Translations under genes and position numbers: made by a program | Notes under the pieces: generated by a model | Databases searched by the model: none | What the model saw: the letters and a program-made list of their open reading frames with translations, nothing else | Told to the model about the DNA's origin: nothing | Shown: positions 1 through 64,000 of the stretch, piece by piece | Layout of the letters: the number at the start of each line of letters is the position of its first letter | Position numbering within the stretch: the first letter of the stretch is position 1 | Assembly (NCBI GenBank): GCA_965214745.1 | Contig: OZ243978.1 | Coordinates: forward strand, 2,722,491 to 2,786,490 | Direction: 5' to 3' | Length of the DNA: 64,000 nucleotides | Origin: Dehalococcoidia bacterium | GTDB lineage: Bacteria; Chloroflexota; Dehalococcoidia; Lucifugimonadales; UBA1123

Positions 1-1701
1 GCGGGCAAGCTCGCCAAGCTGCGCTCCTCGCTAAACGGCGCGCTGCCGGAAGGCGGCGTGGGCATCGGACATACGCGCTGGGCTACGCACGGCGCGCCGA
101 CAGACGCCAACGCGCACCCGCACGCCGATTGCGGCGGCGAAACGCTCGTAGTCCACAACGGCATCGTCGAGAATTACGGCGATCTGCGGCGCGAGCTTGC
201 CGCGCGCGGGCATGAGTTCAGCTCGCAGACCGATTCGGAGTGCATCCCTCACCTGATAGAAGAGCATATGGGGGAGGGGCGAACTCTGACGGAAGCGGTG
301 CGCCTGACGGCGCGAAAGGTTCGGGGCGCGAACGCCATAGTCGCGCTTTCGACGCGGGAGCCGGGCAAGATAGTCGGCGCGCGGCTCGGCAACGCGGGCG
401 GCATAGTGGTCGGCGCGACGGCGGGCGGCGGCGTGCTCTCCTCGGACCTGCCCGCTATCCTCCCGCATACGCGCGACGTCGTCTACTTGGCGGACGGCGA
501 AATCGTCTCGCTCGGCGGCGGCGAATTGTCTTTCGAAGACCTAGACGGCGCGCCGCTCAGCAAGCCACCCATCCGCATCGCGCACAGCGCGATGTCCGCC
601 GCCAAGGGCGAACACAAACACTTCATGCACAAGGAGATATGCGAGCAGCCGGAGGCTATCATCGCCGCGCTGAGCGGCAGAGTGTCGTTCGACGACCTCA
701 CGGTGGATCTGTCTGAGCTAGAGCTGCCGCCCGATCTGTTCGACACCGTTCAGCGCGTCATATTCGTGGGCATGGGCACGAGCCTTCACGCCGCGATGCT
801 CGGCAGGCGGTGGATGGAGACGCTGGCGCGGCTGCCATCCGAGTACGACAATTCTTCTGAATTCAGATACCGCGAACCGCCGCTGGACGATAGAACGCTC
901 GTCGTGTCCGTCGGGCAGTCCGGCGAGACGGTGGACACGCTGGCGGCGATGGAGCTTGCGCGCGAGCGCGGCGCGCGACAGATTACGCTGTGCAACTATC
1001 CCGGAACGCAGGCGACACGGCTCGCCGACCACACGCTGCCGCTGCGCGCGGGCTTGGAAATTGGCGTCGCCGCAACCAAAACGTTCATGTGCTCGCTCGT
1101 GGGGCTGCTGCTGCTCGCCATAGAGTTCGGGACGCGCAGGGGCGCGCTAGGCGACGCCGAGCGGCGCGCGCTGGTTTCGGAGATAGCGTCTCTGCCGGAT
1201 ATGGTCGGCTCACTGATAGCGGACGAAAGCCGCTGCGCCGACATCGCGCGAAAGTACGCGCGCCGCTCGGACTTCCTCTATCTGGGCAGGGGATACGGCT
1301 TTCCGCTGGCTATGGAGGGGGCGCTCAAGCTCAAGGAGATAAGCTACATCCACGCGGAAGGCTACCCGGCTGGCGAAATGAAGCATGGACCCATTTCGCT
1401 GATAGACGAGCGTATGCCGACGGTAGCCATCGCGCCGCGCGACTCGATGCGCGACAAGATGCGCTCCAATATCAACGAGGCGCTGGCGCGCGGCGGCAGC
1501 GTCATCGCGGCGCTCACGCGCGGCGATGACGAGATAGCCGAGCTTGCAAACGACGCGATACCCTTGCCGCCGGCGTCCGAACCTATCTTGCCTATCCTCG
1601 TCGCCGTGCCGATGCAGATGCTCGCCTACCACATCGGCGTTCTGCGCGGATGCGACGTGGACCAGCCGAGAAACCTCGCAAAGACGGTTACGGTGGAATA
1701 A
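1..1701 (+). CDS. glmS: glutamine--fructose-6-phosphate aminotransferase (isomerising), 5' end cut by window edge
   Basis: Frame 1 is open from nt 1 (AGKLAKLRSSLNGALPEGGVGIGHTRWATHG...). GATase-2 motif GHTRWATHG, SIS-domain region, GlmS-type C-terminus ...DVDQPRNLAKTVTVE. Confidence 0.95.
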   Translation, partial: AGKLAKLRSSLNGALPEGGVGIGHTRWATHGAPTDANAHPHADCGGETLVVHNGIVENYGDLRRELAARGHEFSSQTDSECIPHLIEEHMGEGRTLTEAVRLTARKVRGANAIVALSTREPGKIVGARLGNAGGIVVGATAGGGVLSSDLPAILPHTRDVVYLADGEIVSLGGGELSFEDLDGAPLSKPPIRIAHSAMSAAKGEHKHFMHKEICEQPEAIIAALSGRVSFDDLTVDLSELELPPDLFDTVQRVIFVGMGTSLHAAMLGRRWMETLARLPSEYDNSSEFRYREPPLDDRTLVVSVGQSGETVDTLAAMELARERGARQITLCNYPGTQATRLADHTLPLRAGLEIGVAATKTFMCSLVGLLLLAIEFGTRRGALGDAERRALVSEIASLPDMVGSLIADESRCADIARKYARRSDFLYLGRGYGFPLAMEGALKLKEISYIHAEGYPAGEMKHGPISLIDERMPTVAIAPRDSMRDKMRSNINEALARGGSVIAALTRGDDEIAELANDAIPLPPASEPILPILVAVPMQMLAYHIGVLRGCDVDQPRNLAKTVTVE

Positions 1702-1790
1702 TAGGCGCGCGGCGCAAAGCGCGATTGCGAGCGCGGCTCTTCGCCAATACAATGCGCGAAACCGCCTAGCCGCGCGGAGGAGATTCGCCG

Positions 1791-2516
1791 ATGTCCGCCC
1801 AAGACCAAATCCCAGAAGAAACGCTGCTGACGCTGAAAGGCATCCCAACCCAGACTCTGATAGACGCGCTCTGGGTAAAAGGCTGGCCTCAAGGATACAT
1901 CGAGGGCGCGCGTCCGCTCACGCTGGGGCAGCGCATGGCGGCGCGCGCGGTAACGCTGCGATTCGTGCCGCACAGACCAGACCTTGCGGACGACAAGCCG
2001 AAGGGAGACCGCTCGGCGGAGTACGTCGCAATCGAAATGTGCGGCCCAAGCGAGGCGCTGGTTGTGGACGCGATGGGCTGGAAGTACAGCTCAATCGGCG
2101 GAGACATCAAGTTCTTCAGGCTGATGCAGCGCGGCGTCGGCGGGCTGGTCACGGATGGCGCGGTCAGAGACAGCGTCGCGCTGCGCGAATACGGCTTCCC
2201 CGTGTTCAGCGCGTCTACCACCGCCAAGCAGGGGCCAGCGGAGTTCTGGCCGTGGCAGGTGGGCGACGCCATCCAGTGCGGCGGCGCGCTGGTGCGGCCG
2301 GGAGACGCCGTAGTGGGCGACGACGATGGCGTTGTAGTAGTGCCTAAGTCCGAAGTGAACGACGTAATCGCAATCGCCCGCCAGCGGGAAGAGGTCGAGG
2401 AGATAGTCAAGGCGCAGCTGGAAATCGAGCGCTGCTCGCCCGGCAAATACTACCCATTCAACGAAGAGACTTGGAAGCTGTACGAGGCGAAAACCGGGAA
2501 GAAGAGGCCAAACTAA
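1791..2516 (+). CDS. RraA-family protein (RraA / 4-hydroxy-4-methyl-2-oxoglutarate aldolase-like)
   Basis: 241-aa ORF with GGAGGAG upstream. RraA-type core ...GGDIKFFRLMQRGVGGLVTDGAVRDS...GDAVVGDDDGVVVVP. Confidence 0.65.
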   Translation: MSAQDQIPEETLLTLKGIPTQTLIDALWVKGWPQGYIEGARPLTLGQRMAARAVTLRFVPHRPDLADDKPKGDRSAEYVAIEMCGPSEALVVDAMGWKYSSIGGDIKFFRLMQRGVGGLVTDGAVRDSVALREYGFPVFSASTTAKQGPAEFWPWQVGDAIQCGGALVRPGDAVVGDDDGVVVVPKSEVNDVIAIARQREEVEEIVKAQLEIERCSPGKYYPFNEETWKLYEAKTGKKRPN

Positions 2517-2523
2517 AAGGATC

Positions 2524-2733
2524 ATGGACAACGCGCCGCAAGAGACGACGAAACTAACCGCCAAAGACATCGCAACGCTTGGCGGGACAGTCGGCATGGA
2601 GATAGAGCGCTCGCGCGCCGAGACCGCCGCGCCGCGTCTGAGCGGAATGCTGGACGAGCTGTGCCGCCTGCCGGAGCGTCGGCTGGCGGCGGCCGATCCG
2701 GCGATGCGGTTCGGCGTCGAGCGAGACGAGTAG
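2524..2733 (+). CDS. AtzG-like / DUF4089-like small protein (GatC-like partner of the downstream amidase)
   Basis: 69-aa ORF ending 1 nt before the amidase start codon. The size, position and Ala/Arg/Leu-rich helical sequence match the small subunit that accompanies AtzE-type amidases. Assigned from context and memory of the family. Confidence 0.45.
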   Translation: MDNAPQETTKLTAKDIATLGGTVGMEIERSRAETAAPRLSGMLDELCRLPERRLAAADPAMRFGVERDE

Positions 2734-2734
2734 C

Positions 2735-4156
2735 ATGGCGAACCCAGACCTCCACCACCTAGCCATCTCCGAGCTTGCCGCGCTGATTCGCGGCGGAGAG
2801 CTGTCGCCCGTCGAGCTTACCCGCGCCTACCTAGACCGCATCGAGCGGCTGGATGACACGCTGGGCGCATATGTCACCGTCATGGCGGATTCCGCGCTGG
2901 CGGAAGCGTCGCGCGCCGAGTCGGAGATAGCCGGCGGCGGTCGCTTGGGCGCTCTTCACGGCATCCCCATCGCGGTGAAAGACATCATCTACACGAAGGG
3001 AACGCTCACGAGCGCGGGATCGCGCGCGCTTGCCGACCACGTTCCAGAGTGCGACTCTACCATCGTCGAACGTCTGCGCTCGGCGGGCGCGGTGCTGCTG
3101 GGCAAGCTGAACCTGAGCGAATTCGCCATGGGCGGCACTATAGACCACCCATACGGAACGCCGCGCAACCCATGGAACGTCGCGCGCTCGGCGGGCGGCT
3201 CCAGCAGCGGCTCGGCGGTTGCGGTGGCTGGCGGGCTGTGCGGCGGCGCGCTCGGATCGGACACGGGCGGCTCTATACGAGGCCCAAGCGCGTTCTGCGG
3301 CATAGTGGGGCTTCGCCCAACATACGGGCGCGTAACGCGGTACGGCGTGTTTCCCATGAGCTGGAGTCTCGACACCGTGGGGCCTATGGCGCGCAGCGTC
3401 GAAGACTGCGCCATCATATTGCGGGCAATCGCGGGGCGGGACGCGCGAGACGCCTCCACGAGCGCGGCGGACGTGGAGGACTACGCGGGGGCGCTCGGCG
3501 ACGCTCGGACGACAGCCCGCATAGCCCTGCCCCGAGAGGCGTTCGAGTACGACGGGCTGGACGCCGAAGTCCGCGCGGCGACGCTGGCGGCGACGGACAC
3601 GCTCGCCGAGCTTGGCGCGGAAGTCGAAGAAGTCAGCATGCCCGCGCTGCCGCAGAGCGGCGCGGCGTTCCTCGCAACCGCGGATGTGGATGCGGCGACG
3701 CATCACCGCCGCAGGCTAGCGGAGCGCGGAGAGCTGTACGACTGGAACACGCGGACGCGGCTGGAGACGGCGGCGCTCACCCCGGCGACCGCCTACCTGC
3801 GCGGGCTGCGAGCGCGCTCGCTAATCAGGGACGAGATGCGAGCCGCTCTGCGGCGGGCGGACTTCATCGTCCTGCCGTCCGCGCCCACCGTCGCGCCGCC
3901 GATAGAGCAATCCACCGGCTCGCCCGGCGGATACTATCAGGGGCGGCTCGATCTGGGACGGCGGAGATACACAAGCCCCGCCGCGCTCGCGGGGCTGCCC
4001 GCCATCTCGGCGCCGTGCGGATTCGACGCGAACGGCATGCCCATCGGCTTGCAGATAGTGGGACGCCCGTTCGCGGAAGCCGAACTGCTCCGCGTCGCCC
4101 ACGCCTACGAGCTTGCCGCCGGCTGGCGGGATAGGCGCGCGGGAGCGGCGGTTTAG
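2735..4156 (+). CDS. amidase-signature family amidohydrolase (AtzE/GatA-like)
   Basis: 473 aa. Amidase signature GGSSSGSAVAVAGGLCGGALGSDTGGSIRGPSAFCGIVGLRPTYGRV with a Ser-cisSer-Lys-type context (IAVKD). Confidence 0.9.
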   Translation: MANPDLHHLAISELAALIRGGELSPVELTRAYLDRIERLDDTLGAYVTVMADSALAEASRAESEIAGGGRLGALHGIPIAVKDIIYTKGTLTSAGSRALADHVPECDSTIVERLRSAGAVLLGKLNLSEFAMGGTIDHPYGTPRNPWNVARSAGGSSSGSAVAVAGGLCGGALGSDTGGSIRGPSAFCGIVGLRPTYGRVTRYGVFPMSWSLDTVGPMARSVEDCAIILRAIAGRDARDASTSAADVEDYAGALGDARTTARIALPREAFEYDGLDAEVRAATLAATDTLAELGAEVEEVSMPALPQSGAAFLATADVDAATHHRRRLAERGELYDWNTRTRLETAALTPATAYLRGLRARSLIRDEMRAALRRADFIVLPSAPTVAPPIEQSTGSPGGYYQGRLDLGRRRYTSPAALAGLPAISAPCGFDANGMPIGLQIVGRPFAEAELLRVAHAYELAAGWRDRRAGAAV

Positions 4157-4195
4157 CCTTTACCCGCAAACCCCGAAAGCGTTAGGCTATATCAA

Positions 4196-4270
4196 CGGGG
4201 TGTGGCGCAGCGGGAGCGCGCCTGTTTTGGGAACAGGAGGTCGGCGGTTCGATCCCGCCCACCCCGACCA
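4196..4270 (+). tRNA. tRNA-Pro (anticodon TGG), CCA encoded
   Basis: Hand-folded cloverleaf. Acceptor CGGGGTG/CACCCCG, D stem GCGC/GCGC, anticodon stem CCTGT/ACAGG with loop TTTGGGA (TGG, G37), T arm GGCGG-TTCGATC-CCGCC, discriminator A, then CCA. Confidence 0.9.
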
Positions 4271-4320
4271 CGCTTTCTTCACTAGCGCAAAGCCTTTCGC
4301 GTCGTTCGCGCATCGGATAT

Positions 4321-4977
4321 ATGGACGCTCCAATTGCCGAAACGAACGCCGCTCCGCCCGGTTCGGATGTCTTCGCGCCGAACGACTGGTGGAAGCGCCC
4401 GTTCGATCTTACGATACTCGTTCTAGCTCACGTCGCGCTCGCGCCGCTGTGGGCGGTTCTCTGGACTGCGATACCGCTTGCCATCTGGCTGCACGACCGG
4501 GGACCCGTGTTCTACACTCAAGCGCGGCTGGGCAAGGGCGGGCGCGTGTTCAAGATGTACAAGTTCCGCTCGATGGCGCCGGATGCCGAAGCGGTCAGCG
4601 GCGCGGTGTGGGCGGCGGAAGACGACCCCCGCATTACGCCTGTGGGCAGGTTTCTGCGCGCAAGAGCGCTCGACGAGCTGCCGCAGGTAATCAACATGTG
4701 GCGAGGCGACATCAGCCTCGTGGGTCCGCGAGCCGAGCGCCCCGAGCTTGCCGCGCGCTTTGCCGAGGAGCGCCCCTCGTTCCGGAACCGCTTGGCGGTG
4801 CGTCCCGGCATGACAGGCGTCGCGCAGGTATACGGGCGCTACTCCACCCTGCCCCGCAACAAGCTGCGGTACGATTTCCTGTACATCAAGCGAATGTCGC
4901 CATGCCTAGACATTCGCCTAGCGGTCATGTCGATTGCGCTCACGGTTCGCGGGCGCTGGCAGTCCGGAGATCGGTAG
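4321..4977 (+). CDS. undecaprenyl-phosphate sugar phosphotransferase (bacterial sugar transferase family, WbaP/EpsL-like C-terminal domain type)
   Basis: 218 aa with one N-terminal TM segment. Motifs GKGGRVFKMYKFRSM, PRITPVGRFLRARALDELPQ, NMWRGDISLVGPRAERPE. Confidence 0.85.
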   Translation: MDAPIAETNAAPPGSDVFAPNDWWKRPFDLTILVLAHVALAPLWAVLWTAIPLAIWLHDRGPVFYTQARLGKGGRVFKMYKFRSMAPDAEAVSGAVWAAEDDPRITPVGRFLRARALDELPQVINMWRGDISLVGPRAERPELAARFAEERPSFRNRLAVRPGMTGVAQVYGRYSTLPRNKLRYDFLYIKRMSPCLDIRLAVMSIALTVRGRWQSGDR

Positions 4978-5000
4978 TCGGCGGGATTTCGCGCGGCGGC

Positions 5001-7040
5001 TCACCTTCCCGACCGCGCCGCCTCCAACTCTTCCTGCCATTGCGCCACCCGCTTGGACTGCCGCAGATTAGGCGCCATGCGGATAAGCTCGTCCGTGTAC
5101 AGCCGCGCCGCATCCATCTGCGAAGGATCTCGCAGCGCGGCTTGCTGGTAGAACCTCGCGAGCGCCGCGAGCGCCTGCCAACTGAACGGCTCCGCCTCTA
5201 TCGCAATGCCGCCCTCGGCTTCGACGACTTGCAAGGCGAGCGCATACTCCTCATCCGGCATGTCCGGCGCTTCTCGCGCCGCGCTTTCTATTAGCCGTAT
5301 CCGCTCGTAATTCCCCAACGGCGGAAAGCGATCGATCCCCGCTGTGGAGATTTCCAATCGATCCGTCCACGTCCCGCTATGCAGATTGGCGTTTCTGAGA
5401 ATTCGGGCGGCAGCCATCGGCTGGTAGCTGTACGCGACAGTCGCGGCTGCGAGCGCCGCTATGACTGCCGCCGCCAAGACGCGCGCCCGCCAAGCGCCTG
5501 CGAATAGCGGGGGCGGTTCCGAATCCCGCTCGCCTGACTTGCTCCCCCTCGGTTGGGAAGGGCGATTCCAACGGCTGATTTTCCGCCACGCAGCGTCTGC
5601 CCATGCAGGCGCGGAGCGCCATCCCCATCCCGCGTCGCCAGCCGCCTCGCGCTCCTCCTGCGCGAAGTACGCCACGATGAGCGCGAACATCAGCATTGAC
5701 GTCGGCGTCTCCACCTGAACCATGCTTTGGGCGAAGAACGCCGCGCCCGCCGCGCAGTAGGCGGCGATCTCCGCGCGCCCGCCCGCCCTTTCGCGCCGCA
5801 GCGCAAGCGCAGCCGCGCGCGCCATCGCGAGCCATAGGATGATGAAAGCGGCAAAACCCGCCGCCCCCTTGCCGGACAGCTCTTCCACCGCCTTGTTGTG
5901 CGCGTAGTCGAGGTTTTGGTTGGAAACATGACCGGGTTCTAAGAATTTACCCCACATCGCGGAGAAATTCTCAGGCCCCCAGCCGAGGATCGGACGCTCG
6001 GCAAACGCTTTCAGCCCAATCTCGACGGCGGCGATCCTATCCTGAACGCTTCCCCCGTCGTCGCGTATCCGCACAAGCACCTGACTGCTCTGAACCAGAG
6101 GATCGAAATTGTCGGTGAAGACTATCGCGGCGATAGACGCCGCGCCTACTAGAACGAATACTACGGCGGCGGCGGCGGCCCACTTCATCCTCGTGGATAC
6201 TGGTCCAACCAGCAGAGCGACGCCGAACACGAGCAGCGCGACGATGAGCGCGATCAGCCCTGCGCGAGAGCCTGTCAGCCACAGCGCCCATAAGTTCAGC
6301 AGTATAGCCGCGAATATCAGAACGCGGACTGCAAGCATCCAGCCAATGAGCGGAGTCGCGCTCCTCTCACTCTTGCCGCGCCGCGCCGCGCGACGGCGGC
6401 GGTGGCGGCGGGAGATAGCCGAGCGCGGCGGCGGCTGAGACTTGCGGCGCGAGGGTCGAATCAGAAGCCCGAGACCGATTGTCACGCTGACCAAGGCATA
6501 CGTTCCTAAGAAGGTGGCGTTTCCCAGCGTGGAGTGAACCCTGTCTTCGTGCAGCGCGATTCCCAGGTCGATCATCCCGTGCCACGCGGCTACGCCCACT
6601 GCGGACACGACGGCGCTCATGAAGAGGTTGGCGGTGAACAGCAGCCTCCATTCCGACCGCGCGCGAAACACGGACGACACGACCAAGACGAACGCGAACC
6701 AGTGCGCGAGGTCGACGACGCCCTGCATCCGCTCGTAGTTCGACCAGAAGCTGCGCGTTGGGCTTGCGCCGAACAAAGCGGCGACGGCGGAGATAGCCAG
6801 CCAGAGCGCGAACGCGATGAGAATGCGAGACTTGGACGGGCGCAGATCCGGGAAGATAATTATGGCTATCAGCCAGAGCGCGAACGCGATTTCTATCAGC
6901 AGCCGCATATAGACTGCCTTTCCCACGATGAGCGGGAACAGGGAGCTAGGCGTGACTATGAGCGGGGAAACCAGAGTCAGCACAACGACGAGCTGTATCG
7001 CCAAAAGCAGAGCTTGGCGATACGCGAAGCCTCCGTTCAT
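5001..7040 (-). CDS. O-antigen ligase / Wzy_C-family polytopic membrane protein with C-terminal soluble helical (TPR-like) domain
   Basis: Many TM segments and a Wzy_C-like motif ...LDYAHNKAVEELSGKGAAGFAAFIILWL. Start placed at MNGGFAYRQ (7040) because the longer ORF (to 7211) would run into the glyQS promoter region. Contains an Arg-rich low-complexity loop (RKSQPPPRSAISRRHRRRRAARRGKSER). Confidence 0.65.
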   Translation of the reverse strand: MNGGFAYRQALLLAIQLVVVLTLVSPLIVTPSSLFPLIVGKAVYMRLLIEIAFALWLIAIIIFPDLRPSKSRILIAFALWLAISAVAALFGASPTRSFWSNYERMQGVVDLAHWFAFVLVVSSVFRARSEWRLLFTANLFMSAVVSAVGVAAWHGMIDLGIALHEDRVHSTLGNATFLGTYALVSVTIGLGLLIRPSRRKSQPPPRSAISRRHRRRRAARRGKSERSATPLIGWMLAVRVLIFAAILLNLWALWLTGSRAGLIALIVALLVFGVALLVGPVSTRMKWAAAAAVVFVLVGAASIAAIVFTDNFDPLVQSSQVLVRIRDDGGSVQDRIAAVEIGLKAFAERPILGWGPENFSAMWGKFLEPGHVSNQNLDYAHNKAVEELSGKGAAGFAAFIILWLAMARAAALALRRERAGGRAEIAAYCAAGAAFFAQSMVQVETPTSMLMFALIVAYFAQEEREAAGDAGWGWRSAPAWADAAWRKISRWNRPSQPRGSKSGERDSEPPPLFAGAWRARVLAAAVIAALAAATVAYSYQPMAAARILRNANLHSGTWTDRLEISTAGIDRFPPLGNYERIRLIESAAREAPDMPDEEYALALQVVEAEGGIAIEAEPFSWQALAALARFYQQAALRDPSQMDAARLYTDELIRMAPNLRQSKRVAQWQEELEAARSGR

Positions 7041-7218
7041 CGCTGTCGTCCGGCTTGCCAACGAGATTCCTCCAGGGGCGCGGTATGAGAGAATTATACA
7101 AAAATCAGGCGTCTGGGATTCGCGCGCCCTTGTTTGCGGCAAGCCCCGCTTGCAAGCTCGCGCGGCGAGCAGCCGCCCTTGCCTATGGGGGGCGGCATTC
7201 TCTATCCTCAATTCGAGA

Positions 7219-8598
7219 ATGCCGCCCCACTATAGTGACCGAGAGACGGAAGTGAAGCAGACGAACGACCGCGTAGACCTCGAAAAGATAGTGTCGCTGT
7301 GCAAGCGTCGCGGGTTCATCTTCCAGAGCAGCGAGATCTACGGCGGTTTGGCAAGCACCTGGGACTATGGGCCTCTCGGCGTCGAGCTGAAGAAGAACGT
7401 CAAGGATTCGTGGTGGCGAACCTTCGTCTGGGAGCGCGATGACGTCGTCGGGCTGGACGCGGCGATTCTGATGCACCCGGACGTTTGGCGCGCCAGCGGG
7501 CATGTCGCCAGCTTCGCCGATCCGCTCGTCGAATGCCGCAGATGCCACCGCCGCTTCCGCGAAGACCACATAGAAGGCGACGGCTGCCCGGACTGCGGCG
7601 GCGCGCTCACAGAAGCGCGACAGTTCAACCTGATGTTCAAGACGTTCATAGGGCCTGTGGAAGATCAGGCGTCCGAAGTATACCTGCGCCCCGAAACCGC
7701 GCAAGGCATATTCGTAAACTTCGACAACGTGCTGACCGCCACGCGCAAGCGGCTTCCGTTCGGGATAGCCCAAATCGGCAAGGTTTTTAGGAACGAGATA
7801 ACGACGGGCGGCTTCATCTTCCGAACGCGCGAGTTCGAGGCGATGGAGATAGAATACTTCGTGACGCCGGGCGAGGACGAAGCCTTCCATGAGCGCTGGA
7901 TAGAAGACTGCGTTGGCTGGTACACGCGGCTCGGCGTCGCGCCGGAGCGGCTTCGCGTGCGCGAACACGAGGCGGAGGAGCTTTCGCACTACTCCAAGGC
8001 GACGTCGGACATCGAATACCTCTACCCGTGGGGATGGGGCGAGATTCAGGGAATCGCCAACCGCACCGATTACGACCTGCGCGCGCACGCCGAAGCCAGC
8101 GGGCATCGGCTGACGTACTTCGATCAGGCGGCGGGCAAGCACATAGTCCCATACGTAATCGAGCCGGCGGCGGGCGTGGACCGCTCCGCCATGACGTTCC
8201 TAGTGGACGCCTACAGCGAGGAAGAGGTCGAGACGCCCGCCGGCAAGACGGAGACGCGCGCGCTGCTGAAGCTGCACCCGGAGATAGCGCCCGTAAAGGT
8301 CGCGATACTGCCGCTGAGCAGAAACGCGCGGCTTGCGCCCACCGCGCGCGAAACGTTCGAGGCGGTGCGGCGGTCGGGACTCATCCCCGGCTTCGTGCAG
8401 TACGACGACACGCAGAGCATAGGACGCCGCTACCGCCGACAAGACGAGATAGGCACCCCGCTGTGCGTTACGGTGGATTTCGACACGATAGACGACCGCG
8501 CGGTTACGATTCGGGATAGGGATACGATGCTGCAAACGCGCGTTCCAATAGACGCGCTGCCTTCGGAGCTGTCGCGTCGGCTGGCGGCGGCGGAGTGA
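7219..8598 (+). CDS. glyQS: glycine--tRNA ligase (dimeric class II GlyQS type)
   Basis: Start chosen at MPPHYSDRE... (ATG 7219), giving 459 aa. Motifs KRRGFIFQSSEIYGG, WDYGPLGVELKKN, FRNEITTGGFIFRTREFEAMEIEYF, GVDRS. Confidence 0.93.
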   Translation: MPPHYSDRETEVKQTNDRVDLEKIVSLCKRRGFIFQSSEIYGGLASTWDYGPLGVELKKNVKDSWWRTFVWERDDVVGLDAAILMHPDVWRASGHVASFADPLVECRRCHRRFREDHIEGDGCPDCGGALTEARQFNLMFKTFIGPVEDQASEVYLRPETAQGIFVNFDNVLTATRKRLPFGIAQIGKVFRNEITTGGFIFRTREFEAMEIEYFVTPGEDEAFHERWIEDCVGWYTRLGVAPERLRVREHEAEELSHYSKATSDIEYLYPWGWGEIQGIANRTDYDLRAHAEASGHRLTYFDQAAGKHIVPYVIEPAAGVDRSAMTFLVDAYSEEEVETPAGKTETRALLKLHPEIAPVKVAILPLSRNARLAPTARETFEAVRRSGLIPGFVQYDDTQSIGRRYRRQDEIGTPLCVTVDFDTIDDRAVTIRDRDTMLQTRVPIDALPSELSRRLAAAE

Positions 8599-8659
8599 CG
8601 TTCGGCGATGGCTCGGCGAACCCGTCGCCGGCTTCGCGGCATCGAATATCCGAACGCCA

Positions 8660-9193
8660 ATGAAACGCTTGCGCCCCACAACGAGAATCGCGATGAGCGC
8701 GCTTGTCGCCGCAGCCGTCGCGCTGACGCTCGCGTCATGCGGCGGGGACGGCGAGGCGGCGCCGGACTTTGAGCTGACGCTGTTCGCCAACGCCGAGCAT
8801 TCGAGCGGGGATACGGCGCGACTTTCGGACTTCGAGGGGATGCCGGTGGTGCTGAACTTCTGGTTTCCGTCTTGCCCGCCGTGCGTGGCGGAGATGCCGG
8901 ACTTCGAGCTGGCGCATCAACGCTACAAGAGCGAGGGCGTGAGATTCATCGGCGTTCAGCTAATCGGGCTGGACACGGCGGAGGACGGGCAAGCGTTCGT
9001 GGAGCGGCTCGGCGTGAACTACATGCTCGGACCCGACCGCAGCGGGAATACGCTCGGCGGAATCGTCAAAGACTACGCCGTGGCGGGCTTCCCCACGACG
9101 GTGTTTATCGACAGGCGGCATCGAATCGCGCGGCAGTGGACGGGTTCGCTCGATCTGGAGAAGCTCGAAGAGTTCATCGCGGAGATACTTTAG
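8660..9193 (+). CDS. TlpA/ResA-like thiol:disulfide oxidoreductase lipoprotein
   Basis: Signal peptide plus lipobox LTLASCGG. Thioredoxin-fold motif NFWFPSCPPCVAEMP. Confidence 0.85.
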   Translation: MKRLRPTTRIAMSALVAAAVALTLASCGGDGEAAPDFELTLFANAEHSSGDTARLSDFEGMPVVLNFWFPSCPPCVAEMPDFELAHQRYKSEGVRFIGVQLIGLDTAEDGQAFVERLGVNYMLGPDRSGNTLGGIVKDYAVAGFPTTVFIDRRHRIARQWTGSLDLEKLEEFIAEIL

Positions 9194-9215
9194 CCACAGA
9201 TGGAACGGAGCGCAG

Positions 9216-9710
9216 TTGTCCGCTAACGACGTGTTCATGCTCGTCGTGCGTTGGCTCCACGTGACCGCGTCCGCCGCGTGGGTCGGCGGCAGCATATTCT
9301 ACCTAGTCGCGCTTAGGCCCGCGCTCCGCAAGAGCGGCGAAGGCGGGCGAATCGTCAACCGCCACACGGCGGCTGAATTTCGCGTTCTGGTGGACATATG
9401 CTTCTTCATCATCGTCGTCACCGGCGTAAGCCTGACGTTCGACAGGCTGGAAGGCAGCGCGGCGGGGCCTGTGTACGTGGCGGTTCTCGCGCTCAAAGCG
9501 GCGCTCAGCGTATGGATGTTCCTGCTTGCGAGACGCCGGCGGCGCGGCGCGACGCTCGAAGCCTACAGACAGCGCCCCAAGCCGCCGACTAGCAGGCTGG
9601 GACGCGCAATCCGCGCTATCTCCGGCTACAATACGGTCGTAATCCTCGGCGTCGCAATCTTCCTGCTTGCCGACTTGCTGAACGAGCTTTACGAGATGGC
9701 GCTGAGCTGA
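9216..9710 (+). CDS. CopD-like four-TM membrane protein (hypothetical)
   Basis: 164 aa, TTG start (alternative ATG at 9237), 4 predicted TM helices. N-terminus VRWLHVTASAAWVGGSIFYLVALRP resembles CopD/YcnJ-type domains. Confidence 0.4.
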   Translation: MSANDVFMLVVRWLHVTASAAWVGGSIFYLVALRPALRKSGEGGRIVNRHTAAEFRVLVDICFFIIVVTGVSLTFDRLEGSAAGPVYVAVLALKAALSVWMFLLARRRRRGATLEAYRQRPKPPTSRLGRAIRAISGYNTVVILGVAIFLLADLLNELYEMALS

Positions 9711-9739
9711 GCGCGACAACCGCTAAAGGGGCAGCTGGC

Positions 9740-9961
9740 TTGCGAATAGAGTTGATGGAAATTCTGGTCTGCCCGATGTGCAGGGGGGATCTGGAACTGA
9801 GCGCGACCGAGCGGGACGGCGAGGAGATAGTGTCCGGCAGCCTGCGCTGCGTGGAGTGCGGCGAGGTCTACCCAATCGAAGACACTATCCCGAACATGCT
9901 GCCGCCGTCGCTCAGGGAGACGCCGCGGGATGGCGGCGAATCCGAATCCCCCTCGCCCTAA
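9740..9961 (+). CDS. Trm112-family zinc-ribbon protein
   Basis: LVCPMCRGDLEL...LRCVECGEVYPIEDTIPNML is the Trm112/DUF343 signature. TTG start at 9740; alternative ATG at 9755. Confidence 0.8.
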   Translation: MRIELMEILVCPMCRGDLELSATERDGEEIVSGSLRCVECGEVYPIEDTIPNMLPPSLRETPRDGGESESPSP

Positions 9962-9983
9962 CCCGCGCTCGCTCCCCAAGAGC

Positions 9984-11411
9984 TTACGAGAATCCCGCGT
10001 ACAGCTTGCTCTCGGATAGATCCACCACTTCATGCGGCAAGCCGCTGTTCGCGGCGTACTCCGCGCCTTTCTCGGTTACCAGCAGCGTTCCGCCCTTCCC
10101 TAGCGGACGTCCCTTGCGCATGATGAGCGAGCCGGCTACGAAGCTCATCGCGGCGCGCCCGCGCTCTCGGTCCAGCACGGTGATGTCAGCGTCCGCGCCC
10201 GGCGTGAGATGCCCCTTGCGAGCCAACCCCATCATGCGCGCGGGCGCCCAGCTCAGCTTTTCCGCCATCTCCAGAGGCGTCAGCGCGCCGAACGCCACGA
10301 GCGCCATGGTGCTTTCTATGGCGACGTTTCGCGGATGCGATCCGCCGTCTGTGCTTACGGCGTCTACGATGAACTCTCCGGCGGCGTTCTTCGCCACGCT
10401 GAGCGTGAACGCGCTCGACGGCGTGTTGACTGGGAAGCTCATGCCGACGTTGCTTCGCGCTTCCTCGAACAGCCGCAGCGCCTCGCCGCGCCGCGCGTAG
10501 TACACCTGCCCGCCGCGCTGAGCAACCACCGAGCCATAGCCATCCATGATCGCCTGCCGCATCCCGTCGTATGTCGGCTCGTATCCGCGCAGCCGCAGGC
10601 AGTTGCGCGGAACGTCCGCCATGACGTTTCCCCTCGCGTCGCATCGTCCGCTGGTGCCGTTCTGCGGCGCGTGGTAAACCTCCGACACTAGCCGCTCGCC
10701 CATCGAATCCAGCATGTCCAGCGCCTCCGCGCACTCAGACGCGGGGTCTTCGATAACGCCTCGGCAGTAGCTGTTGATGTGGCAGACATGCAGCCGCCCA
10801 TCGCCTACGATGGCGGGAATCTCGCGCAGCCCCTCCAATTGGCTGCCCGATTCGGTCGTGCCGACGTGGTACGCCACATAAGCGCGCTGAGCGTTGGATT
10901 CCGCTATTATCTCGCCCGTAGTCTCCGGGCTGAAGGGATAGTATCCGCCGAGAATCTTCACGCCGTAGCAGCCTTGCTTCAGCGCGTCGGCGACGACGTC
11001 GCGGATGACAGGCGCGGACATCTTCCCGTTGGGGATGGAGAAGCCGGGGATGAGCGCGAAGTTGCAGGCTACGTTCAGCCCCGCGCCGCGCCGCTCGATG
11101 CCGTCCACGAGCGAGCCGCCGTCCCCTCCCATATCCATGACGGTGGTGGTTCCGGCTTGCGCCAGCATTCGGTATCCGAGCGCCGGGTCCCAGCTGCGGG
11201 AAAGCCCCGCCACATGCGCGTGGGTGTCTATGTGGCCCGGCATCACCCAAGCGCCGGATACGTCTATCACGTCGTCGGCGCGCGACGGGTCCAGCTCAGG
11301 CTCGACGCGCTCTATCCTACCGCGATGGATGGCGACGTCTGCGCGGCCCTCGAAGCCATTCTTGGGGTCCAGCGCGACGCCGCCGGAAAGTATCAGGTCC
11401 CAGTTCGCCAT
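9984..11411 (-). CDS. metal-dependent amidohydrolase (D-aminoacylase/dihydroorotase-like superfamily)
   Basis: 475 aa. N-terminal beta-sandwich followed by the metal-binding GHIDTHAHV motif. C-terminal ...GADADITVLD typical of the composite domain. Confidence 0.8.
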   Translation of the reverse strand: MANWDLILSGGVALDPKNGFEGRADVAIHRGRIERVEPELDPSRADDVIDVSGAWVMPGHIDTHAHVAGLSRSWDPALGYRMLAQAGTTTVMDMGGDGGSLVDGIERRGAGLNVACNFALIPGFSIPNGKMSAPVIRDVVADALKQGCYGVKILGGYYPFSPETTGEIIAESNAQRAYVAYHVGTTESGSQLEGLREIPAIVGDGRLHVCHINSYCRGVIEDPASECAEALDMLDSMGERLVSEVYHAPQNGTSGRCDARGNVMADVPRNCLRLRGYEPTYDGMRQAIMDGYGSVVAQRGGQVYYARRGEALRLFEEARSNVGMSFPVNTPSSAFTLSVAKNAAGEFIVDAVSTDGGSHPRNVAIESTMALVAFGALTPLEMAEKLSWAPARMMGLARKGHLTPGADADITVLDRERGRAAMSFVAGSLIMRKGRPLGKGGTLLVTEKGAEYAANSGLPHEVVDLSESKLYAGFS

Positions 11412-11602
11412 ATGCTCGGGCGCTCCCTCCGCTGTCTGTATTCGCCGCCCGCGTATAGTACACTATCGGCATTGGGCGGCGGCGCGCGCGGACGGCGCGG
11501 ACATATGCGAGCCAATCGCGTAAGCTCCAACGCCATTCATCATTTTGGCGCGCGCTAGAATCCGAGCGGAGCGTCGAGGACTTATTCGAGGAGCGAAATC
11601 GC

Positions 11603-12469
11603 ATGAAACTTGGGGTAGTGTTTCCACAAACTGAGATAGGCAGCGACGCGGGCGGCGTGCGCGAGTACGCTCAGGCGGCGGAGGGCATGGGCTACAACCA
11701 CATCATAGCGTTCGACCACGTGCTGGGCGCGAACGCCGAATCCCGCCCCGGCTGGAGCGGCGCGTACCGGCATACCGACGCCTTCCACGAACCGTTCGTG
11801 CTGTACGGCTTCTTGGCGGGGCAGACGAGCCGCGTGGAGCTGGTTACGGCGGTTATCATCCTGCCGCAGCGCCAGACGGCGCTGGTGGCGAAGCAGGCGG
11901 CGGCGGTGGACGTGCTGAGCGGCGGACGGCTGCGGCTAGGCATCGGCATCGGCTGGAACGCGGTGGAGTACGAGGCGCTGGGCGAGAACTTCCACGACCG
12001 GGGGCGGCGCTCGGAAGAGCAGATAGACTTGATGCGGAAGCTGTGGACGAACGAGCTGGTTACCTACGAAGGCAGGTGGCACAAGGTTACGGACGCGGGG
12101 CTGAACCCGCTGCCGACGCAGCAGCCAATACCGATATGGTTCGGCGGCGCGGCGCCGCAGACGGTTCGGCGCGTAGCCACTATCGGCGACGGCTGGTTCC
12201 CGCTCTTCCGCCCGGACGAGCGCGGTCAGGCGCTGATTGCGAGTATGCGGGAGCAGGCGGAAGCGGCGGGGCGCGATCCGGCATCTATCGGCGTTGAAAG
12301 CTGGGTGTCCATCGGGGGCGCGTCGGAGGACGAACAGCGTCGGCAGGTGGAGACGTGGCGCGGTTTGGGCGCGACTCACATCTCGGTGAACACGATGAAC
12401 GCGGGCATAGACTCGGTGGACGGACACATCGAGGCGATTCGGCGGTTCAAGGAGATGGCGGAGGGGTAG
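11603..12469 (+). CDS. LLM-class F420-dependent oxidoreductase (luciferase-like)
   Basis: 288 aa. MKLGVVFPQTEIG..., ...RLRLGIGIGWNAVEYEALGENFHDRGRRSEEQIDLMRKLW... matches the Rv2161c-type LLM pattern. Confidence 0.8.
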   Translation: MKLGVVFPQTEIGSDAGGVREYAQAAEGMGYNHIIAFDHVLGANAESRPGWSGAYRHTDAFHEPFVLYGFLAGQTSRVELVTAVIILPQRQTALVAKQAAAVDVLSGGRLRLGIGIGWNAVEYEALGENFHDRGRRSEEQIDLMRKLWTNELVTYEGRWHKVTDAGLNPLPTQQPIPIWFGGAAPQTVRRVATIGDGWFPLFRPDERGQALIASMREQAEAAGRDPASIGVESWVSIGGASEDEQRRQVETWRGLGATHISVNTMNAGIDSVDGHIEAIRRFKEMAEG

Positions 12470-12520
12470 CCTCTAGCGAACGGGCGATCTTGCCGACGCC
12501 CAAGGACAGACGCCACAACC

Positions 12521-13243
12521 CTACGGCGCCGCCGCGTCTGTGGCGTCTGTCTCAGCGGAGAGGCGCAAGTCGAAGATTCGGCGGCGAACCTCGAACGCGA
12601 AGCCGGGCATCACGGATTCGCCCGATACGGTCTCAGGATATTCCAGAATCTCAGGCTCGGCGTCGGGGCGGTAGACGTGGACTTGCCGTCGATAGAGGTC
12701 TATCAGCCAGCCGAGCCGCGCGCCGTTGGCGATGTAGCGCCTCATCTTGTCGCGCAGAGGGGGAAGCCTGTCTGTGCTGGAAACTATCTCCGCGACGAAG
12801 GCGGGGCAGAATCTGATTGCGCCGCCCTCGGCTATCGGCGGATGCTCCGCCATCTGCTCCGCCGACAGCCAAGCCGCGTCGGGGCGAGGGCGAGACCCGT
12901 CCGGCAGGCGCGCTATGGCGCCCGCCCCGACAGCGCAGCCCCCGTGCCTTCTCGCCCACCAGTTCAAATCAGTACTCAGCTCCACTTCCGCCTTTGCGCT
13001 GTCGAAGTTCGACATGGGGTTTATCGCTAGCTCCCCGCCGCAGGTTAGCTCTAGGTAGAAGCCACGCTCCTCGTTGGCGCGGTCGAGTCTCTCGAACCAG
13101 CTGTCTATCTCGTCGTCCGCGAGCAAGCCCGCGACGGATTCCAGCATGGGGCGGATGTCGACGAAGAGGGTGCGCGACAGGGGGAAGTCGTCAGCATCCT
13201 CGACGACGGTGGGAGCGGCTTTCGGCAACGCGGCGGTGGTCAT
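12521..13243 (-). CDS. Uma2-family (DUF820) putative endonuclease
   Basis: 240 aa. PD-(D/E)xK-like core ...RPDAAWLS...PAFVAEIVSSTDRLPPLRDKMRRYIANGARLGWLIDLYRRQVHVYRPD. Confidence 0.75.
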   Translation of the reverse strand: MTTAALPKAAPTVVEDADDFPLSRTLFVDIRPMLESVAGLLADDEIDSWFERLDRANEERGFYLELTCGGELAINPMSNFDSAKAEVELSTDLNWWARRHGGCAVGAGAIARLPDGSRPRPDAAWLSAEQMAEHPPIAEGGAIRFCPAFVAEIVSSTDRLPPLRDKMRRYIANGARLGWLIDLYRRQVHVYRPDAEPEILEYPETVSGESVMPGFAFEVRRRIFDLRLSAETDATDAAAP

Positions 13244-13360
13244 GTACGCGCAATTCCTTCATGAGCAAAAGCCCGCGACGGGATCCCCGTTATGGGGCGG
13301 GCATCGAAGCGATTCTGCGGTTCGAGGAGGTTGCGGATGAGCAGCCGCGCCAACCGCCTG

Positions 13361-14433
13361 TCAGTCTTCCGACTCTACGAGAACCCTGCGAGTCCGCAAC
13401 GGGATGTCGGCGCGGATATCCACTGGCAGCGAGTCGTAGGTTTCCAGCAGCCTCTCTACCAACTCATATGGACCCCAGAGCCGTATCTGGAAGAACGAGC
13501 GCTCGTTTTCTTTGCGGACCGCGCTGGTAAAGTCCGCCAAGCTGACCAACAGCCCGTACTGCGCTCCGAAGCCCTGAATGTTCCCTTGCAGCCGATTGTA
13601 GTCGGGCAATCCAATCGGAGCGGCGCCGGACTTGACCTGAACGCACAGCCTAGGCTCGCCGAAACCCATATCGCCCATGCCCGCCACGACGTCGATGCCG
13701 CCATCGGGACCTAGCCTTGTCTGAGCGGCGCTGTAACCGGACGCCTTCAGTATCTCCGCGACCAAGTACTCCAGCCGCGTTCCCGGAAATCTTTGCCTGA
13801 TTCTCTGGACGATGCGGTCTTCGATCTGCTCGTCCAAGTTGCTGTCAGGGACGTCGTCGTCGGGAATGAGTGTCTGCGGTTCGGACTCGATTGTCGGCTG
13901 CTCAGATGCCGGCTGCCCGTCTAAATGGGCGTTTACGACCCTTTCGATTCGAGATGCCGCGTTGTCTATATTGACCCTGAACACGGTGCGCCTGTAGCCA
14001 AACGAGGAGAGCAGGTCCTGGTCGAAATTCGGGCGAGGCACATCGGACACCCGCCAATCTACTCTGCGAATGTGGGGGACGCGGGTATCTGCTAGGTAGG
14101 GGCAGTCGGGGCGGTAGAGGTAACCGCCGGCGACTCGTCCGACCGCAACCACCCTCGGGGTTTTCCTAGGCAGAACGACCATATCGCCGTTCTCTATCTC
14201 GTTGGCGAATCGCCAAAGCTGCCCCGCCGCCGTCGACACCTGATGGGCGCTTGCGGCAGGCTTCGAGCTGGACAGACACTCGCGCAGCTCGTTCATGTCA
14301 GCGAAGTCCGCGACGCTTCGCCAAAATTCGTAGCGATCGCCGCAATGCCCTCCTGGAGAACGAATTCTTCGAGCGCTAGTCCTCGTTTTCGTCCTTCATT
14401 TCCGCCGCTCGCTCTGACAACCCAAACGTTCAT
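13361..14433 (-). pseudogene. Mrr-type restriction endonuclease (COG4127-like N-terminal domain + Mrr_cat), copy A, N-terminus frameshifted
   Basis: ORF 13361..14296 carries Mrr_cat motifs (GPDGGIDVVAG...LCVQVKSG...LLVSLADFTS). The first ~46 codons (ATG 14433, MNVWVVRASGG...) are in another frame and end at a TGA overlapping ATG 14296. Compared with copy B there is a 1-nt deletion (atcgctacg versus atcggctacg) and a 21-nt insertion. Confidence 0.65.
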
Positions 14434-14458
14434 TCCGTTCATCTCCCCCGATTCGGCG

Positions 14459-14559
14459 TCAGTTGGCGGGCGCGGCTGCGGGCGGGCTGCCGAAGATGTC
14501 GGCGAACTGCTCCCCTTCGATGGTTTCGTTCTCGATGAGGTAGTTGGATACGTGTTCTA
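14459..14559 (-). pseudogene. duplicated 3' fragment of ftsH (last ~33 codons plus stop)
   Basis: Encodes ...[32 protein letters not shown]. By eye the nucleotides are identical to the real ftsH 3' end at 15118..15218. Confidence 0.8.
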
Positions 14560-15093
14560 AATGAGTGTCTGCGGTTCGGACTCGATTGCCGGCTGCCCGT
14601 CCAAATGGGCGTTTACGACCCTTTCGATTCGAGATGCCGCGTTGTCTATATTGACCCTGAACACGGTGCGCCTGCCGCCAAACGAGGAGAGCAGGTCCTG
14701 ATCGAAATTCGGGCGAGGCACGTCGGACACCCGCCAATCTACGCTACGAATGTGGGGGACGCGAGTGTCTGCTAGGTAGGGGCAGTCGGGGCGGTAGAGG
14801 TAACCGCCGGCGACCCGTCCGACCGCAACCACCCTCGGCTTTTTCCTAGGCAGAACGACCATATCGCCGTTCTCTATCTCGTTGGCGAACCGCCAAAGCT
14901 GCCCCACCGCCGTCGACACCTGACGGGCGCTTGCGGCGGGCTTCGAGCTGGACAGACACTCACGCAGCTCGTTCACGTCAGCGAAGTCCGCAACGCTCCG
15001 CCAAAAGCCGTAGCCGATCGCCGCAATGCCCTCCTGAAGAACGAATTCTTCTAGTCCTCCATCTCCGCCCGCTCTGACGACCCAAACGTTCAT
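14557..15093 (-). pseudogene. Mrr-type restriction endonuclease copy B: intact N-terminal domain, nuclease domain missing (truncated at duplication junction)
   Basis: 178-aa ORF MNVWVVRAGGDGGLEEFVLQEGIAAIGYGFWRS...IESEPQTLI*. Collinear with copy A residues but stops (TAG 14557-14559) exactly where the repeat unit ends. No Mrr_cat domain. Confidence 0.6.
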
Positions 15094-15117
15094 TCCGTTA
15101 TCTCCCCCGATTCGGCG

Positions 15118-16935
15118 TCAGTTGGCGGGCGCGGCTGCGGGCGGGCTGCCGAAGATGTCGGCGAACTGCTCCCCTTCGATGGTTTCGTTCTCGATGAGGT
15201 AGTTGGATACGTGCTCTAGGCGAGCCTTGTTGTCCGTCAGGATGCTCATGGCGGTTTCGTACGCGCCGCCTATGAGGGAGTGAACTTCGTCGTCTATCTG
15301 CTCCGCGATGCTGTCGGAGTAGTCGCGCTGTTCGGAGATCTCGCGTCCGAGGAACACCAGCTCATCGCGCTTGCCGAAGGTGCGCGGGCCTAGCTTGTCG
15401 CTCATGCCGAAGCGGGTAACCATCGTGCGCGCGATGTTCGTCGCCTGCTCTAAGTCGTTGCTGGCGCCGGTGGTGACTTCGCCGAACACTAGCTCTTCAG
15501 CCGCCCTGCCGCCCATCGCCATGGCGAGCCGCGCTTCGAGCTGATCGCTGGTTATCAAGGTGCGGTCTTCTTCTGGCATCGTCTTGGTGTAGCCGCCCGC
15601 CTGCCCGCGCGCGATGATGGTCACTTTGGCTACCGGATCGGCGTCCGGGAGCATGTGTGCGACGACGGCGTGCCCCGCCTCGTGGTAGGCGGTAACCGCC
15701 TTCTCGCGGTCGCTGATGACGCGGCTTCGGCGCTCAGGACCCGCGGTGACGCGGTCTATGCTCTCGGAGAACTCCGAGAAGCCAATCAGCTTCTTGTCGC
15801 GGCGGGCGGTGAGGATAGCAGCCTCGTTCACCAAGTTGGCGAGGTCGGCGCCGCTGAAGCCCACCGTCTGCTTAGCCACACGCTCCAAGTCCACATCCTC
15901 GTCCAGAGGCTTGCCGTTGGAGTGAACCTTGAGGATAGCCTCACGCCCGCGAACGTCTGGGTTGTCTATTATCACGCGGCGGTCGAACCTGCCGGGGCGC
16001 AGCAGCGCGGGGTCTAGGATGTCCGGGCGGTTCGTAGCCGCCATGACGATGACGTTAGAGCCGGTGTCGAAGCCGTCCATCTCGACCAGAATCTGGTTCA
16101 GCGTCTGCTCCCGCTCGTCGTGTCCGCCGCCCAGACCCGCGCCGCGGTGTCTGCCCACGGCGTCTATCTCGTCCACGAACACGATGCAAGGCGAGTTGCG
16201 CTTGGCTTGGTCGAACAGGTCTCGAACGCGGCTTGCGCCCACGCCTACGAACATCTCGACGAACTCGGAGCCGCTTATGTTGAAGAACGGCACACCCGCT
16301 TCGCCCGCGACCGCGCGCGCCATGAGCGTTTTGCCGGTGCCGGGGGGGCCAACCAGCAGAACGCCTTTGGGTATCTTCGCGCCCAGCGCTAGGAATCGCT
16401 CCGGGAATTTCAGGAACTCGACGACTTCCTGAAGCTCCTCTTTAGCTTCTTCGACGCCAGCGACGTCCGAGAAGCTCACGTCTGGGCTGTTGCCCATCAT
16501 CATGCGCGCGCGGCTGCGCCCGAAACTGAAGGTCTGGTTGGAGTTGCCCTGCGCCTGCCGCATCATGAACAGCAGGATAGCGGCGAAGAGGATGAGCGGC
16601 AGGAAGTTGAACATCAGCCCCAAGAAAGTCGATAAGCCGCTCTGCCCTCTCGGTTCGATGCTCACGTTGGCGTTCACCATGTCCACGCCCGCTTGCTGGA
16701 GTATCCCGACAATGGTGGAGCCGGACTCTTTGCGAGCGGCGAGCGCCTCGCCTGAGCGCGTTATGACCGTGAGCGAGTCTCCCTTGACCTCGATGGTTTC
16801 AACGTCGCCGCGCTTGGTCATGGCGATGACTTCGTTGATGGAGATTTCCCGCCCGCCGACGGCGCTGGAAAGCAGGTTGAATGCAATTGCGGTTATGGCT
16901 ACGACTATAAGCAGGTATATGAGGGTCTTCCGCAT
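15118..16935 (-). CDS. ftsH: ATP-dependent zinc metalloprotease FtsH
   Basis: Start set at [14 protein letters not shown] (16935; alternative 16971). Walker A GPPGTGKT, Walker [12 protein letters not shown] region, zinc site HEAGHAV. The 898-aa tracked ORF is an artefactual upstream extension. Confidence 0.93.
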
Positions 16936-17224
16936 CGCTCGCCCGTTCGTCCTCCCGCGCGCTCGTCGCATGTGGGCTTGTGGCTGATTGGCTAAGTATA
17001 GCAGATATGCGCGGGCAACACGCGCCGCGCGGCGTCCGCTGAAGCAAAACTGCTGAATTCGAGGGGTATATACATATTGACATCTGTGGTATGTTTTGGC
17101 GCAAGCAAGCCCGCGTGCGGATTTTGCGCCGATTTTGACGAATGTTCGAGCGGCGGCGGGCAAAAATAGCCAACTGCGGCCGCCGCGCCGAGTTGGATTT
17201 TCGCTGTACTCTTGGAGGCGCTTT

Positions 17225-19234
17225 ATGAGAGCGGCAATTGGTTCTGTTGCGCTGGTCATGATATTGGCTCTGCTGGCGGCGGGCTGCACCAGAGAAGTAG
17301 AGGTGCCGGGTGAAACCGTCATCAAGGAAGTCGTCGTCGAGAAACCGGTCGAGGTAGTCAAGGTAGAGACGGTGGAGGTGCCGGGCGAGACTGTCATCAA
17401 GGAAGTCGTCAAGGTGGAGACGGTAGAGGTGCCGGGCGAAACCGTCATCAAGGAAGTCGTCAAGGAGGTAGTCGTCGAGAAGCCTATCGAGGTAGTCAAG
17501 ACCGAGATCAAAGAGGTAATCGTCGAGAAGCCGATAACCCAGCTCAAGGAAGTGGTTATCATAGCGACCCCCTCCCCCGCCGACATGGCGCCCACCCAGA
17601 TAGTGCCGAGCGGCACGTTCAACGGCGCGATAGGCAGCTTCTCCCCGGTGTCCGGCTGGGGTCCGTCCTGCACCGCGTGTTCGCAGCTGGTGGGGGCGAG
17701 CGTAGGCGAGGCGCTATTCGCCACCGCGCGAGACGAAGAGGGCGCAATCGGGCTGTCCCCGTGGCTGGTGACTAGCTGGACGCTTGCGGACGACGCCTCG
17801 TACAGCGACTTCACCCTTCAAGAAGGCGTGCAGTTCCATCAAGACTTCGGCGAGATGACCGCCGACGATGTGGCGTGGTACTTCAACCTTATCAACACGA
17901 ACACGAACCCCGAATCCAAGCACGACACCGGCGTTCAGATTTTCGACCTAGACGGCGCGGAGGCTATAGACCGCTACACGGTGCGGTTCAACTGGCGCGG
18001 ATACGGCGGCTACACCCTGATGCAGGAGTTCACCGACCTGCAAGAGGGCGTAGAGGTGATGTCCAAGCGCGCCTTCGACACGAGGGGGCAAGAGTGGATG
18101 TCTGAGAACGTGCCTATAACCACAGGCCCGTTCGAGGTGCAGAAGTGGACGCAGGGCGAAGAGATTCGGCTGATTGCGGTTCCCGACCACTGGCGAAAGA
18201 CATCGTACATCGCTAGGGTGAGCGTCTTGGCGGTGCCGGAAGGCACGACGCGGCGCGCGATGCTCGAGTCCGGGCAGGCGCACGCGGCGCACATATCGCT
18301 GAACGATATGCCGCAGCTCATCAACTCCGGCTTCAAGCTGGCGCCGGAGATCATTCAAGGGCAGCTCAACCTAGGCTTCGGCGGCAACTACTGGGAAGAC
18401 ACCCACGCCAAGACGGGCGAGCCACTGGAGCGGGCGCGCGACACGTCCGTTCCATGGGTGGGCGATCCGTTCGAGAACGGTGGCGCATATGACGAGAACA
18501 CGCCCTCCATGCAGCGCTCCAAGAAGGTCCGCTGGGCGCTCTCGCAATCCATAGACCGCGACCTGCTAGCCGATACGGTGCTGAACGGCCTAGGCTGGGG
18601 CATCACCGTTGGGCATATGTCCACCGACGATCCGCTCTACCTACAGAACCCCGGCAGGTGGGACGTGCCATACGACCCCGACGCGGCGAACGCGCTGCTG
18701 GACGAAGCGGGATACGGCGGATGCGAGGGGCTGACGCCCAAGGTGTGGACGGGTCCCAGCGGCACGGTCGTACAACTCTGGGACGCCGTGGGCGTAATGT
18801 GGCAGACCGATTTGGGATGCACGGCTGAGTTCGACCGCACGGACTACTACGCGCAGCACAGACCCGGCATCGTGGCGCGAACGAGCGTGAACATCTACAG
18901 CGGCTGCTGCCCGGGCATGGGCATTTGGCCCATGGAGTGGAGCTTCACTTCACACAACTACCCGGGCGGGTTTGGCGTAGGAATCGAAACGCCCACCCAC
19001 ACGCGGCTGTACCTCGCCAAGCAGCAGGCTGCCGCCACAGGCGCGGACCCCGTGGCTCTGGGGCTGGAACAGCACGACTTCAACCACGAGTGGCAGCTGT
19101 TCTCCGGCATCGTCAGGTTCCCGGATGGCGCGATGTACGACCCGAACGCCATGTACTGGGAAGACATGCGCCCGTACCAGTGGGGCAAGATAGGCGGCTT
19201 GCGCAGCTTCGAGGACATCCAGCTGGTCAGGTAG
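17225..19234 (+). CDS. ABC transporter substrate-binding lipoprotein, family 5 (peptide/nickel/opine type) with long repetitive V/E/K-rich N-terminal linker
   Basis: Start at [21 protein letters not shown] (lipobox). About 90-aa repeat linker, then an SBP_bac_5-like body (...[27 protein letters not shown]...). Confidence 0.8.
17297..17540 (+). repeat. in-frame tandem/interspersed coding repeats (three 39-nt copies encoding [13 protein letters not shown] plus VVEKP(V/I)EVVK copies)
   Basis: Copies at 17297-17335, 17372-17410 and 17423-17461 (gt(a/g)gaggtgccggg(t/c)ga(a/g)ac(c/t)gtcatcaaggaagtcgtc). Related gtcgtcgagaa(a/g)cc motifs continue up to ~17540. Confidence 0.75.
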
Positions 19235-19315
19235 CGGGATATGGCGGCGGACGGGGCGTCGACGCGCTCCGTCCGCCCGACCCGCTGATTCCACAGGCTG
19301 AGATGGATAGGGCGC

Positions 19316-20251
19316 GTGGCAAAGTTCATCGCTAGAAGAATAGTTACTTCGACGCTGGCTATCATCGCGTCCGCGATGCTGGTGTTCGGCTTGTCGCGCG
19401 GGCTTGCCGACCCTCGCTACACGCTCATCGGGCAGGCGGGCTACGGCATGTCGCCGGAGACGTGGGAGCGGCTCGGCAAAGAGCTTCATCTTGACAAGCC
19501 CGTGCCGATACAGTTCGCCTACTGGACAATCAGCATGGCGCAGGGCGACTTCGGCAAAGACCTAATAGACGACAAGCCTGTTCTGCCCAAGCTGCGCGAA
19601 AAGATTTTGCCTACCGCCAAGCTCGGCTTGGTGGCGTGGGTTATCGCTACTATCATTGGGATTCCGCTGGGCGTAGTATCCGCGATAAACCGCGCTTCTA
19701 CGCTGGACTACCTGAGCAGGGGATTCGCGCTGTTCGGGCAGGCGGTGCCTACGTTCTGGGCGGGCATTCTGGCGATACTGCTGTTCACCGTGTGGCTGGA
19801 CTGGCTCCCGGCGGCGGGAATGGGCGAGGGGTTCGCGGTTCGCAACTACATCATGCCGGCGGTAGTGCTGGCGTGGCTGCCTGCGGCGGGATACCTGCGT
19901 TTCACGCGCTCCGCCATGCTGGAAGTGCTGGATTCCGAATTCGTCAAGCTGGCGCGCGCCAAGGGCGTGCCATACCGCTCCATCATCTGGAAGCACGCTT
20001 TCCGCAACGCCTCGCTGGTTCCGCTAACCGCCACCGCGCTGGTGCTTGCCGGCTTCATCACCGGATCCGTGCTGGTGGAGGCAGTGTTCGCGTGGCCCGG
20101 CATAGGTCAATACGCGGTGCAGGCGGTGGCGACCAACAACATCAACGTCCTCGTGCCGATAGTCTTGATATTCACCATCCTGTTCATCATCGCCAACTTC
20201 GTCGTAGACATCATGTACGGGCTGCTCGACCCGAGGATTAGATACTCGTGA
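19316..20251 (+). CDS. ABC transporter permease (DppB/OppB-like)
   Basis: 311 aa, GTG start, 6 TM segments, BPD_transp_1 EAA-like region ...SEFVKLARAKGVPYRSIIWKHAFRNA. Confidence 0.9.
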   Translation: MAKFIARRIVTSTLAIIASAMLVFGLSRGLADPRYTLIGQAGYGMSPETWERLGKELHLDKPVPIQFAYWTISMAQGDFGKDLIDDKPVLPKLREKILPTAKLGLVAWVIATIIGIPLGVVSAINRASTLDYLSRGFALFGQAVPTFWAGILAILLFTVWLDWLPAAGMGEGFAVRNYIMPAVVLAWLPAAGYLRFTRSAMLEVLDSEFVKLARAKGVPYRSIIWKHAFRNASLVPLTATALVLAGFITGSVLVEAVFAWPGIGQYAVQAVATNNINVLVPIVLIFTILFIIANFVVDIMYGLLDPRIRYS

Positions 20252-21141
20252 TCGCGGATGAGCTGACTCCGTCCGGTTCGCTGGGAGCGGGGGGCGCGCT
20301 TGCGCGCGCTTGGGCGTTCTTCACGAGATGGCCTATCATCCCGATAGCCATTCTAATAGCGCTTATCTTGCTGGCGCTGCTCGCGCCCATAGTTACGGCA
20401 TACGAGCCGTTGGACGGCAACTTGCGAGAGCGTCTGCTGCCGCCGATGGGAGAGTCTGCGGGCGCGGCGCATCTGTTCGGCACCGATCACGTCGGGCGAG
20501 ACGTGTTCAGTCGCGTGGCGTATGGCTCGCGCGTCTCTCTGCTCGTCGCCGCGGTCGCGCTCGTAACGGGAACCGTGTTAGGCACGTTCCTAGGCTTAGT
20601 CGCGGGCTACTTCGGCGGGATTATAGATGAAGTGATAATGCGGATCGTGGATATATGGTTCGCGTTTCCGTTCCTGATGATAGCGCTGCTGATAGCGGCA
20701 GTTGTCGGACAGGGCATGTCCACCATCATGGGGCTGCTGGCGCTGCTGGTGTGGGCGAGCTATGTGCGCTACGTGCGCGCGGAGGTTCTGACGCTGCGAG
20801 AGCGCGACTTCGTGGCGCTTGCGCGCGTGGCGGGCGCGTCGACGACTCGCATACTGCTGAAGCACCTGCTGCCGGGCGTCACCAACACGGTGGTGGTCGT
20901 GGCGACTCTCAGGGCGGGCCAGCTCGTGCTGGCGGAGGCGTCTCTGAGCTTCCTGGGCGCGGGCATCCCGCCGCCGACCCCCACGCTCGGCTCGATGATA
21001 GCGGACGGACGCGATTTCATACGCGAAGCGTGGTGGATTTCGGTGTATCCGGGCATTACCATATTCTTGATGGTGATGTCGCTGAACTTCCTAGGCGACT
21101 GGCTGCGCGATAGGATAGATCCGCGCCTGCGCCAGCTCTAA
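20248..21141 (+). CDS. ABC transporter permease (DppC/OppC-like)
   Basis: 297 aa, 4-nt overlap with the upstream permease. ...RERDFVALARVAGASTTRILLKHLLPG motif. Confidence 0.9.
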   Translation: MIADELTPSGSLGAGGALARAWAFFTRWPIIPIAILIALILLALLAPIVTAYEPLDGNLRERLLPPMGESAGAAHLFGTDHVGRDVFSRVAYGSRVSLLVAAVALVTGTVLGTFLGLVAGYFGGIIDEVIMRIVDIWFAFPFLMIALLIAAVVGQGMSTIMGLLALLVWASYVRYVRAEVLTLRERDFVALARVAGASTTRILLKHLLPGVTNTVVVVATLRAGQLVLAEASLSFLGAGIPPPTPTLGSMIADGRDFIREAWWISVYPGITIFLMVMSLNFLGDWLRDRIDPRLRQL

Positions 21142-21475
21142 ACGACGCCTGCTCCGTTCGGCGGTTTCCAACGGCGATGCGGCAGGCGCCGCTTGCCTGA
21201 AGTCTGGATCTGCGCTACGCTTTTCGTAGCGTGCCTGTTCGAGCCTCGATTGCAGACAGCTTCTATAAACGTATCGAACATCGCCAATATAACCCACATG
21301 TAGCCCCTAGACTTCAGCTCATCCCCTCGCGTTTCGATTTTTCTGACAACCTCATCAATACGTTGAGGCCGGGCGAACGAGTTTTAGCTCGGCTGATTGC
21401 GAGTTATTTTCAAGATACTAAAGGACTCTCTCGACACATTTATAATAAGCAACCGAGGTCATCAAACTGTAGTTT

Positions 21476-21982
21476 ATGACACAACCCACATTGACAAAAG
21501 CCTTACGTTCGATGGTTCGGCGATATGGTTTCGAGCAGGTCGAATTGTCTCTACGTGAGATCGGTCCTGAAACATCGAAGCAGGGTGCAAGATCGCTCCA
21601 CGAAACCACTGCGCCAAAAGCAAGGAAGATCGGGAGACGCAGAGCTACGGCTCCGGAATACGTTGCTAAACTGAAACTTTCTTCTGAGAAAGAGGCTGTA
21701 GCAGTAGAGCTTGCCAGAAGATTCGAGAACAAGTCTTTCCTGCCCTCATTCCACGATATTGCGTACTTCTGCCAAATATACGGCATCGCTATACCAGCAT
21801 CCAGATCGCGCGCAAGCGCCATCCCGCGGGTGTTCAAGTTCATAGCCGCAATGGACCTCGCCGACTCTCAGAAGATATTGGACTACGGCATGTTCTCTGG
21901 CCCGTCTCGCCTAGGCCCCATTGCGGATGCAATACGACGCAACGGCAGGGCAGACAATGCGGGAGCATACTCCGAAAGCTAA
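21476..21982 (+). CDS. hypothetical protein (orphan, AT-rich gene)
   Basis: 168-aa ORF in a visibly AT-richer stretch (~21240-21990). Stop lies 7 nt before the gcvT ATG. No motif I can recognise. Confidence 0.4.
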   Translation: MTQPTLTKALRSMVRRYGFEQVELSLREIGPETSKQGARSLHETTAPKARKIGRRRATAPEYVAKLKLSSEKEAVAVELARRFENKSFLPSFHDIAYFCQIYGIAIPASRSRASAIPRVFKFIAAMDLADSQKILDYGMFSGPSRLGPIADAIRRNGRADNAGAYSES

Positions 21983-21988
21983 CGCAGA

Positions 21989-23095
21989 ATGCCTAACGAA
22001 TCCCAACCCCGCCGCACCCCGCTATACGATGTCCACGTCGCCCAAGGCGCGCGGCTCATGCCGTTCGCGGGATGGGAGATGCCGATTCGGTACGGCGAGG
22101 GCATCATCGAGGAGACGCGCGCCGCGAGAACGGGCGCGGGGCTGTTCGACGTGTCGCACATGGGGCGGCTGGATGTGTCGGGCGCGGACGCGGCGGCTCT
22201 GCTGAGCGCGGTTCTCAGCGTAGACGCGCGCAGTCTGCGGCGCGGGCGGGCGCGATACAACGTCATCTGCGACGAGCGCGGCGGCATCATCGACGATTGC
22301 ATCGTCTACAGACGCGGCGAGGAACGCTTCTTGCTCATCCCGAACGCGGCTAACGCGGCTGCGGTACTCGCTTGGCTAGCGCGCTGGACGCCGCGCGGCG
22401 CGGACGTAAGCGTCGCAGACACGACGGCGGACGTGGCGATGATAGCCTTCCAAGGTCCGCGCGCGGCGCAGACGCTCCAGCGGCTTTCGGACGACGACCT
22501 CTCGAAGATACGCCCGTTCCGCGCCGCGCCCGCGACGGTGAACGGCGGAGCGGCTTACTTGGCGCGAACCGGCTACACGGGCGAGGATGGCTTCGAGATA
22601 ATGCTGCCCAGCGAGAACGCGGCGGCGCTGTGGCTCGCGCTCTCGGAGCTTGGCGCGAAACCTTGCGGACTCGGCGCGCGCGATGTCTTGCGGCTCGAAG
22701 CGGGATTGCTGCTGCACGGAAACGACATGGATACGTCGGTAGACCCCTACGAAGCGGGCTTGGGCAAGTTCGTAGAGGCGGACAGAGAAGATTACGTCGC
22801 GGGCGCGGCGCTAAGGGCTGTTCGCGACGCGGGCGCCGCCCGAAAGCTGGCGGCGTTCACGATGGTCGGCAGGGGCATCGCGCGGCGCGGGTACGCCATC
22901 CTCGCGGACGGACGCCGCATCGGGGAAGTTTCGTCCGGGGGGCCATCGCCGACGCTTGACTTGAACATAGGCTTGGGCTATGTTCCAATCGCCTACGCGA
23001 AAGCGGGCGCTCGCATCGACATAGAGATACGAGGCCGCCCGGTGGAGGCGAAGATAGCCACCCTACCCTTCTATCGACGGAGAAGGCGCGCATGA
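21989..23095 (+). CDS. gcvT: glycine cleavage system aminomethyltransferase T protein
   Basis: 368 aa. RTPLYDVHVAQGARLMPFAGWEMPIRY..., ...ARTGYTGEDGFEI... Confidence 0.93.
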   Translation: MPNESQPRRTPLYDVHVAQGARLMPFAGWEMPIRYGEGIIEETRAARTGAGLFDVSHMGRLDVSGADAAALLSAVLSVDARSLRRGRARYNVICDERGGIIDDCIVYRRGEERFLLIPNAANAAAVLAWLARWTPRGADVSVADTTADVAMIAFQGPRAAQTLQRLSDDDLSKIRPFRAAPATVNGGAAYLARTGYTGEDGFEIMLPSENAAALWLALSELGAKPCGLGARDVLRLEAGLLLHGNDMDTSVDPYEAGLGKFVEADREDYVAGAALRAVRDAGAARKLAAFTMVGRGIARRGYAILADGRRIGEVSSGGPSPTLDLNIGLGYVPIAYAKAGARIDIEIRGRPVEAKIATLPFYRRRRRA

Positions 23096-23478
23096 ACCCG
23101 GAGAACCTACGTTACTCCAAAGAACACGAATGGCTTGCCGTCGATGACGACGGCGCGGCGGTAATCGGCATCACCCACTTCGCGCAAGACAGCCTTGGCG
23201 ACGTGGTGTTCGTCGAGCTGCCGGAGGTGGGGGCGGACGTCAGCCAGTTCGGGAAGATGGGCGAGATAGAATCCGTCAAAGCCGTATCAGATCTGTACTC
23301 TCCGGTCAGTGGCAAAGTCGCGGCGCGCAACGACGCGCTAGAAGACCTGCCTGAGCTTGTGAACGACAGCCCATACGAAGATGGCTGGATGCTGCGCGTG
23401 GAAATGGCGGACTCGTCCGAGCTGGACAGCCTGCTGAGCGCGTCGGAGTACGAAGCCTTCTTGGCGTCGGAAGCGTAG
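23092..23478 (+). CDS. gcvH: glycine cleavage system H protein
   Basis: 128 aa. YSKEHEWL..., lipoyl-lysine motif GEIESVKAVSDLYSPVSG. Confidence 0.93.
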   Translation: MNPENLRYSKEHEWLAVDDDGAAVIGITHFAQDSLGDVVFVELPEVGADVSQFGKMGEIESVKAVSDLYSPVSGKVAARNDALEDLPELVNDSPYEDGWMLRVEMADSSELDSLLSASEYEAFLASEA

Positions 23479-23487
23479 GCGCGCGCG

Positions 23488-24822
23488 GTGTCGGCGGACA
23501 CATTCCAGTCTCCCTACGCGCCCAACACCGACGACGACAGGCGCGCCATGCTCGCCGCCATAGGCGTCGACTCAGTGGACGAGCTTTTCGCGGACGTTCC
23601 GGCGGGGCATCTGAACTTCGATCTCGATCTGCCATCGGCGCGGGACGAGATGGAGCTGATCCGGCGCGCGGCTCGGCTGGCTGCGAAGAATCGCGCGCCG
23701 GGCGAGTACGCCTGCTTCCTTGGCGGCGGCGCGTACAGGCATCACGTCCCGGCGGTGGTGCGGCATATAGCGTCGCGCAGCGAGTACATGACCGCGTACA
23801 CGCCCTATCAGCCGGAGGTGTCGCAAGGCACGCTGCAAACCGGCTTCGAGTTCCAGAGTATGATCTGCCAGCTCACGGGCATGGACGTAGCCAACCTAGG
23901 CATGTACGATGGATCGACCTCGCTGGCGGAGGCAGCGCTGATGGCGGCGCGCATAACGCGGCGCGAGCGGGTGGCGGTCATGGATACGGTGTCGCCGCTG
24001 TACCGCGACGTTCTGGATACATACACGCAGGCGCCGGGCATCGCGGTGGACACGATAGGCGGCGCGGACGGCGCGGGCATAGGCGCGGATACGGCGTGCG
24101 TCATCGTTCAGCAGCCGAACTTCTTTGGCTGCATGGAGGACGCGCGCGCGCTTGCGAACGCCGCCCACGCCAACGGCGCGCTGCTCATCGTCAGCGTAGA
24201 TCCGGTGTCGCTCGGCATGTTCGAGCCGCCGTCGGGTTACGGCGCGGACATCGTAGTTGGCGAAGGGCAGCCGCTCGGCGTCCCGCCCACGTTCGGGGGC
24301 CCTTACGTGGGGCTGTTCGCTTGCAAGCGGCAGTACATCCGCCAAATGCCGGGCCGCATCGTGGGGCGCACGGTGGATACGCGCGGACGCGAAGCGTTCG
24401 TGCTGACGCTCCAGACCCGCGAACAGCACATCAGGCGCGAGCGCGCCACCTCCAACATATGCACGTCCGTCGCGCTCATCGCGCTCATGTCCACCGTATA
24501 TCTGGCGTCGTTCGGCAAGCGCGGGCTTAGGCGCGTGGCGGAGCTGTGCTACCACAAATCGCACTACGCGGCTCGGCTCATAGCGGATATTCCGGGATAC
24601 AGCCTGCCTATGAACGGCGTGTTCTTCCAAGAGTTCGTCGTAAGCTGCCCGAAGCCGCCCTCGGAGATCAACGAGCGGCTGTTGGACTACGGCATCATCG
24701 GCGGGCTGGACATCAGCGACTCGACGCCGAACGGGATGCTCGTGTGCGTAACCGAAGCGAACCCGCGCGAAGAGATAGAACGGCTGGCAGCGGCTCTGGC
24801 GGAAATCGGCGGGAGGGCGTAG
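23488..24822 (+). CDS. gcvPA: glycine dehydrogenase (decarboxylating) subunit 1
   Basis: 444 aa, GTG start. ...SEYMTAYTPYQPEVSQGTLQ..., ...REQHIRRERATSNICT... Confidence 0.93.
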   Translation: MSADTFQSPYAPNTDDDRRAMLAAIGVDSVDELFADVPAGHLNFDLDLPSARDEMELIRRAARLAAKNRAPGEYACFLGGGAYRHHVPAVVRHIASRSEYMTAYTPYQPEVSQGTLQTGFEFQSMICQLTGMDVANLGMYDGSTSLAEAALMAARITRRERVAVMDTVSPLYRDVLDTYTQAPGIAVDTIGGADGAGIGADTACVIVQQPNFFGCMEDARALANAAHANGALLIVSVDPVSLGMFEPPSGYGADIVVGEGQPLGVPPTFGGPYVGLFACKRQYIRQMPGRIVGRTVDTRGREAFVLTLQTREQHIRRERATSNICTSVALIALMSTVYLASFGKRGLRRVAELCYHKSHYAARLIADIPGYSLPMNGVFFQEFVVSCPKPPSEINERLLDYGIIGGLDISDSTPNGMLVCVTEANPREEIERLAAALAEIGGRA

Positions 24823-26295
24823 ATGAACGATCTGCTCCAGAGATCCGAGCTGGACAAGCGAAAGCTGCTGATGGACCGCAGCCGCGCCGGCCGCGTCGGA
24901 ACTACGCTCCCGCCGCTGGACGTTCCGCCGTCCGAGCTTCCCGACGCCTCGATGCTGCGCGACGATCTAGAGCTGCCGGAAGTGTCGGAAGGCGAAATCG
25001 TGCGCTATTTTTCGCAGATAAGCCAGCTCAACTTCTCAATAGACCACAACTTCTACCCGCTCGGCAGCTGCACGATGAAGTACAACCCGAAGCTGAACGA
25101 CGAGATAGCGTCGCTTGCGGGGTTCTCGCAGATACACCCGCTTCAGCCGGAGTCCACCGCGCAGGGCGCGATAGAATTGCTGTGGGAGTTGCAAGAGCAG
25201 ATCAACGAGATAACCGGCATGGCGGGCTGCTCGCTCGCGCCGATGGCGGGCGCGGACGGCGAGCTTGCGGGGATGCTGATGGCGCGCGCGTACCACCTAG
25301 AGCGCGGCGACGACAAGCGCGACAAGGTTCTGATTCCGGATTCGGCGCACGGCACTAACCCCGCGTCGGCGGCAATGGCGGGGTTCGAGGTGGTGACGCT
25401 GCCATCCAACGCCAACGGCGACACGGATTTGGACGCGCTGCGCGACTCGGTGAACGAAGAGCTTGCGGGGCTGATGATTACGCTTCCCAGCACGCTTGGG
25501 CTGTTCGACACGAACATACTGGAGGTTACGCGGATAGTTCGGGACGCGGGCGGCATAGTGTACGGCGACGGCGCGAACCTGAACGCCATAGTCGGGCGGG
25601 TGAAGTTCGGCGATCTGGGATTCGACGTCATCCACTCGAACCTGCACAAGACGTTCACGCAGCCGCACGGCGGGGGCGGCCCCGGCGCGGGTCCGGTAAT
25701 CGCGGGCGAGCGGCTCGTCGACTACCTGCCCACGCCCGTCGCCGCCAAGCGCGACGGCGACGGCTTCACGCTCGCCGCGCCGCCCAAGTCCATAGGCAGG
25801 ATGGGAGCGTTCCACGGCAACTTCGGCGCGCTCGTTCGCGCGTGGGCGTACATATCCACGCTCGGCAAGGAAGGCATCCCGCGTATAAGCGAAGACGCGG
25901 TTATCAACGCCAACTACATCCTCGCCAAGCTGCGCGGCGTTTACGATCTGCCATACGACCGCAGCTGCATGCACGAGGTGGTCTTTTCGGCGTCGAATCT
26001 TCGGCGCGGGCACGGCGTGAAGGCGCTGGACGTAGCCAAGCGTCTGATAGACTACGGCATCCACCCGCCGACGATGTACTTTCCGCTCATCGTCGACGAG
26101 GCGCTGATGATAGAGCCGACGGAGACCGAATCGAAAGAGACGCTCGATTACTTCATCGAGGTGATGAAAACTATAGCGGCGGAGGCGGCGAGCGACCCCG
26201 ATCTCCTGCTCGAAGCGCCGCACGACACGCCGAACACGCGGCTCGACGAGGCGCGCGCGGCGCGGAGGCCCGATCTGCGGTGGCGACGGGAGTGA
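24823..26295 (+). CDS. gcvPB: glycine dehydrogenase (decarboxylating) subunit 2
   Basis: 490 aa. ...YPLGSCTMKYNPK..., PLP-Lys context HSNLHKTF. Confidence 0.93.
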   Translation: MNDLLQRSELDKRKLLMDRSRAGRVGTTLPPLDVPPSELPDASMLRDDLELPEVSEGEIVRYFSQISQLNFSIDHNFYPLGSCTMKYNPKLNDEIASLAGFSQIHPLQPESTAQGAIELLWELQEQINEITGMAGCSLAPMAGADGELAGMLMARAYHLERGDDKRDKVLIPDSAHGTNPASAAMAGFEVVTLPSNANGDTDLDALRDSVNEELAGLMITLPSTLGLFDTNILEVTRIVRDAGGIVYGDGANLNAIVGRVKFGDLGFDVIHSNLHKTFTQPHGGGGPGAGPVIAGERLVDYLPTPVAAKRDGDGFTLAAPPKSIGRMGAFHGNFGALVRAWAYISTLGKEGIPRISEDAVINANYILAKLRGVYDLPYDRSCMHEVVFSASNLRRGHGVKALDVAKRLIDYGIHPPTMYFPLIVDEALMIEPTETESKETLDYFIEVMKTIAAEAASDPDLLLEAPHDTPNTRLDEARAARRPDLRWRRE

Positions 26296-26426
26296 ATAGG
26301 ATGGAGTGAGTAGGATATTGAGGATTGCGAAATCTCTCCCAACTGCGTAACGCTTAGCCCGAATATCCTGTTCATCCCGTACATCTATGCAAGCAAGCCA
26401 TGAACCAAACCAATGGAGAACGAACC

Positions 26427-26888
26427 ATGTCAGAAGTAGGCGAAGCGGCGCCGGATTTCACCCTGCCCGCCCACAACGGCAGCGCGATAACGCTTAGCGA
26501 CTATCGCGGGAAGAAGAACGTCGTCCTGTCGTTCCACATCTTTTCGTTTACGGGCGGTTGAACGCATCAGGTCTCCTCGATGCGTATCCACAACGCGCTG
26601 TTCGAGGAGAACGATGCCCAGGTGCTGGGCATTAGCTGCGACTCCCGCCCGACGCAGGTCGCGTTCGCGTCCTCTCTGGGGTCCATCCCCTACCCGCTGC
26701 TTGCGGATTTCTGGCCGCACGGCAAGGTGTGCGGCGACTTCGGCGTTCTGAACGAGAACCTCGGCGCGCCGCTGCGCGCTATCGTCATAATCGACAAGCA
26801 AGGCGTCATCCGATTCAAACAAACATACGCCGCCGCGGACGCTCTCGACCCGCGCGACGTAATGGCTGAAGTCGAGAAGCTGGCGTAG
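26427..26888 (+). CDS. peroxiredoxin (AhpC/TSA-BCP type) with in-frame TGA (26559-26561) at the peroxidatic Cys position: probable selenocysteine peroxiredoxin
   Basis: ATG 26427 with GGAG upstream. MSEVGEAAPDFTLPAHNGSAITLSDYRGKKNVVLSFHIFSFTGG-[TGA]-THQVSSMRIHNALFEENDAQVLGISCDS... is in frame with tracked ORF 26580..26888. Joined length is 153 aa. Confidence 0.65.
26562..26585 (+). promoter_or_regulatory. candidate bacterial SECIS hairpin
   Basis: ACGCATC-AGGTCTCCTC-GATGCGT is a perfect 7-bp stem starting at the nucleotide after the TGA. The loop contains AGGUCU, as in the E. coli fdhF SECIS apex. The spacing to the UGA is shorter than in fdhF. Confidence 0.5.
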
Positions 26889-26913
26889 CGGCGCTAGCTG
26901 GATTGGCTCCGAG

Positions 26914-27738
26914 ATGATGCTGGACAGGCGTGGCGCGTTCCGCGAGGGCGAGCATATTCAGCTGCTCGACCGTCGCGGGCGCAGCTACCTGTTTCTACTT
27001 GCGCCCGGGCGGCTGTTCGAGTCGCACATCGGCAGCGTTCCCGCGTCGGAAATCATCGGGCGCGAAGAAGGCAGCTGGCTGACGACGAGCAGGGGGCATC
27101 GCCTAATGGCGGTTCGCCCCACGCTCGCCGAGCTGACGCTGCGAATGCCGCGACTGGCTGCGGTGATGTATCCCAAAGACCTCGCCGCGATGCTGGTGTA
27201 CGCCGACGTGTTTCCGGGCGCGCGCGTTCTGGAGGCGGGCGCAGGCTCGGGCGCGACGACGATGACGCTGCTGCGAGCCGTGGGCGACGCGGGGCGCGTG
27301 TTCACATACGACGTTCGGCAAGACATGTTGGAACGCGCCGAGACGAACGTCGCGCGCTACTTCGAGCGGTTCGACAACCTAGAGCTGAAGCTGGGCGACG
27401 TGTACGAGGGCTTCGAGGAGCGCGACATAGACAGGGTCATCCTAGACCTGCCCGAGCCGTGGCACGTCGCGCCTCACGCATCCGAGCGCATGACTGCGGG
27501 CGGCGTGTTCTTCGGGTTCGTCCCCACCGTGCCGCAGGTGGAAGAGCTCGTGCGGACGCTCCGCGCTCTACGCACCTTCGGCATGATAGAGATTATGGAA
27601 GTGATGATGCGGCAATGGAACGTGAGCGGGCGCAGCGTCCGCCCATCGCACCGCATGGTTGGGCATACGGGCTTCATCGTCACGGCGCGCCGAACCTCTC
27701 CGCGAGAGTCGGCAAACGCTCCCGACGGCAACGGGTAG
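26914..27738 (+). CDS. trmI: tRNA (adenine(58)-N1)-methyltransferase (TrmI/GCD14 family)
   Basis: 274 aa. N-terminal beta domain (GEHIQLLDRRGRSYLFLLAPG...), YPKDLAAM, SAM motif VLEAGAGSGATT, DLPEPW. Confidence 0.85.
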   Translation: MMLDRRGAFREGEHIQLLDRRGRSYLFLLAPGRLFESHIGSVPASEIIGREEGSWLTTSRGHRLMAVRPTLAELTLRMPRLAAVMYPKDLAAMLVYADVFPGARVLEAGAGSGATTMTLLRAVGDAGRVFTYDVRQDMLERAETNVARYFERFDNLELKLGDVYEGFEERDIDRVILDLPEPWHVAPHASERMTAGGVFFGFVPTVPQVEELVRTLRALRTFGMIEIMEVMMRQWNVSGRSVRPSHRMVGHTGFIVTARRTSPRESANAPDGNG

Positions 27739-27771
27739 CCGTCCGCCCCCGCCCGGCGGACGCGGCTAGCG

Positions 27772-29046
27772 CTACTCCGCTGAGAAATGCCACAGGCTTT
27801 CTAGCGCAATGCCGCCGGACGGTGGCGACGGCGGGAGATGCCGCGCGCCCAACATCGGCGCGGCTAGCCGCTCGACGATGCAGGCGGGCGCGTCCAAATC
27901 CGTCGAGCGCGATATTCCGCTGTCCTTCTCCTGAAAAAGCGCCCTGAACGCGCCGAGTCCATCGGGCGCGGCTAGCCTACGGATGGCGCGCAGGTTGGCA
28001 AGCTCGGCAGCGCGATCCAACCCGGCAGACGCGATATAGCTCTCCATGCGGCGGATGCCGAGCGAGGTCAGCAACTCCGCCTGCGTGGTCAGGAACACGG
28101 GCGCGAGTCCGACGGCTCTCCCCGACTCTATCAGCGCGCTGAAGTCGACGCGCGCCGTGATGTCTTGGCGTCCGACGCGCTGGTATGGGCTGCCGCCGGC
28201 TGTGTGGCGGTAGTGCGTCTGAAGCGTCCCGCCGGCGCGGCGCGGCGAGTACAGCTCTCCAGCCTCGTCTCCGTAGTCGATGGTGAGCGCGAACCCGCGA
28301 TCCAGCGCGGCGGCGGCGCTGGCGGCCCAACCGTCTATGCCCGCGTTCACCTCGCCGCGATAGCCGTCCGGAAGGCGCGCCAGCGCGGGCGCGAGCCGCT
28401 CCGCAATGAGCGGCGTAGTAGGCTCGCGCAGCCGCTCCGTGAAGCTGCCGTCAGCGCCTGCCGCGACGAAGACTTCGAGCGGACGGCCGCCTTCTATCTG
28501 GAAGCGATGAACGGGGAAGGCGTCTATCAGCTCGTTGGAGACGACACACCCGACTACGCCTCGCAGAGGCAGCGCCGTAGACGCCGCCCACGAGACGCCG
28601 GCGGGCGTGGACGGACGGGAGCGCGCGGACATGCGGTCTATGGCGACGTATCGGACGGCGCGCGCGAAGTCCGGCAGCTGCCGTTCCGCAAACTCCATCA
28701 GATCGACGGCGAGGATGCCATCGCCCGCGCCGCACTCGACTATCCAGAACGGGGATGGGCAGCCTAACGCGCGCCACATGGCGAATATCTGCGCTGCGAG
28801 CAACGCGCCGAAGGCCGGATGCGCCGTCGGGCTGGTGAAGTAGTCCCCACCCGCGCCGATCCGCCCGCGCCGCGCATAGTAGCCGTCGGGGTAGTAGAGC
28901 GCTATCTCCATGAACTCGGCGAACGGGATGCCGCCCGAATCCGCGATTCGGCGGCGGATCTCCCTTTCGGCGCCTGTCGGCTCGGGGGCAGGCGCGCGCG
29001 TGGACAGCAGGGCGCGGATGCTAACTTCGGCGCGAAGGCGGCTCAT
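27772..29046 (-). CDS. SAM-dependent methyltransferase, MidA/NDUFAF7 (DUF185) family
   Basis: 424 aa. IPFAEFMEIALYYPDGYYARRG..GAGGDYFTSPTAHPAFG, ...IVECGAGDG..., ...VVSNELIDAFPVHRF. Confidence 0.8.
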   Translation of the reverse strand: MSRLRAEVSIRALLSTRAPAPEPTGAEREIRRRIADSGGIPFAEFMEIALYYPDGYYARRGRIGAGGDYFTSPTAHPAFGALLAAQIFAMWRALGCPSPFWIVECGAGDGILAVDLMEFAERQLPDFARAVRYVAIDRMSARSRPSTPAGVSWAASTALPLRGVVGCVVSNELIDAFPVHRFQIEGGRPLEVFVAAGADGSFTERLREPTTPLIAERLAPALARLPDGYRGEVNAGIDGWAASAAAALDRGFALTIDYGDEAGELYSPRRAGGTLQTHYRHTAGGSPYQRVGRQDITARVDFSALIESGRAVGLAPVFLTTQAELLTSLGIRRMESYIASAGLDRAAELANLRAIRRLAAPDGLGAFRALFQEKDSGISRSTDLDAPACIVERLAAPMLGARHLPPSPPSGGIALESLWHFSAE

Positions 29047-29113
29047 GGCAATGCGCGCAACGCGGGCGAGCTAAGAATGTATTTCCAACGCCCTTTGCGG
29101 GCGATGGGGAAGC

Positions 29114-29314
29114 CTAGCGTCTGCCGGCGCTCTTCCGCTGACGCGCCGCGCGTCTCCGCCTGCCGTCCCTGTCCCAGCCCGAACCTTGTATGGAGTTCTT
29201 GAACTCTTGCGACGCCCCGCACTTCTTGCATGTTCCCATGCTCGTGGGCCCGTTCGGCTGATCTATCATCCAGTGATGCGTGCAGTCGGATACGACTACG
29301 GACTCGTCAGTCAA
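29114..29314 (-). CDS. small zinc-ribbon-like protein with basic tail (hypothetical)
   Basis: 66 aa. CTHHW...CKKCG four-ligand pattern and a C-terminal RRRRAARQRK tail. Same strand and tightly spaced between gltA and the MidA-type gene. Confidence 0.4.
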   Translation of the reverse strand: MTDESVVVSDCTHHWMIDQPNGPTSMGTCKKCGASQEFKNSIQGSGWDRDGRRRRAARQRKSAGRR

Positions 29315-29344
29315 TTGCGGCTTCCTTCCTCCGTGCGCGATAAG

Positions 29345-30484
29345 CTAGGCTCTCTCTTCTATCGGGACGTACTCGACATCCATGGGGCCTGTGTAGAGCA
29401 GCCTGGGCCTAAGCAGAATGTTGTTGTCGAATTGCTCGATCACTTGCGCCGTCCAACCCGGCACCCGCCCCATGGCGAATATGGAGATGAAGAGGTCATC
29501 GGGAATGCCGAGCAGGTAGTATATCGCGCCGGAGAAGAAGTCTACGTTCTGGTAGATTCCTCGGCGTCGGTACGGCTCCATCACCTCGATTACAGCCTGA
29601 AGAATCTGGAACCACTCCGGTTCGCCCTTGCGCTCGCCCAGCTCTTTGGCGTCGTCTTGCAGGTGTAGCGAGCGCGGGTCTACGGCTTTGTAGACGCGAT
29701 GCCCGAAGCCCATGATGCGCCCGCCGCCGCGGATGCGCTCGCGGACGTAGTTTTCGGCGTTCTCCTCGCTGCCTATCTCCTGCGTCATCTTCATCACTTC
29801 TTCAGCCGCGCCGCCGTGCGACGGTCCCTTGAGAACGGCTATGCCGGTGGTTACGGCGCAGTGGAGATCCGCTTGGGTGGACGCGGCTACGCGCGCGCCG
29901 AACGCGGAAGCGTTGATGCCATGCTCGGCGTGCAGAACGAAGTCTTTGTCTATGAGCGCGGCGTCTTGCTCCGTAGGCTCTTCGCCGAAGAGCATATACA
30001 GGAAGTTGGCGGCGTGGTTGAGATTGGGGTTCGGCGCGAGCGGCTCGTTGCCGTCTCTGATGCGCGCGTGAGCCGCGACTATCGTAGCCGCCTGAGCGGT
30101 GAGGCGTATGCCCTTGCGAAGCGTCGCCTCGGACGAGTTGTCTTCGGTGTCCGGGTCGTATGCGGAGAGGGCGGATATCGCTGAGCGAAGCACATCCATC
30201 GGGTGGGAGTTTCGGGTTAGGCGGATGATGTCGAGTATCTCGCCGGGAAGCTCCCGCGCCGCCTTGAGGTCGGCGTCGAAGGCGTCGAGCCGCGTCTGCG
30301 TGGGAAGCTCGCCGTTCATCACGAGGTAAGCCGTCTCTTCGAAGTTGGACTTTTCGGCGAGGTCGTGGATGTCGTACCCGCGATAGAGCAGCTTGCCGAT
30401 GCCGCCGTCGATGAAACTGGACTTCGTTCTGTCGATGTACACTTCGCGAAGGCCGCGATGAAGCTGCACCTTCTGTTCCGTCAT
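29345..30484 (-). CDS. gltA: citrate synthase
   Basis: 379 aa. ...HAEHGINAS..., ...GFGHRVYK..DPR..., ...NVDFFSG... Confidence 0.93.
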   Translation of the reverse strand: MTEQKVQLHRGLREVYIDRTKSSFIDGGIGKLLYRGYDIHDLAEKSNFEETAYLVMNGELPTQTRLDAFDADLKAARELPGEILDIIRLTRNSHPMDVLRSAISALSAYDPDTEDNSSEATLRKGIRLTAQAATIVAAHARIRDGNEPLAPNPNLNHAANFLYMLFGEEPTEQDAALIDKDFVLHAEHGINASAFGARVAASTQADLHCAVTTGIAVLKGPSHGGAAEEVMKMTQEIGSEENAENYVRERIRGGGRIMGFGHRVYKAVDPRSLHLQDDAKELGERKGEPEWFQILQAVIEVMEPYRRRGIYQNVDFFSGAIYYLLGIPDDLFISIFAMGRVPGWTAQVIEQFDNNILLRPRLLYTGPMDVEYVPIEERA

Positions 30485-30757
30485 ATCGTGTCCTCCCGGG
30501 CTATGCTTAGCGCCGTCTCAACAGCCTAAGCATGCGCCAAGACAGTTTGCGGCAAGTGTCAGCGGGATGCTCGGTCGCCATCGGGAACCGCCCCCCGCGG
30601 AAGCAAGGGAATTCTAGCATTGGGCAGGTATAGTGTCAAGAAATCCGCGCCATTGCGGAGCGTGATAAAGGCGGCGCTTGCGGCGCGCCGAGCGCCGCGC
30701 CCCCACGACTGCGTTGCGTTGTTCACAATAGACAGCTCACAGTATATACTCCTGTGG

Positions 30758-30847
30758 GTTCCTCCCCCGCGCGCGGGGCGGAGGCGAGGATTCGACACGC
30801 GAACTATTGCCTGAGACAGTTCCTCCCGCGCGCGCGGGGCGGAGGCG
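30758..30847 (+). CRISPR. candidate orphan mini-CRISPR (2 repeats of 29 nt, 1 spacer of 32 nt; type I-E-like geometry)
   Basis: R1 30758-30786 GTTCCTCCCCCGCGCGCGGGGCGGAGGCG. Spacer 30787-30818 AGGATTCGACACGCGAACTATTGCCTGAGACA. R2 30819-30847 GTTCCTCCCGCGCGCGCGGGGCGGAGGCG (28/29 identical). AT-richer sequence lies upstream. No cas genes in the window. Confidence 0.35.
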
Positions 30848-30870
30848 GGCGAGCGGCGCGAGGCGTACAG

Positions 30871-31509
30871 ATGAATTCTATGCAGCCAGACGAGGCTCCG
30901 GAGGTCGTCGTCCTCAGGCTTCCGCTGTATGTGCGCGCGCTGACCCAGCTCCAACGCGAAGGAAGCTCCGTAGTCAGCTCTCAGCATCTGGGCGAGCGGC
31001 TTCAGATGACGCCCGCGCAGATACGAAAAGACCTAAGCTATTTCGGCAGGTTCGGCAAACAGGGGCGCGGATACAGCATCCAGTTCCTGCTGGACGAACT
31101 TCGCGTGATTCTGGGGCTTACGCGCGAATGGCGCGCGTGTCTCGTGGGCGTGGGCAGGCTGGGACGCGCTATCATCAACTACACGGGATTCGCGCCCGAG
31201 GGGTTCTCTATCGTAGCGGCGTTCGACAGCTCGAACGATCAGGTGGGCGCGTGCGTGGGCGATCTGCATGTGCGCTCTATGGACGCGCTGCCGACGGCGG
31301 TTCGAGAGCTGGACGTGAGCATCGGCATCGTGGCGGTGCCGGCGGCACAGGCGCAATCGGTCATCGACAAGCTGGTAGAGAACGGCGTTCACGGCATACT
31401 GAACTACGCGCCCGTCGCGCCCTACGTGCCGCGCGGCGTGGTGGTTCGGAACATAGACCCGGTGCTGTCGCTCCAGTCCATGACGTTCTACTTGGCGAAG
31501 ACGCGATAG
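30871..31509 (+). CDS. rex: redox-sensing transcriptional repressor Rex
   Basis: Start at MNSMQPDEAPEVVVLRLPLYVRAL (ATG 30871), 212 aa. Winged-helix region ...SSQHLGERLQMTPAQIRKDLSYFG..G..GRGY, then Rossmann motif CLVGVGRLG. Confidence 0.9.
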   Translation: MNSMQPDEAPEVVVLRLPLYVRALTQLQREGSSVVSSQHLGERLQMTPAQIRKDLSYFGRFGKQGRGYSIQFLLDELRVILGLTREWRACLVGVGRLGRAIINYTGFAPEGFSIVAAFDSSNDQVGACVGDLHVRSMDALPTAVRELDVSIGIVAVPAAQAQSVIDKLVENGVHGILNYAPVAPYVPRGVVVRNIDPVLSLQSMTFYLAKTR

Positions 31510-31526
31510 CCGCGCGGCGGACGACG

Positions 31527-31985
31527 CTACGCGCTCGGCGCGCCGCCGCCCCCGGCGGGTCCCGCCGCCTGCCGCCGCCTGCGCGGGCGGCGGCGCGCTA
31601 CGCCGAGCCGCGCGGCGGAGCGGCGCATCGACGCCAGCGCGCGCTCCAAATCCAGGTCCGATTCGGCGGATTCGATCTGCTCCTCCGCCCGCCTGAGCGC
31701 GTCTTCGGCGCGGTCGATGTCTATCTCGTCGGCGTGTTCCGCGGTGTCCGCGAGTATCGTAGCCTTGTTGCCGATGACTTCTAGGAAGCCGCCGCTGACC
31801 GCGATATAGGACTCTTCGCCGTCTTTGGTTACCCTGATCTCGCCCGGCGCGAGTATCGTAAGCAGCGGCGAATGGTTGGGCAGAATGCCGAGCTGCCCCG
31901 CCGCGCCCGGCGCGACGAGAAAGCTCACCGGCTCCGAGTACACTACCCGTTCGGCGGTTACGATTTCTAGTGTGAAGTCTGCCAT
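31527..31985 (-). CDS. atpC: F0F1 ATP synthase subunit epsilon
   Basis: Start at MADFTLEIVTAERVVYSEPVSFLVAPGAAGQLGILPNHSPLLT. Arg/Ala-rich C-terminal tail. Confidence 0.85.
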   Translation of the reverse strand: MADFTLEIVTAERVVYSEPVSFLVAPGAAGQLGILPNHSPLLTILAPGEIRVTKDGEESYIAVSGGFLEVIGNKATILADTAEHADEIDIDRAEDALRRAEEQIESAESDLDLERALASMRRSAARLGVARRRPRRRRQAAGPAGGGGAPSA

Positions 31986-32066
31986 GTAGAAATTACCCTC
32001 GCGCCCTGCCTGCGACGGGGCAGGCTGCAACCCTCTCCCGCATGGGAGAGGGAGCGTCGACCGCCT

Positions 32067-34381
<2,315 letters not shown>

Positions 34382-34450
34382 GAGCGGCTATCCTGTCCTT
34401 GCCCGCTCGGTTAGAGCGAGCTCCATTCTTGTCTCGATATGCCTAATTGC

Positions 34451-34903
34451 CTAATTATCGCTCTGAACGCGGCCGAGGGGGGAGCTAATCTCGTCAACCT
34501 CGATTTTCACCTCAGGGATTCGGTGTATATGCCAGCCCATTTGCAAGTCTATCATAATGTTGCCTTCCACGACGTCTTTCAGGTTTTCGCGCGCTTCCTC
34601 ATAGGTTTCGCCATATGTGAAAGCGCCGTTCATGTCCGGCACGATGGCGGTTATTGTTCCATCTTCCTCGCGGGTATACTCGGCGAGTTCCAACGCAGCC
34701 TGTATGTACTCGGGTAGAGAGAATCCGACGAGCTTCTTGGGGAAGGCGGGCAGGTCTTTAGGGTCTTGTACGTTGTCGGACTGGGCGCGTTCGAGATAGA
34801 AGTCGTATTCCCGCTTGTGGCGTTCCAGCAGCCGCGCAAGCGCGACCGACTCCGCGCTCGACGGGGCATCGGTTAGCTCCGGCCGTGTTATGGAAGCGGG
34901 CAT
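34451..34903 (-). CDS. HicB/UPF0150-like domain protein (no HicA partner seen)
   Basis: 150 aa. Core ...DGTITAIVPDMNGAFTYGETYEEARENLKDVVEG... matches the HicB N-terminal (UPF0150) pattern vPdlpG..t.GeT.eEA. About 80-aa N-terminal extension of unknown type. Lies in the lower-GC insert. Confidence 0.45.
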   Translation of the reverse strand: MPASITRPELTDAPSSAESVALARLLERHKREYDFYLERAQSDNVQDPKDLPAFPKKLVGFSLPEYIQAALELAEYTREEDGTITAIVPDMNGAFTYGETYEEARENLKDVVEGNIMIDLQMGWHIHRIPEVKIEVDEISSPLGRVQSDN

Positions 34904-34975
34904 GGTCTTACTATCCTAATAAGAATCGGTGAACGGTATCGAATCTTGGGGCGCTCTTTCCTTAGTTCGCGCGTT

Positions 34976-35311
34976 TTAGAAACTCAGGCATAGGCGGGCG
35001 GCGGTGGCGTGGTTGCGCTTCATCCAATCGACCATCTCGCTGAAGAAGTTTTCCGCCCGTGATCTGTCCTCATCGGAAACTTGGCGTCCATAGTCAGCCT
35101 CGCCGCCGACGTACTCGTTCATCAAGTGGGTGAGATAGGCATCATAATCCACCGAGCCGGTGTTAGCGTCGCGGAGCGCGTTCCAGTCCATTTCAAAGAC
35201 GATGATGCCATCCTCTCCGGGTTCGTAAGTCTCTATCAGTTGACATGTCAAACGGCGCGGCGGACGCGGAAGCCAACCATCCACCTTCAATATGCCGTAG
35301 TCTATCGCCAT
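34976..35311 (-). CDS. hypothetical small acidic protein
   Basis: 111-aa ORF rich in D/E (…YEPGEDGIIVFEMDWNALRD…GGEADYGRQVSDEDRSRAENFFSEMVDW…). Same strand, between the GmrSD-like gene and the HicB-like gene. Confidence 0.4.
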   Translation of the reverse strand: MAIDYGILKVDGWLPRPPRRLTCQLIETYEPGEDGIIVFEMDWNALRDANTGSVDYDAYLTHLMNEYVGGEADYGRQVSDEDRSRAENFFSEMVDWMKRNHATAARLCLSF

Positions 35312-35351
35312 TTTCGCTTGTCCTTGGCGTTTGCGTGGGTTTTCGTTATCG

Positions 35352-37040
35352 CTAGAGTCGCCACTCGGTTTTGAGCGCGTCTATCAGCGCCTCTTGTCGG
35401 CGTTTCAGAACCCTCGGCGTCCACGCGGTTTCGCTCACTACCTGAGTAGTTATAGCGAAGTTTGTGACGTTGCTTCTTTGGAAGTATTCGGTCTTCTTTC
35501 GGCGGAAATCATAGTTGTTGGCTCTGGAATTTTTACTGCGGGACAGCAGAACCAAGTTCGCCAGCCGATGCGTCCACTCTTCACGGTCATCTTCATTGAA
35601 GGTTCGCACCCACTCGGATTCATCATCAGGCGATTGCGGGAGGACGTGTTCCACCGTAATGATCTTGTGGTCATAGGTCGCGCCATCCGCCCTAGCTAAA
35701 ACGCTGTCTAGACGCAATAGCAGCGGACGCGCGAATCGGGAGACGGGACGCGGACGATAAATCGGATCATCCAAAAGCGCTACAACGTCCCTGCGCTCGT
35801 CGTCGGATAGTTGAATCTTTTCGATCGTCTCGGCTAGATCCGATTCTTCACGAAGGGCAGATGACAAAACCGGCCTGTATCGCAGAATCCTGGGGTCGCG
35901 CCTAGTTCCGATGACAAGCATCGCATAGGCGAGTCGGTCGAGTTCCGTAAGCAGTCTCAGCAGAGTCGCGGGGGCGTCCTTGTGCTTGTCGTAAAACACC
36001 ATCGCAACCGGAATCCAGTCCTCATTGTCGAGTCTGTTGAGGTATCCGAGCATACGGTTCACGTCTTCGGCATGTACATTGCTTTCGTATTCTTCCACGC
36101 CGGTGACAACCTTGAACGCTTTGGCATATGGAACCAGTGTTTCATCGACGAACTCAATCCCGTTGACTCTGACCAGCACATCTTCCTTGAACGCCTTAGA
36201 CAATTCTCTGTGAAACCTGTTCCCAGTTTCGATTACGAATATGTGGGCGAATAGTTCTCGGAATTTATCCCTGCCAAGTTCGTCTTCGATGTCTTCCCAC
36301 AGATTGGTGTATTCGTCCGCGCGATTGCCGGGTATCTCACCGATAACGTCGGATTTGAGTATATCGGTTGGAGTCAGGTCTCTGCCTCTGGCGTTGAGTA
36401 CGGAGAATATCCTATGCGCGGAATCGCGGTTGTAAGCCGATACTACAACGAGATAACACCTAGTAATTACAAACTGCGATAGAGCGTCGCGTTGTTCGTG
36501 ACTCAACCCAGACAGTTTGGAATAGAGGAAGTGAGCATTGTCGAATATCAGTTTACGGCTGTCGGAAACATGCACAGAACCTTTTTCGACGAAGTCGGCT
36601 ATTTTGCCGGACACCTGCACGTTGTCGTGAAAGAAATCTTGATCTCGTTCCCTGATCTCCAGACGAAAGCGGTCTCTGCGCCCTGCGAACACATCCCGTC
36701 TTTCACGAATACGCTCATCGAGACTGCTGCGTTTGTCATCGTCGTCGGTCAACTCGCGCAGAACACAGAACAGCATCGTCAACGTCGTCAAACGCTGCTG
36801 TCCGTCTATGACTTCATGCTTCCGAGAGTCCGGGCGGGCAATCAGAACGATGCTGCCGAGAAAGTACGGCTCGGCGGTCGTCTCATCCTCCATAGCGCCT
36901 AGAAGGTCATTCAGGAGCTCTTCGGTCTCTTCGGGCGTCCAGGAGTAAGGCCTCTGATACACAGGCATGCGGAAGAGATAGTCGTTATCGAACAACTTGC
37001 CAAGCGCGACTTCTTTGGCTTCGAAGGTGTTCTGCACCAA
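35352..37040 (-). CDS. DUF262 + DUF1524 protein (GmrSD/BrxU/SspE-type, putative modification-dependent type IV restriction nuclease)
   Basis: 562 aa. N-terminal ParB-like DUF262 motifs FRMPVYQRPYSWTPEE and VIDGQQRLTTL. C-terminal His-Me-finger DUF1524 motifs ITVEHVLPQSP...WTHRLANLVLLSRSKNSRANN. Confidence 0.85.
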   Translation of the reverse strand: MVQNTFEAKEVALGKLFDNDYLFRMPVYQRPYSWTPEETEELLNDLLGAMEDETTAEPYFLGSIVLIARPDSRKHEVIDGQQRLTTLTMLFCVLRELTDDDDKRSSLDERIRERRDVFAGRRDRFRLEIRERDQDFFHDNVQVSGKIADFVEKGSVHVSDSRKLIFDNAHFLYSKLSGLSHEQRDALSQFVITRCYLVVVSAYNRDSAHRIFSVLNARGRDLTPTDILKSDVIGEIPGNRADEYTNLWEDIEDELGRDKFRELFAHIFVIETGNRFHRELSKAFKEDVLVRVNGIEFVDETLVPYAKAFKVVTGVEEYESNVHAEDVNRMLGYLNRLDNEDWIPVAMVFYDKHKDAPATLLRLLTELDRLAYAMLVIGTRRDPRILRYRPVLSSALREESDLAETIEKIQLSDDERRDVVALLDDPIYRPRPVSRFARPLLLRLDSVLARADGATYDHKIITVEHVLPQSPDDESEWVRTFNEDDREEWTHRLANLVLLSRSKNSRANNYDFRRKKTEYFQRSNVTNFAITTQVVSETAWTPRVLKRRQEALIDALKTEWRL

Positions 37041-37087
37041 TTTACTCTACATCCGGCTTTATCGATCGTCGTTGCGTTTCACTTGCC

Positions 37088-38599
37088 CTAGTAAGGCACG
37101 CTCGCCTTGAAGTCTTCCAGCGCGGCGTTCAGCGCCTCTCCGGTTTCGTCGCTTATCGTCTTCTCGTCGCGGATAGTCGTCAGCAGCTCGGGGCGGCTGG
37201 CGTCCATGTAGCTGTGGAGCGCGCTCTCGAACGCGATGACGCGCGGTATCTCCACGTCGTCTAGGAAGCCGTTGACCAGCGCGTAGATGGCAATTACTTG
37301 CTTCTCGAACGGCAGCGGCACGTTTTGGCCCTGCTTGAGTATCTCGGTGGCTCGCTGTCCGCGCTCCAGCTGGCGGCGGGTGGCGGGGTCCAGATCCGAG
37401 GTGCCGAACTGGGCGAACGTGACCAGCTCTCGATACTGCGCGAGGTCTAGCCGCAAGGTGCCGGCTACGGAGCGCATGGCGCGCGTCTGCGCGGAGCTGC
37501 CGACGCGGGAGACGGACAGCCCGGCGTTCACGGCGGGGCGGATGCCGGAGTTGAACAGCTCGGTCTCTAGGTATATCTGCCCATCGGTAATCGATATGAC
37601 GTTGGTAGGCACGTATGCGGACACGTCTCCCGCCTGCGTCTCGATTATGGGCAGCGCAGTTATGGAGCCGCCGCCGTGCTCTTCGTCCATCTTGGCGGCG
37701 CGCTCCAGCAGGCGGCTGTGCAGGTAGAACACGTCGCCGGGGTACGCCTCGCGTCCGGGCGGGCGGCGCAGCAAGAGAGACATCTCGCGGTACGCCCATG
37801 CGTGCTTGGATAGGTCGTCGTAGACTACGAGCGCGTCTTTGCCGTCTTCCATGAACCGCTCCGCCATGGCGCAGCCGGCGTATGGGGCTAGGTACTGCAT
37901 CGGCGCGGGGTCGGCGGAGTTGGCGGCGACGACGATTGTGTGTTCCATCGCGCCGTATCCGTCCAGCAGCGCGACGGTCTGCGCCACCTTGCTCGCCTTC
38001 TGCCCGATTGCCACGTAGATGCAGATGAGGTCTCCGCCGCGCTGGTTGATGATGGTGTCTAACGCGATGGCGGATTTTCCGGTGGAGCGGTCGCCGATGA
38101 TAAGCTCGCGCTGTCCGCGCCCTATGGGTATCATGGCGTCTATAGCCTTGATGCCGGTCTGCACGGGCGTGTCTACGGACATGCGCGTGGAGACGTCCGG
38201 CGCGACTACTTCCACCGGGCGGTTTTCGGATGTGTCTATCGGGCCTTTGCCGTCTATCGGTTCGCCTAGCGCGTTGACTACGCGCCCCAGCAGCGCTTCG
38301 CCTACGGGGACTTCTACGATGCGGCCTGTGCTGCGAACGCGGGAGCCTTCCTTGACGGCGAGCGGGTCGCCCATGATGACTGAGCCAACCGAGTCTTCTT
38401 CTAGGTTGAGCGCCATGCCCATGACGCCGCCCTCGAATTCGAGCAGCTCGGTATAGGCTGCGCCAGCCAGCCCGTGAACTTGGGCTACGCCGTCGCCGAC
38501 TTCTATCACAGTGCCTTCGTCTACAGCTTCGAGCTGCTGCTCCCAGTTCTCGATTTGGCTCCGTATTACGGAGGCTATGTCTTGCCCTCTGACCGCCAT
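37088..38599 (-). CDS. atpA: F0F1 ATP synthase subunit alpha
   Basis: 503 aa. Walker A GDRSTGKS, ...[43 protein letters not shown]... Confidence 0.96.
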
Positions 38600-38685
38600 T
38601 TATGCCTCCCCGCCGAACGCGGCGCGCTCGGTCCGGTTGTCGGTTGTTTCATGGTGAATGCGCGAGCGGTCGCGCCGCCGCTCGG

Positions 38686-39225
38686 CTATCGCCTCTGAAC
38701 CAGCTCTCGGCGCATGTCTCGCAGTCGCGCGCGCGCGCTTCCGTCTATAACCTTGTCGCCAATGCGTATGACGATGCCGCCGAGCAGATCCGAATCGACC
38801 CGCGTGGTTACGCGAACGTCTTTGTCGGACATCCGGGAGAGCGACTCCGCAGCCTGCCGCAGCTGGTCGTCCGACAGCGGCGCGGCGGAAACTATCTCGG
38901 CGCGCTCTATGCCGTTGTGGTCGTCCAGCATCTCCTGATAGCGGTCCGCTATTTCGGGGAGGATGTGGACGAGGTTTCGGCTGGTGAGCAGCGCCATGAG
39001 GTTGAGCGCGAGCGGAGACACTGAGCCGCCGAGGCTCTCGCGGATGACGCGCTCTTTGCGCGCGAGCGAGATGCGCGGCGCGCTGAGCGTCTGCCGCAGC
39101 TGCTGGCTGGCTGCCGAGTCCGCCAGCAGCGTCAGGTCGTCTAGCCAGCGCTCCAGCTCGCCGCTGTCTGCTGCAAGCTCGAACACTGCTTGGGCGTATC
39201 TTCTTGTCGAGGCGCCTGCGGGCAT
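38686..39225 (-). CDS. atpH: F0F1 ATP synthase subunit delta
   Basis: 179 aa. ...RRYAQAVFELA... OSCP/delta pattern, and its position between atpF and atpA. Confidence 0.85.
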   Translation of the reverse strand: MPAGASTRRYAQAVFELAADSGELERWLDDLTLLADSAASQQLRQTLSAPRISLARKERVIRESLGGSVSPLALNLMALLTSRNLVHILPEIADRYQEMLDDHNGIERAEIVSAAPLSDDQLRQAAESLSRMSDKDVRVTTRVDSDLLGGIVIRIGDKVIDGSARARLRDMRRELVQRR

Positions 39226-39273
39226 AGGTTGTTGCCTGCCTTTGCTGGGCGGCTGCGGAGACGGCGGCGCGCG

Positions 39274-39777
39274 CTAGTTGCGGCTGGCGACGCGCTCGCC
39301 CTCTTCGAGCGTCTGGCTGATTAGTTCCGCGTGTGTGGATTCGTCTATCGAGGTTCGGATGACGCGCTCGGCGGCTACTATGGCGAGCGCCGCGAATTCG
39401 CGCCGCACTTCTTCTACCGCGGCGTCGCGTTCGCGCTGGATGTTCGCTTCGGCGCGGGCGCGCTCGGCGGCTATCTCCTCGCGCGCCTTGGCAAGCTCTT
39501 CTTCGCGGAAGCGGTCCGCCACCTCGCGCGCCTGCGCGATCAGCTGCTGCCCTTCGGCGCGGGCGGATTCGATCTGCGACTGCATCTCGTCGCGCGCGGC
39601 GGCGGCTTCTTGCTGGGCGCGCTCGGACGCCTCTAGGCTCTCCCGAATGCGCTCCGAGCGCGCGTCCAGCGCGTTGATGACCGGCCTGTACAGCAGAAAG
39701 GTCAGCAGCCCAACGAGGACGACGAAGCTGATGAGCTGCGTCACCAGACCGCTAAGGTTTATTCCCAGCGCTTCCAT
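39274..39777 (-). CDS. atpF: F0F1 ATP synthase subunit b
   Basis: 167 aa. A single N-terminal TM segment followed by a long charged Ala/Glu/Arg helix. Confidence 0.85.
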   Translation of the reverse strand: MEALGINLSGLVTQLISFVVLVGLLTFLLYRPVINALDARSERIRESLEASERAQQEAAAARDEMQSQIESARAEGQQLIAQAREVADRFREEELAKAREEIAAERARAEANIQRERDAAVEEVRREFAALAIVAAERVIRTSIDESTHAELISQTLEEGERVASRN

Positions 39778-39881
39778 GCTTGCTTCACCTCGCCCGATTC
39801 GCGCTTGCCGATGGTGTCTTGCGCCCTCTTCCCGCGCGGCGGGGACGCTCCGTTAGACGAATTTGGATTTAAGCCGCGTCG

Positions 39882-41265
<1,384 letters not shown>

Positions 41266-41313
41266 GTTCAGAAACCCCGTCGCGCGTCGGCATCGCCGCC
41301 TCGATTAGCCTTT

Positions 41314-41535
41314 CTATGGTTCCGCCTGCGCCCTGAGCGCGGCCATCAGCATCCTGTACATGCCCGCGACGCCGGCGGCTATGCCGACGCCCAGCCCCAA
41401 GAGGGTGAGCAGCGGCGCGACTCCTAGCCAGCGATCCGCCAGCCAGCCGCCAGCCGCTCCCCCGCCGATACAGATAGCCACGAACCAGCCGACTCCGACC
41501 AGCCGCAGTATCAGGGCGGCTTTTCTCCCTCGCAT
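41314..41535 (-). CDS. AtpZ/AtpI-family small membrane protein
   Basis: 73 aa with two TM helices, immediately upstream of atpB on the same strand. Confidence 0.6.
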   Translation of the reverse strand: MRGRKAALILRLVGVGWFVAICIGGGAAGGWLADRWLGVAPLLTLLGLGVGIAAGVAGMYRMLMAALRAQAEP

Positions 41536-41716
41536 CAGGGTTCGCTCAAGAGCTTGTTCAGCATATCACAATCGAAAATTCACGGTCAACGCGAACCCGC
41601 CGCCCCGCGGCGAACCCGCTAGAGCTTTGCGGACAGCGTGCAGTAGTTGTAGAATGTCAGCCGCGCTCAGTATATATATCCACGACAAGCGAACCAAGCC
41701 GACGGAGGGGTTAAAG

Positions 41717-42436
41717 ATGACAGCCCAGCAATACAGCGTCCCATACGGCAGAGACCGCGCGAACGCCATCTACACCGACGCGATGGCGCGCATGTACTCG
41801 CTAGTCGCGCTCGGCATCATGGTGACCGGCGCGGCGATATGGGTCGGCGACATGTTCGGCATCGGCTTGGCGATATACGAACTCGGATTCATCGGCATCA
41901 TCCTGTTCTTCGGCGCGACGCTGGGGCTTCTCTTCGGCGCGAACGCCGCCGTCGGCGCGGGAAACATCGCGCTGGGGACGGCGCTGTACATAGCGTTCAC
42001 CACCGTCGAAGGGCTGTTCATCTCGCCGATTCTGAAAGCCTACGATCTGGACACGATTGGGTTGGCGTTCCTGATGACAGGCGGGCTGTTCATCGCCATG
42101 AGCGCCATCGGCATGACGACGAAGAAGGACCTATCCAAGCTAGGCTCGATGCTGCTGATCGGCTTGGTCGGCGTTCTGATAGTCAGCTTAGTCAACGTAT
42201 TCCTCATCGGATCGGGAATGCTGGCGCTTCTGATCAACATCATCCTGCTGCCCATATTCCTAGGCCTGACCGTGTGGCAGACCAAGCAAGTGAAGGAGCT
42301 GGCGCAAGAGGCGGCGATGAACGGGGACGACAAGGCGGCGACGCAGATAGCCGTAATCGGCAGCATCGGCCTCTACGTGAACGTGCTGAACATCTTCCTC
42401 ATCATCCTGAGCCTGCTAGGCGGCTCGCGCGAGTGA
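41717..42436 (+). CDS. BAX inhibitor-1/YccA family membrane protein
   Basis: Start at MTAQQYSVPYG (GGAGGGG upstream), 239 aa, 7 TM segments. ...MARMYSLVALGI..., ...AFLMTGGLFIAMSAIGMTTKKDLSKLGSML..., ...IGLYVNVLNIFLIIL. Confidence 0.85.
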   Translation: MTAQQYSVPYGRDRANAIYTDAMARMYSLVALGIMVTGAAIWVGDMFGIGLAIYELGFIGIILFFGATLGLLFGANAAVGAGNIALGTALYIAFTTVEGLFISPILKAYDLDTIGLAFLMTGGLFIAMSAIGMTTKKDLSKLGSMLLIGLVGVLIVSLVNVFLIGSGMLALLINIILLPIFLGLTVWQTKQVKELAQEAAMNGDDKAATQIAVIGSIGLYVNVLNIFLIILSLLGGSRE

Positions 42437-42484
42437 GCGGGCGTTCCCGGGCGGCTCGGCTCGCTCGTTTGCTCGTTTCGAGCC

Positions 42485-43348
42485 TCAGCGCTCCTCTTCG
42501 AGGGTGAATACTTCCACATCGATTGAGCTTGCCAGTCGCCTGTCTTCCTCGCGTATCGAGTAGCCCATAACCGCCGCTATGGAACGCTCGGCGAACACGC
42601 TCTCCAGCGCGTCCGCCGACGCCCGCGCCCGCTCTATATCACGCGCGTTGATAACGCTGGACGCCTCGACCGCCACCCATACAGTGGTTCGGTCGATCTG
42701 GCGCTGCGCGCGCAGGACGAGGTCGGTCGCCGCTAGGCGCGTCTCTTGGCTAGGCGTAATCACGCCATCGTCGACGGCGTCGTATATGGGGTCGCGCATC
42801 TCCGGCTCGGCATCGATGGACACGGCGCTCTGCATGATGCGCGCCCTGCGAAGCCCCATCTTCTGGCTCAAGTAGGGCCTGATCCTGCGTGGCAGCTTGA
42901 CCTCTAAGCTGTCTCCTTTTAGAACGGCTACGTCTTGTTCGACGTTGGTGAGCCTGCCTTTGACCTCCACCATGTCCTCTTCGACGTTGGTGAGCCTGCC
43001 CTCTACGCCAGTGAGCCTGTCCTCTACGCCAGTGAGCCTGTCCTCTACGCCAGTGAGCCTGCCCTCCACGCCAGTGAGCCTGCCCTCCACGCCAGTGAGC
43101 CTGCCCTCCACGCCAGTGAGCCTATCCTCCACGCCGGTAAACCTGCCCTCCACCCCGGTGAGCCTGCCCTTGATCTCCGCCACGTCCGCCTCGATTGCGT
43201 CGAGATGCGCGGGCATTCCCAAGAACTCGTTGGTGAGCATTGCGCGCAGGAGCATACGTTGAGCGACGGGGTTCTCGTTCAGTTCGGCGATAATCCGCGC
43301 CACTAGGGACGAGGGATCTAGTTGTTCTACTGTCTGAGACATGGACAT
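42485..43348 (-). CDS. coiled-coil protein with nine RLTGVE(G/D) heptads and a C-terminal PD-(D/E)xK-like domain (hypothetical; paralogue of 48648..49340)
   Basis: 287 aa. N-terminal ...ELNENPVAQRMLLRAMLTNEFLGMP..., then the heptad array, then C-terminal ...DLVLRAQRQIDRTTVWVAVEASSVINARDIERA... Starts 5 nt after the stop of the upstream hotdog gene. Confidence 0.6.
   Translation of the reverse strand: MSMSQTVEQLDPSSLVARIIAELNENPVAQRMLLRAMLTNEFLGMPAHLDAIEADVAEIKGRLTGVEGRFTGVEDRLTGVEGRLTGVEGRLTGVEGRLTGVEDRLTGVEDRLTGVEGRLTNVEEDMVEVKGRLTNVEQDVAVLKGDSLEVKLPRRIRPYLSQKMGLRRARIMQSAVSIDAEPEMRDPIYDAVDDGVITPSQETRLAATDLVLRAQRQIDRTTVWVAVEASSVINARDIERARASADALESVFAERSIAAVMGYSIREEDRRLASSIDVEVFTLEEER
42990..43178. 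repeat. nine tandem 21-bp repeats (coding, heptad register)
   Basis: Plus-strand unit gtgagcctg(c/t)cctc(t/c)acgcca repeated from 42990. The last two units are degenerate, and two further diverged units lie upstream (~42945-42989). Confidence 0.9.
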
Positions 43349-43352
43349 ATCC

Positions 43353-44252
43353 TTACACCGCCGCGCTTGCCGTTCCGACTATGGCGACGGTTCCGTCTTC
43401 CTTCTCCATCCACACGGCTGCGTTGGCGCGGCGCGCGCCGTCTTCGACGGACTCGCCGGTTACGACGGCTTTGGCGACGACCACGTCTTCGGGCCAGACT
43501 ATGTTGGTGAACTTGATATCCAGCTCGCCGCCCTCGAACCATCCGCGTCCGAAGCGCTTGTCCATCAAGTCGCCGATGTAAGACATGGTCATCCGTCCGC
43601 CTACGACTACCTCCTCGAAGCCAAGCTCTTCGGCGGCGCGTCTGTCGGTGTGGTAGTTGGCGTTGCCGTGGAAGAACGTGCCGCACATCTCTAGGCTGAT
43701 CCTGCGCGCGTCGCCCTCTATGGCGTCCCCCTCAGGCACCTCGAAGCGGCGCGCGCCGCCCTTCGCCTTCGGGTCGCGCAGGGCAACCTTGCCGGAAGAC
43801 TGGCTCAGCAGGTAGCTCTGATGGTGGTATCCAACCGCCATGCGCTCGCTTTCCGGAGACCACAGCGCAACCTCGCTGTTGACCAGCGTTCGGTTGCGGT
43901 GATCGTATATGTCCACCACCTTAGAAGTGGCGGTGAGCCGCTCGCCCGGGACTATCGGCGCGAACATGCGCCACTGCTGGCGCATCCACAGGTTGCCGAA
44001 GGCGTTCTTGAAGCCGCCGCCAGCGAAGCCGCCGTCCACCGCCGAGAGCGTCATAGACGGCGCGACCGGCGATCCGTATGGGTTCTCATCGTACCAGCTC
44101 GCGTCTATCTCCAGCCCCTCGAAGTAGTCGTTCAGAATGCTATCGTCCGCGACGAACTCCCGCGAGCCTAGCTCCTTGCCGATTCGCGCCTCGTCCGGAT
44201 CGTTGGATACGTATGCCACTTGCGCCTCCTTGTCTGCGCTCTTTGCCCGCAA
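43353..44252 (-). CDS. double hotdog-fold protein (MaoC-like dehydratase family)
   Basis: 299 aa. The two-halves architecture, adjacency to CoA-transferase and TPP genes, and C-terminal ...VVGGRMTMSYIGDLM...IKFTNIVWPEDVVVAKAVVTG resemble MaoC/hotdog folds. Assignment is moderate. Confidence 0.55.
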   Translation of the reverse strand: MRAKSADKEAQVAYVSNDPDEARIGKELGSREFVADDSILNDYFEGLEIDASWYDENPYGSPVAPSMTLSAVDGGFAGGGFKNAFGNLWMRQQWRMFAPIVPGERLTATSKVVDIYDHRNRTLVNSEVALWSPESERMAVGYHHQSYLLSQSSGKVALRDPKAKGGARRFEVPEGDAIEGDARRISLEMCGTFFHGNANYHTDRRAAEELGFEEVVVGGRMTMSYIGDLMDKRFGRGWFEGGELDIKFTNIVWPEDVVVAKAVVTGESVEDGARRANAAVWMEKEDGTVAIVGTASAAV

Positions 44253-44310
44253 TGCGCGCGACGCCGCGATTGGGCAGCGTCGCGCGCGTTCGTCTTTCGC
44301 GCTCGGTCAG

Positions 44311-45975
44311 CTAGTACTGCCGCGACTGCCGCGAGCGCCCGCCCATGGCGGCGTATGCCACTTCAGGGTCTATAACCACGTCCAGCAGCGCCGCCTTGCC
44401 CGAGCCGAAAGCGCGCTCCAGCGCCGGGCGGATCTCGTCGGGATCGACAACCCGCTCGCCGTAGCCGCCGAGTCCGCGCATTATCTGGGCGTAATCGGTC
44501 TCCTGCGACAGGTACGTGCCGACGCCGCTGCCGCCTCTGCGAACCACGCCTTGCGTAGTCTGGTTCCACGCGCCGTTGTTGCCAACGATGGAGACGATGG
44601 GCAGGTTGTGGCGAACGTAGCTTTCCACGTCGAACCCGGTCAAGCCGAATCCGCCGTCGCCGTATATGATGCAGACCTGCTTGCCCGGACGCGCCAGCTG
44701 CGCCGCCGCCGCGAAGCCGGACCCCGCGCCGAGGCAGCCGAACTGTCCCGGGTCCAGCCAGTGGCCGGGCCCGTTGATATCCAGCACGCGCGCGGCGAAG
44801 GTTACGATGTCGCCGCCGTCGCCTATCACCGTCGCGTCGTAGTCGAGGAAGTCGCGCACCTCGCGCACCAGCCGCATCGGGTGGATAGGCGTCTGCGAGC
44901 TGTTGAGCATCTCTTCGTCCGCCGCCTGAAGCGCGCGGTCTTCGGTCAGCACCTCTTCCACCCACGCCTTGCCCGGCGAGCGGTACCCGCGCGCCTTCAA
45001 CTCGTCCATCAACTGGCGCAATATCGCCTTGGAGCTGCCCACGACGCCGACGTCGATGTCGCGGTTCTGCCCTATCTTGGAGGCGTCCATCATTATCTCG
45101 ACGAGCTTGGGACTCTGCGGGAACATGTAGTCCGAGCCGTAGCCGAGCCTGAAGTCTATGGGCGTTCCGATGAGCAGCACCGTGTCGGAGTGAACCAGTC
45201 CGTACCGCCGCCCTAGGCTGCCGAGGTTGGGATGGTCGGCAGGAATCGAGCCGCGCCCCATAGCGTTTAGGAACACTGGCGAATCTATCATCTCGACGAA
45301 CTCGCGCAGCTCTTCCGCCGCGTCGTTCCACCAGATATCCGACCCCGCGAGAATCATCGGCTTCTCGGTTTGCATGAGGATGTCGGCTATTTGGCTGACG
45401 TACTCCGGGTCTCCATAGGCTTGCGCCTCGGTGCGGTATCGCTGCGGGTAGCGCACCTCGCCTTCGTCGGTTCGCCCGTTCACTAGGTCTATGGGTATTT
45501 CGAGGTACGCGGGGCCGGGGACTCCTGAAGTGGCGTGTCTGAAGGCGATGGCGACGTACTCCGGAATGCGCTCGACGCGCTTGACTTGCTCGGAGAACTT
45601 GGTTACGGGTTTCAGGAACGTGGCGGAGTCGAAGTCTTGCAGCCCGCCTCGCAGGTGGTCTGTTATGCCGGCGTTGCCGCCGATGAGTATCATCGGGCTA
45701 GGCGCTTGAAAGGCGTTGGCGATGCCGGTGACCGCGTCGGTAACGCCGGGGCCAGCGGTTACGATGGCAACGCCCGGCTTGCCGGTAACCTTCGCCCAGC
45801 CCTCCGCCGCGTGCGCCGCAACCTGCTCGTGCCTGAAGTCTATTATCTCGATTCCCTCAGCCACGCAGCCTTCGTAGAGGTTGTATATGTGACCGCCGTT
45901 GAGGGTGAAAATGTATTCGACGCCCTCCCTCTTGAGCGCCTTGGCGAACAGCCGTCCGCCGTCTATCTCCGCCAT
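44311..45975 (-). CDS. thiamine-pyrophosphate-dependent enzyme (acetolactate synthase / oxalyl-CoA decarboxylase-like)
   Basis: 554 aa. N-terminal FRHEQVAAHAAEGWAKVTGKPGV. TPP motif IYGDGGFGLTGFDVESYVRHNLPIVSIVGNNGAWN. Confidence 0.88.
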   Translation of the reverse strand: MAEIDGGRLFAKALKREGVEYIFTLNGGHIYNLYEGCVAEGIEIIDFRHEQVAAHAAEGWAKVTGKPGVAIVTAGPGVTDAVTGIANAFQAPSPMILIGGNAGITDHLRGGLQDFDSATFLKPVTKFSEQVKRVERIPEYVAIAFRHATSGVPGPAYLEIPIDLVNGRTDEGEVRYPQRYRTEAQAYGDPEYVSQIADILMQTEKPMILAGSDIWWNDAAEELREFVEMIDSPVFLNAMGRGSIPADHPNLGSLGRRYGLVHSDTVLLIGTPIDFRLGYGSDYMFPQSPKLVEIMMDASKIGQNRDIDVGVVGSSKAILRQLMDELKARGYRSPGKAWVEEVLTEDRALQAADEEMLNSSQTPIHPMRLVREVRDFLDYDATVIGDGGDIVTFAARVLDINGPGHWLDPGQFGCLGAGSGFAAAAQLARPGKQVCIIYGDGGFGLTGFDVESYVRHNLPIVSIVGNNGAWNQTTQGVVRRGGSGVGTYLSQETDYAQIMRGLGGYGERVVDPDEIRPALERAFGSGKAALLDVVIDPEVAYAAMGGRSRQSRQY

Positions 45976-46163
45976 CGTTCCTCCTGTGTTTTGCTTATCG
46001 ACTCATCGCAAAACCGACGCCGCGCTAGGCGAACGTCAGCCTGCCTTTGGGTTTTGGAATCGGTCTCGTCATGCGCGTCGCGTCCGGGAAGCTCGGGGAC
46101 TTCGGCATAATCGGCAATAGTCGCCGCCCCCCGGGAAGTCGTCGCTCGCTTTCCATCGCGAGA

Positions 46164-47465
46164 TTACAGTATAACCCCCTTGTCTTGGAGCGCGGTTATG
46201 TCGTCCCAGCCATACCCCAGCTCATCGACGAGTATCTCCTCGGTGTGCTGCCCCAGCTCGGGCGCCTCCCTGAAGATGCCGGACGGCGTTTCGCTGTAGA
46301 TGTTCGGGTGGTTGGTCATCTTTATCGATCCTATCACGGGGTGATCGAACGTGGTGATGTAGTCGTTGGCTATCACCTGCGGGTCGTCCACAAGCTCGTC
46401 GGGAGACTGCACCTTCGCGTAGATGAAGTCGCCTGTGGCGCGGAAGTGCGCGTCCCACTCGTCCGCAGTGCGCGTCATGAATTGCGCGTCCATCACGCGC
46501 ACCAGCTCTTCTTTGCTCTCGGAGCGCGCCTCCATTGTGGCATACTTCGGGTCATCGACGACGCTCTCCAAGCCGAGCGCGCTCATGAAGGATTCCCAGT
46601 ACCTATCCGGCTGAAGGTGCATGAGCTGAATCCAGCGGCCATCCTTGCACTTGTAGAGGTTGGCGAGAACGTTCCAAGCGGATTTGCGGTCGTATGCGCC
46701 GAAGCGGGTTCCGCCCATGATTAGGCTCATGCTCAGCCCCATGCCTTGAAGCCACATGTTGGCGCTTAGGTGCGATGCGTCCACCTTTTGGCCTACGCCC
46801 TGCACGTGGCGGGCGACGAGCGCGGCGAGGACGCCTTGGCAGAGCATGATGGCGCCCATTTGGTCGGACACGCCCTGCGAGACGCGCACTGGCTCATCCA
46901 AGCCGGCGGGGGTGGCGGAGATCATCAACCCGCCGCGCGCCTGCCCGCATCCGTCGAACGAGGGCAGCGCGGAGTCCGGACCGTTAGGTCCGTAGCCTGT
47001 CGCCGAGCCGTACACCAGCATCGGGTTGATCTCCCGCAGCGTCTCGTAGCCTATATCCAGACGCTCGGCGACCCCCTGACGGAAGTTCTCTATGAACACG
47101 TCGGCAGTCGCCACCAGCTTGTGGACTATCTCGCGCCCCTCCGCCGTCTTGAGGTTGACGGCGATGCCGCGCTTGTTGCGGTTGTTCGCCTCGAAGTATG
47201 CGTTGCGGCCTCCGGGCAGCCCCGGCATGATCGACGACGCGCGCGCCAGCGCCCGCCCCGCGTCTCCGTCGAGCGCCTCTATCTTGATAACGTCCGCGCC
47301 CATGTCGCCCATCATCGCGCTCGCCATTGGGCCGAACTGCCACATCGTCCAATCCAAAACGCGAATGCCCTTCAGCGGTCCCGTAGCGCCGTTATCCCCA
47401 TTCTGGAACACGAGCCACCCCCTCTTTCTGAGCCTTCCTGCAAGATTGGCGCGATTGTAGCACAC
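46164..47465 (-). CDS. family III CoA-transferase (CaiB/BaiF/Frc-like)
   Basis: GPLKGIRVLDWTMWQFGPMASAMMGDMGADVIKIE... The start is uncertain: ATG 47465 gives a ~27-aa leader, and an in-frame GTG lies further downstream. Confidence 0.85.
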   Translation of the reverse strand: MCYNRANLAGRLRKRGWLVFQNGDNGATGPLKGIRVLDWTMWQFGPMASAMMGDMGADVIKIEALDGDAGRALARASSIMPGLPGGRNAYFEANNRNKRGIAVNLKTAEGREIVHKLVATADVFIENFRQGVAERLDIGYETLREINPMLVYGSATGYGPNGPDSALPSFDGCGQARGGLMISATPAGLDEPVRVSQGVSDQMGAIMLCQGVLAALVARHVQGVGQKVDASHLSANMWLQGMGLSMSLIMGGTRFGAYDRKSAWNVLANLYKCKDGRWIQLMHLQPDRYWESFMSALGLESVVDDPKYATMEARSESKEELVRVMDAQFMTRTADEWDAHFRATGDFIYAKVQSPDELVDDPQVIANDYITTFDHPVIGSIKMTNHPNIYSETPSGIFREAPELGQHTEEILVDELGYGWDDITALQDKGVIL

Positions 47466-47601
47466 GCATCGCCGGCTTTCGCGGAATCGCGGCGCGCCTT
47501 TCCGCTCCCGATTCCGCTCTACCCATTCGCCCGCGCGAATTTACGTCCACGCCGCATCCCGTATATCCTTACGCATACATGCAGGAGAGGAGCGCGCCGC
47601 C

Positions 47602-48099
47602 ATGTCTACCCGCATCATCGCAATATCGGATACGCATCTCTACCGTTGGGAGGAGGTTCACGCCGACATCCGCGCGGCGGTGCGCGACGCCGACATCGCC
47701 GTCCACTGCGGCGACATCGTGCGGCAGGACGTGGTCGACGGGATGCGCCGGGAAGCCAAGCGCGCCGTCATCGTTCACGGCAACTCGGACCCGCCCGATC
47801 TGCGGCGGACGCTTCCATACACCAGCGTCATAGAAGTAGAGGGCGCGCGCATCGGCGTAACCCACCCCGCGTGGGGAGGACCCGAGTTTCCGCTGGAGGA
47901 GCTTCTGCCGGACTTCCCAGAGCCTGTGGACGTCATCCTTTTCGGGCACTTCCACGAGACTATCATCGAAACCCGAAACGGAACGCTCTTCGTGAACCCG
48001 GGGCAAGCGTACAAGTCTTTCATGGTGCCTGCCACCATCGCCGCGCTCACCGTCGACGGCGGGCGGCTGACGGCGGAGATAGTAACCATCGAGGAGTGA
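47602..48099 (+). CDS. YfcE/MJ0936-family metallophosphoesterase
   Basis: 165 aa. IIAISDTHL, HCGDIV, VHGNSD, LFGHFH motifs. Confidence 0.8.
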   Translation: MSTRIIAISDTHLYRWEEVHADIRAAVRDADIAVHCGDIVRQDVVDGMRREAKRAVIVHGNSDPPDLRRTLPYTSVIEVEGARIGVTHPAWGGPEFPLEELLPDFPEPVDVILFGHFHETIIETRNGTLFVNPGQAYKSFMVPATIAALTVDGGRLTAEIVTIEE

Positions 48100-48128
48100 C
48101 TCGGTGAAAGCCGTGCTAGAATGGGGCT

Positions 48129-48632
48129 ATGGCGGCTAGACGCGACAATCGAAACAGGCGCAGGGGCAAACGAGGCGGCGGGCGCAACTACTGGATGTTC
48201 GTAGAGACGCCCGCGAACTACGCTATCATCCGCGAGATGGGGGTTACGCTGTTCGGCATGGGGCGTCGATTCAAGCGGCGCGCCGACCGCATGGCGCCGG
48301 GCGACAGGGCGCTGTTCTACGTTGCCGGAATGCGGAAGTGGCCCGCGACGGCTACGCTGGCGTCGCACAAGTTCGAGGACGACACGCCAGCGTTCACCCA
48401 CCACGACCCGAATGAGAGCTTCCCCTACCGCGTAAAGCTAAAGCCGGACATAGTGTTGGACGAACCCGACTACATCGACGCGATGCTGCTGGCGCCCCGC
48501 CTCTACTACCTGCGCCGTTGGACGCCCGAAAACTGGCCGCTGGCTTTCTTCGACCGTCTGCACCTGCTGCCGCAAAGAGACTTTCGGCTGATAGAGGGAG
48601 AGATGACGCGGCTGACGCGGCGCAGGAGATGA
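48129..48632 (+). CDS. EVE (PUA-like) domain protein with Arg-rich N-terminal tail
   Basis: 167 aa. RNYWMFVETPANYAIIRE...MAPGDRALFYVAGMRKWPATATLAS... fits the EVE pattern (yW..v..p......M..GD....Y.s......i.a). Call made from motif memory only. Confidence 0.55.
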   Translation: MAARRDNRNRRRGKRGGGRNYWMFVETPANYAIIREMGVTLFGMGRRFKRRADRMAPGDRALFYVAGMRKWPATATLASHKFEDDTPAFTHHDPNESFPYRVKLKPDIVLDEPDYIDAMLLAPRLYYLRRWTPENWPLAFFDRLHLLPQRDFRLIEGEMTRLTRRRR

Positions 48633-48647
48633 AGGCGGTTTGGACGC

Positions 48648-49340
48648 CTAGCTCGGTTCCATCAGGCGGCGAGGCAGACGGTGCCAGTGAACTTCGTCGG
48701 AATCGACGAGTTCCTGAACCCTGTTGTCGATTTCGACCCCCGACACGGAAGCTAGCGCGGAAGCGCCTGTTGCCCGCGCGACGTAGCCCGCGTTGCGGAT
48801 CGCCCTGCGCGTATCCCGATCGTCGATAGTGAACGACGCTTCGACGGCTATATAGCTCCGCTCGCCTTGCGCGTCTTCAGCCTCGATTATCATGTCCGCG
48901 TCGCGGAAGCTCTCGTACTGAGATCTCGAAATCTCCCCCGTCTCGCGCAGATCTCGCGCCATCCTCCTGATCTCGAGCGCTGGCAGAACGCGCGTCGCCG
49001 AAAGCCCCAGGTCATCCGCGATCAAGTCATACCGTTCCACCGTCTTGTCCAGCGCATGATATCCCTTGAGGATGCCAAGATCTACGAGAATGCCCCGCAT
49101 GTCGCGCTCTATTCGGTCGAACCGCTGGTTGGCTTCCCCGAACCGCTGATCGACTTCCTCAAACCGCCGGTTCGTAGTCTCTATGAATCGGGCGAGCGTG
49201 TTCGGCATCTCCAGAAGCTCGCGGGTGAGCAAACGTTGGCGCAAGGCTTCCAACCACTCCGGATTGTCGTCCAGAATTCGAATCAAGTCTTCGATTGTGT
49301 TTATCGTCGTTTTCGTTGTCAAAGTCGATCCTCCGCGCAT
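48648..49340 (-). CDS. coiled-coil / PD-(D/E)xK-like protein (hypothetical; paralogue of 42485..43348)
   Basis: 230 aa. Shares ...LDDNPEWLEALRQRLLTRELLEMP... with the N-terminus of the paralogue, and shares the C-terminal ...DADMIIEAEDAQGERSYIAVEASFTIDDRDTRRA... motif. The coiled-coil segment is non-repetitive here. Confidence 0.55.
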   Translation of the reverse strand: MRGGSTLTTKTTINTIEDLIRILDDNPEWLEALRQRLLTRELLEMPNTLARFIETTNRRFEEVDQRFGEANQRFDRIERDMRGILVDLGILKGYHALDKTVERYDLIADDLGLSATRVLPALEIRRMARDLRETGEISRSQYESFRDADMIIEAEDAQGERSYIAVEASFTIDDRDTRRAIRNAGYVARATGASALASVSGVEIDNRVQELVDSDEVHWHRLPRRLMEPS

Positions 49341-49355
49341 TATTATAGCGCACTG

Positions 49356-50318
49356 CTACAGCCCATCGTCGAACGCTTCGAACGCCCGCTCCGCCATTTC
49401 GCGCGGCATGTCGGCGCGATCGGCTATGTCCGCAAGCCGAAGCAGAGTCGCATACGAGGCAACTATGGGCAGCGTCGACGCCACCGTCGGCGACGCGAGC
49501 GCGAACTTGATAGCCCACATATCCACATCGCCGCCGAACTCGCGCAGAGCGGCGGATATAGCGCGCCGTTCCGCCTGCCGAGCTTCGTATGCCGCCAGTT
49601 TCGCGCGTTCGCTCGCGCTGGCGGCGGGCGCGGCGCCCCGGGCGGGGGCGCCTTCCAACGCGCCGCTCGCCGTTGGGTCGTAGGCGATGATCGCGGTCTC
49701 CGACTCCTGAGCGCGCTCCAGCAGACGCCTACCCGGCTGCTGGTCTAGCAGCCCGAAGCGCGTCTGCACCGCGGATACGCGCCGCTCGCCGATTGCGCCC
49801 TCGCCCGTCTCCTCGCTCTCCGGCGCGTCGTCCAGCGCTACGCCGTAGTAGCGTATCTTCCCCGCGGCGACCAGATCGTCCAACCTGCCGAAAAGCTCGT
49901 CGTCCTCGATAACTTCCGGGCTTGGGTGGTGAAGCTGAAGCAGATCTATGTAGTCCGTATCCAGCCGGCGCAGGCTTTGCTCGCAAGCGTACTGGATATA
50001 GCCCGGAGTCCAGCGGGTGGACTTTCCCCGCTTGGACGGGTCTATGACTGGACGATAGAAGTCGTAGCCCGCTTTCGTGGAGATGACTATGTCGTGCCGT
50101 CGCCGTCCGAGCGCTCGCGCCAGCGTCCGCTCGCCGTAGCCCTCGCTGTACGAATCCGCCGTGTCGAAGTAGGTTATCCCCATATCGAACGCGCGGCTCA
50201 GCAGATTGAGCGTATCCTGTTCCGTAACGTGTCCGTAGTCGTTCGTGGCGAGCGGGCGCATCGGCAGCCCTATCTCCGAGACCGTCAGTTCCGTTTCGCC
50301 GATTCGTCTGTACTTCAT
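49356..50318 (-). CDS. aldo/keto reductase
   Basis: 320 aa. MKYRRIGETELTVSEIGL..., ...GITYFDTADSYS.G..E..., ...YIDLLQLH... Confidence 0.88.
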   Translation of the reverse strand: MKYRRIGETELTVSEIGLPMRPLATNDYGHVTEQDTLNLLSRAFDMGITYFDTADSYSEGYGERTLARALGRRRHDIVISTKAGYDFYRPVIDPSKRGKSTRWTPGYIQYACEQSLRRLDTDYIDLLQLHHPSPEVIEDDELFGRLDDLVAAGKIRYYGVALDDAPESEETGEGAIGERRVSAVQTRFGLLDQQPGRRLLERAQESETAIIAYDPTASGALEGAPARGAAPAASASERAKLAAYEARQAERRAISAALREFGGDVDMWAIKFALASPTVASTLPIVASYATLLRLADIADRADMPREMAERAFEAFDDGL

Positions 50319-50324
50319 GCTTGG

Positions 50325-50918
50325 CTACGCGGGCATTGGAACTGCGCCTAGCGCGGCGCGAATCTCATCCGCGCGCGCCTCGAAGTCGGCGTCGGACAGC
50401 GCGGGCGTCATAGCGCCAAGCGGGACATCCTGCCCAAGCTCCACCCAGCTTTTGCAGCCAAGATACTCGTCCAGCACGGGCAGCGCCTGCGGCTGCTGAA
50501 GCCTGTATACGCGCAGGATGGCCACCGTCAGCGGCTGCTTGGGACGCCAGTGAAGCCGCTTGCGCGCGTAGTCCCCTGTCCAGATGTGGAAGCCGTCGAG
50601 CGTGTCCAGCGCGTCCTCGTCTCGTATCTCGAACTTGTCCACGATCTGGCAGAAGTACGTCAGATCTACGAGGTCAGGCACGTCGTTTTCCGCAATCGAG
50701 CGGCGGAGCGCGGCATGGTATTGCGGCTCTATCAGCTCCGGCTTCTGGTGAAGGAACGTCGGGAAGAGCAGGAACTCCGGGTTAACCAGCCGGAATTCGC
50801 GATCGTCGCGGTGAATGCCGCCCTTTCTGAGAATGAGCGTCTGAGCGCCGCTTCCGAGCGCGTCTACGGCAACCGCCCACTCTTTGAGCGCCATATCGGA
50901 TACTGGGGGAAGAAGCAT
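50325..50918 (-). CDS. DUF1802-family protein
   Basis: 197 aa. ALKEWAVAVDALGSGAQTLILRKGGIHRDDREF...FLLFPTFLHQ matches my memory of DUF1802. Confidence 0.55.
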   Translation of the reverse strand: MLLPPVSDMALKEWAVAVDALGSGAQTLILRKGGIHRDDREFRLVNPEFLLFPTFLHQKPELIEPQYHAALRRSIAENDVPDLVDLTYFCQIVDKFEIRDEDALDTLDGFHIWTGDYARKRLHWRPKQPLTVAILRVYRLQQPQALPVLDEYLGCKSWVELGQDVPLGAMTPALSDADFEARADEIRAALGAVPMPA

Positions 50919-51045
50919 ATCGGCATCCTTTCGAGTCGAGCGTAGATTTGGCCGCTACCCTAGATTATATCCGAATCGCGCGCGCGGTGTTACAATTGCG
51001 CTGAAACGACACCAGCCGAAACGAGGCGAAACAGGAGGCGCAAGC

Positions 51046-51795
51046 ATGAGACTGCAAGGCAAGGTGGCGCTCATCTCCGGCGGCGCGCGCGGACAGGGCG
51101 CGACCGAAGGCGAACTGTTCGCCAAGGAGGGCGCGAAAGTGGCGCTCGCGGATATACTGGACGCGGAGGGCGAGGCAGTCGCCGCGCGGATACGCGCCGA
51201 CGGCGGCGAGGCTATCTACATACACCTAGACGTTGCGAGCGAAGACGATTGGCGAAACGCCGTCGAAACCGTAGTGAAAACTTTTGGCGGGCTGCACGTT
51301 CTCATCAACAACGCCGCCATCTACAGCCGCGTACCGATAGTCGATACAGACGTGGAGGAGTGGCGGCGGATAATGGAGATAAACTCCACCGGCGTTTTTT
51401 TGGGGTCCAAACACGCCATCCCCGCAATGCAGGCAAGCGGCGGCGGCTCCATCATCAACATATCGTCCACCGCCGGGCTTGTCGGGTCTGGAAGAGGAAG
51501 CGCGTATGGCGCGTCCAAGGGCAGCGTGCGGCTTTTTACGAAGTACACCGCCGTTCAGCACGCCAAAGAGGGCATCCGCGCCAACTCCATCCATCCCGGA
51601 CCCATCGACACCGATATGATCGCCGACAACCTCGCCGATCCCGAAAGTCGCGCCGAGTCCGAAGCTCGGGTGCCGCTAGGACGCATCGGCAGCGTAATGG
51701 ATGTGGCGTACGGCGCGCTGTTCCTAGCGTCTGACGAGGCTTCCTACATGACGGGCGCGGAGCTCGTCATCGACGGCGGCGTCACCGCGCAGTAG
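51046..51795 (+). CDS. SDR-family oxidoreductase
   Basis: Start at MRLQGKVALISGGARGQG (AGGAGG upstream), 249 aa. NNAAI, S...YGASK catalytic motif. Confidence 0.9.
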   Translation: MRLQGKVALISGGARGQGATEGELFAKEGAKVALADILDAEGEAVAARIRADGGEAIYIHLDVASEDDWRNAVETVVKTFGGLHVLINNAAIYSRVPIVDTDVEEWRRIMEINSTGVFLGSKHAIPAMQASGGGSIINISSTAGLVGSGRGSAYGASKGSVRLFTKYTAVQHAKEGIRANSIHPGPIDTDMIADNLADPESRAESEARVPLGRIGSVMDVAYGALFLASDEASYMTGAELVIDGGVTAQ

Positions 51796-51799
51796 CGAT

Positions 51800-52906
51800 T
51801 TGACGCTCCAACAAGTAGACAGCCACCAAGGGGCGGAGCGCGTCGAGGCGGTGGAGCCGCGTCTGCGCGATGGCGCCGCGCTCGCCGCGCGGTTCAGGAC
51901 GTTCGCGGATGTGGAATGCTCAGGAGAGAGCGGGTTGAACGTCGAATCGCCCACATACGAAGCCCTCTCCCGAGCGATAGCCGACGACGCAAAGCTGCTT
52001 GGCTTGGCGCGCGAATGCCGCATCGGGCAGCCGCTGCCCAACTTGTTCTTTGCCGCCGTCAAGCGCGCGCTGGCGGACGATACTCGCGCGGAGCTTGCGC
52101 GCCACTACGAGCGAGCGGCGAGCGGCGAGCCTCCCTCGCCCACAATCGGGTCCGCGTTCGCGGACTTCTGCGCCGACAACCGCGGGCGAATCGCCCGCCT
52201 AGCGCGCAGTCGCCTCGTCCAGACGAACGAGATTCGCAGGTGCGCCTACCTCATGCCCGCGTTCGGCGTCGTCGCGCTCGACGCTCCGCGCCGTCCGCTC
52301 GCGCTGATCGACGTGGGCGCGAGCGCGGGGCTGAACCTGCTGTGGGACAGATACCGCTACCGATACTCCGACGGCTCGCGCTACGGACCTTCCGGCTCCG
52401 CCGTTGTCGTGGAGAGCGAAACGCGGACGCCGATGCCGCCGCTTCCAGCGCGATTTCCGCGCGTCGCCTTCCGCGTCGGGATAGACCTATCGCCCGTGAA
52501 CCTGCGCGACGATGAGGAATACGCTTGGATGCGCGCGTTGGTGTGGCCCGACCATCCCGACCGCGCCGCGCTGCTCGACGCCGCGCGCGATATATGGCTG
52601 GAAGACCCGCCCGAAATCCGCGCCGGCGACGCGCTCGACCTGCTGCCCGCGGCGCTCGCGGACGCTCCGCCGGACGCCGCGCTGTGCGTGTTCCACTGCC
52701 ACACGCTGAATCAGCTGCCGCCGTCGGCGCGCGGCGAGCTGTACGCCTTGCTGGAGAGCGAATCGCATCGGCGAACGGTGTATCATATCCCATCCGAAGG
52801 CGAGCGCATGGAGACGCTGCGAATCGAACGCGGGCGGTCTGCGACGCTGCTATCCGCAATCCGCAGCGCGCACGGGCGCTGGATAGAGTGGGAGACTGCG
52901 CCATGA
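51800..52906 (+). CDS. DUF2332-family protein
   Basis: ...FADVECSGESGLNVESPTYEALSRAIADDAKLLGLARECRIGQPLPNLFFAAV... resembles DUF2332. The TTG start at 51800 is uncertain. The stop overlaps the ATG of the next gene (ATGA). Confidence 0.55.
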   Translation: MTLQQVDSHQGAERVEAVEPRLRDGAALAARFRTFADVECSGESGLNVESPTYEALSRAIADDAKLLGLARECRIGQPLPNLFFAAVKRALADDTRAELARHYERAASGEPPSPTIGSAFADFCADNRGRIARLARSRLVQTNEIRRCAYLMPAFGVVALDAPRRPLALIDVGASAGLNLLWDRYRYRYSDGSRYGPSGSAVVVESETRTPMPPLPARFPRVAFRVGIDLSPVNLRDDEEYAWMRALVWPDHPDRAALLDAARDIWLEDPPEIRAGDALDLLPAALADAPPDAALCVFHCHTLNQLPPSARGELYALLESESHRRTVYHIPSEGERMETLRIERGRSATLLSAIRSAHGRWIEWETAP

Positions 52907-53409
52907 AACCGAGCATAGTCCGCGTGAACATCGCAGTAAACGGGCGCTCGCTCGCGCTGGACGTCGATACGCGCTGGACGCTGCTCGACGCGCTGCGAAA
53001 CGAGCTTGGGCTGACGGGCGCGAAGCGCGGATGCGACCGCGGCGAGTGCGGCGCCTGCACCGCGCTTGTCGGCGATGCGCCCGTCAACTCCTGCATGACG
53101 CTCGCCGCCACGCTAGACGGCGCGTCCATCCGAACCGTCGAGGGGCTGGCTGACGGCGATTGCGGCGGCGGCTCGGTCGAGTCGCTCCACCCGATACAGC
53201 GCGCGTTTCTCGAAAACGACGGCGCGCAGTGCGGATTCTGCACCCCCGGCATCCTGATGAGCGCCGTCGCGCTGCTCGAATCGAACCCTGCGCCGTCCGA
53301 CGACGAAATCCACGCCGCGCTTGCGGGCAACATCTGCCGATGCAATGCCTACGGACGCATCATCGCATCCGTGCGAGCGGCTAGCGACGCTATGGAGCGA
53401 CGCCCATGA
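52903..53409 (+). CDS. (2Fe-2S)-binding small subunit of a xanthine-dehydrogenase-family molybdenum hydroxylase
   Basis: Start at MKPSIVRVNIAVNG, 168 aa. CDRGECGACT and QCGFCTPG...CRC cluster motifs. Confidence 0.9.
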   Translation: MKPSIVRVNIAVNGRSLALDVDTRWTLLDALRNELGLTGAKRGCDRGECGACTALVGDAPVNSCMTLAATLDGASIRTVEGLADGDCGGGSVESLHPIQRAFLENDGAQCGFCTPGILMSAVALLESNPAPSDDEIHAALAGNICRCNAYGRIIASVRAASDAMERRP

Positions 53410-55667
53410 CCGCCAACACGATGAACGTCGTCGGCGCGTCGGCAATCCGGCGCGATTTGCCGCCCAAGCTCACCGGCGCGGCTCAGTACGCCGCCGACGT
53501 TCGCTTGCCGGGAACGCTCGTCGGCAAAATTCTTCGCAGCCCGCATCCCCACGCGCGCATCGTGTCCGTCGACGCGCGCGCGGCGGCGCGCGCGGAAGGC
53601 GTTCGCGCCACGCTGACGCCATTCGACGTCCCAGACGGGAGCATCGCGCCGGACGCGCCCATACTCGATACCGAAGTACGTTTCGTTGGCGACGAGGTTG
53701 CCGCGCTCGCAGCCGAAGACGAATACGCAGCGCAGCGCTCGCTCGCGCTAATCGAGGTGGAGTACGAGCCGCTGCCGTTCGTAACCGACGCGGAAGCCGC
53801 TATCTCCCCAGACGCGCCGCCGGTTCACGCGGGCGGCAACCTAGTCGGCAGAGAGCCGCTCACGCTGGAGCGCGGCAGCGTGGAAGACGGGTTCGCAAAC
53901 GCGGACTTCATCGTGGAAGACACGTTCGCCACCCCCGCCCACTCAGGCGCAGCGCTCGAACCGCGAGCCGCGCTCGCAAGCTGGGACGGCGAGCGGCTCA
54001 CCGTGTGGAAGTCCACTCGCGGCGCGCACCAAGATCAGCTGCTGCTGTCGCTCGCGCTCGGCATCCCGCGCGAACGGGTTCGCGTTATAGGCGCGCATAT
54101 GGGCGCGGGATACGGCAACAAAGACGAAACGCGGCTGTCCGTCATAGCCGCCATCCTCGCGCGGCGCGCCCGCCGTCCGGTTCTCATAGAGGCGACGCGG
54201 GAGGAAGAGTTCATCGCCGGGAGGCACCGCCACGCCACGCGCACCCGCGTTCGCATGGGCGTTCGGCGCAATGGCGAGATAACCGCCGTCCACGCATCCA
54301 CCATCATGGACACGGGCGCGTATCTGTCATCCGGACCGGGCGTTATTCGTCGCGCGGGGCAGGCGGCGCTGTACCTATACCGCTGCCCCAACGTTCGTTA
54401 CGATGGCTATCTCGCATACACCAACACGCCGTCGGGCGGCTCGTACCGCGCGCTCGGAGCGCCGCAAGGGCACTTCGCGTTGGAGCTGATAGCCGACCGC
54501 GCCGCGCGCGAGCTTGGCATGGACGCGCTGGAGTTTCGGCTAAAGAACCACGTCGGCATCGAGGGGCAGCCCGGCGAGCGCTCCACGCCCGCGAACCAGA
54601 TTGTGGACACGCAGCCGGTGGAAGGCGGCATCCCGTTTTCCAGCAACGGGCTGCGCGAGTGCATAGAGCGCGGCGCGGCTGAGTTCGGCTGGGGCGAAGG
54701 GCTAGAGCAACCCGCCAACCCCGCCCTGCGGCGCGGCAATGGCATGGCTATATTCATATACCGCGGCGGACCCGGCGGACGCTCTATCGCGCGGATGCGG
54801 CTGGAGGAAGATGGGACGCTGCGGCTGCTCTCCGGCATGATGGACGTTGGCGAGGGCAGCATAACCGTGCTGACGCAGATAGCCGCCGAGACGCTCGGCG
54901 TTCGATACGACCAGATAGCCGCCACGTTCGGCGACACAGCCACGACGCCCGACTCTCCCATCACAGCGGGATCCACCGGCACGTTCTCCGCCGGGCAAGC
55001 CGTCGAGCGCGCCGCCGCCAAGCTGCGCCGCCGCCTGCTGGACACGGCAAGCGGTCTGCTAGGCGCGCCCAAAGGCAAGCTGACGCTGGACGCGGATGGC
55101 ATAGCCGGGCGGGGCGCCCCGCCCCTCGCGTTCGAGCGTCTCGCCGCGCTCGCCGGGGAGATCGAGGTCGAAGCGGCAGTGTCGCCGGGAAGCGCGGATT
55201 ACATCGTCAACTCGTTCGGCGCGCACTTCGCGGAAGTCGAAGTGGACACCGACACCGGCGAAGTTCGCGTCGTTCGATACGTCGCCGCGCACGACTCGGG
55301 ACGCATCATCAATCCCACGCTGGCTGCGAACCAAGTAGAGGGCGGCATCTCGCAGATGCTCGGATTCACGCTCGGCGAGCAGATGCACACCGACCCGCTC
55401 AGCGGAGTGACGCTCAACGCCAACTTCCTAGACCACAAAAGCCCTACGATACTGGAGTACCCAGACATTCGCGTACTGTTCGCGGACGTGGCGGACCCCA
55501 TCGGACCCTACGGCGCCAAGGCGCTCGGCGAGCCGCCCAGCATCGGCGTCGCGCCCGCAGTCGTCAACGCCATCCGCGACGCGGCGGGCATAGAGCCGCG
55601 AGACCTGCCGGCGACGCCTGACAAGATTCTCGATCTGCTGGCTGAGAGAGACGAGCGCAACCCATGA
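53406..55667 (+). CDS. molybdopterin-binding large subunit (xanthine dehydrogenase / aldehyde oxidoreductase family)
   Basis: 753 aa. ...KLTGAAQYAADV..., ...GAHMGAGYGNK..., ...GGSYRALGAPQG..., ...GAKALGEPP... No CO-dehydrogenase AYRCSFR-type loop seen. Confidence 0.9.
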   Translation: MTANTMNVVGASAIRRDLPPKLTGAAQYAADVRLPGTLVGKILRSPHPHARIVSVDARAAARAEGVRATLTPFDVPDGSIAPDAPILDTEVRFVGDEVAALAAEDEYAAQRSLALIEVEYEPLPFVTDAEAAISPDAPPVHAGGNLVGREPLTLERGSVEDGFANADFIVEDTFATPAHSGAALEPRAALASWDGERLTVWKSTRGAHQDQLLLSLALGIPRERVRVIGAHMGAGYGNKDETRLSVIAAILARRARRPVLIEATREEEFIAGRHRHATRTRVRMGVRRNGEITAVHASTIMDTGAYLSSGPGVIRRAGQAALYLYRCPNVRYDGYLAYTNTPSGGSYRALGAPQGHFALELIADRAARELGMDALEFRLKNHVGIEGQPGERSTPANQIVDTQPVEGGIPFSSNGLRECIERGAAEFGWGEGLEQPANPALRRGNGMAIFIYRGGPGGRSIARMRLEEDGTLRLLSGMMDVGEGSITVLTQIAAETLGVRYDQIAATFGDTATTPDSPITAGSTGTFSAGQAVERAAAKLRRRLLDTASGLLGAPKGKLTLDADGIAGRGAPPLAFERLAALAGEIEVEAAVSPGSADYIVNSFGAHFAEVEVDTDTGEVRVVRYVAAHDSGRIINPTLAANQVEGGISQMLGFTLGEQMHTDPLSGVTLNANFLDHKSPTILEYPDIRVLFADVADPIGPYGAKALGEPPSIGVAPAVVNAIRDAAGIEPRDLPATPDKILDLLAERDERNP

Positions 55668-56650
55668 CCCCCTTCCGCATTCTGCGCCCCGACACGCTGC
55701 CAGCCGCGCGCGACATGCTTGCCGCCGAAGCCGACGCGAAGATTCTCGCGGGCGGCAGCGACCTGCTGGGCGAGATGAAGGAGGGCGTCATCCGTCCAGC
55801 CACGCTAGTGGACATCGGCGGCGTAAGCGACATAGACGGCATTCGGACTTCAGCGCGCGGCGCGACCATTGGCGCGCTGGCGACGCTGGCGAGCGTCGAG
55901 CGACACGCGGACATCTCCCAGCGCTGGACGGCGCTCGCGCAGGCGGCGGCATCCGTAGCCACGCCGCAGATTCGCAACGTCGGCACGCTTGGCGGCAATC
56001 TCTGCCAGCGTCCGCGCTGCTGGTACTACCGCAATCCGCTGTTCGACTGCTTCAAGAAAGGCGGCGACGCCTGCCCCGCCATAGGCGGCATGAACAAATA
56101 TCACGCGATACTCGGCGCGGAATCCGGCGGATGCTGCATCGTCCACCCGTCGGATGTCGCCGTCGCGCTCGTCGCTCTGGATGCCGAGTTCGAGACGTTC
56201 GGAGCGCGAGGCGCCCGGCGGATGCCGGCCGAGCGGTTCTTCGCAAGCCCCACGCAAAACCCGCTTGCCGAAACGACGCTCGGCGCGGGGGAGATGTTCG
56301 CGCGCGCCCACCTGCCGCCGCCCGCCGACGGCGCGCGCAGCGTCTACATCAAGGCGAAAGAGCGGCGCGCCTACGATTTCGCGCTAGCCAGCGTCGCCGC
56401 GCGCATAGACGTGGAGGACGGCGCAATAGTAGGCGCGCGATTCGCGCTCGGCGGCGTCGCGCCCACGCCCTACCCTCTGCCGGCGGTATCCGAAGCCGTC
56501 ATCGGCTCCGAAACGGCAAGCGTCGACGCGAGAGCGCTCGGCAGGTTGGCCGTGCAAGACGCGCGCCCGCTCAGCCGCAACGTCTACAAAGTCCGCCTGT
56601 CCGCCAACTTGGTGTCTAGGGCGATAGAAACGCTAATCCGAAAGTCCTGA
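55664..56650 (+). CDS. FAD-binding medium subunit (CoxM/XdhB-like)
   Basis: 328 aa. ...ILAGGSDLLGEMKEG..., ...IRNVGTLGGNLCQ... ATGA overlap with the large subunit. Confidence 0.88.
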   Translation: MTPFRILRPDTLPAARDMLAAEADAKILAGGSDLLGEMKEGVIRPATLVDIGGVSDIDGIRTSARGATIGALATLASVERHADISQRWTALAQAAASVATPQIRNVGTLGGNLCQRPRCWYYRNPLFDCFKKGGDACPAIGGMNKYHAILGAESGGCCIVHPSDVAVALVALDAEFETFGARGARRMPAERFFASPTQNPLAETTLGAGEMFARAHLPPPADGARSVYIKAKERRAYDFALASVAARIDVEDGAIVGARFALGGVAPTPYPLPAVSEAVIGSETASVDARALGRLAVQDARPLSRNVYKVRLSANLVSRAIETLIRKS

Positions 56651-56666
56651 GTATCCCGCGTATACT

Positions 56667-57449
56667 GTGAAACTCTCCGCAGATCTGCGCTCTGTCGCCG
56701 AATCAGCCCGCCCCGGCATCGCGCTAGACTTCGACGGCACGCTCTCCGAGGTTGCGCCCACGCCGCAAGCCGCTGTGATTCATCCGCGCTGCGCGACGGC
56801 GCTGAGGCTGGTCTTGCGCGAGTATCCTATCGTGGCGGTGGTGTCCGGGCGAGCCGCGCGAGACGTGGCGAGCAAGGTCGGAGAGCGCGACGCCGTATAC
56901 GTCGGCAGCCACGGCGCGGAGTGGATGGAAGGCGGCATCGTCCGCGAGGCTGCACCCCCGCCCGCTCAGCTCGACGCCGCCGTAGCCCGGCTGCGGGAGG
57001 AGCTCGACGCGCCCGGCATTATAGTCGAACACAAACGCTTCAGCGCGTCCGTCCACTACCGGCTTGCCAACAACCAAGCCGCGGCTCGACGGCGCATCGA
57101 ACGCGCGCTTGCCGACATCCCCCTAGACGGGCTGGAGACGTTCTGGGGGCGGATGCTTCTGGAGATACGCCCGGCGCGCGCGCCCACGAAAGGCGACGCC
57201 ATAGCAGCGCTGGCGGAAGAGCGCTCGCTAGACGCGCTCCTGTTCATCGGCGACGACACGACGGATATCGACGCTATGCGGCGATTGCGCGCGCTGCCCG
57301 ACATCGCCGCCGTCGGCGTGGCGGTGGCGTCTCCCGAAACCCCGCCGGCGCTCATCGAAGCGGCGAGATGCGCGGTGAACGGCGTCCCGCGAGTGGCAGA
57401 GCTGCTAGAGCTTATGGCTGCTGCGCGACGCGAAAGCAAGATCGCATAG
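56667..57449 (+). CDS. otsB: trehalose-phosphatase (HAD superfamily)
   Basis: 260 aa, GTG start. HAD motif I ALDFDGTLS. ...IEHKRFSASVHYR..., ...LEIRP....KG.A..., ...FIGDDTTD... Confidence 0.7.
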   Translation: MKLSADLRSVAESARPGIALDFDGTLSEVAPTPQAAVIHPRCATALRLVLREYPIVAVVSGRAARDVASKVGERDAVYVGSHGAEWMEGGIVREAAPPPAQLDAAVARLREELDAPGIIVEHKRFSASVHYRLANNQAAARRRIERALADIPLDGLETFWGRMLLEIRPARAPTKGDAIAALAEERSLDALLFIGDDTTDIDAMRRLRALPDIAAVGVAVASPETPPALIEAARCAVNGVPRVAELLELMAAARRESKIA

Positions 57450-57492
57450 GCGAACGGGATATCCCGTTCATCCTGCAAATCCATGCAATCCC

Positions 57493-57963
57493 CTAAGCCT
57501 CGGCAACCTCTACCCCCGTCATTGCCGTGATGGACGCTATGAAGCTGCCCGCGCCGTATCGTTTCACCTGCCAGCGGCGCAAGTCGCGCTCCTCCATGCC
57601 GCGCGCCTTTAGCTGGTAGTACGCCGGGCGCCCCACCGAGCCTTGCAGGATGACGAGCGCGCCCATGACGATGGCGACTATCGGCGCGATTAGATACCAC
57701 GCGAACAGCGTCAGCGTTCCGCCGATGAGCAGCGCCGCGCCCAGCGCCAGCCGCTTGCGGTCGGACACTCGCACCTCGCTTATGCTCTCCAAGTCTTCGT
57801 AGCGCAGCTCGTAAGTTCGGCTGCCGTCGCCGCGCTCGCTCAGCAGCAGCACGCGGCGCGACGTTGCGAGATATGGGCCAAAGCCGGACACGACGCGCTC
57901 GCCCGCGTCCAGATGCGGCGCGACGCGCTCCGCGGGCAGCGGCTCGGGCAGCATCTCCAGCAT
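57493..57963 (-). CDS. membrane protein with bacterial PH-like N-terminal domain (hypothetical)
   Basis: Start at MLEMLPEPL (57963), overlapping the cyclase stop by 1 nt (TGATG), 156 aa. Soluble N-terminal part followed by two TM helices. The longer tracked ORF overlaps the cyclase gene and is rejected. Confidence 0.45.
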   Translation of the reverse strand: MLEMLPEPLPAERVAPHLDAGERVVSGFGPYLATSRRVLLLSERGDGSRTYELRYEDLESISEVRVSDRKRLALGAALLIGGTLTLFAWYLIAPIVAIVMGALVILQGSVGRPAYYQLKARGMEERDLRRWQVKRYGAGSFIASITAMTGVEVAEA

Positions 57964-58934
57964 CAGAATATGGCTATCGGGTTCACAGGCGAGCCAGTCG
58001 TGTTGTTGAGCCGCAGCGGTCCTATCGACAGCATGAACTCCCACCGCCCGCGCTCGCGGCAAGCTTGCGCCAGCTCCTCTAGGTTGGCGTTGTCGAGAAT
58101 CCACAGCCCCATCGCCACGATGCCCACTTGGTGGATGGGGTTGGACATGCTGGGATACCCGCTGGGCATTACGTCGTTTCCCGTATCGCTGCCTATCATG
58201 GCGATGCCGCGCTCGTGGAACAGCGGCAGGCAAGCCGCCTGACACGCCGACGAGCCTTCCTCGCGCGGGTTCCAAGGTCCTTCGACGTTGCGGCGGTGGA
58301 GGTTGCCCGTGCGAACCAGCAGAACGTCGCCTTCTTCCACGCGGAAGCCGCAGCGCTCTTCAGCCGCTAGGATGTCTTCCGGCATCACGCCTTCGCCGCG
58401 CTCCAGCCAGTCGACGCCGCGAATCATCGGCGCGTCCACCAGAACGCCGCGCGTAACTATGCCCTCCTTGGCAAGCTCTATGGATTCGACCGTCGCGCCC
58501 AGCCCGGTGGATACCAGATGCGCGGGCTGGTCGTTGTACATCTTGCCGTTCCAAAAGAAATGGGCAAGGCTGTCTACATGCGTAATCGCATAGCCGTGGA
58601 ATATCATTCCGAAGAAGTCCGTCGAGCCTTGAGCCGTGCGGGTAGTTACCTTCTCGCCGCTCGCCCACCCTTCGCCGCTCTCCGTCATGAAGTGGATTGG
58701 CGGGATGGGTATGTCGGGCGCAGGCTCGAACATCACCGTGCGAGCGCAGGATACCGTCGTCCCCTCCTCCACTAGCGACACCGCGCGCCGGACCTTGTCA
58801 GCCCCCAGGAAGTTGAGCGTGCCCATCTGGTCGTCGCCGCCCCACCTGCCCCAGTTGGAGAGCGAATCGAAGTATCCGAGAACTTCCCGCTCGGACGGAA
58901 TGTTGCCTGTAGTCATGGCGGATGCCCCTTTCAC
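57963..58934 (-). CDS. cyclase-family protein (kynurenine-formamidase-like fold)
   Basis: 323 aa. ...SNWGRWGGDDQMGTLN..., ...HGYAITHVDSLAHF..., ...GSDTGNDV... GTG start at 58934; alternative ATG at 58916. Confidence 0.8.
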   Translation of the reverse strand: MKGASAMTTGNIPSEREVLGYFDSLSNWGRWGGDDQMGTLNFLGADKVRRAVSLVEEGTTVSCARTVMFEPAPDIPIPPIHFMTESGEGWASGEKVTTRTAQGSTDFFGMIFHGYAITHVDSLAHFFWNGKMYNDQPAHLVSTGLGATVESIELAKEGIVTRGVLVDAPMIRGVDWLERGEGVMPEDILAAEERCGFRVEEGDVLLVRTGNLHRRNVEGPWNPREEGSSACQAACLPLFHERGIAMIGSDTGNDVMPSGYPSMSNPIHQVGIVAMGLWILDNANLEELAQACRERGRWEFMLSIGPLRLNNTTGSPVNPIAIF

Positions 58935-59122
58935 CTAACGCGGATTCTGTGTCAGCGCAGTATACAACATAGGCGGCTAGGCTTCGGGGGGATTGCTGCG
59001 AGCGAGCTTCGGAGTCTTGCCCCGCCCCGCTCGGTATCATTGAGCTTCGCCGCGCTCGTCCATTATAGTTATAATCTCTCGTAGACTGTCGGATCGAGTA
59101 CAATGGTGCCTTTTGCGATACT

Positions 59123-59142
59123 CCCCCCCCCCCCCCCCCCCC
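59123..59142 (+). repeat. poly(C) homopolymer, 20 nt
   Basis: Read directly: ctCCCCCCCCCCCCCCCCCCCCgcgg. Lies 16 nt upstream of the TTG start at 59159 and 17 nt downstream of ATG 59103-59105. Confidence 0.95.
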
Positions 59143-59158
59143 GCGGCTCTGGAATAAA

Positions 59159-60622
59159 TTGGCCAAGCTGACATTCGCGGCTCTGCTTGTCGCGCTTGCC
59201 TTCAGCATAACTTACACCTCATCCGCGACAGCGTTTTCCGACTACGATCTCAGGCAAATCATCCTATTCGGCGCCGCCGTCAACGCCGCTCTCCTGCTCG
59301 GAGCGCTGCTCCTGCCGCGCCCCAGAGTCGACGCCGCCGTCCTGTCGCTGATAGTTCTGGCGGGCGTGGGCACGGCGCACGTCGTTCACACCGACATCTA
59401 TCTTGGCGGCAGCCGCGTGGTTCTCGTTCTGTTGTGCGTCGCGCTATATTTCGGGCTGTTCACCGCCTTTCGCGCCATAGACGATCTACGCTGGGGCGGC
59501 GCGGCGTTCTCGGCGGCGACGCTTCTGGCGCTTGCGGCTGTCGTAGTCCCCCACTGGGCGGGCGGCGCCGGCACAGTGGAAGGAGATACGTCGAACATTC
59601 GAGAAATCACATTCCAAGAGACGCCGAATCTGTATTTCGTCTCTTTCGAGTCATTGGCGCCAATATCTCTGCTCGACAAACACATGGGTTTAGAAACCAC
59701 CAAATTTCACGATGTTTTCGAGTCGAACTTCCGCCGTTTTCCTAATTTCTTCGCCGACCTATCCTCCACAGAGGCTTCCCTCAACTCGCTTCTGTCGTTG
59801 GAAGTAGATGTGTACAGTTCGTTGCGCCGAGAGTTGCACAGTCGGGGCTACGATTCTAATCCGTACCTCTTCGCTGGCCAAAATCCCAGCCCATTGCTGG
59901 GAATCCTGCGTAAAAACGGCTATGAAACCACCACGGCATACGGTACCTTCTACTTTGGAAAGCGCAAAGGCGCTTATGTCGATAACTACTTCGTATCCCA
60001 GAAAAACTCCGTCTGCAATTTATTGGACGCCGAGGCGCGAAATCTGGCTTTCTGGGGATACTGCCAATTCTTCGACGGAGGTTTTGTCCGGGACGCTCCC
60101 ATAATCGAGCATATCGCGAAAGTGTACGACAACGACAAGCCTCAATTCGTGATGGCGCATCTGTCCGTGCCGGGGCATACGGGAAAATCTTTCAGGCACG
60201 ACGATACGGAACATCTGGAAGAATTCAGGCTTTGGTACAGCAGTAGGATCGAAGAAAGAGCTGTCAGCTATCTGGAGCCAATCATCCAGAATTTGGAAGA
60301 AAACGACCCCAGCGCCATCCTGTTAGTGTACGGCGATCATGGACCAATTCTGTCAAGAGGCGTGGAGTTCGAGGACAACCCGGAGTTCGTCGTTCAGGAC
60401 AAGTATGGCATTCTAGGCGGCGTCTATCCCTCCGACGCCTGCGCCGTTTGGTTCGACGAAGCATCGGCGCAAGGCTACATGACTATCTTGAATGCCGTTC
60501 ACGCCCTGCTTCGCTGCCTGTCCGGCGGTGAAAGCGCGCTTGTCGAACCGCTGAAGCACAGGCTGGGCCGGTATAGTTCAATTCCCAACAATCTTGACTA
60601 CAAGGAGTTTGTGTATGAATGA
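59159..60622 (+). CDS. membrane-anchored sulfatase-like / alkaline-phosphatase-superfamily protein (LtaS/EptA-like)
   Basis: 487 aa, TTG start, ~5 N-terminal TM segments. Then NLYFVSFESLAP, STEASLNSLLS, MAHLSVPGH, LLVYGDHGP motifs. Visibly lower GC than the flanks. Confidence 0.6.
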   Translation: MAKLTFAALLVALAFSITYTSSATAFSDYDLRQIILFGAAVNAALLLGALLLPRPRVDAAVLSLIVLAGVGTAHVVHTDIYLGGSRVVLVLLCVALYFGLFTAFRAIDDLRWGGAAFSAATLLALAAVVVPHWAGGAGTVEGDTSNIREITFQETPNLYFVSFESLAPISLLDKHMGLETTKFHDVFESNFRRFPNFFADLSSTEASLNSLLSLEVDVYSSLRRELHSRGYDSNPYLFAGQNPSPLLGILRKNGYETTTAYGTFYFGKRKGAYVDNYFVSQKNSVCNLLDAEARNLAFWGYCQFFDGGFVRDAPIIEHIAKVYDNDKPQFVMAHLSVPGHTGKSFRHDDTEHLEEFRLWYSSRIEERAVSYLEPIIQNLEENDPSAILLVYGDHGPILSRGVEFEDNPEFVVQDKYGILGGVYPSDACAVWFDEASAQGYMTILNAVHALLRCLSGGESALVEPLKHRLGRYSSIPNNLDYKEFVYE

Positions 60623-60824
60623 GTCGCCGACAATCATCCTCGCCTACGTAGACCCCGGCGCCGCCGGCTTCATCGTAGTATCCGTTCTGGGCTTCTTGGC
60701 TGCGATTGGATACACCATTCGTTCGCACTTCGCGCGCCTCAAAGCGCTCGTATTCCGCAGCGCCCGAAACGGGAGCGAAGACACGGCTGCCGACACGGAA
60801 CGCGAGCCGCGCGTTGGCGCCTGA
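60615..60824 (+). CDS. small membrane protein (hypothetical)
   Basis: 69 aa from ATG 60615, overlapping the stop of the upstream gene (ATGAATGA). MNESPTIILAYVDPGAAGFIVVSVLGFLAAIGY..., one TM helix. Confidence 0.4.
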   Translation: MNESPTIILAYVDPGAAGFIVVSVLGFLAAIGYTIRSHFARLKALVFRSARNGSEDTAADTEREPRVGA

Positions 60825-62244
60825 CATCGAGCCGGACGCCGGCTCGTTCAAGGACCCGGCGGGGCGGGTGTACCGCGTCTCCGGCGAATCGGGCTGCGAA
60901 CGCATCGTTCGCGGCCTGAATCGGGACGCGGCCTCGACGATTCGACGGCTGCTCGCCGAGCCGTTCTTCAGGGAGCTGATTGCCGACGGCAGCGTCGTCG
61001 CTACCCGTCTGCTCGACGCCGAGCGCGCGGATGTTCAGCGCATACTGGCGGACGGCTGGAGCGCGGCGGTGGAGCACGAGCCGCTGGACTTCATTACCTA
61101 CCCTTACGAGTGGGCGTTCTCGATGCTCAGGGACGCGGCTCTGCTTCAGCTGCGCCTGCTGAAAGCGAGCGTTCGGAACGGCTGGACGCTCAAAGACGCC
61201 ACGCCCTTCAACATCCAGTGGGCGGGCGCTCGCCCCGTGTTCATAGACGCGCCGTCGTTCGTCCCGCGGGATGACGGCGAATACTGGCGCGGCTACCGCC
61301 AGTTCTGCGCGATGTTTCTTACGCCCCTTCTGCTGACCGCGCATCTGGGCATACCGTTCCAACCGCTGCTTCGCTCGCGGCTCGAAGGCATCCCGCCGGA
61401 TGAGGCGGCAAGATACTTCTACGGACTGCGGCGATTCAAGCGCGGCGTCATGTCTCACATCTGGTTTCCCGCCAAAGCCGAGAGCCGCGCCCGGCGGCGC
61501 GGGAGCGATGAACGCCGCCCGCGCGCGCGCAGGCGCCGCCGCCGACAGCCGAAGACGAATCTGCTGGCTCTTCTGGACAGCCTAGAGAGGCTCGTCGCCA
61601 AGCTCTCTTACGGACGAACGCGCTCGGACTGGGCGCGGTACGCCTCGACCCACTCCTACGAGGAAGCGGACTTCGAGCTAAAGAGGGGCTTCGTTCTGCG
61701 TCACATAGAGTCGCGCCGTCCGCGTCTGACGTGGGACTTGGGCGCGAACACGGGTGAAATATCGCGCGTAGCAGCCCAGCATTCGGGAACCGTCGTAGCG
61801 GTGGACGCGGACGCGGACGCCGTAGAGCTTCTCTACCGCGAGACGCGGGCGCGCGGACCGCGCAACATCATCCCCCTGGTGATGGACTTGGCGAACCCCT
61901 CGCCGGCGCAGGGTTGGGCTGGCGGCGAGCGCGCGGCGCTCGACCAGCGTCGAAGCCCAGACGCGGCGCTCTGCCTCGCGCTGGTCCATCACATGCGCGT
62001 TTCCGCCAACATCCCCCTGCCGATGTTCATCCAGTGGCTTCGCAGCCTGAACGCGGCTATCGTCTTGGAGTTCGTCGGGCGCGAGGATGAGATGTTCCAG
62101 CGGCTTATCGAAAACAAGGAGGAAGATTACGCCGACTACACCGCGGAGAACTTCGAGGCGGAAATAGGCAAGCGCTTCACAACGCGCGATCGCCTGAAGC
62201 TGAAGGGCGGCTTGCGGGAGCTGTTCTTGCTGGAACCGGTCTGA
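60814..62244 (+). CDS. class I SAM-dependent methyltransferase with N-terminal uncharacterised domain
   Basis: ORF open from 60706. Likely start is TTG 60814 (LAPDIEPDAGSFKDPAGRVYRV...). C-terminal SAM motif I TWDLGANTGEIS and ...VVAVDADADAV. Confidence 0.6.
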   Translation: MAPDIEPDAGSFKDPAGRVYRVSGESGCERIVRGLNRDAASTIRRLLAEPFFRELIADGSVVATRLLDAERADVQRILADGWSAAVEHEPLDFITYPYEWAFSMLRDAALLQLRLLKASVRNGWTLKDATPFNIQWAGARPVFIDAPSFVPRDDGEYWRGYRQFCAMFLTPLLLTAHLGIPFQPLLRSRLEGIPPDEAARYFYGLRRFKRGVMSHIWFPAKAESRARRRGSDERRPRARRRRRRQPKTNLLALLDSLERLVAKLSYGRTRSDWARYASTHSYEEADFELKRGFVLRHIESRRPRLTWDLGANTGEISRVAAQHSGTVVAVDADADAVELLYRETRARGPRNIIPLVMDLANPSPAQGWAGGERAALDQRRSPDAALCLALVHHMRVSANIPLPMFIQWLRSLNAAIVLEFVGREDEMFQRLIENKEEDYADYTAENFEAEIGKRFTTRDRLKLKGGLRELFLLEPV

Positions 62245-62335
62245 TTCCTAGAAAATCGCGCGTGTCAACCCATTTTTCGATACATTTGTGATAAAATTTC
62301 GCCGTCTAGCGTAAAAGCCAGGATGGTGTCCGCCC

Positions 62336-62941
62336 ATGACGGCGCGCTTGGGGCTGAACATAATTCTCGTCGCCGCGATATTTGCCAGCGCGGGCGGCGC
62401 CGCTGCGATTATGCTCCGAGACGCCGGCGCGCAAGACGGGGTTGCGGTGATACTCCCCGAAGCGCCGACAGCGGACTACGCCGACGCGCCAAGCGCGTCT
62501 TCAGCGGCGGCATACGTCTACGTCTCCGGCGAAGTCGCGCTGCCCGGCGTATACCGCATGGAGGACGGCTCCCGCGTATCGGACGCGCTCTCAGCCGCCG
62601 GAGGACCTACGCGAGACGCGAACCTGAACGGCGTGAACCTAGCCGCCAAGCTATCCGACGAGCAGCGGCTACACTTCCCATCTCTGTCCGCATCCGCTCC
62701 CGGCGACACCGCCGCCGCGGCGCGTCCGCTCGCGGCATCCGCAAGCGCCGCCATCGACATCAACACCGCCACTGTCGACGAGCTTCGCGCCCTGCCCGGC
62801 ATCGGCGCCGCGCGCGCGGCGGCAATCGCCGAGCATCGCCGCGCCAATGGGCGGTTCGACAGCGTCGACGAGCTTGCTCAGGTAAACGGCATCGGAGACG
62901 GCATAGTGAATTCTATCCGCAGCCGAGTCGTCGCGCGCTGA
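62336..62941 (+). CDS. comEA: ComEA-family DNA-binding protein (SLBB + tandem helix-hairpin-helix)
   Basis: 201 aa, N-terminal TM segment. VYVSGEVALPGVYRMEDGSRVSDALSAAGG, INTATVDELRALPGIGAARAAAIAEHR..NGRFDSVDELAQVNGIG. Confidence 0.85.
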   Translation: MTARLGLNIILVAAIFASAGGAAAIMLRDAGAQDGVAVILPEAPTADYADAPSASSAAAYVYVSGEVALPGVYRMEDGSRVSDALSAAGGPTRDANLNGVNLAAKLSDEQRLHFPSLSASAPGDTAAAARPLAASASAAIDINTATVDELRALPGIGAARAAAIAEHRRANGRFDSVDELAQVNGIGDGIVNSIRSRVVAR

Positions 62942-62949
62942 GAGCGCCT

Positions 62950-63765
62950 CTACTCCCCGATTATCGGGTACGGCGACAGGTCCGTAATCCCCGCTTCAGC
63001 CAAAACGTCTTCATCGTAGACTATCTTGCCCGTGTAGCTTTGCGGATCGCGCTCGCATATGACAGCGCCCGCGTCGCCCATGATGATGCCGTCTTCCCGC
63101 GCGCCCGCGTAGGGGCGGTCGCCGCGGAACCAGCGCTGACCTTCGGAGGCTATCGCGCCGCGCGGCGAGAGCGCGTTGACCGCGATGTTGTGTTCGTAAA
63201 GCTCGCTCGCCAGCCCCTGCGTGAACCGCTCTAGGTGCGCCTTGCCCGCGCCGTATGCGACGCCGTCGGGCCTAGCCGATTCGTAGGGACCCTCGCCGGG
63301 GCCTATCGCGCCCACCGAGCTGATGTTGACGATATGCCCCCATCCGCGCTCCTTCATGTACGGGATTACCAGCTTGCACCCCAAGAAGGGGCCTCGGATG
63401 TTGACGCGGTATAGCAAGTCCCAATGCCGAACTTGCATCGACTCCACCGCGCCGGGTATCAGGATAGCGGCGTTGTTCACTAGGATGTCGATACGCCCGA
63501 ATTGCTCGGCTGTCCGCTCGAACATCGCGGCTATGTCTTCTTCCCGCGTGACGTCGCATCGGACGCCGACAGCCGTTCCGCCCTCGCCGCGAATGCGCTT
63601 CACCGCGGTTTGGACGCTTCCGGGAATGCGGAAGTCTCCCTCGTTCATCGTGCGCGCCGACACGACGACGCTCGCGCCCTCGCGCGCGAACACGACAGCC
63701 ATATCCCTGCCTATGCCGCGGCTCGCGCCGGTGATTACAGCCACTTTTCCATCCAGCTTGCCCAA
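62950..63765 (-). CDS. SDR-family oxidoreductase
   Basis: 271 aa. GKVAVITGASRGIG, NNAAI, catalytic Y..GAGK. Confidence 0.88.
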   Translation of the reverse strand: MGKLDGKVAVITGASRGIGRDMAVVFAREGASVVVSARTMNEGDFRIPGSVQTAVKRIRGEGGTAVGVRCDVTREEDIAAMFERTAEQFGRIDILVNNAAILIPGAVESMQVRHWDLLYRVNIRGPFLGCKLVIPYMKERGWGHIVNISSVGAIGPGEGPYESARPDGVAYGAGKAHLERFTQGLASELYEHNIAVNALSPRGAIASEGQRWFRGDRPYAGAREDGIIMGDAGAVICERDPQSYTGKIVYDEDVLAEAGITDLSPYPIIGE

Positions 63766-63914
63766 TGTTCGCCTCCTGTGCGTTTCGCATGCACGCGGAG
63801 TCTATTATATCCCGCGTCATTCCGCATGCCATGCCCGTGAATTCCCGCCAACCCATGCAAAACCCCGCCGCGCGGCGTACAATGGCAAGCGCACGACAAC
63901 GCGGGAGGCTCGAT

Positions 63915-64000
63915 ATGAAACTTGCGCTGCAATACGAGATGCAAAGACCCACGCTGGACGATCACCTAGTGCTTACGGAAACTATGGAACAGTGCATCTT
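63915..64000 (+). CDS. LLM-class (luciferase-like) oxidoreductase, 3' end beyond window
   Basis: GGGAGG then ATG 63915. MKLALQYEMQRPTLDDHLVLTETMEQCI resembles the LLM N-terminus (MKFGLFYE.Q.P). Only 28 codons are visible. Confidence 0.45.
   Translation, partial: MKLALQYEMQRPTLDDHLVLTETMEQCI

Follow-up and report, generated by a model that had tools for sequence, protein, structure and literature searches.

The DNA immediately downstream of ftsH in this Dehalococcoidia genome raises the question of how a segment that cuts across two genes came to be present twice, head to tail, and whether the repeat belongs to the chromosome or to its assembly. The locus lies within a 64,000-nt stretch of contig OZ243978.1 (the window, whose positions are used throughout), and all of its genes, ftsH and the two copies, B and A, of an mrr-like gene, are on the minus strand. 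Pairwise alignment confirmed two collinear, directly abutting units at the coordinates assigned by the first-pass annotation. Unit B (14560–15218, minus strand; 659 nt) comprises the ftsH tail, a 24-nt spacer and the reader domain of copy B, and unit A (13865–14559, minus strand; 695 nt) consists of a relic ftsH tail, a 25-nt spacer and the first 569 nt of the resident mrr-like gene. No further similarity was evident outside the outer boundaries of the two units. The alignment also bears out the earlier view of the extent of the duplication, which runs from the 3′ end of ftsH across the spacer and takes in the N-terminal domain encoded by an Mrr_cat gene. Within the genome (2.93 Mb) the units are the sole copy pair of this sequence, and a repeat of ∼650 nt at 92–96% identity cannot have arisen by chance.

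The ftsH gene itself (15118–16935, minus strand) is intact, encoding a 605-aa protein with Pfam Peptidase_M41, AAA, AAA_lid_3 and FtsH_ext domains that differs by 3 aa from the equally long protein of a closely related sister strain. Its true 3′ end (15118–15218) is inside unit B, and the relic in unit A (14459–14559, minus strand) reproduces the last 101 nt of the gene, 33 codons plus the TGA stop, in a position where they are non-coding. Downstream of the locus, and of interest only as context, is a Uma2-family gene (12521–13243, minus strand) that the sister strain also has and that G018 and G019 lack at this position.

The ftsH tails, previously described as identical, are nearly so, with 100 of 101 nt shared and a single G/A difference (15214 versus 14555), while the spacers match at 24/24 nt and differ by one 1-nt indel that the first-pass list omitted. 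In the mrr part 506 of 533 nt are identical, there are 27 substitutions, and the indels are as originally listed: one of 21 nt, which can be aligned as 3+12+6, and one of 15 nt (SEQPT), every part of which preserves the frame, and one of 1 nt, which shifts the frame of copy A at 14334/14335. The five amino-acid changes in ∼140 residues that had been counted (R57H, V63A, K85T, S117R and G140Y) are those downstream of Met40; four more, D11N, G12E, G29E and V40M, belong to the upstream part.

The status of each copy is illustrated by comparison with relatives. A single-copy state, which the first-pass annotation had proposed to look for in related genomes, was found both in the genus and in the sister strain (∼98% identical; flanks 97–98%). 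The sister, sampled as three assemblies (one MAG contig, two from metagenomes) that share the gene order SBP, ftsH, mrr, Uma2 and LLM oxidoreductase, contains one unit, in which ftsH is followed immediately by an intact gene of 360 aa. In seven further species of the genus a single intact gene of 343–356 aa adjoins ftsH, and no separate reader gene was found at the locus in other genus members. Unit A corresponds collinearly to the sister's one unit, from which copy A is 1–2% divergent, equal to the flank background of ∼2%, whereas copy B is 4–6.7% divergent. On these comparisons copy A is assigned as the resident ortholog and copy B as the extra copy.

Copy A (13361–14433, minus strand), a restriction gene combining DUF8426 with Mrr_cat and orthologous to the sister's intact 360-aa gene, is disrupted solely by the 1-nt deletion, at codon ∼27, where alignment with the sister shows GCGATCAGCTAC versus GCGATC-GCTAC. 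Its remnants are a 49-aa ORF (14293–14442) and a 311-aa ORF (13361–14296), the TGA of one and the ATG of the other overlapping as ATGA. The larger ORF matches Mrr_cat (PF04471) over residues 169–282 with 68.3 bits against a 21-bit cut-off, and downstream of the frameshift copy A keeps all 29+68 family-conserved columns, the 68 being C-terminal. Its unusual residues (G12E, G29E and G140Y) and a 7-aa loop insertion might be taken for decay of the reader domain, an interpretation that was rejected because the intact gene of the sister has the same features. Similarly, V40M is not a compensatory new start codon, as the Met is also present in the sister.

Copy B (14557–15093, minus strand) is a 178-aa stand-alone ORF placed directly after ftsH, behind the original GGGGGAGA ribosome-binding site. 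It contains a complete DUF8426 domain (precomputed annotation PF28530/DUF8426), with a PUA-like fold of the YTH/EVE type, and 13 linker residues, but no nuclease domain was identified by Pfam. The ORF ends at a TAG read at 14557–14559, consistent with the earlier observation that the junction creates the stop codon that truncates it. Copy B is at the family consensus at G12 (31/33), G29 (21/33) and G140 (26/33), keeps the 13-residue loop whose length is the consensus (31/34), and retains every invariant and near-invariant family residue; the frame is open and no decay was seen. As copy A is split into ORFs of 49 and 311 aa and copy B is without the nuclease, no ORF contains both an intact sensor and the nuclease, and the strain as assembled has no intact reader–nuclease fusion. 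A scan of 13200–15400 revealed no promoters or terminators.

The nature of the N-terminal domain was not apparent from sequence searches. Mrr_N was absent in the Pfam search, local Pfam and NCBIfam left the domain unmatched, EVE and YTH models gave no sequence-level match, and the matches from a sequence search of the PDB (MHC class I, E=0.0035; mannuronan epimerases) were weak and spurious, the fold search being preferred. The AlphaFold2 model of copy B (pLDDT 91.4, pTM 0.85) was compared with the PDB using Foldseek, and the best 50 matches were all YTH domains (including Mmi1, YTHDF2 and YTHDC2) or EVE-type proteins (including PH1033, PSPTO5229 and Atu2648), with probabilities of 0.9–1.0 and E values down to 1.6e-4, although TM-scores were only 0.43–0.50. 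The 165-residue domain is thus grouped with YTH and EVE structures, and DUF8426 is predicted to fold as a YTH/EVE-like PUA modification reader. Four residues, W67, Y98, H114 and W120, do not vary across 34 homologs, and two more, W4 and F69, hardly do; these are candidates for an aromatic pocket of the sort in which PUA-superfamily readers would take up a flipped modified base.

The architecture resembles that of the EVE-HNH group containing VcaM4I and TspA15I, modification-dependent restriction endonucleases that combine a PUA-superfamily sensor with a nuclease (PMC6765204, PMC7897488); PUA-superfamily domains have also been found fused to Mrr-like catalytic domains (PMC6765204). As in that group, an N-terminal PUA-like domain (EVE/YTH-type), a flexible linker and a C-terminal nuclease form one polypeptide, but the HNH nuclease is replaced here by Mrr_cat, of the PD-(D/E)XK type, the sensor is DUF8426, and the gene is frameshifted in this strain. 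The locus also shares features with Escherichia coli Mrr, namely a C-terminal Mrr_cat domain, in which a D...QxK-type core is conserved across the family described here, and a solitary gene with no adjoining methyltransferase. The N-terminal domain of E. coli Mrr is a winged helix (Mrr_N), a position occupied here by the PUA-like DUF8426, such that the catalytic domain alone is held in common. These features suggest that proteins combining DUF8426 and Mrr_cat are likely a group of candidate modification-dependent (type IV) restriction enzymes.

The first-pass annotation considered that the uneven divergence of the units reflected either partial homogenisation or relaxed selection on the mrr part. 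Relaxed selection is argued against by the nature of the changes. Codon differences between A and B comprise 15 synonymous and 9 non-synonymous changes (dN/dS ∼0.25), a synonymous excess over neutrality (binomial P=8e-5, based on 128.5 synonymous and 399.5 non-synonymous sites), neither the 21-nt nor the 15-nt indel shifts the frame, and the residues peculiar to A are shared by the sister. On these data, most of the divergence in the centre of copy B accumulated while purifying selection acted on an open reading frame. Partial homogenisation, in contrast, gains support from a three-way comparison of A, B and the sister. In the centre of the unit A and the sister agree against B at 21 sites, B and the sister agree against A at 5, and A and B agree against the sister at 0, while at the ends the counts are 8 sites for A and B against the sister and 4 for A and the sister against B (Fisher P=3.6e-5; the boundaries were set with the data in view). 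At the ends (ftsH tail, spacer and distal linker) A and B are therefore near-identical and both differ from the sister, whereas the central ∼450 nt of copy B is 4.6–5.7% divergent from both copy A and the sister and carries the ancestral consensus of the family. The uneven divergence reported earlier is thus evident as a three-way mosaic, although by position alone, with only A and B compared, it is weakly significant (longest identical run 134 nt, P=0.04; two-breakpoint maximum chi-square, P=0.22). The mosaic indicates that gene conversion or allelic import has probably shaped the units. As the comparison is of three sequences with no close outgroup, what these site patterns yield is a set of branch lengths, with no root by which to order the events.

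Two ftsH paralogs demonstrate that gene conversion is at work in the lineage. The 3′ 1 kb of ftsH differs from that of the sister at the background level (1–3.5%), and one 200-nt patch in the gene that is 10% divergent is attributable to conversion from the ftsH paralog. A search for a donor-type tract in ftsH, as would be left by an anchored import, revealed none, the divergent patch being of paralog origin.

At the duplication junction (14559–14560), in the orientation of the genes, the mrr linker ...CAGACACTCATT leads directly into TAGAACACG... of the ftsH tail; read directly, the sequence is ...CTCATT/TAGAAC..., within the longer junction-spanning string ...CTCATTTAGAACACG... Both parental contexts are uninterrupted in the sister strain, and both the sequence itself and the sister comparison show a blunt join at which microhomology amounts to 0 nt. 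A blunt join without microhomology is also expected from the unmerged concatenation of two overlapping sequences. Ku was not detected, and thus a classical NHEJ route to the blunt join is not evident; this candidate source was rejected.

It is unlikely that the arrangement is an assembly artefact in which co-existing A-type and B-type strain variants of the ftsH–mrr region were placed end to end, although such an error would fit a blunt junction, an A/B difference that approximates the between-strain level, the single unit of the sole close relative sampled, and the finding of copy B and the junction in no second, independent assembly. The genome, however, is a single 2.93-Mb contig, and the duplication is located ∼190 kb from the nearest contig end and so does not represent an overlap of contig ends. 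Furthermore, the 1.35-kb region is far shorter than long reads, graph and overlap assemblers need real junction-spanning sequence, and the joined sites have no mutual similarity with which to mislead an assembler. The states common to A and B, and unlike the sister, are in the spacer and distal linker, the fastest-evolving parts of the unit, which fits two copies within one lineage, and elsewhere in the genome tandem repeats, including diverged ones, and paralog arrays are common. The locus is probably a genuine strain-specific segmental tandem duplication with a mosaic history, the linkage of its units and the 1-nt deletion being those of the assembly; the junction would then be present in the cell as well as in the assembly. 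Such a duplication would have been created by an illegitimate blunt join between the interdomain linker of the type IV restriction gene and a point 101 nt before the end of ftsH, which would generate the minus-strand order of intact ftsH, spacer with ribosome-binding site, copy B, relic ftsH tail, second spacer and copy A. Two orders of events would fit the mosaic. A recent duplication may have been followed by replacement of the centre of one copy through homologous recombination with a diverged allele, or an older duplication may have been lost in the sister and had its ends homogenised by gene conversion in this strain.

The former order, in which duplication after the sister split was followed by allelic import of the central ∼450–500 nt, either as a B-type patch into copy B or as a sister-like patch into copy A, and copy B is functionless, is quite possible. 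Two events suffice, the near-identical ends with their 8 sites distinct from the sister and the diverged centre of B are accounted for, the mostly synonymous, in-frame divergence of B appears as if accrued in a working full-length gene elsewhere, and the lack of decay in a truncated copy fits a short residence. The donor, however, is unobserved, as a conceptual full-length B-type protein had nothing nearer than the A/sister cluster among 5.8 billion clustered proteins, a collection in which copy B itself comes from this genome alone. A metagenome scan with copy B likewise yielded only relatives of 30% identity, with no second strain carrying the junction and no B-type allele. In addition, the clear recombination patch nearby is an intragenomic conversion, and the order of events is unrooted. 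It is more doubtful that the duplication predates the sister split and that copy B has been selected as an independent 178-aa reader, for example to modulate the nuclease or compete with it. On that account the reader of the full-length copy evolved faster, and B was removed from the sister when the identical tails recombined. The conserved family residues, open frame and position of copy B behind the original ribosome-binding site are consistent with this history, as are the low dN/dS, the activity of gene conversion in the lineage and the location of the radical changes (G12E, G29E, G140Y and the 7-aa loop insertion) on the A/sister allele. More events are needed, however (duplication, loss in the sister, two conversion tracts and long retention), other genus members have no separate reader gene at the locus, and the same signature would arise if the centre of B evolved within a full-length gene of another strain. 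Two stand-alone DUF8426 ORFs in public data (P0003 and P0008), considered as members of a natural family, were rejected; both have aberrant C-termini and look truncated or fragmented, and in one a faint Mrr_cat fragment follows. Highly improbable is a recombination-resettable switch, in which the tandem arrangement and the frameshift constitute an OFF state and RecA-mediated deletion would leave one intact gene whose reader is a B/A chimera. Copy B shares the frame and register of A and is intact upstream of the frameshift of A, and beyond the frameshift the units have 95% identity for ∼450 nt, so any crossover in this interval would yield an open full-length gene. There is, however, no sign of selection or recurrence, a single strain has the arrangement, no site-specific recombinase or inverted repeats are present, and the frameshift and the duplication are independent mutations.

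Bacterial segmental tandem duplications undergo duplication–divergence and concerted evolution by gene conversion, and typical unstable examples are usually identical and short-lived. The duplication described here resembles them in its direct head-to-tail repeats, novel join, single-copy relative, patchy divergence and gene conversion in the genome, but the unit is small and cuts two genes, microhomology is lacking and the centre is 5–6% diverged. In homology-facilitated illegitimate recombination one homologous anchor and one illegitimate join, usually with a few bases of microhomology, are used during DNA uptake. Such an event would likewise put a foreign allele beside a conserved anchor gene (here ftsH) and would leave a single new junction together with a local duplication. 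The absence of microhomology, of a visible donor tract in the 3′ 1 kb of ftsH, which is at background divergence, and of a known donor allele distinguishes the present locus from that process.

The locus is most likely an ordinary strain-specific rearrangement shaped by recombination and, on its own, represents a minor structural variant at strain level by which one defence gene is inactivated or remodelled, an event of a common kind. It provides a worked example from the uncultured marine SAR202/Dehalococcoidia in which a sister genome reveals that apparently odd residues are the normal allele, and in which site patterns display recombination or gene conversion at work within 660 nt. The position just 3′ of ftsH appears as a variable slot for defence genes in the genus. 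It is quite unlikely that the product of copy B is a working, selected stand-alone reader, co-transcribed with ftsH and acting in trans, or that the copy is a recombination reservoir. If it were, a reader in trans would compete with or attenuate the nuclease, protecting newly modified host DNA, a reservoir would rebuild an intact gene with a different reader allele, and the duplication would tune or reset a type IV restriction enzyme and not be debris; a functional copy B would offer an uncomplicated natural instance in which the sensor domain of a restriction enzyme acts in trans. More generally, the analysis assigns a predicted fold and a likely role as a modified-base reader to Pfam DUF8426, and defines the DUF8426 and Mrr_cat proteins as a group of candidate modification-dependent restriction enzymes.

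The duplicated locus, at which all genes lie on the minus strand, consists of two abutting and collinear units, A (13865-14559, 695 nt) and B (14560-15218, 659 nt). Direct reading of 13300-16500, a repeat finder and pairwise alignments all agree with the first-pass annotation on this arrangement, and in the pairwise alignment the outer edges of the units are the limits of similarity on both sides. In gene orientation each unit comprises the final 101 nt of ftsH (the TGA stop and the 33 codons before it), a spacer of 24/25 nt containing a GGGGGAGA ribosome-binding site, and the 5' portion of a gene with an Mrr_cat domain. The ftsH tails, initially described as identical by eye, are nearly so (100/101, no indels), a single mismatch having been missed. 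The spacers match at 24/24 positions with one 1-nt indel, absent from the original indel list, while the mrr parts (506/533 identity) do carry the listed indels of 21 nt (3+12+6), 15 nt and 1 nt. The junction reads ...CAGACACTCATT joined directly to TAGAACACG..., and comparison of the sequence at the joined sites revealed no microhomology. Both the junction sequence and the ORF list bear out the proposal that the junction creates the TAG that truncates copy B, the mrr-like gene of unit B. This breakpoint, at residue 178, falls within a disordered linker (residues 173-178 have pLDDT < 50 in an AlphaFold2 model of copy B).

The ftsH gene (15118-16935, minus strand, 605 aa) has complete M41/AAA domains. 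Behind it, copy B is an open 178-aa frame (14557-15093, minus), while copy A is split into an upstream ORF of 49 aa (14293-14442, minus) and a downstream ORF of 311 aa (13361-14296, minus) that carries Mrr_cat (68 bits). The TGA of the former overlaps, as ATGA, the ATG of the latter (14293-14296, minus strand ...GACATGAAC...), and termination-reinitiation at this overlap could still yield an N-terminally truncated reader-nuclease protein.

The duplicated N-terminal domain had no match in a local Pfam or NCBIfam profile search; precomputed annotation assigns it to PF28530 (DUF8426). The AlphaFold2 model of copy B (pLDDT 91.4, 34 homologs used) has as PDB neighbours YTH domains (Mmi1, YTHDF2, YTHDC2) and EVE-type proteins (PH1033, PSPTO5229, Atu2648), at a probability of ~1 (TM-scores 0.43-0.50), and DUF8426 is confidently predicted to adopt a PUA-like YTH/EVE fold. 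Residues W67, Y98, H114 and W120 are invariant across DUF8426 family homologs. The Mrr_cat match, the DUF8426 assignment and these fold neighbours together identify the gene as a fusion of a putative PUA-like reader to an Mrr_cat nuclease, the domain layout that is standard for type IV restriction enzymes, which depend on DNA modification (PMC6765204). DUF8426 is almost always fused to Mrr_cat (homologs P0009-P0044), and the combination appears to represent an uncharacterised family whose members are candidate modification-dependent restriction enzymes. As assembled, the strain is without an intact reader-nuclease enzyme: a complete reader domain stands alone after the ftsH stop, followed by a remnant of the ftsH tail and a frameshifted full-length gene one base short of intact.

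Orthologs occur in 8 of the 29 other species of the genus (46-58% amino-acid identity), all single-copy and 7 of them directly after ftsH; the frames read in seven were all open, and the lengths checked were about 343-356 aa. A sister strain was reached through the 90% protein cluster that contains the 311-aa ORF; its gene for a 360-aa protein (P0038) lies on a 139-kb MAG contig and also on two contigs from metagenomes. Gene order in the sister (SBP, ftsH(605), mrr(360), Uma2, LLM oxidoreductase) is that of the window except for one unit instead of two, and the flanks are ~98% identical. The single-copy state that the first-pass annotation had suggested seeking in related genomes is thus found both in the sister and among the genus orthologs. 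The position just downstream of ftsH is a variable slot in the genus (window 12521-15117; compared loci L003, L004, L015-L022 and L044): a DUF8426-Mrr_cat gene occupies it in 7 of the 29 other species, and ftsH occurs without one in about 17. A Uma2-family gene is present there in the window and the sister and absent from the relatives G018 and G019, and one genome has ftsH, DUF4258, DUF8426-Mrr_cat (449 aa), then a 1153-aa SIR2_2 protein.

Copy A is the resident gene, and copy B is the additional one. Of the 26 centre positions at which one of the three sequences departs from the other two, the single unit of the sister has the A state at 21, and it is also A-type at the two large indels. It has in common with copy A a 7-aa loop insertion, E12, E29, M40, T85, R117, Y140 and the SEQPT linker, where family homologs have G12 (31/33), G29 (21/33), G140 (26/33) and a loop fixed at 13 residues. 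Decay of copy A was rejected as the origin of its odd residues and loop insertion, since the same features in the sister's intact gene mark a normal allele. Apart from one 1-nt deletion outside any homopolymer (GCGATC-GCTAC versus GCGATCAGCTAC in the sister), copy A is 1-2% divergent from the sister gene, the same as the flank background, and it keeps all 29+68 family-conserved columns that follow the frameshift. The family consensus is retained in copy B, whose divergence from the sister is 4-6.7%.

The 24 codons that differ between A and B comprise 15 synonymous and 9 non-synonymous changes (dN/dS about 0.25 over 128.5 synonymous and 399.5 non-synonymous sites; binomial P against neutrality 8e-5), and neither the 21-nt nor the 15-nt indel disturbs the reading frame. 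The divergence thus accrued in translated, constrained sequence, which speaks against the relaxed selection initially suggested for the mrr part. Had the units diverged in place, about 7 changes would be expected in the non-coding relic ftsH tail; 1 was observed (Poisson P about 0.005), so the unit ends are young or homogenised.

Three-way site patterns, which with three taxa reflect branch lengths and not rooted trees, differ along the unit. In the centre (unit positions 140-599) A and the sister agree against B at 21 sites, B and the sister against A at 5, and A and B against the sister at 0; at the ends (ftsH tail, spacer and distal linker) the counts are 4, 0 and 8 (Fisher P 3.6e-5, with boundaries picked after the data were seen), and 2 of the 4 adjoin an indel. 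Relative distances reverse, A being nearest B at the fast-evolving ends and nearest the sister in the centre, a switch that indicates recombination within the duplicated unit. Gene conversion is active in the lineage. The ftsH gene is 52-75% identical over most of its length to a second paralog 1.2 Mb away on the 2.93-Mb contig (G000:C1), whereas in the AAA+ module (window 15835-16535, ftsH gene positions ~400-1100; G000:C1 ~1,511,450-1,512,150) the window copy is 86-98% and the sister copy 95-100% identical to that paralog. One 200-nt patch of the sister's ftsH is 10%-divergent from the window copy and matches the second paralog of the window genome at 100% identity. These similarities suggest that the two paralogs of this essential protease evolve in concert through ectopic gene conversion. 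From short-read metagenomes, two independent contigs of the sister strain (L041, ERZ21849000 NODE_739; L042, ERZ21848999 NODE_6741) begin at the identical base in ftsH (position 4224 of L040), the 3' edge of the paralog-shared tract, where their assembly graphs probably break.

Arrays of tandem paralogs and short head-to-tail repeats (80-98% identity) abound in this genome. In a BLAST self-comparison, 426 repeat pairs reached 200 nt or more, and about 20 tandem pairs lay close together with at least 88% identity (examples on G000:C1: 106317-113747, 120331-120730, 382766-383518, 944722-945567, 2275964-2276617 and 2806471-2807358), several of them at places not covered by a long ORF. The far end of the window (59032-63864) is linked to a locus 1.9 Mb away (G000:C1 847579-851048) by two dispersed repeats, each about 1.7 kb long and with identities of 92% and 96.5%, which are probably paralogous gene pairs.

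An assembly artefact is an unlikely source of the tandem arrangement. Although the junction is blunt, lacks an independent assembly and joins units that differ by a strain-like amount, the duplication lies within one large contig (2.93 Mb, the window lying about 190 kb from its end), and the region is far shorter than long reads. Moreover, the joined sites have no common sequence to mislead an assembler, A and B have lineage-specific states in common at neutral positions, and diverged tandem repeats are frequent in the same genome.

Two orders of events are compatible with the data. The duplication may be recent in this strain's lineage, the centre of one copy having then been homologously replaced by a diverged allele; this fits with the fewest events and does not require copy B to function, although protein collection and metagenome searches revealed no B-type full-length allele. 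An older duplication also fits, in which B retained the ancestral sequence, the reader of the full-length copy evolved faster, conversion homogenised the ends, and recombination in the identical tails removed B from the sister. This older origin, however, requires selection on copy B as a stand-alone protein, and other stand-alone DUF8426 ORFs in public data resemble broken genes.

The rearrangement at this defence locus is confirmed; it is ordinary and strain-specific, with a well-resolved mosaic history. Copy B shares both reading frame and register with copy A, so that a crossover between the two units anywhere 3' of the copy A frameshift would, with no sign of selection for it, rebuild one open full-length gene.

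Follow-up and report, generated by a model that had tools for sequence, protein, structure and literature searches.

The DNA between positions 26427 and 26888 on the forward strand of the analysed window, a stretch of 64,000 nucleotides from a Dehalococcoidia bacterium, very probably represents one single gene, which codes for an AhpE-like one-Cys type peroxiredoxin with selenocysteine (Sec) as its peroxidatic residue and was missed by ORF calling. The reading frame starts with an ATG at 26427, preceded by a Shine-Dalgarno-like GGAG at 26415-26418 (8 nt 5' of the ATG), and extends to the stop codon TAG at 26886-26888 with the TGA at 26559-26561 as the sole interruption. The annotated ORF of 102 amino acids at 26580-26888 shares its frame with the upstream ATG, and the joined product, in which the TGA codes for the proposed Sec45, comprises 153 amino acids. 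The sequence-only reading of this DNA had put forward the same start codon, ribosome-binding motif, in-frame TGA and product length, all of which were confirmed in the sequence. Moreover, the start at 26427 matches the N-termini of the orthologues, where the tblastn matches begin at residue 1. The earlier claim that ORF calling had missed the gene holds as well, because the public calls show either a protein of 102 amino acids or a tryptophan at the codon in question. Our protein search returned many relatives of 102 amino acids with 75-81% identity, all starting at the equivalent of Met52, besides proteins of 152 amino acids with Trp at the position of residue 45 and one protein of 152 amino acids carrying Cys there (P0026).

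The affiliation of the joined product with the peroxiredoxins is supported by a profile search and by a search of the PDB sequences. With Cys put for the TGA, it matched the Pfam family AhpC-TSA (PF00578) with an E-value of 2e-32 and 112.2 bits (cut-off 26), and the match spans residues 4-130, corresponding to profile positions 1-123 of 124. Among sequences of solved structures, the best relative is AhpE (Rv2238c) of Mycobacterium tuberculosis, with 1.1e-31 over residues 2-142. The best seven PDB matches are all of the AhpE type, six of them being M. tuberculosis AhpE entries (1.1e-31 to 1.4e-29), while the next match is a typical 2-Cys peroxiredoxin at 1.9e-16. In the alignment with AhpE, the TGA falls on Cys45 (FTGIC versus FTGG-TGA) and not elsewhere, which bears out the earlier suggestion that it occupies the position of the peroxidatic Cys. 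Both proteins have the same length, the F-T-G-x-C/U loop, the conserved Arg and a common DFWPHG motif, and neither possesses an obligatory resolving Cys. The protein described here differs from M. tuberculosis AhpE (PDB 1XXU, 1XVW, 4X0X, 5C04) by Sec in place of Cys45 and by Ile38 in place of Pro.

The orthologue scan, which used one genome per species, revealed 483 loci encoding relatives, of which the best 80 were analysed. All of these 80 loci come from metagenome-assembled genomes (MAGs) of distinct species that are labelled Dehalococcoidia, SAR202 cluster or Chloroflexota, and the matches in them cover residues 1-153. A TGA is found at the codon for residue 45 in all of the best 80 loci, down to approximately 60% protein identity. 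The codon is embedded in the invariant motif L-S-F-H-[IV]-x-x-F-T-G-G-TGA-T-x-Q, which reads SFTGG-U-T[HDN]Q in the best 80 loci. Three positions expected to take part in catalysis, Thr42 (codon at 26550-26552), the proposed Sec45 (TGA at 26559-26561) and Arg117 (codon at 26775-26777), are invariant among all 81 family members. Thr42 represents the T of the TxxU active-site motif and aligns with the Thr of the FTGIC segment of AhpE, whereas Arg117 aligns with the Arg of its segment NRGTFVVD and corresponds to the catalytic Arg that peroxiredoxins have in common. The Pro expected in the PxxxTxxC motif was not found. Its position is taken by Ile38 in the window, by Ile in 74 and by Val in 7 of the 81 members, and it is always preceded by an invariant His. 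The Cys homologue P0054 also has the Pro-less HV form; more distant Cys homologues show the usual HP or YP. The missing Pro is a peculiarity of this sub-family, and the protein can still be assigned to the peroxiredoxins on account of its profile match and its remaining catalytic residues. Cys71 is frequent, being present in 72 of the 81 members, but it is not universal, and eight of the 81 members do not contain any Cys at all. Hence, the catalytic cycle cannot depend on an intramolecular resolving Cys, and an external reductant would be needed. As far as can be judged from these alignments, the absence of an obligatory resolving Cys fits the one-Cys AhpE type, which works with an external reductant.

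Peroxiredoxins with Sec at the active site are not new. The prototype of those with a TxxU motif, PrxU of Eubacterium acidaminophilum, was demonstrated biochemically (Sohling et al. 2001, cited in PMC13188914). The Sec-containing Prx proteins with TxxU form an established family in the Sargasso Sea and Global Ocean Sampling (GOS) selenoproteomes and are abundant in marine metagenomes (PMC1088965, PMC2398784), 253 sequences being reported from GOS (PMC2398784), and a genome survey from 2006 listed 12 such selenoprotein genes. The gene in our window resembles them in the AhpC/TSA fold family (PF00578), in the replacement of the peroxidatic Cys by Sec (here T42-G-G-U45), in the hairpin that follows the UGA within the coding region, in the abundance among marine bacteria and in the existence of many Cys homologues. 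It differs from PrxU in that the closest characterised relative is of the AhpE type, that all 81 members have Ile or Val instead of the Pro of PxxxTxxU, and that the loop of the hairpin is mostly without the consensus G. The NCBIfam equivalog for PrxU, NF040737, gave only 58.8 bits against its cut-off of 270, and no NCBIfam model reached its own cut-off with the product of 153 amino acids. Given the TxxU motif and the PF00578 match, the gene most likely belongs to this known kind of Sec-peroxiredoxin and represents at most a sub-family, which is characterised by the AhpE-like affiliation, the missing Pro, the G-less hairpin loop and a fixed neighbourhood of core genes in Dehalococcoidia/SAR202.

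The insertion of Sec in bacteria is guided by a stem-loop (bacterial SECIS, bSECIS) that directly follows the UGA inside the coding region, for which E. coli fdhF is the prototype. A structure of this kind was identified at 26572-26610 on the forward strand by covariation analysis, folding and synonymous resampling of the orthologous sequences. The underlying alignment of 73 distinct sequences covers positions -6 to +72 relative to the TGA and is free of gaps. In the window the RNA is predicted to form a two-tier hairpin with a minimum free energy (MFE) of -19.1 kcal/mol, in which a lower stem (26572-26580 / 26602-26610) and an upper stem of 5 bp (26581-26585 / 26593-26597) are separated by a 3' bulge (26598-26601), and the apical loop AUCCACA (26586-26592) has 7 nt. 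The conserved core of 8 bp, 26572-26579 / 26603-26610, reads UCUCCUCG / CGAGGAGA. In this core, 93.2% of the cells in the alignment are paired, compared to 49-65% when the partner strand is slid by 1-3 columns, and at three of the eight pairs both partners have changed (C-G to U-A, G-C to A-U; 41 cells). None of 500 shuffles reached these values for pairing and covariation. The covarying changes affect synonymous positions in the codons for Ser-Ser and for Phe-Glu-Glu, and such synonymous compensatory changes are the classic signature of an RNA constraint that lies over a coding one.

Folding of single sequences gave the same architecture in nearly all of the 73 orthologues, with 7-10 bp in the lower stem, 4-8 bp in the upper stem and a 3' bulge or small internal loop between them. 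The upper stem varies in sequence and register among the sub-clades, and the apical loop has mostly 5-9 nt. Because of this difference in register, RNAalifold recovered only four lower-stem pairs from the codon-locked alignment, and explicit pair counting together with folds of each sequence was used in place of its consensus. When codons were resampled synonymously with the peptide kept, the window sequence had a z-score of -3.1 (10 of 1000 resampled sequences were as stable), and the mean over the 73 sequences was -2.7. The hairpin is not the most stable stretch of 42 nt in the GC-rich peroxiredoxin gene. No match to Rfam was found in the hairpin region, neither at the gathering threshold nor at E-values up to 10, a result which is uninformative. 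At the equivalent place of the more distant Cys homologues L084, L085 and L086 (45-52% identity) the hairpin was not seen (z-scores of -0.4, -0.9 and 0.0), and the close Cys form L081, which has TGC at the codon, retains it with a z-score of -3.0, which a recent change of TGA to TGC would lead one to expect.

A different hairpin had been pointed out in the sequence-only reading, namely the one formed by ACGCATC (26562-26568) and GATGCGT (26579-26585) directly after the TGA, on the forward strand. These two segments are indeed perfect reverse complements of 7 bp in the window, and the motif AGGTCT lies in the loop of 10 nt between them as had been described. The interpretation of 26562-26585 as SECIS did not stand, since it is perfect in only one of the 73 distinct orthologous sequences, which is the window itself, only 57.9% of its cells are paired, and its covariation score of 0.040 hardly differs from the shuffle mean of 0.036. 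Its loop begins 7 nt past the UGA, outside the window of 16-37 nt in the bSECIS model (PMC13188914). Unconserved, free of covariation and with a loop too near to the UGA, this hairpin was ruled out as SECIS. The hexamer AGGUCU, to which a parallel with the apex of the fdhF element had been attached, occurs in 32 of the 73 orthologous sequences. It is in the loop of the unconserved hairpin at 26569-26574 and, unlike in fdhF, extends into the 5' arm of the conserved lower stem (from 26572) instead of lying in the loop of that structure. We propose 26572-26610 as the candidate SECIS in place of 26562-26585.

The comparison of this candidate with the bacterial SECIS model is favourable in most respects. 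Among the criteria given in PMC13188914 are a spacing of 16-37 nt from the UGA to the apical loop, a loop of 3-9 nt, an upper stem of 4-16 bp, an MFE of at most -7.5 kcal/mol and a G as first or second nucleotide of the loop. Counted from the UGA, the window has 10 nt to the beginning of the stem and 24 nt to that of the apical loop, and the latter distance ranges from 17 to 31 nt in all 73 sequences. The loop of 7 nt in the window and of 3-9 nt in 70 of the 73 sequences, the upper stem of 5 bp in the window, and an MFE of -7.5 kcal/mol or lower in 70 of the 73 sequences likewise lie within the ranges of the model. The conserved structure also resembles the bSECIS prototype of fdhF as a stem-loop in the coding region directly after the UGA, here with covarying paired positions. 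It departs from the consensus in its loops, which are A/C-rich (for example AUUCACA and UACAAC) and usually without the G. One of the first two loop nucleotides is a G in 17 of the 73 sequences; the other 56 have no G there, and the AUCCACA loop of the window has none. The hairpin thus agrees with three of the four bSECIS criteria and is without the loop G. According to the database BSepDB, 12.6% of the catalogued bacterial selenoprotein genes have no canonical SECIS (PMC13326102), therefore, a G-less loop is not disqualifying. Nevertheless, it is at the missing loop G that the case for the RNA element is weakest.

From these features the following course of events can be envisaged. When the ribosome reaches the UGA at 26559-26561, the hairpin at 26572-26610 would act as bacterial SECIS as in the established Sec pathway. 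It would recruit SelB-GTP loaded with Sec-tRNA(Sec), and the UGA would be read as Sec and not as stop. By analogy with the rest of the peroxiredoxin family, Thr42 and Arg117 would activate the selenolate of Sec45, which would attack the peroxide and be converted into a selenenic acid, and an external thiol reductant would then restore the reduced form. We infer the recognition of the SECIS by SelB, the actual incorporation of selenium, the substrate and the reductant from this pathway and this family. The mycothiol/mycoredoxin system serves as the reductant of AhpE. To our knowledge, this system is not expected in Chloroflexota.

The genes for the Sec machinery were searched for as well. ARAGORN detected one tRNA in the window, which is a tRNA-Pro, and no tRNA-Sec was found by this program in the window or in 60 orthologous loci. 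Motif scans of six-frame translations did not reveal SelA or SelD in the window and the 80 loci (1.5 Mb). In a protein search with a masked SelA core, none of the best 120 matches with a named source was from Dehalococcoidia; these matches belonged mostly to Klebsiella and other Enterobacterales, with a few of the Aquifex type and from NC10. The literature on the class is favourable to the presence of Sec machinery in Dehalococcoidia. In BSepDB, whose species all possess the Sec pathway, two MAGs of Dehalococcoidia rank among the top ten selenoprotein-rich bacteria, having 49 and 46 selenoprotein genes, respectively (PMC13326102). The isolate name of one of these two MAGs is in the UUID style that also occurs in many of the loci analysed here. 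Selenoproteins in Chloroflexi had been counted by an early survey (PMC1794560). Further selenoprotein genes were sought by looking in the window for in-frame TGA codons flanked by coding signal on either side, and in the loci for a TGA conserved among them; only the peroxiredoxin gene qualified.

The fact that neither selA, selD nor tRNA-Sec turned up in the window and the loci scanned is compatible with another explanation, according to which the UGA is read through without Sec, either with near-cognate insertion of Trp, Cys or Arg or by a recoding specific to the lineage, and the hairpin merely promotes the readthrough. The loop without the canonical SECIS G and the Trp that some gene callers put at the codon point in the same direction. 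However, the codon is located exactly at the position of the catalytic Cys, where an active enzyme requires either Cys or Sec. Furthermore, TGA serves as normal stop codon in other genes of the window, where it terminates 16 of the 41 long ORFs with high GC3, gcvT and gcvPB among them, i.e. TGA is not reassigned in this organism. The Trp-containing proteins are output of gene callers, and their Trp most probably goes back to the use of an alternative genetic code on short contigs; one of them (P0001) is identical to the translation of the orthologous locus L028 save at the TGA and one other residue. Finally, the position of the hairpin fits the bSECIS window and the class is reported to be rich in selenoproteins (PMC13326102). 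A readthrough without Sec is therefore regarded as improbable. The proposal of a Sec enzyme, already voiced as probable from the sequence, gains further weight from the TGA in 80 of 80 loci, the covarying hairpin downstream, the selection acting on both sides of the codon and the existence of Cys/Sec pairs. The column of the TGA corresponds to Cys in AhpE, and TGC is found there in the close homologue L081 and in the more distant L084, L085 and L086, which provides the Cys/Sec pairs.

Selection on the coding sequence was compared between the two parts of the gene. Between the window and its orthologues, pN was 0.16 and pS 0.73 over the 40 codons upstream of the TGA, and the corresponding values were 0.21 and 0.70 over the 100 codons downstream. 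In eight unsaturated comparisons of the window with orthologues, dN/dS amounted to approximately 0.15 upstream and 0.16 downstream. Purifying selection acts alike on both sides of the TGA, and the coding constraint continues across the UGA. Because selection is equal on both sides, the N-terminal 44 codons are translated in the frame of the TGA. These values speak against the assumption that the UGA is a genuine stop, which would yield a peptide of 44 residues and a separate C-terminal fragment of 102 residues starting from the ATG at 26580, since the constraint on the 40 codons before the TGA equals that on the part behind it, in the same frame. It is true that gene callers report the ORF of 102 amino acids (P0008 and many orthologues) and that Met52 offers a possible restart in the window. 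In many orthologues, however, Met52 is replaced by Phe (FRVHN...), i.e. the C-terminal piece has no conserved start, which makes a separate C-terminal protein unlikely. The fragment of 102 residues would also be without Thr42 and the peroxidatic residue. Such a split gene thus appears even less credible than readthrough without Sec. Least probable of all is a pseudogene in which the TGA goes back to an error of sequencing or assembly or to a recent inactivating mutation of TGC or TGT. As the sequence-only reading had cautioned, a single-base change gives the same picture in one genome, and TGC in L081 and TCA (Ser) in a close relative represented by two assemblies (L082, L083) show that the codon can mutate. 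An error or a private pseudogene is, however, effectively refuted by the 80 loci, which belong to different species and many independent assemblies and all carry the TGA at this codon, down to approximately 60% protein identity. Purifying selection on both halves and the covarying hairpin downstream speak against it as well.

One gene for a Sec-containing peroxiredoxin remains the best supported reading, and it invites some speculation on the peculiarities of the clade. It is conceivable, though we consider it rather unlikely, that the clade uses a lineage-specific non-canonical SECIS class together with a diverged SelB and a Pro-less HI(F/Y)SFTGGU peroxiredoxin with chemistry adapted to selenium. 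As part of the same tentative joint reading, this SECIS class might combine a lower stem of considerable length with an internal bulge and a short upper stem whose register varies, topped by an A/C-rich loop that has no consensus G.

The genomic neighbourhood of the gene is conserved. On the same strand, it lies 131 nt 3' of gcvPB, the last gene of the glycine cleavage cluster gcvT-gcvH-gcvPA-gcvPB (21989-26295; Pfam GCV_T, GCV_H, GDC-P, GcvP2_C), and 25 nt 5' of a gene for a TrmI/GCD14-type tRNA methyltransferase (26914-27738, also forward; Pfam GCD14 with 3.2e-28, TrmI-like_N). Next past the TrmI gene, a Methyltransf_28 gene and a citrate synthase gene follow on the opposite strand. The gcv genes are situated upstream in about 50 of the 80 loci, the TrmI gene is directly downstream in 77 of 80, and citrate synthase follows in 73 of 80. 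The gcv genes are conserved neighbours and do not belong to the recoding device. Around the peroxiredoxin gene, neither a sigma-70-like promoter nor a terminator stood out. The conserved gene order indicates that the gene is old and not a mobile addition; within the Dehalococcoidia/SAR202 clade it belongs to the core genes inherited vertically and has a gcvTHP-prx-trmI neighbourhood. In the rather unlikely joint reading mentioned above, the position beside the glycine cleavage genes might reflect a reductant linked to a lipoyl protein. The AhpC-AhpD-lipoamide relay of mycobacteria provides an analogy for a reductant of this kind.

Our findings do not change the knowledge on how selenocysteine is encoded or what peroxiredoxins do. 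They concern a core antioxidant gene of a very abundant clade of the ocean and the subsurface, which is stored in public protein sets as a catalytically dead fragment of 102 residues or with a Trp in the active site. The family is not recognised by name. As no NCBIfam model reaches its cut-off, automated pipelines would leave the gene truncated and probably could not rescue it. Furthermore, the 73 natural variants of a G-less hairpin in a coding region provide material to widen the models of the bacterial SECIS. Finally, the right annotation would add one more selenoenzyme to the redox biology and the selenium demand of SAR202/Dehalococcoidia.

The active site of the probable selenocysteine (Sec) family of AhpE-like peroxiredoxins deviates from the peroxiredoxin PxxxTxxC motif at a position other than the catalytic one. 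The Pro of this motif is universally conserved in peroxiredoxins. At the corresponding position (Ile38 in the window protein, codon 26538-26540), each of the 81 family members, i.e. the window protein and those from the best 80 of 483 related loci, has either Ile or Val. The residue before it is an invariant His, resulting in the motif LSFH[IV]xxFTGGU.

Public gene predictions of this family, collected among the related proteins from the protein search (P0001-P0061), include two wrong forms. The first is a fragment of 102 aa (or 100/101 aa) starting at an internal Met, the second is 152 aa long and has the TGA translated as Trp, which suggests that a genetic code with TGA as Trp was used in the gene calling of short contigs.

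The gene order gcvT-gcvH-gcvPA-gcvPB, peroxiredoxin, trmI, followed on the opposite strand by Methyltransf_28 and citrate synthase genes (21989-30484 in the window), is kept across the clade. Among the 80 loci, TrmI was found next to the peroxiredoxin gene in 77, citrate synthase in 73 and gcv genes in about 50. In the window, only 25 nt separate the peroxiredoxin stop from the trmI start, suggesting that the two genes are co-transcribed. Between the citrate synthase gene and that of the ATP synthase beta subunit lies a gene (30754-31509, plus strand) for a Rex-type redox-sensing repressor with Put_DNA-bind_N and CoA-binding domains.

The F1Fo ATP synthase operon (32067-41265, minus strand) is split between atpA (37088-38599) and atpG (33518-34381) by an insertion of about 2.7 kb (34382-37087), which is low in GC (0.49-0.56 versus about 0.63). 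It contains genes for a GmrSD-family restriction endonuclease (35352-37040) and a HicB/UPF0150-like antitoxin (34451-34903) as well as a small ORF (34976-35311) that gave no Pfam match. Within 45976-48128 and 17815-19315, the longest ORFs are low in third-position GC; the three ORFs tested there (46047-46724, 46770-48107 and 17948-18358) had no Pfam matches and are thus tentative coding frames.

Close relatives with other catalytic codons retain the SECIS-like hairpin. In the Cys form P0026 (L081:521-979, GCA_044345325.1; 62% identity to the window protein), the codon is TGC and the full hairpin is kept (-20.4 kcal/mol, z = -3.0 from synonymous-codon resampling); this suggests that Sec was recently converted to Cys and that the hairpin is a relic. 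In another relative, P0005, whose cluster comprises 31 member sequences, the catalytic codon is TCA (Ser), which was seen in two independent ENA assemblies (L082:1091-1549, L083:679-1137), and the hairpin downstream is intact. Peroxidase activity should be lost with Ser at the peroxidatic position. This form could represent a natural variant that is inactive or has been repurposed, or a lineage in which Sec decoding has been lost.

What the first reader, a model, noticed from the sequence alone, without database searches (positions are those of the whole stretch)
30758..30847. Two 29-nt palindromic repeats separated by a 32-nt unique spacer: an orphan mini-CRISPR with type I-E geometry in the gltA-rex divergent intergenic region
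Seen: GTTCCTCCC(C/G)CGCGCGCGGGGCGGAGGCG occurs twice (30758-30786 and 30819-30847, 28/29 identical). The copies flank AGGATTCGACACGCGAACTATTGCCTGAGACA, which is 32 nt and noticeably less GC-rich than its surroundings. The sequence just upstream (ttcacaatagacagctcacagtatatactcc) is AT-richer, like a leader. Established: 29-nt repeats with 32-nt spacers, an internal CCCCGC...GCGGGG stem and an 8-nt 3' handle ending in CG are typical of type I-E arrays (E. coli GAGTTCCCCGCGCCAGCGGGGATAAACCG). Inference: this may be a remnant or minimal array. Alternatively it is a pair of REP-like hairpins acting on rex expression, since it lies 24 nt upstream of the rex ATG. No cas genes occur within this 64 kb.
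Basis: partly seen in the sequence, partly recalled or inferred. Interest (0 to 1): 0.6.

Follow-up and report, generated by a model that had tools for sequence, protein, structure and literature searches.

The report
Stray CRISPR spacer in rex leader
The repeat-spacer-repeat unit in front of the redox-regulator gene rex is most likely a scar left when the bacterium's own type I-E CRISPR integrase pasted one spacer into a look-alike of its repeat; it is a natural, fixed case of a misfire known mainly from E. coli experiments, not a working CRISPR array.

Summary
A 29-nt direct repeat (28/29 identical) flanks a unique 32-nt insert at 30758-30847, between gltA and rex.

It is not a REP element, because the whole 2.93-Mb genome holds only these two copies. 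The repeat is absent from every public collection searched.

The genome has a complete type I-E cas operon 1.78 Mb away. Its array has 59 repeats of 28 nt and 58 spacers, all 33 nt, so its period is 61, the same as here.

Read on the minus strand, the duplicated 28-mer matches the native repeat at 19/28 positions in exact register. Only 1.6e-5 of genomic 28-mers do as well.

A second 28+33 unit elsewhere in the genome splits a small gene. Two conspecific assemblies have the exact empty site there.

The rex unit is present and unchanged in all four conspecific assemblies. It lies in the rex 5'UTR, directly after a genus-conserved promoter.

Best reading (about 0.8): off-target Cas1-Cas2 spacer integration, a "neo-CRISPR" scar that is probably neutral. 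No protospacer and no empty site for this locus were found.

This scan has noted the same footprint in at least 43 other genomes.

The parts
29345..30484 (-). gltA (citrate synthase, 379 aa), the divergent neighbour
   Evidence: Pfam PF00285, E 7e-125. The gltA-rex synteny is kept in the genus.
30611..30639 (-). gltA promoter, TTGACA-17-TAGAAT with an extended TG
   Evidence: 11/12 match to consensus. The block AATTCTAGCATCGG...TGTCAAGAA is conserved in relatives.
30712..30750 (+). rex promoter (-35 TTCACA at 30722-30727, -10 TATACT at 30745-30750) with an overlapping Rex-operator-like block (CGTTGCGTTGTTCACA). The predicted transcription start is about 30757.
   Evidence: 10/12 match to consensus. 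The block TGTTACGNAGTTCACAAT...TATACT is conserved in all relatives read. The operator reading is an inference from the known TGTGAA-N4-TTCACA Rex box, recalled from memory.
30758..30785 (-). Copy a of the 28-bp target-site duplication. Its minus-strand reading GCCTCCGCCCCGCGCGCGGGGGAGGAAC matches the native I-E repeat at 19/28.
30786..30818 (-). Spacer-sized insert of 33 nt. Minus-strand reading: TGTCTCAGGCAATAGTTCGCGTGTCGAATCCTC. Base 30786 (G) also matches base 30847, which is why the repeat reads as 29+32.
   Evidence: Unique in the genome. The 32-mer is 50% GC, against 63.3% for the genome and a mean of 53.6% for native spacers. It has no match in any collection searched.
30819..30846 (-). 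Copy b of the 28-bp duplication. It has one substitution relative to copy a (G at 30828, where copy a has C at 30767) and matches the native repeat at 18/28.
   Evidence: One conspecific assembly has a further substitution in this copy only.
30860..30863 (+). Likely rex Shine-Dalgarno (GAGG), downstream of the unit
   Evidence: Read from the sequence. Its predicted accessibility is the same with and without the insertion.
30871..31509 (+). rex (redox-sensing repressor, 212 aa)
   Evidence: Pfam PF06971 and PF02629. Homologues are named Rex by their sources.

Best explanation
The unit is a 'neo-CRISPR' scar. The genome's own type I-E Cas1-Cas2 integrase once inserted a single 33-bp prespacer at a non-CRISPR site. 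That site was a GC-rich palindromic hairpin at the very start of the rex 5'UTR, and its antisense strand mimics the native CRISPR repeat. The integrase makes staggered cuts at the two ends of a 28-bp 'repeat', and gap repair duplicated those 28 bp on either side of the insert. This gives 28+33+28, read by eye as 29+32+29 because one flanking base happens to match.

Shown here:
- the geometry of the unit;
- the cognate I-E system and its array in the same genome;
- the resemblance of the target to the native repeat, in exact register;
- an independent 28+33 insertion in the same genome, with an exact empty site in conspecifics;
- fixation and stasis of the rex unit in the species.

Inferred:
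- Cas1-Cas2 was the agent.
- The insert was foreign DNA.
- The unit is now a neutral passenger of the rex leader and not a working array. The reasons are that the CRISPR-like orientation is antisense to the only promoter, the handle sequences are not native, no further spacers were added, and the fold leaves the rex ribosome-binding site unaffected.
For: 1. Geometry. The native I-E array has 59 repeats of 28 nt and 58 spacers, all exactly 33 nt (period 61). The rex unit has period 61.

2. A complete I-E operon (cas3, two unassigned genes in the cse1 and cse2 positions, cas7, cas5, cas6e, cas1, I-E-type cas2) lies at G000:C1:964145-973273, next to that array.

3. Target mimicry. The minus-strand 28-mer matches the native repeat at 19/28 (copy a) or 18/28 (copy b), including CGCGGGG at positions 15-21. 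Only 92 non-array 28-mers out of 5.85 million positions on both strands reach 19 or more (1.6e-5). Offset 0 is the unique maximum among offsets of plus or minus 14 on both strands, so the duplication ends exactly where the repeat-like alignment ends. The palindromic motif of the I-E repeat is what drives Cas1-Cas2 binding to acceptor DNA in E. coli, and off-array integration occurs next to inverted repeats (PMC5389526).

4. The two copies share all nine differences from the native repeat and differ from each other at one base. That is the pattern of a duplicated local sequence, not of decayed true repeats.

5. A sister event. G000:C1:2497311-2497399 is a perfect 28+33+28 unit that splits a 109-aa four-cysteine ORF. 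Two conspecific assemblies have one copy of the 28-mer, no insert, flanks 100% identical over the roughly 190 nt (upstream) and 150 nt (downstream) nearest the site, and the intact gene. A more distant relative shows exactly a 61-nt gap.

6. Among isolated perfect direct repeats of 27 nt or more with short unique inserts, four of six have the repeat length of one of the two native arrays: 28+33, 28+31, 36+37 and 37+35 (native arrays: 28/33, and 36/35-40). With the one-mismatch rex unit (29+32) that makes five of seven.

7. The insert's GC content (50%) is like that of native spacers (mean 53.6%), not like the genome's 63.3%.

8. The repeat core occurs nowhere else: not in the genome, the genus, 185,579 species genomes or the metagenome contigs.

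9. Off-target integration that spawns new repeat-spacer-repeat units is documented for E. coli I-E (Nivala et al. 2018, as described in 10.1101/148544, PMC7054753 and PMC11788318).
Against: - No protospacer was found for the insert in viral contigs, metagenome contigs, species genomes, phage records, plasmid records, the genus or the genome itself. Its foreign origin is therefore unproven.
- There is no empty site for this locus. All four conspecific assemblies carry the unit, the nearest other Rex is only 86% identical, and the 5'UTR is not alignable between species.
- Other repeat-insert-repeat units with non-CRISPR geometry exist in this genome (34+20, 27+47, and degenerate ones at periods such as 64). 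Some other duplicating process therefore also operates.
- The other two I-E-type targets do not resemble the native repeat (13/28 and 11/28).
- The excess at period 61 by count alone is modest.
Confidence: 0.78

Rival explanations
1. A non-Cas insertion-plus-duplication process made the unit, for example polymerase template switching at a stalled hairpin or repair-associated templated insertion. On this view the match to I-E geometry is a coincidence.
For: Repeat-insert-repeat units with other geometries occur in this genome: 34+20, 27+47, and degenerate ones at periods 64 and 68. Two of the units duplicate 5'UTR hairpins (the rex leader, and the hisS leader). The 36+37 unit carries a copy of the genome's own dispersed repeat. 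Earlier notes of this scan describe lineages where similar units did not track Cas1 presence or behaved unlike spacer integration (e1-3342317 and e1-5079327).
Against: It does not explain several things. The duplication is exactly 28 bp and the insert 33 bp, the invariant native values. The target ranks in the top 1.6e-5 of the genome for identity to the native repeat, with the duplication boundaries in exact register. The other long perfect units fall on the second native array's 36-nt repeat length. The rex insert is not copied from this genome.
Confidence: 0.1
2. It is a genuine minimal CRISPR array, either a remnant of a larger one or a working orphan. Its transcript would be processed by Cas6e and loaded into Cascade to give immunity against one target.
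For: It has I-E geometry. The hairpin core is CCCCG/CGGGG, and the 3' stem strand CGCGGGG is identical to the native repeat at positions 15-21 on either strand. It is transcribed as part of the rex leader from a strong promoter. The I-E effector genes are intact.
Against: The repeat differs from the native one at 9-13 of 28 positions, including the whole 5'-handle region (native ATAGACC; GAGGAAC on the minus strand and CGGAGGC on the plus strand). The repeat-like orientation is antisense to rex, and no promoter was found to drive it. The same single spacer stands in all four conspecific assemblies, and copy b is drifting. The repeat is unknown in any other genome or metagenome searched. There is no extra DNA or cas remnant in a syntenic intergenic region whose length, minus 61 nt, falls within the range seen in relatives.
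Confidence: 0.06
3. It is a pair of cis-regulatory hairpins selected for control of rex (translation or mRNA stability), whatever their origin. This includes the first reader's 'REP-like' variant.
For: The unit occupies the rex 5'UTR from about +1. Each copy contains CCTCC...GGAGG, an anti-SD/SD-like pair. It is fixed in the species. Relatives also have a C-rich tract at the 5' end of the leader and GGGCGGAG near the ribosome-binding site.
Against: There is no dispersed family, so REP is excluded. No relative has two hairpins or the insert. The folding prediction gives a self-contained helix, and the accessibility of the SD and AUG is unchanged with or without the insertion (0.50 against 0.48, and 0.67 against 0.67). 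The fold is not more stable than shuffled sequence (z = -1.08).
Confidence: 0.05

Closest known systems
Neo-CRISPR loci from non-canonical (off-target) spacer integration by type I-E Cas1-Cas2 (Nivala, Shipman and Church 2018, Nat Microbiol 3:310). The paper is not held; it is described in 10.1101/148544, PMC7054753 and PMC11788318.
   Same: A spacer-sized insert is flanked by a duplication of exactly one repeat length, at a genomic site outside the array, made by an I-E adaptation module. The target carries a repeat-like palindrome.
   Different: This is a wild, uncultured Dehalococcoidia-type genome with no engineered Cas1-Cas2 overexpression. The unit is fixed in a species and lies in the leader of a regulator gene. 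The agent is inferred here, not observed.
Isolated or orphan CRISPR mini-arrays away from cas genes (Shmakov et al. 2020, CRISPR J 3:535). Cited in PMC8616872; the paper itself is not held.
   Same: Two repeats and one spacer far from cas genes, in a genome that has a cognate system.
   Different: The repeat here is not the native repeat and is not found anywhere else. I recall from memory that this paper proposes a de novo origin for some such arrays; I could not check the text.
Canonical type I-E CRISPR array (E. coli K-12 and T. thermophilus types)
   Same: Period of 61 nt, and a CCCCGC...GCGGGG-type palindrome ending at repeat position 21.
   Different: Only one spacer and no leader. The handle sequences are not conserved. 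It is 1.78 Mb from the cas genes.
Mini-CRISPR arrays of viruses and proviruses (Faure 2019 and Medvedeva 2019, as summarised in PMC8616872)
   Same: A single spacer between two repeats.
   Different: Those repeats are identical or nearly identical to the host's repeat and sit in viral genomes. Here the repeat is local chromosomal sequence in a conserved housekeeping intergenic region.
REP/BIME-type dispersed palindromic elements
   Same: A GC-rich intergenic hairpin.
   Different: Only two copies in 2.93 Mb, both at this one locus.

Membership tests
Neo-CRISPR (off-target Cas1-Cas2 integration scar) | The direct duplication of the target equals the native repeat length | tested here: met
   The native repeat is 28 nt. 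The duplication is 28 nt plus one ambiguous matching base.
Neo-CRISPR (off-target Cas1-Cas2 integration scar) | The insert equals the native spacer length | tested here: met
   All 58 native spacers are 33 nt. The insert is 33 nt (32 plus the ambiguous base).
Neo-CRISPR (off-target Cas1-Cas2 integration scar) | A cognate adaptation module is present in the same genome | tested here: met
   cas1 and an I-E-type cas2 lie next to cas6e, cas5, cas7 and cas3 and the array.
Neo-CRISPR (off-target Cas1-Cas2 integration scar) | The target resembles the native repeat or its palindromic motif | tested here: met
   19/28 in exact register on the minus strand, the top 1.6e-5 of genomic 28-mers.
Neo-CRISPR (off-target Cas1-Cas2 integration scar) | An empty site (single copy, no insert) in relatives | tested here: inconclusive
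   All four conspecific assemblies carry the unit, and other species' leaders are not alignable. The feature is met for the sister 28+33 unit at G000:C1:2497311.
Neo-CRISPR (off-target Cas1-Cas2 integration scar) | The insert derives from a protospacer elsewhere (mobile element, with PAM) | tested here: inconclusive
   No match in any collection searched. The two 18-mer hits in viral contigs are chance matches.
Functional type I-E CRISPR array | The repeat belongs to the system's repeat family, including the 5'-handle-encoding 3' end | tested here: not met
   9-13 of 28 positions differ. The native ATAGACC is replaced by GAGGAAC (minus strand) or CGGAGGC (plus strand).
Functional type I-E CRISPR array | A leader with a promoter upstream in the repeat's orientation | tested here: not met
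   In the repeat-like (minus) orientation, the upstream side is the start of the rex ORF, with no promoter-like site. The only promoters found are those of rex (plus strand) and gltA.
Functional type I-E CRISPR array | Spacer turnover or acquisition | tested here: not met
   The single spacer is identical in four assemblies of the species.
Functional type I-E CRISPR array | Processing by Cas6e and loading into Cascade | not testable with these tools
REP/BIME dispersed repeats | Many dispersed copies in intergenic regions | tested here: not met
   Two copies at up to 6 mismatches in 2.93 Mb, and none in the genus at the orthologous site or elsewhere beyond chance GC-rich hits.

The most novel reading that the evidence does not exclude
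The rex-leader unit is more than a scar. It is transcribed from the Rex-controlled promoter as the first 90 nt of the rex mRNA. Its two hairpins carry the same 3' stem strand as the native repeat. If they are cut by Cas6e, expression of the CRISPR machinery would trim the rex mRNA post-transcriptionally and release a 61-nt crRNA-like RNA. That would be a newborn CRISPR unit under redox control, or a link between CRISPR-Cas and redox regulation.
Probability: 0.05. Interest if true: 0.75.

Novelty: new member of a known kind. Interest (0 to 1): 0.5.

Why it matters
Off-target spacer integration has been shown in E. coli that overproduces Cas1-Cas2; natural cases are only circumstantial (10.1101/148544). 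In this complete wild genome four things are found together:
- the integrase and its array;
- a target that mimics the repeat in exact register;
- a fixed event in the leader of a housekeeping regulator;
- a second, strain-specific event with a base-perfect empty site that has knocked out a gene.

Units with the geometry of the second (I-G-like) system are present as well.

Together these make a compact natural case that CRISPR adaptation modules act as a low-level insertional mutagen, and that they are a source of new repeat-spacer-repeat units in wild populations. The case also gives concrete substrates for biochemical tests of target choice. For annotation, it warns that two-repeat 'mini-arrays' whose repeats are not native need not be remnants of arrays.

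Tried and rejected
- REP hypothesis: rejected, because the genome holds only two copies.
- Tandem duplication of a 61-nt unit: rejected, because the sequence flanking the copies is unrelated to the insert (12/32 and 5/32).
- Known RNA families: nothing near threshold in Rfam.
- Structured RNA: the fold is not better than shuffled sequence (z = -1.08).
- Protospacer searches, all negative: viral contigs (the two 18-mer hits are chance matches), metagenome contigs, species genomes, phage records, plasmids, the genus and the genome itself.
- Repeat searches, all negative: species genomes and metagenome contigs. The genus gave only chance GC-rich hits, one of them inside a coding region.
- Empty site at the rex locus: other species' leaders are too diverged, and the conspecific assemblies all carry the unit.
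- A 'spike' at period 61 by counting alone is only modest.
- Two degenerate period-61 candidates (G000:C1:1021125 and 1095132) remain ambiguous.
- Papers not held: Nivala 2018, Shmakov 2020 and Nunez 2015. They are cited second-hand only.

Full report
**1. Observation**

The finding is exactly as described. GTTCCTCCCCCGCGCGCGGGGCGGAGGCG lies at 30758-30786 and the same 29-mer, with C10 changed to G, at 30819-30847. Between them is a unique 32-nt stretch. No shuffle of the window gave any match.

The flanking genes are citrate synthase (29345-30484, minus strand) and Rex (30871-31509, plus strand). The sequence outside the copies is not duplicated: the insert matches the next 32 nt at 12/32 and the preceding 32 nt at 5/32. 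So this is a repeat-insert-repeat unit, not a tandem duplication.

**2. Not a REP family**

The window is G000:C1:2722491-2786490 of a single-contig genome of 2,927,413 bp with 63.3% GC. At up to 6 mismatches the 29-mer occurs only at this locus.
- Its 24-nt core is absent from one genome for each of 185,579 species and from the metagenome contigs.
- In the 29 other genomes of the genus, only chance GC-rich matches at 2-3 mismatches appear, one of them inside a gene.

**3. The genome has the cognate system**

A complete type I-E operon lies at G000:C1:964145-973273. It holds cas3, two genes without a Pfam hit in the cse1 and cse2 positions, cas7, cas5, cas6e, cas1 and an I-E-type cas2.

An array follows at 973360-976925. 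It has 59 copies of the 28-nt repeat GGCTCCCCCGCACACGCGGGGATAGACC and 58 spacers, every one of them 33 nt, so the period is 61.
- The first spacer base is T in 26, C in 19, G in 13 and A in none.
- Mean spacer GC is 53.6%.

The rex unit has the same 61-nt period. It reads as 29+32 only because base 30786 happens to equal base 30847. Its insert is 50% GC.

A second locus is I-G-like, with a Cas4-Cas1 fusion, a Cas3 with a C-terminal HD domain and a weak GSU0054-family hit, plus Cas10 and Csm6 genes. It has 83 repeats of 36 nt and spacers of 35-40 nt, with a mode of 37.

**4. The target mimics the native repeat, on the other strand**

Ungapped identity of every genomic 28-mer to the native repeat was computed on both strands.
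- On the plus strand the rex 28-mer scores 15-16.
- On the minus strand (GCCTCCGCCCCGCGCGCGGGGGAGGAAC) it scores 19 for copy a and 18 for copy b. CGCGGGG at positions 15-21 is identical.
- Apart from the 59 array repeats, only 92 of 5.85 million positions reach 19 or more (1.6e-5), and 398 reach 18 or more (6.8e-5).
- On a reconstructed single-copy site, offset 0 is the unique maximum among 29 offsets on each strand. The duplication therefore begins and ends where the repeat-like alignment begins and ends.

This fits E. coli I-E biochemistry. [quoted passage not shown]

The two copies share all nine differences from the native repeat and differ from each other at one base. They are therefore copies of a local sequence, not decayed true repeats.

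**5. Independent events in the same genome**

A scan for isolated perfect direct repeats with short unique inserts found, among those of 27 nt or more: 37+35, 36+37, 34+20, 28+31, 28+33 and 27+47. Four of these six have the repeat length of one of the two native arrays. With the rex unit (29+32, one mismatch) that is five of seven.

The 28+33 unit at G000:C1:2497311-2497399 splits a small ORF.
- Joining the flanks restores a 109-aa protein with two CxxC pairs, one on each side of the insertion.
- A relative, G042, has the uninterrupted orthologue (65% identity, E = 2e-40), and the DNA alignment shows exactly a 61-nt gap.
- Two assemblies of the same species (NCBI GCA_964347705.1 and ENA ERZ21848999) have the exact empty site: one copy of the 28-mer, no insert, flanks 100% identical over the roughly 190 nt (upstream) and 150 nt (downstream) nearest the site, and the intact 109-aa gene called.

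So insertions of 33 nt with a 28-bp target duplication do occur in this species, and recently.

The insert of the 36+37 unit at 568277 is a copy (34/35 at best) of a segment of a dispersed repeat of about 0.42 kb with about seven copies.

The 28+31 unit at 800785 and the 37+35 unit at 471551 are shared with conspecific assemblies. The second of these lies in the hisS leader.

**6. Context at rex**

Across the genus, the gltA-rex intergenic region keeps two blocks:
- the gltA promoter (TTGACA-17-TAGAAT, 30639-30611, minus strand);
- the rex promoter (TTCACA-17-TATACT, 30722-30750), with an upstream block that resembles a Rex operator. The operator reading is my inference.

The first repeat starts at about +1 of the rex transcript.

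The 5'UTR downstream varies greatly in length among relatives (about 40 to 140 nt), and none has the 29-mer or the insert. Without the 61 nt, the intergenic length (325 nt) falls within the relatives' range.

Three other assemblies of the same species are about 99% identical here. All carry the same unit, the same spacer and the same C/G difference, and one has an extra substitution in copy b. The unit is thus real, older than the divergence of these strains, static, and not homogenised.

**7. Consequences**

In the repeat-like orientation the unit is antisense to rex, and no promoter-like site would drive it.

As part of the rex mRNA it folds into a self-contained helix. The predicted unpaired probability of the SD and AUG is unchanged by the insertion (0.50 against 0.48, and 0.67 against 0.67).

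The handle-encoding end of the repeat is not native.

I therefore read the unit as a tolerated, probably neutral scar. Cas6e cleavage of the leader cannot be excluded, because the 3' stem strand is identical to the native one.

**8. Caveats**

- No protospacer was found anywhere.
- No empty site exists for this locus among the sequences available.
- The genome also contains repeat-insert-repeat units with other geometries.
- The other two I-E-type targets do not resemble the native repeat.
- Earlier notes of this scan report the same footprint in at least 43 genomes. One later check, on another lineage, found no correlation with the enzyme's presence. I keep a non-Cas rival at 0.1.

**9. Comparison and verdict**

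The closest known phenomenon is non-canonical spacer integration that creates neo-CRISPR loci in E. coli (Nivala et al. 2018, described in 10.1101/148544, PMC7054753 and PMC11788318).

This case meets the geometric criteria, the enzyme-presence criterion and the target-resemblance criterion. It fails those of a functional I-E array. It is a new natural member of a known kind.

Interest is moderate. The value lies in the combination of repeat mimicry in exact register, a strain-polymorphic sister event with an exact empty site, and scars with the geometry of two different CRISPR systems in one complete genome.

Noticed in passing
L035:2512-2600 (G000:C1:2497311-2497399): A perfect 28-nt duplication (CCCACTTCTTCACGCGAGAGGGAAAGCG) lies around a 33-nt AT-rich insert and splits a 109-aa four-cysteine ORF downstream of an Fe-ADH gene. 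Two conspecific assemblies (L054, L055) have the exact empty site and the intact gene.
   Followed up: yes
L037:2286-2372 (G000:C1:800785-800871): A perfect 28-nt duplication around a 31-nt insert, upstream of an Alr1449-family gene. It is shared with a conspecific assembly, where the insert is 30 nt (L056). It is a possible third I-E-type event, but its target does not resemble the native repeat (11/28).
   Followed up: partly
L048:1778-1886 (G000:C1:568277-568385): A perfect 36-nt duplication around a 37-nt insert, which is the modal geometry of the second (I-G-like) array. The insert is copied (34/35 at best) from a dispersed repeat of the same genome.
   Followed up: partly
L049:1552-1660 (G000:C1:471551-471659): A perfect 37-nt duplication around a 35-nt insert, in the hisS leader between a promoter-like TATAGT and the GGAGG ribosome-binding site. 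The duplicated part contains a hairpin. It is identical in two conspecific assemblies (L057, L058).
   Followed up: partly
L047:1974-2394 (G000:C1:498473-498893): A dispersed repeat of about 0.3-0.42 kb with about seven copies at 82-93% identity (also near 468.6, 1013.2, 1079.1, 1954.2 and 2389.4 kb, and weakly at 119.9 kb). Its nature is unknown, and the overlapping ORF has no Pfam hit.
   Followed up: no
L038:2126-2214 (G000:C1:1021125) and G000:C1:1095132: Two degenerate period-61 repeat-insert-repeat candidates (24/28 and 25/28). They are possibly older I-E-type events, and the first contains CCCGCACAC as in the native repeat. They remain ambiguous.
   Followed up: partly
L050:577-12866 and G000:C1:1245456-1251447: A second CRISPR locus, I-G-like. 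It has a Cas3 with a C-terminal HD domain, a weak GSU0054-family hit and a Cas4-Cas1 fusion, together with Cas10 and Csm6/CARF genes. Its array has 83 repeats of 36 nt.
   Followed up: partly
window 30611-30639 and 30712-30750: Two promoter blocks are conserved across the genus in the gltA-rex intergenic region. The rex -35 overlaps a Rex-box-like sequence, which suggests autoregulation.
   Followed up: partly
G018:C1:2527065-2529523 (L012): In relative G018, which has a 161-repeat I-E array with the identical repeat, gltA and rex are about 2 kb apart instead of about 0.4 kb. Something is inserted between them.
   Followed up: no

Follow-up and report, generated by a model that had tools for sequence, protein, structure and literature searches.

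A variable slot for defence and addiction genes between atpA and atpG in the ATP synthase operon of a Dehalococcoidia clade

The window analysed here is a stretch of 64,000 nt from a Dehalococcoidia bacterium. It holds an ATP synthase operon on the minus strand, with the gene order atpZ-B-E-F-H-A and, after an interval, G-D-C (Table 1). The initial annotation had proposed this order, and it is borne out by the gene calls on contig L123, which is 98% identical to the window. The atpA gene, which shares 88-92% identity with atpA of related loci, is separated from atpG by 2.7 kb (2706 nt). According to the list of open reading frames this interval indeed contains three genes, as had been noted before, all of them co-oriented with the atp genes on the minus strand: a GmrSD-family gene, a small gene here called orf111 and a hicB-like gene. 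The spacers measure 47 nt (atpA/GmrSD), 40 nt (GmrSD/orf111), 72 nt (orf111/hicB) and 69 nt (hicB/atpG), and each gene of the locus has its own Shine-Dalgarno sequence. That of atpG, AAGGACAGGA, is located within the 29-nt spacer 3' of a short hicA remnant. The atpG-atpD spacer of the window is 53 nt long and carries no cargo.

Table 1. Genes and other features of the atp locus in the window
Feature	Position	Strand	Remarks
atpC	31527-31985	minus	distal half of operon
atpD	32067-33464	minus	distal half of operon
atpG (F1 gamma subunit)	33518-34381	minus	downstream boundary of the slot; Pfam ATP-synt 1.7e-94
hicA 3'-terminal remnant, 33 nt	34411-34443	minus	translation GISRQEWSSL*
hicB-like (UPF0150) gene, 150 aa	34451-34903	minus	ORF list and Pfam
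orf111, 111 aa	34976-35311	minus	ORF list
GmrSD-family gene, 562 aa	35352-37040	minus	ORF list and Pfam
spacer atpA/GmrSD	37041-37087	minus	47 nt
atpA (F1 alpha subunit)	37088-38599	minus	upstream boundary of the slot; Pfam ATP-synt_ab 1.2e-82 and N-/C-terminal domains
atpH	38686-39225	minus	ORF list; Pfam-annotated gene calls on L123
atpF	39274-39777	minus	ORF list; Pfam-annotated gene calls on L123
atpE	39882-40106	minus	ORF list; Pfam-annotated gene calls on L123
atpB	40195-41247 or 41265	minus	ORF list; Pfam-annotated gene calls on L123
atpZ	41314-41535	minus	ORF list; Pfam-annotated gene calls on L123

The GmrSD reading frame starts with TTG; a GTG one codon downstream would yield 561 aa, as in the database entry P0003. 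Pfam assigns residues 13-232 to GmrSD_N (DUF262, 3.6e-37) and residues 437-554 to GmrSD_C (DUF1524, 4.5e-27). Together with full-length PADLOC matches to Orf5 (4.5e-152) and to the HEC-06 models (1e-64 to 3.5e-69), this confirms the assignment to the GmrSD family, which had been suggested from the motifs VYQRPYSW, DGQQRLTT, VEHVLPQ and LLSRSKNSRANN, all present in the translation. Matches in the PDB were DUF262 and SspE chains, the best one (9jfl, 3.6e-21) covering the N-terminal half only. Both features by which members of the family are recognized, the DGQQR motif in the N-terminal DUF262 domain and the His-Me (HNH) motif in the C-terminal DUF1524 domain, were found. The NTPase motif D79-G80-Q81-Q82-R83 and the nuclease residues E464, H465, N495, N504 and N509 are invariant across 32 homologues, and dN/dS against the conspecific strain L123 is 0.16. 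The combination of DUF262 and DUF1524 is the architecture of the modification-dependent nucleases GmrSD, BrxU and SspE. As judged from its sequence, the protein is a GmrSD-family single-chain type IV (modification-dependent) restriction endonuclease. Its DUF262 NTPase (DGQQR) and its DUF1524 His-Me/HNH nuclease (E464-H465 ... N) would serve to cut phage DNA with modified bases; from the homology to Eco94GmrSD, BrxU and HEC-06 we infer cleavage of such DNA and protection against phages. HEC-06 is a defence validated by experiment, and it requires both its DGQQR and its EH motif (bioRxiv 10.1101/2024.01.29.577857).

The product of orf111 is acidic (pI 4.5) and gave no match in Pfam, NCBIfam, PADLOC or PHROG. 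Beyond its own 90%-identity cluster, homologues were found only in the loci L035 and L038, likewise of 111 aa, with about 61% identity and immediately downstream of the GmrSD gene. The comparison with L123 yields six synonymous and two non-synonymous differences. Weak and partial similarity was also observed to PAS repeats, in their N-terminal half. Locus L037 shows a clean loss of orf111, 352 nt being replaced by 8 nt, and contains an extra gene, orf127, which is missing from L035. The gene is an optional accessory gene 3' of atp-embedded GmrSD. Several other small cargo ORFs in the relatives have no family assignment.

The 150-aa protein has the HicB/UPF0150 antitoxin fold, according to Pfam UPF0150 (1.7e-14; 53.9 bits at a cut-off of 27.3), HicB_lk_antitox (2.2e-05; 25 bits, slightly under the cut-off of 27) and PHROG 497 (HicB-like, 1.5e-07). 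At its N terminus it is extended by a conserved stretch of about 60 aa without a family match, and an RHH or HTH DNA-binding domain was not found with Pfam or NCBIfam. Homologues (48-76% identity) are located immediately 5' of atpG in 10 related species loci, where mostly a HicA toxin gene follows. Intact hicA occurs at the equivalent position next to the orthologous hicB in L011, L018, L021, L022 and L024 (Pfam HicA_toxin 4.3e-14). No such cognate hicA gene is adjacent in the window; instead, the translated remnant aligns to the final 11 codons (G-I-S-R-E-E-W-N-S-L-stop) of intact hicA, and L010 shows the same deletion remnant. Since only these last 11 codons are left, the window contains a degraded member and no working toxin-antitoxin (TA) pair. 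The hicB gene of the window is an orphan antitoxin gene, its toxin gene hicA having been deleted. Even in loci that have lost hicA, its last 33 nt and the spacer that follows persist and are well conserved.

The atpA-atpG interval has a GC content of 0.531, compared to 0.633 for the whole window, and is the stretch of lowest GC among all of 2.7 kb length in the window. The profile varies between 0.48 and 0.57 within the cassette and between 0.60 and 0.67 in atpA and atpG; the three cargo genes have GC3 values of 0.61, 0.69 and 0.68, against 0.78-0.84 in the atp genes. These computed profiles agree with the lower GC reported earlier from hand counts; the direction of that difference was right, but the value of 58% given for atpA was too low (computed about 63%). 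The cargo is compositionally foreign. In every host genome compared, its GC3 lies 10-30 points under that of the flanks, an offset compatible with repeated import as well as with defence genes having a peculiar composition of their own. The hallmarks of an integrative mobile element (integrase or transposase, tRNA or att site, flanking repeats) are missing at the locus. Our own searches here reproduce what had been seen before: no integrase or recombinase lies in or beside the cassette, the neighbours being housekeeping genes, there are no convincing or significant direct repeats around it, and no tRNA occurs within 30 kb, the sole one in the window being tRNA-Pro at 4196.

A synteny comparison with 24 related species representatives, whose atpG genes are 83-89% identical, revealed a patchy occupancy of the site. 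The atpA-atpG gap measures at most 77 nt in 12 of them, which are empty, 152 nt in one and 0.5-4 kb in 11. At least five different cargo types are found among the 11 occupied loci, including hicB with or without hicA in one to four tandem copies, an MvaI/BcnI restriction endonuclease (REase) with a methyltransferase (MTase), and an N6_N4 MTase with a CfrBI REase; Eco57I-like MTases are also among the cargo. Type II restriction-modification (RM) genes reside inside the atp operon in L009, L011 and L013. All family-assigned cargo genes of the loci compared are on the atp strand. A second slot exists between atpG and atpD, where L013, L037 and L038 have RM or MTase genes. The atpA-atpG junction is only 15-33 nt long in many relatives and outgroups, and it is tight in the outgroups L026 and L027. 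Therefore, the cargo is an addition to the canonical operon. In the more distant Dehalococcoidia L029-L034 the same gap contains RidA and hotdog-thioesterase genes of native GC, and other genes are located between atpG and atpD; thus the junction appears broadly permissive. In L036, L037, L038 and L039 the atpA-atpG gap holds GmrSD homologues of 70-76% identity, L123 has its copy placed as in the window, and the one of L035 is probably in the gap as well; these are six out of six further contigs of the GmrSD clade at ≥70% identity for which the context was fetched, a minority of that clade. More distant homologues, at 66%, 62% and 56% identity, and 80 further loci at ≤45% identity lie outside the atpA-atpG gap. 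With variable content including empty sites at one position, and a cargo rich in defence and addiction genes (GmrSD, type II RM, MTases, hicBA), the atpA-atpG spacer of this clade is a core-gene-flanked hotspot, a variable cargo slot inside an essential operon, which is an unusual site for one.

The explanation to which we give moderate preference overall combines a clade-wide cargo slot, a two-layer locus, exchange by recombination and read-through expression. The cargo consists of two layers of different age: beside atpG a hicBA module common across the clade, which in the window has lost hicA and kept hicB intact, and upstream of it GmrSD with the optional orf111. Small modules stack in the slot co-directionally with atp. 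The atp-embedded GmrSD copies form one clade in the tree and seem to have a single origin in the slot; after one entry, lineages would have retained them, dropped them or exchanged them with one another. The likely route is homologous recombination, for which the highly conserved atp genes, and cargo segments held in common, would provide the arms, without a dedicated recombinase. The modules are mosaic: L037 and L038 share 95% amino acid identity in atpA and 99.4% in atpD, but no more than 72.6% in GmrSD, which makes their GmrSD proteins as distant as any other pair; L035 has a GmrSD 95.7% identical to that of L037 and 72% identical to that of L038, but an orf111 99% identical to that of L038. 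This suggests exchange by homologous recombination, in a model based on few metagenomic contigs. For the window itself no recombination tract is mappable, since the nearest relatives with other cargo have 80-88% DNA identity. The mosaicism argues against the alternative of a single ancestral entry of hicBA and GmrSD into the gap, at the base of the clade, followed by vertical inheritance without ongoing horizontal exchange, empty and RM sites being later deletions or replacements. On the tree, that history would call for five or six separate losses at the least, and the GC3 offset in every host likewise speaks against it. On the other hand, it accords with the single clade and with the deep branching of GmrSD (L039 outermost, then L036, then the window, L037 and L038), which resembles the atpA+atpD tree; because of this rough congruence at deep nodes, vertical descent with many losses and fast evolution of GmrSD is possible. 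In the same pairs of genomes, the 70-76% identity of GmrSD also falls between the values of atpH (about 60-73%) and those of atpG, and the 74-77 nt spacers of L019 and L020 contain CCCATTAGAAT, similar to the hicB leader CCCATTAGGAT, possibly a deletion scar, if a weak one. Between the window and L123, dS is 0.05-0.09 for the cargo, equal to that of the atp genes (0.05-0.07 for atpA, atpD and atpG), and with dN/dS of 0.09-0.23 the cargo genes are under purifying selection. Altogether we regard strictly vertical inheritance as rather unlikely, though worth serious consideration. An arrangement shared by all relatives with native composition, as the initial annotation had also considered, is not what the genomes display: presence is patchy and the composition is offset in each of them.

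That annotation had read the interval as horizontally acquired cargo that landed in an essential operon. The corresponding model is one recent horizontal event, in which some mobile-element mechanism placed a three-gene defence cassette in an otherwise canonical operon. The low GC and GC3 and the tight junction in 12 related species are in line with it, and cargo has indeed been added between normally adjacent genes, but a single fresh event does not agree with the remaining evidence. The hicB gene belongs to a module remnant that sits at the same position in many species without GmrSD, the persisting 3' end of hicA indicates decay in place, and the modules occur independently of each other. 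GmrSD copies, with or without orf111, are only 70-76% identical between genomes at this site, therefore their residency must be old; the equal dS of cassette and atp genes between the two strains is also at odds with a recent arrival. The negative outcome of the search for integrase, tRNA and repeats likewise counts against the model. We consider such an insertion very improbable. Still far less credible, to the point of being negligible, is the idea that the assembly is chimeric or misjoined at either junction. The window stems from a metagenome-assembled genome, and some related contigs are defective (L036 and L038 contain frameshifts, L037 a scaffold gap of 100 N), but L123, a short-read contig assembled independently from another sample and representing a conspecific strain, is collinear with the window and 98.1% identical over 11.7 kb spanning both junctions, which excludes the artefact considered earlier. 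Furthermore, a cluster look-up found both GmrSD and orf111 on another contig of 138.9 kb, and the gene order of L038 is identical. With regard to transcription, read-through of the cargo is plausible and co-transcription with the atp genes most likely: the cargo would be transcribed within the atp polycistron, or within a sub-operon continuing into atpGDC, and hence be expressed constitutively. A consensus scan of the minus strand from 33000 to 39000 detected no promoter- or terminator-like sites, although its sigma-70-like consensus may miss promoters of Chloroflexota. By folding, no stable hairpins appeared in the spacers (z-score +1.2 for the one between atpA and GmrSD), and the locus holds no Rfam element. 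Alternatively, atpZBEFHA and atpGDC might in this class be two transcription units with an ordinary, insertion-tolerant inter-operon region in between, in which the cargo has promoters of its own and that of hicB, or another internal one, drives atpGDC. Promoters of TA modules are normally autoregulated, and an internal promoter such as that of hicB could drive atpGDC. The native-GC genes in the L029-L034 gap, together with those between atpG and atpD, point in this direction, as does the conservation of the hicA end and spacer despite the deletion of hicA, which would be expected if they carried signals for atpG. However, no sigma-70-like site was found, the 15-33 nt junction of the empty-site relatives leaves no room for a promoter, and read-through is the better match for cargo that is strictly co-oriented throughout and set off by short spacers. 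Two separate units are unlikely in our view.

Defence islands are usually pictured in accessory regions or beside mobile elements. Here, an entire clade reuses the tiny spacer between two cistrons as its slot for defence and TA genes, within an operon that is essential and sensitive to stoichiometry. If read-through is true, housekeeping promoters carry immune genes along, the expression of ATP synthase withstands foreign cargo of kilobase length placed between alpha and gamma, and ultra-conserved genes acting as recombination arms spread defence genes between species without a recombinase. For annotation by synteny, the adjacency of atpA and atpG is not to be assumed, and guilt-by-embedding searches for new defence genes could take in housekeeping operons as well; orf111 and orf125-127 are candidates. 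One may speculate, tentatively, that the embedding is in itself adaptive: that the atp operon of this clade is a shared, promoter-providing docking platform for a pan-immune pool, that the modules are expressed by read-through from this constitutively transcribed operon, that their place amid indispensable cistrons shields them from deletion and that atpA, atpG and atpD are the arms for interspecies exchange; we hold this to be possible but doubtful. A bolder version would have hicBA, directly 5' of atpG, couple activation of the toxin to the expression of F1 gamma, beta and epsilon, leading to energy shutdown or dormancy.

Compared with known systems, the window protein shares the single-chain architecture of DUF262, helical linker and DUF1524 with Eco94GmrSD/EcoCTGmrSD, BrxU, HEC-06 and, more distantly, SspE. 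The DGQQR NTPase and EH...N...N His-Me motifs are likewise present and invariant in the clade, whereas the sequence similarity to solved members is low (best 9jfl). Known GmrSD genes are found in defence islands or embedded in BREX, Hma or type I RM systems, this one in a housekeeping operon. The lineage-specific small acidic neighbours of some copies (orf111 downstream, orf125-127 upstream) have no counterpart in described GmrSD systems. As in known HicAB modules, the UPF0150/HicB antitoxin gene of the relatives overlaps a 74-aa HicA_toxin gene in the order hicB-hicA, and the tandem amplification and decay typical of TA loci are seen in the clade; the window copy differs in that it lacks hicA, and the module lies within an essential operon, some 30 nt upstream of atpG. 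Furuta et al. (2010) described type II RM pairs inserted into operon-like structures without transposase or integrase genes, frequently with long target duplications across start or stop codons (PMC2853133). The RM genes in the atp operon of L009, L011 and L013 resemble these cases, but flanking duplications are missing here. Payne et al. reported small defence genes, often GmrSD-like, nested in Hma, BREX, DISARM or type I RM systems, with 96.7% in the same orientation and co-regulation proposed as the rationale (bioRxiv 10.1101/2024.01.29.577857); there the host is a defence system, here a bioenergetic housekeeping operon. Among the papers searched, no report of such a defence hotspot in an atp operon came up. 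In the cDHS of P. aeruginosa (PMC10250203) and the hotspots of E. coli (PMC10121019), different defence systems occupy, depending on the relative, a fixed position between core genes; in many cases this position is unoccupied, and frequently it shows neither integrases nor other mobile-element marks. The atp slot is alike in its fixed, core-flanked site with varying defence content. It differs from those hotspots in that its flanks are consecutive cistrons of one essential operon and its cargo is co-oriented, tightly packed and very small (0.5-4 kb), with no room for obvious regulatory regions.

On the minus strand of the window, the ORF list gives the gene order atpZ-B-E-F-H-A, then three additional genes, here called cargo, and then atpG-D-C. 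The spacers from atpA across the three cargo genes to atpG measure 47, 40, 72 and 69 nt, and a Shine-Dalgarno-like sequence is present before each gene of this run. The cargo interval of 2706 nt has a GC content of 0.531 compared to 0.633 for the whole window, which is the minimum for that length, and in a computed composition profile GC3 is 0.61-0.69 for the cargo genes versus 0.78-0.84 for the atp genes. Thus, ORF list, Pfam and composition bear out all parts of the initial annotation, which had described three genes, their domain families and a low GC content in the atpA-atpG gap. The GmrSD protein furthermore matches the PADLOC models Orf5 (4.5e-152) and HEC-06 (3.5e-69) over its entire length. 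No described system could be traced to the model name 'Orf5', and an NCBIfam search of the window ORFs gave no match. An exact-sequence search of the protein collection with the window GmrSD (TTG-start version) and AtpG also gave no match; the window genome is represented there by the entries P0001 and P0003, on a 2.93-Mb contig. Just past the atp operon and a gene for a Bax1-I-like membrane protein lies a 287-aa ORF (42485-43348, minus strand), in which about 8.6 tandem 21-nt repeats (42990-43170) encode the heptad GVE(G/D)RLT.

Features of the atpA-atpG slot in the window and cargo in the atp operons of other genomes (L numbers, loci; P numbers, protein-collection entries; MTase, methyltransferase; REase, restriction endonuclease)
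Locus	Feature	Position	Strand	Assignment or context
Window	atpA	37088-38599	minus	F1 alpha subunit (Pfam)
Window	GmrSD, 562 aa, TTG start	35352-37040	minus	Pfam GmrSD_N 3.6e-37, GmrSD_C 4.5e-27
Window	orf111, 111 aa	34976-35311	minus	no Pfam match
Window	HicB-like ORF, 150 aa	34451-34903	minus	Pfam UPF0150/HicB-like 1.7e-14
Window	hicA 3' remnant	34411-34443	minus	alignment to intact hicA of relatives
Window	atpG	33518-34381	minus	F1 gamma subunit (Pfam)
L009	MvaI/BcnI REase + MTase			without hicB
L010, L015	hicB			without hicA
L011, L013	small ORF + N6_N4 MTase + CfrBI-type REase			upstream of two hicB
L014	two ORFs + C-terminal hicB remnant			no family match found for the ORFs
L017	truncated hicA
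L018, L021, L022	HicB-like gene overlapping 74-aa HicA toxin gene			HicA_toxin 4.3e-14; toxin gene ends ~30 nt before atpG
L024	four tandem hicB copies			hicA with three of them
L036	GmrSD (P0006), 76% to window			atpA-orf126-GmrSD-atpG
L037	GmrSD (P0005), 75% to window			atpA-orf127-GmrSD-hicB-hicA-atpG...MTase-atpD
L038	GmrSD (P0012), 73% to window			atpA-GmrSD-orf111-hicB-hicB-atpG-MTase-atpD
L039	GmrSD (P0017), 70% to window			atpA-orf125-GmrSD-atpG
L013	Eco57I/N6_Mtase/TaqI_C-type MTase + 229-aa partner	8859-11078		directly before atpD; no family match found for the partner
L037	Eco57I/N6_Mtase/TaqI_C-type MTase	8417-9888		between atpG and atpD, directly before atpD
L038	Eco57I/N6_Mtase/TaqI_C-type MTase	10002-11489		between atpG and atpD, directly before atpD

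A chimeric assembly, initially considered as an alternative, is contradicted by L123, a short-read contig of a conspecific strain from a different sample, which is collinear with window positions 30354-42033 at 98.1% identity and has the same layout atpA-GmrSD-orf111-hicB-atpG. An additional 138.9-kb contig has both GmrSD and orf111. Between the window and L123, dS is 0.05-0.09 for the cargo genes and 0.055-0.074 for atpA, atpG and atpD; since these values match, the cassette is older than the split of the two strains. The dN/dS ratios, 0.16 for GmrSD and 0.09 for orf111, indicate purifying selection on both genes, for orf111 from small counts (6 synonymous, 2 non-synonymous differences). In all genomes examined the GC3 of the cargo lies 10-30 points under that of the flanking atp genes and partly tracks the host level, which fits foreign DNA that is old and partly ameliorated.

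One genome per GTDB species was scanned with AtpG, which yielded 34 loci, all from Dehalococcoidia or Chloroflexota MAGs; 24 of these form a close set with AtpG 83-89% identical to that of the window. As located by tblastn with the window proteins, atpA and atpG are 15-77 nt apart in 12 of the 24 close species, 152 nt in one and 0.5-4 kb in 11, unlike the atpH-atpA, atpG-atpD and atpD-atpC spacers, which mostly stay below 250 nt. The slot contents of the relatives were read by ORF extraction and Pfam, and all cargo genes with a family assignment or a homologue at another locus are on the same strand as atp. In L011 (6441-7960) a unit of REase gene 3' fragment (CfrBI-like), hicB and hicA is tandemly duplicated, and the C-terminus of the 302-aa REase recurs in an 81-aa ORF (7053-7298); this duplication shows a route by which hicBA arrays grow in the slot. 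The 'empty' 74-77-nt spacers of the window's nearest relatives, L019 (7930-8000) and L020, contain CCCATTAGAAT, which has a weak resemblance, spotted post hoc, to the hicB leader CCCATTAGGAT of the window, L035, L037 and L038; a secondary loss of cargo may have left it as a scar. In the more distant Dehalococcoidia L029-L034, the atpA-atpG gap (e.g., L030, 2997-3859) is occupied by genes that have native GC and, from their sequences alone, look RidA-like and PaaI/hotdog-thioesterase-like, with an extra 136-aa ORF in L031 and L034; between atpG and atpD, two small conserved ORFs occur in L029, L030 and L032.

The atpG-atpD spacer, only 53 nt in the window (33465-33517), is a second, less used cargo slot in relatives. 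Tandem 38/63-nt palindromic units with the core CCTTCCCCCGTCAAGGGGGAAGG (L024, 3759-4185 and 8873-9174; also L015 near 5566-5742) form REP/MITE-like arrays within the atp operon, which expand the atpH-atpA and atpG-atpD spacers.

The HicB-like gene had initially been counted as part of an inserted three-gene cassette. Rather than belonging to a fresh cassette, it is a decayed resident, with the 3' remnant of its hicA left behind. When the 100 nt upstream of atpG were aligned across the window and its relatives, GGCATATCGAGACAAGAATGGAGCTCGCTCTAA on the minus strand proved homologous to the final 11 codons of intact hicA genes, its translation being GISRQEWSSL* versus GISREEWNSL* in relatives, and it lies almost directly 3' of the hicB stop codon. 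Therefore, hicA has been nearly wholly deleted in the window, as in L010, and the HicB-like gene is a predicted orphan antitoxin. Compared with the conspecific strain, hicB has a dN/dS of 0.23 from small counts (5 synonymous, 4 non-synonymous differences) and may still be maintained. The hicA deletions in the window and in L010 (7930-7970), which belong to different atp subclades, keep the same final ~11 codons; these codons and the next spacer are unusually well conserved across loci, and expression of atpG may require a signal located there.

A protein-database search with GmrSD gave 5614 homologues (E <1e-30), and the genomic context was fetched for the closest ones. Four of these, 70-76% identical to the window protein, occupy the atpA-atpG gap in related atp operons, and on the 2.3-kb contig L035 the atpA 3' end is followed by GmrSD-orf111-hicB. 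Homologues at 66%, 62% and 56% identity lie outside this slot. In another Chloroflexota lineage, L121 (5001-6698; 62%) and L122 (5001-6695; 56%) carry GmrSD with an aquaporin (MIP) gene on one side and citrate synthase on the other; this family may have a second slot flanked by core genes there. Scanning metagenomes with GmrSD as the sole query gave no relatives; an alignment-based rescan returned distant homologues alone (<=45% identity), which served as negative control, and an atp neighbour was present at 0 of 80 such loci. By neighbour joining, the atp-embedded copies group in one clade with the non-atp copies outside. Neither GmrSD nor orf111 was found by tblastn in any of the 34 species representatives, and genomes with GmrSD are dispersed in an atpA+atpD tree among empty, hicBA-only and RM-bearing ones. 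GmrSD at the atpA-atpG site is recurrent. Breaks in the atp genes of these genomes are assembly defects and not pseudogenes: atpG is split by a frameshift in L036 (7705-8569) and atpA is frameshifted in L038 (4442-5954), both of which look like long-read contigs, and a loss of atpG from L037 was rejected because a 100-N scaffold gap (8317-8416) hides most of the gene.

The DGQQR motif (D79-R83) and the nuclease residues E464, H465, N495, N504 and N509 are invariant in 32 homologues, and sequence matches in the PDB are DUF262 proteins and SspE only. Phage defence by HEC-06 needs Q/R and E/H residues that have counterparts in the window GmrSD (bioRxiv 10.1101/2024.01.29.577857). By homology, the protein is predicted to be a type IV restriction enzyme, NTP-dependent and made of a single chain, that cuts modified-base DNA.

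Beyond its own 90%-identity cluster, orf111 has homologues only downstream of GmrSD in L035 and L038, about 61% identical and of the same length of 111 aa. Searches in Pfam, NCBIfam, PADLOC and PHROG gave no match for this acidic protein (pI 4.5). Its AlphaFold2 model is of low confidence (pLDDT 68, alignment of 2 sequences), and Foldseek against the PDB returned chance-level matches alone (E >0.4). The only similarity from an exhaustive HMMER search of 1.84 billion representatives was partial: residues 29-77 match PAS repeats of a sensor kinase in their first half (E 2.7e-8), which is insufficient to assign a fold. Orf111 is a real, conserved small protein with a link to this GmrSD clade; it may act as a regulator, an inhibitor or a specificity factor. 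Other acidic proteins, of 125-127 aa, are encoded between atpA and GmrSD in L036 (5568-5948), L037 (5440-5823) and L039 (5536-5913). They are 24-36% identical among themselves, have an ETCxAC motif in common and, at the C-terminus, an ECW or D(C)W motif, had no Pfam or PHROG match and have no member in the window.

L037 and L038 are 95% identical in AtpA and 99.4% in AtpD, yet their GmrSD proteins only 72.6%; at the DNA level GmrSD is 75.8% and the flanks are 86-90% identical. The GmrSD of L035 is 95.7% identical to that of L037, but its orf111 is 99% identical to that of L038. Furthermore, orf111 is cleanly missing from L037 (352 nt versus 8 nt), and orf127 is present in L037, not in L035. 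From these uncorrelated identities and gene differences it follows that orf111 and orf125-127 are optional add-ons and that GmrSD alleles and adjoining segments have been reshuffled. No integrase, nearby tRNA or flanking repeat was found, as the initial annotation had stated. Since such marks are missing and modules are reshuffled, we infer homologous recombination as the simplest mechanism: related genomes would exchange cargo with the conserved atp genes and common cargo as arms. No recombination tract was resolved at the window junctions, where the nearest relatives are only 80-88% identical in DNA.

With regard to expression, a consensus scan of the minus strand from 33000 to 39000 found no promoter-like or terminator-like site, the slot spacers folded no better than shuffles and held no stable hairpin, and no Rfam family matched them. 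Empty-site relatives have merely 15-33 nt between atpA and atpG. In view of these findings, read-through is the most economical reading: the atp promoter would transcribe the cargo, and atpGDC would be translated off the same extended transcript. An internal promoter serving instead, for instance one within the kept hicA 3' end or the hicB leader, which is conserved, appears rather unlikely. Read-through and arm-mediated exchange are mechanisms that we still infer.

Co-directional embedding of defence genes within larger defence operons is known. Core genes have also been described as flanking hotspots that lack the marks of mobile elements (PMC10250203, PMC10121019), and an RM pair was found inserted in an operon-like structure (PMC2853133). 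Our literature search found no description of a lineage-wide defence and TA hotspot lying between two adjoining cistrons of the F1Fo ATP synthase operon. The components are individually ordinary, namely a type IV enzyme resembling GmrSD, a HicAB module in decay and, in relatives, type II RM systems; what would surprise specialists is not these familiar genes but the location and the recurrence of the hotspot.
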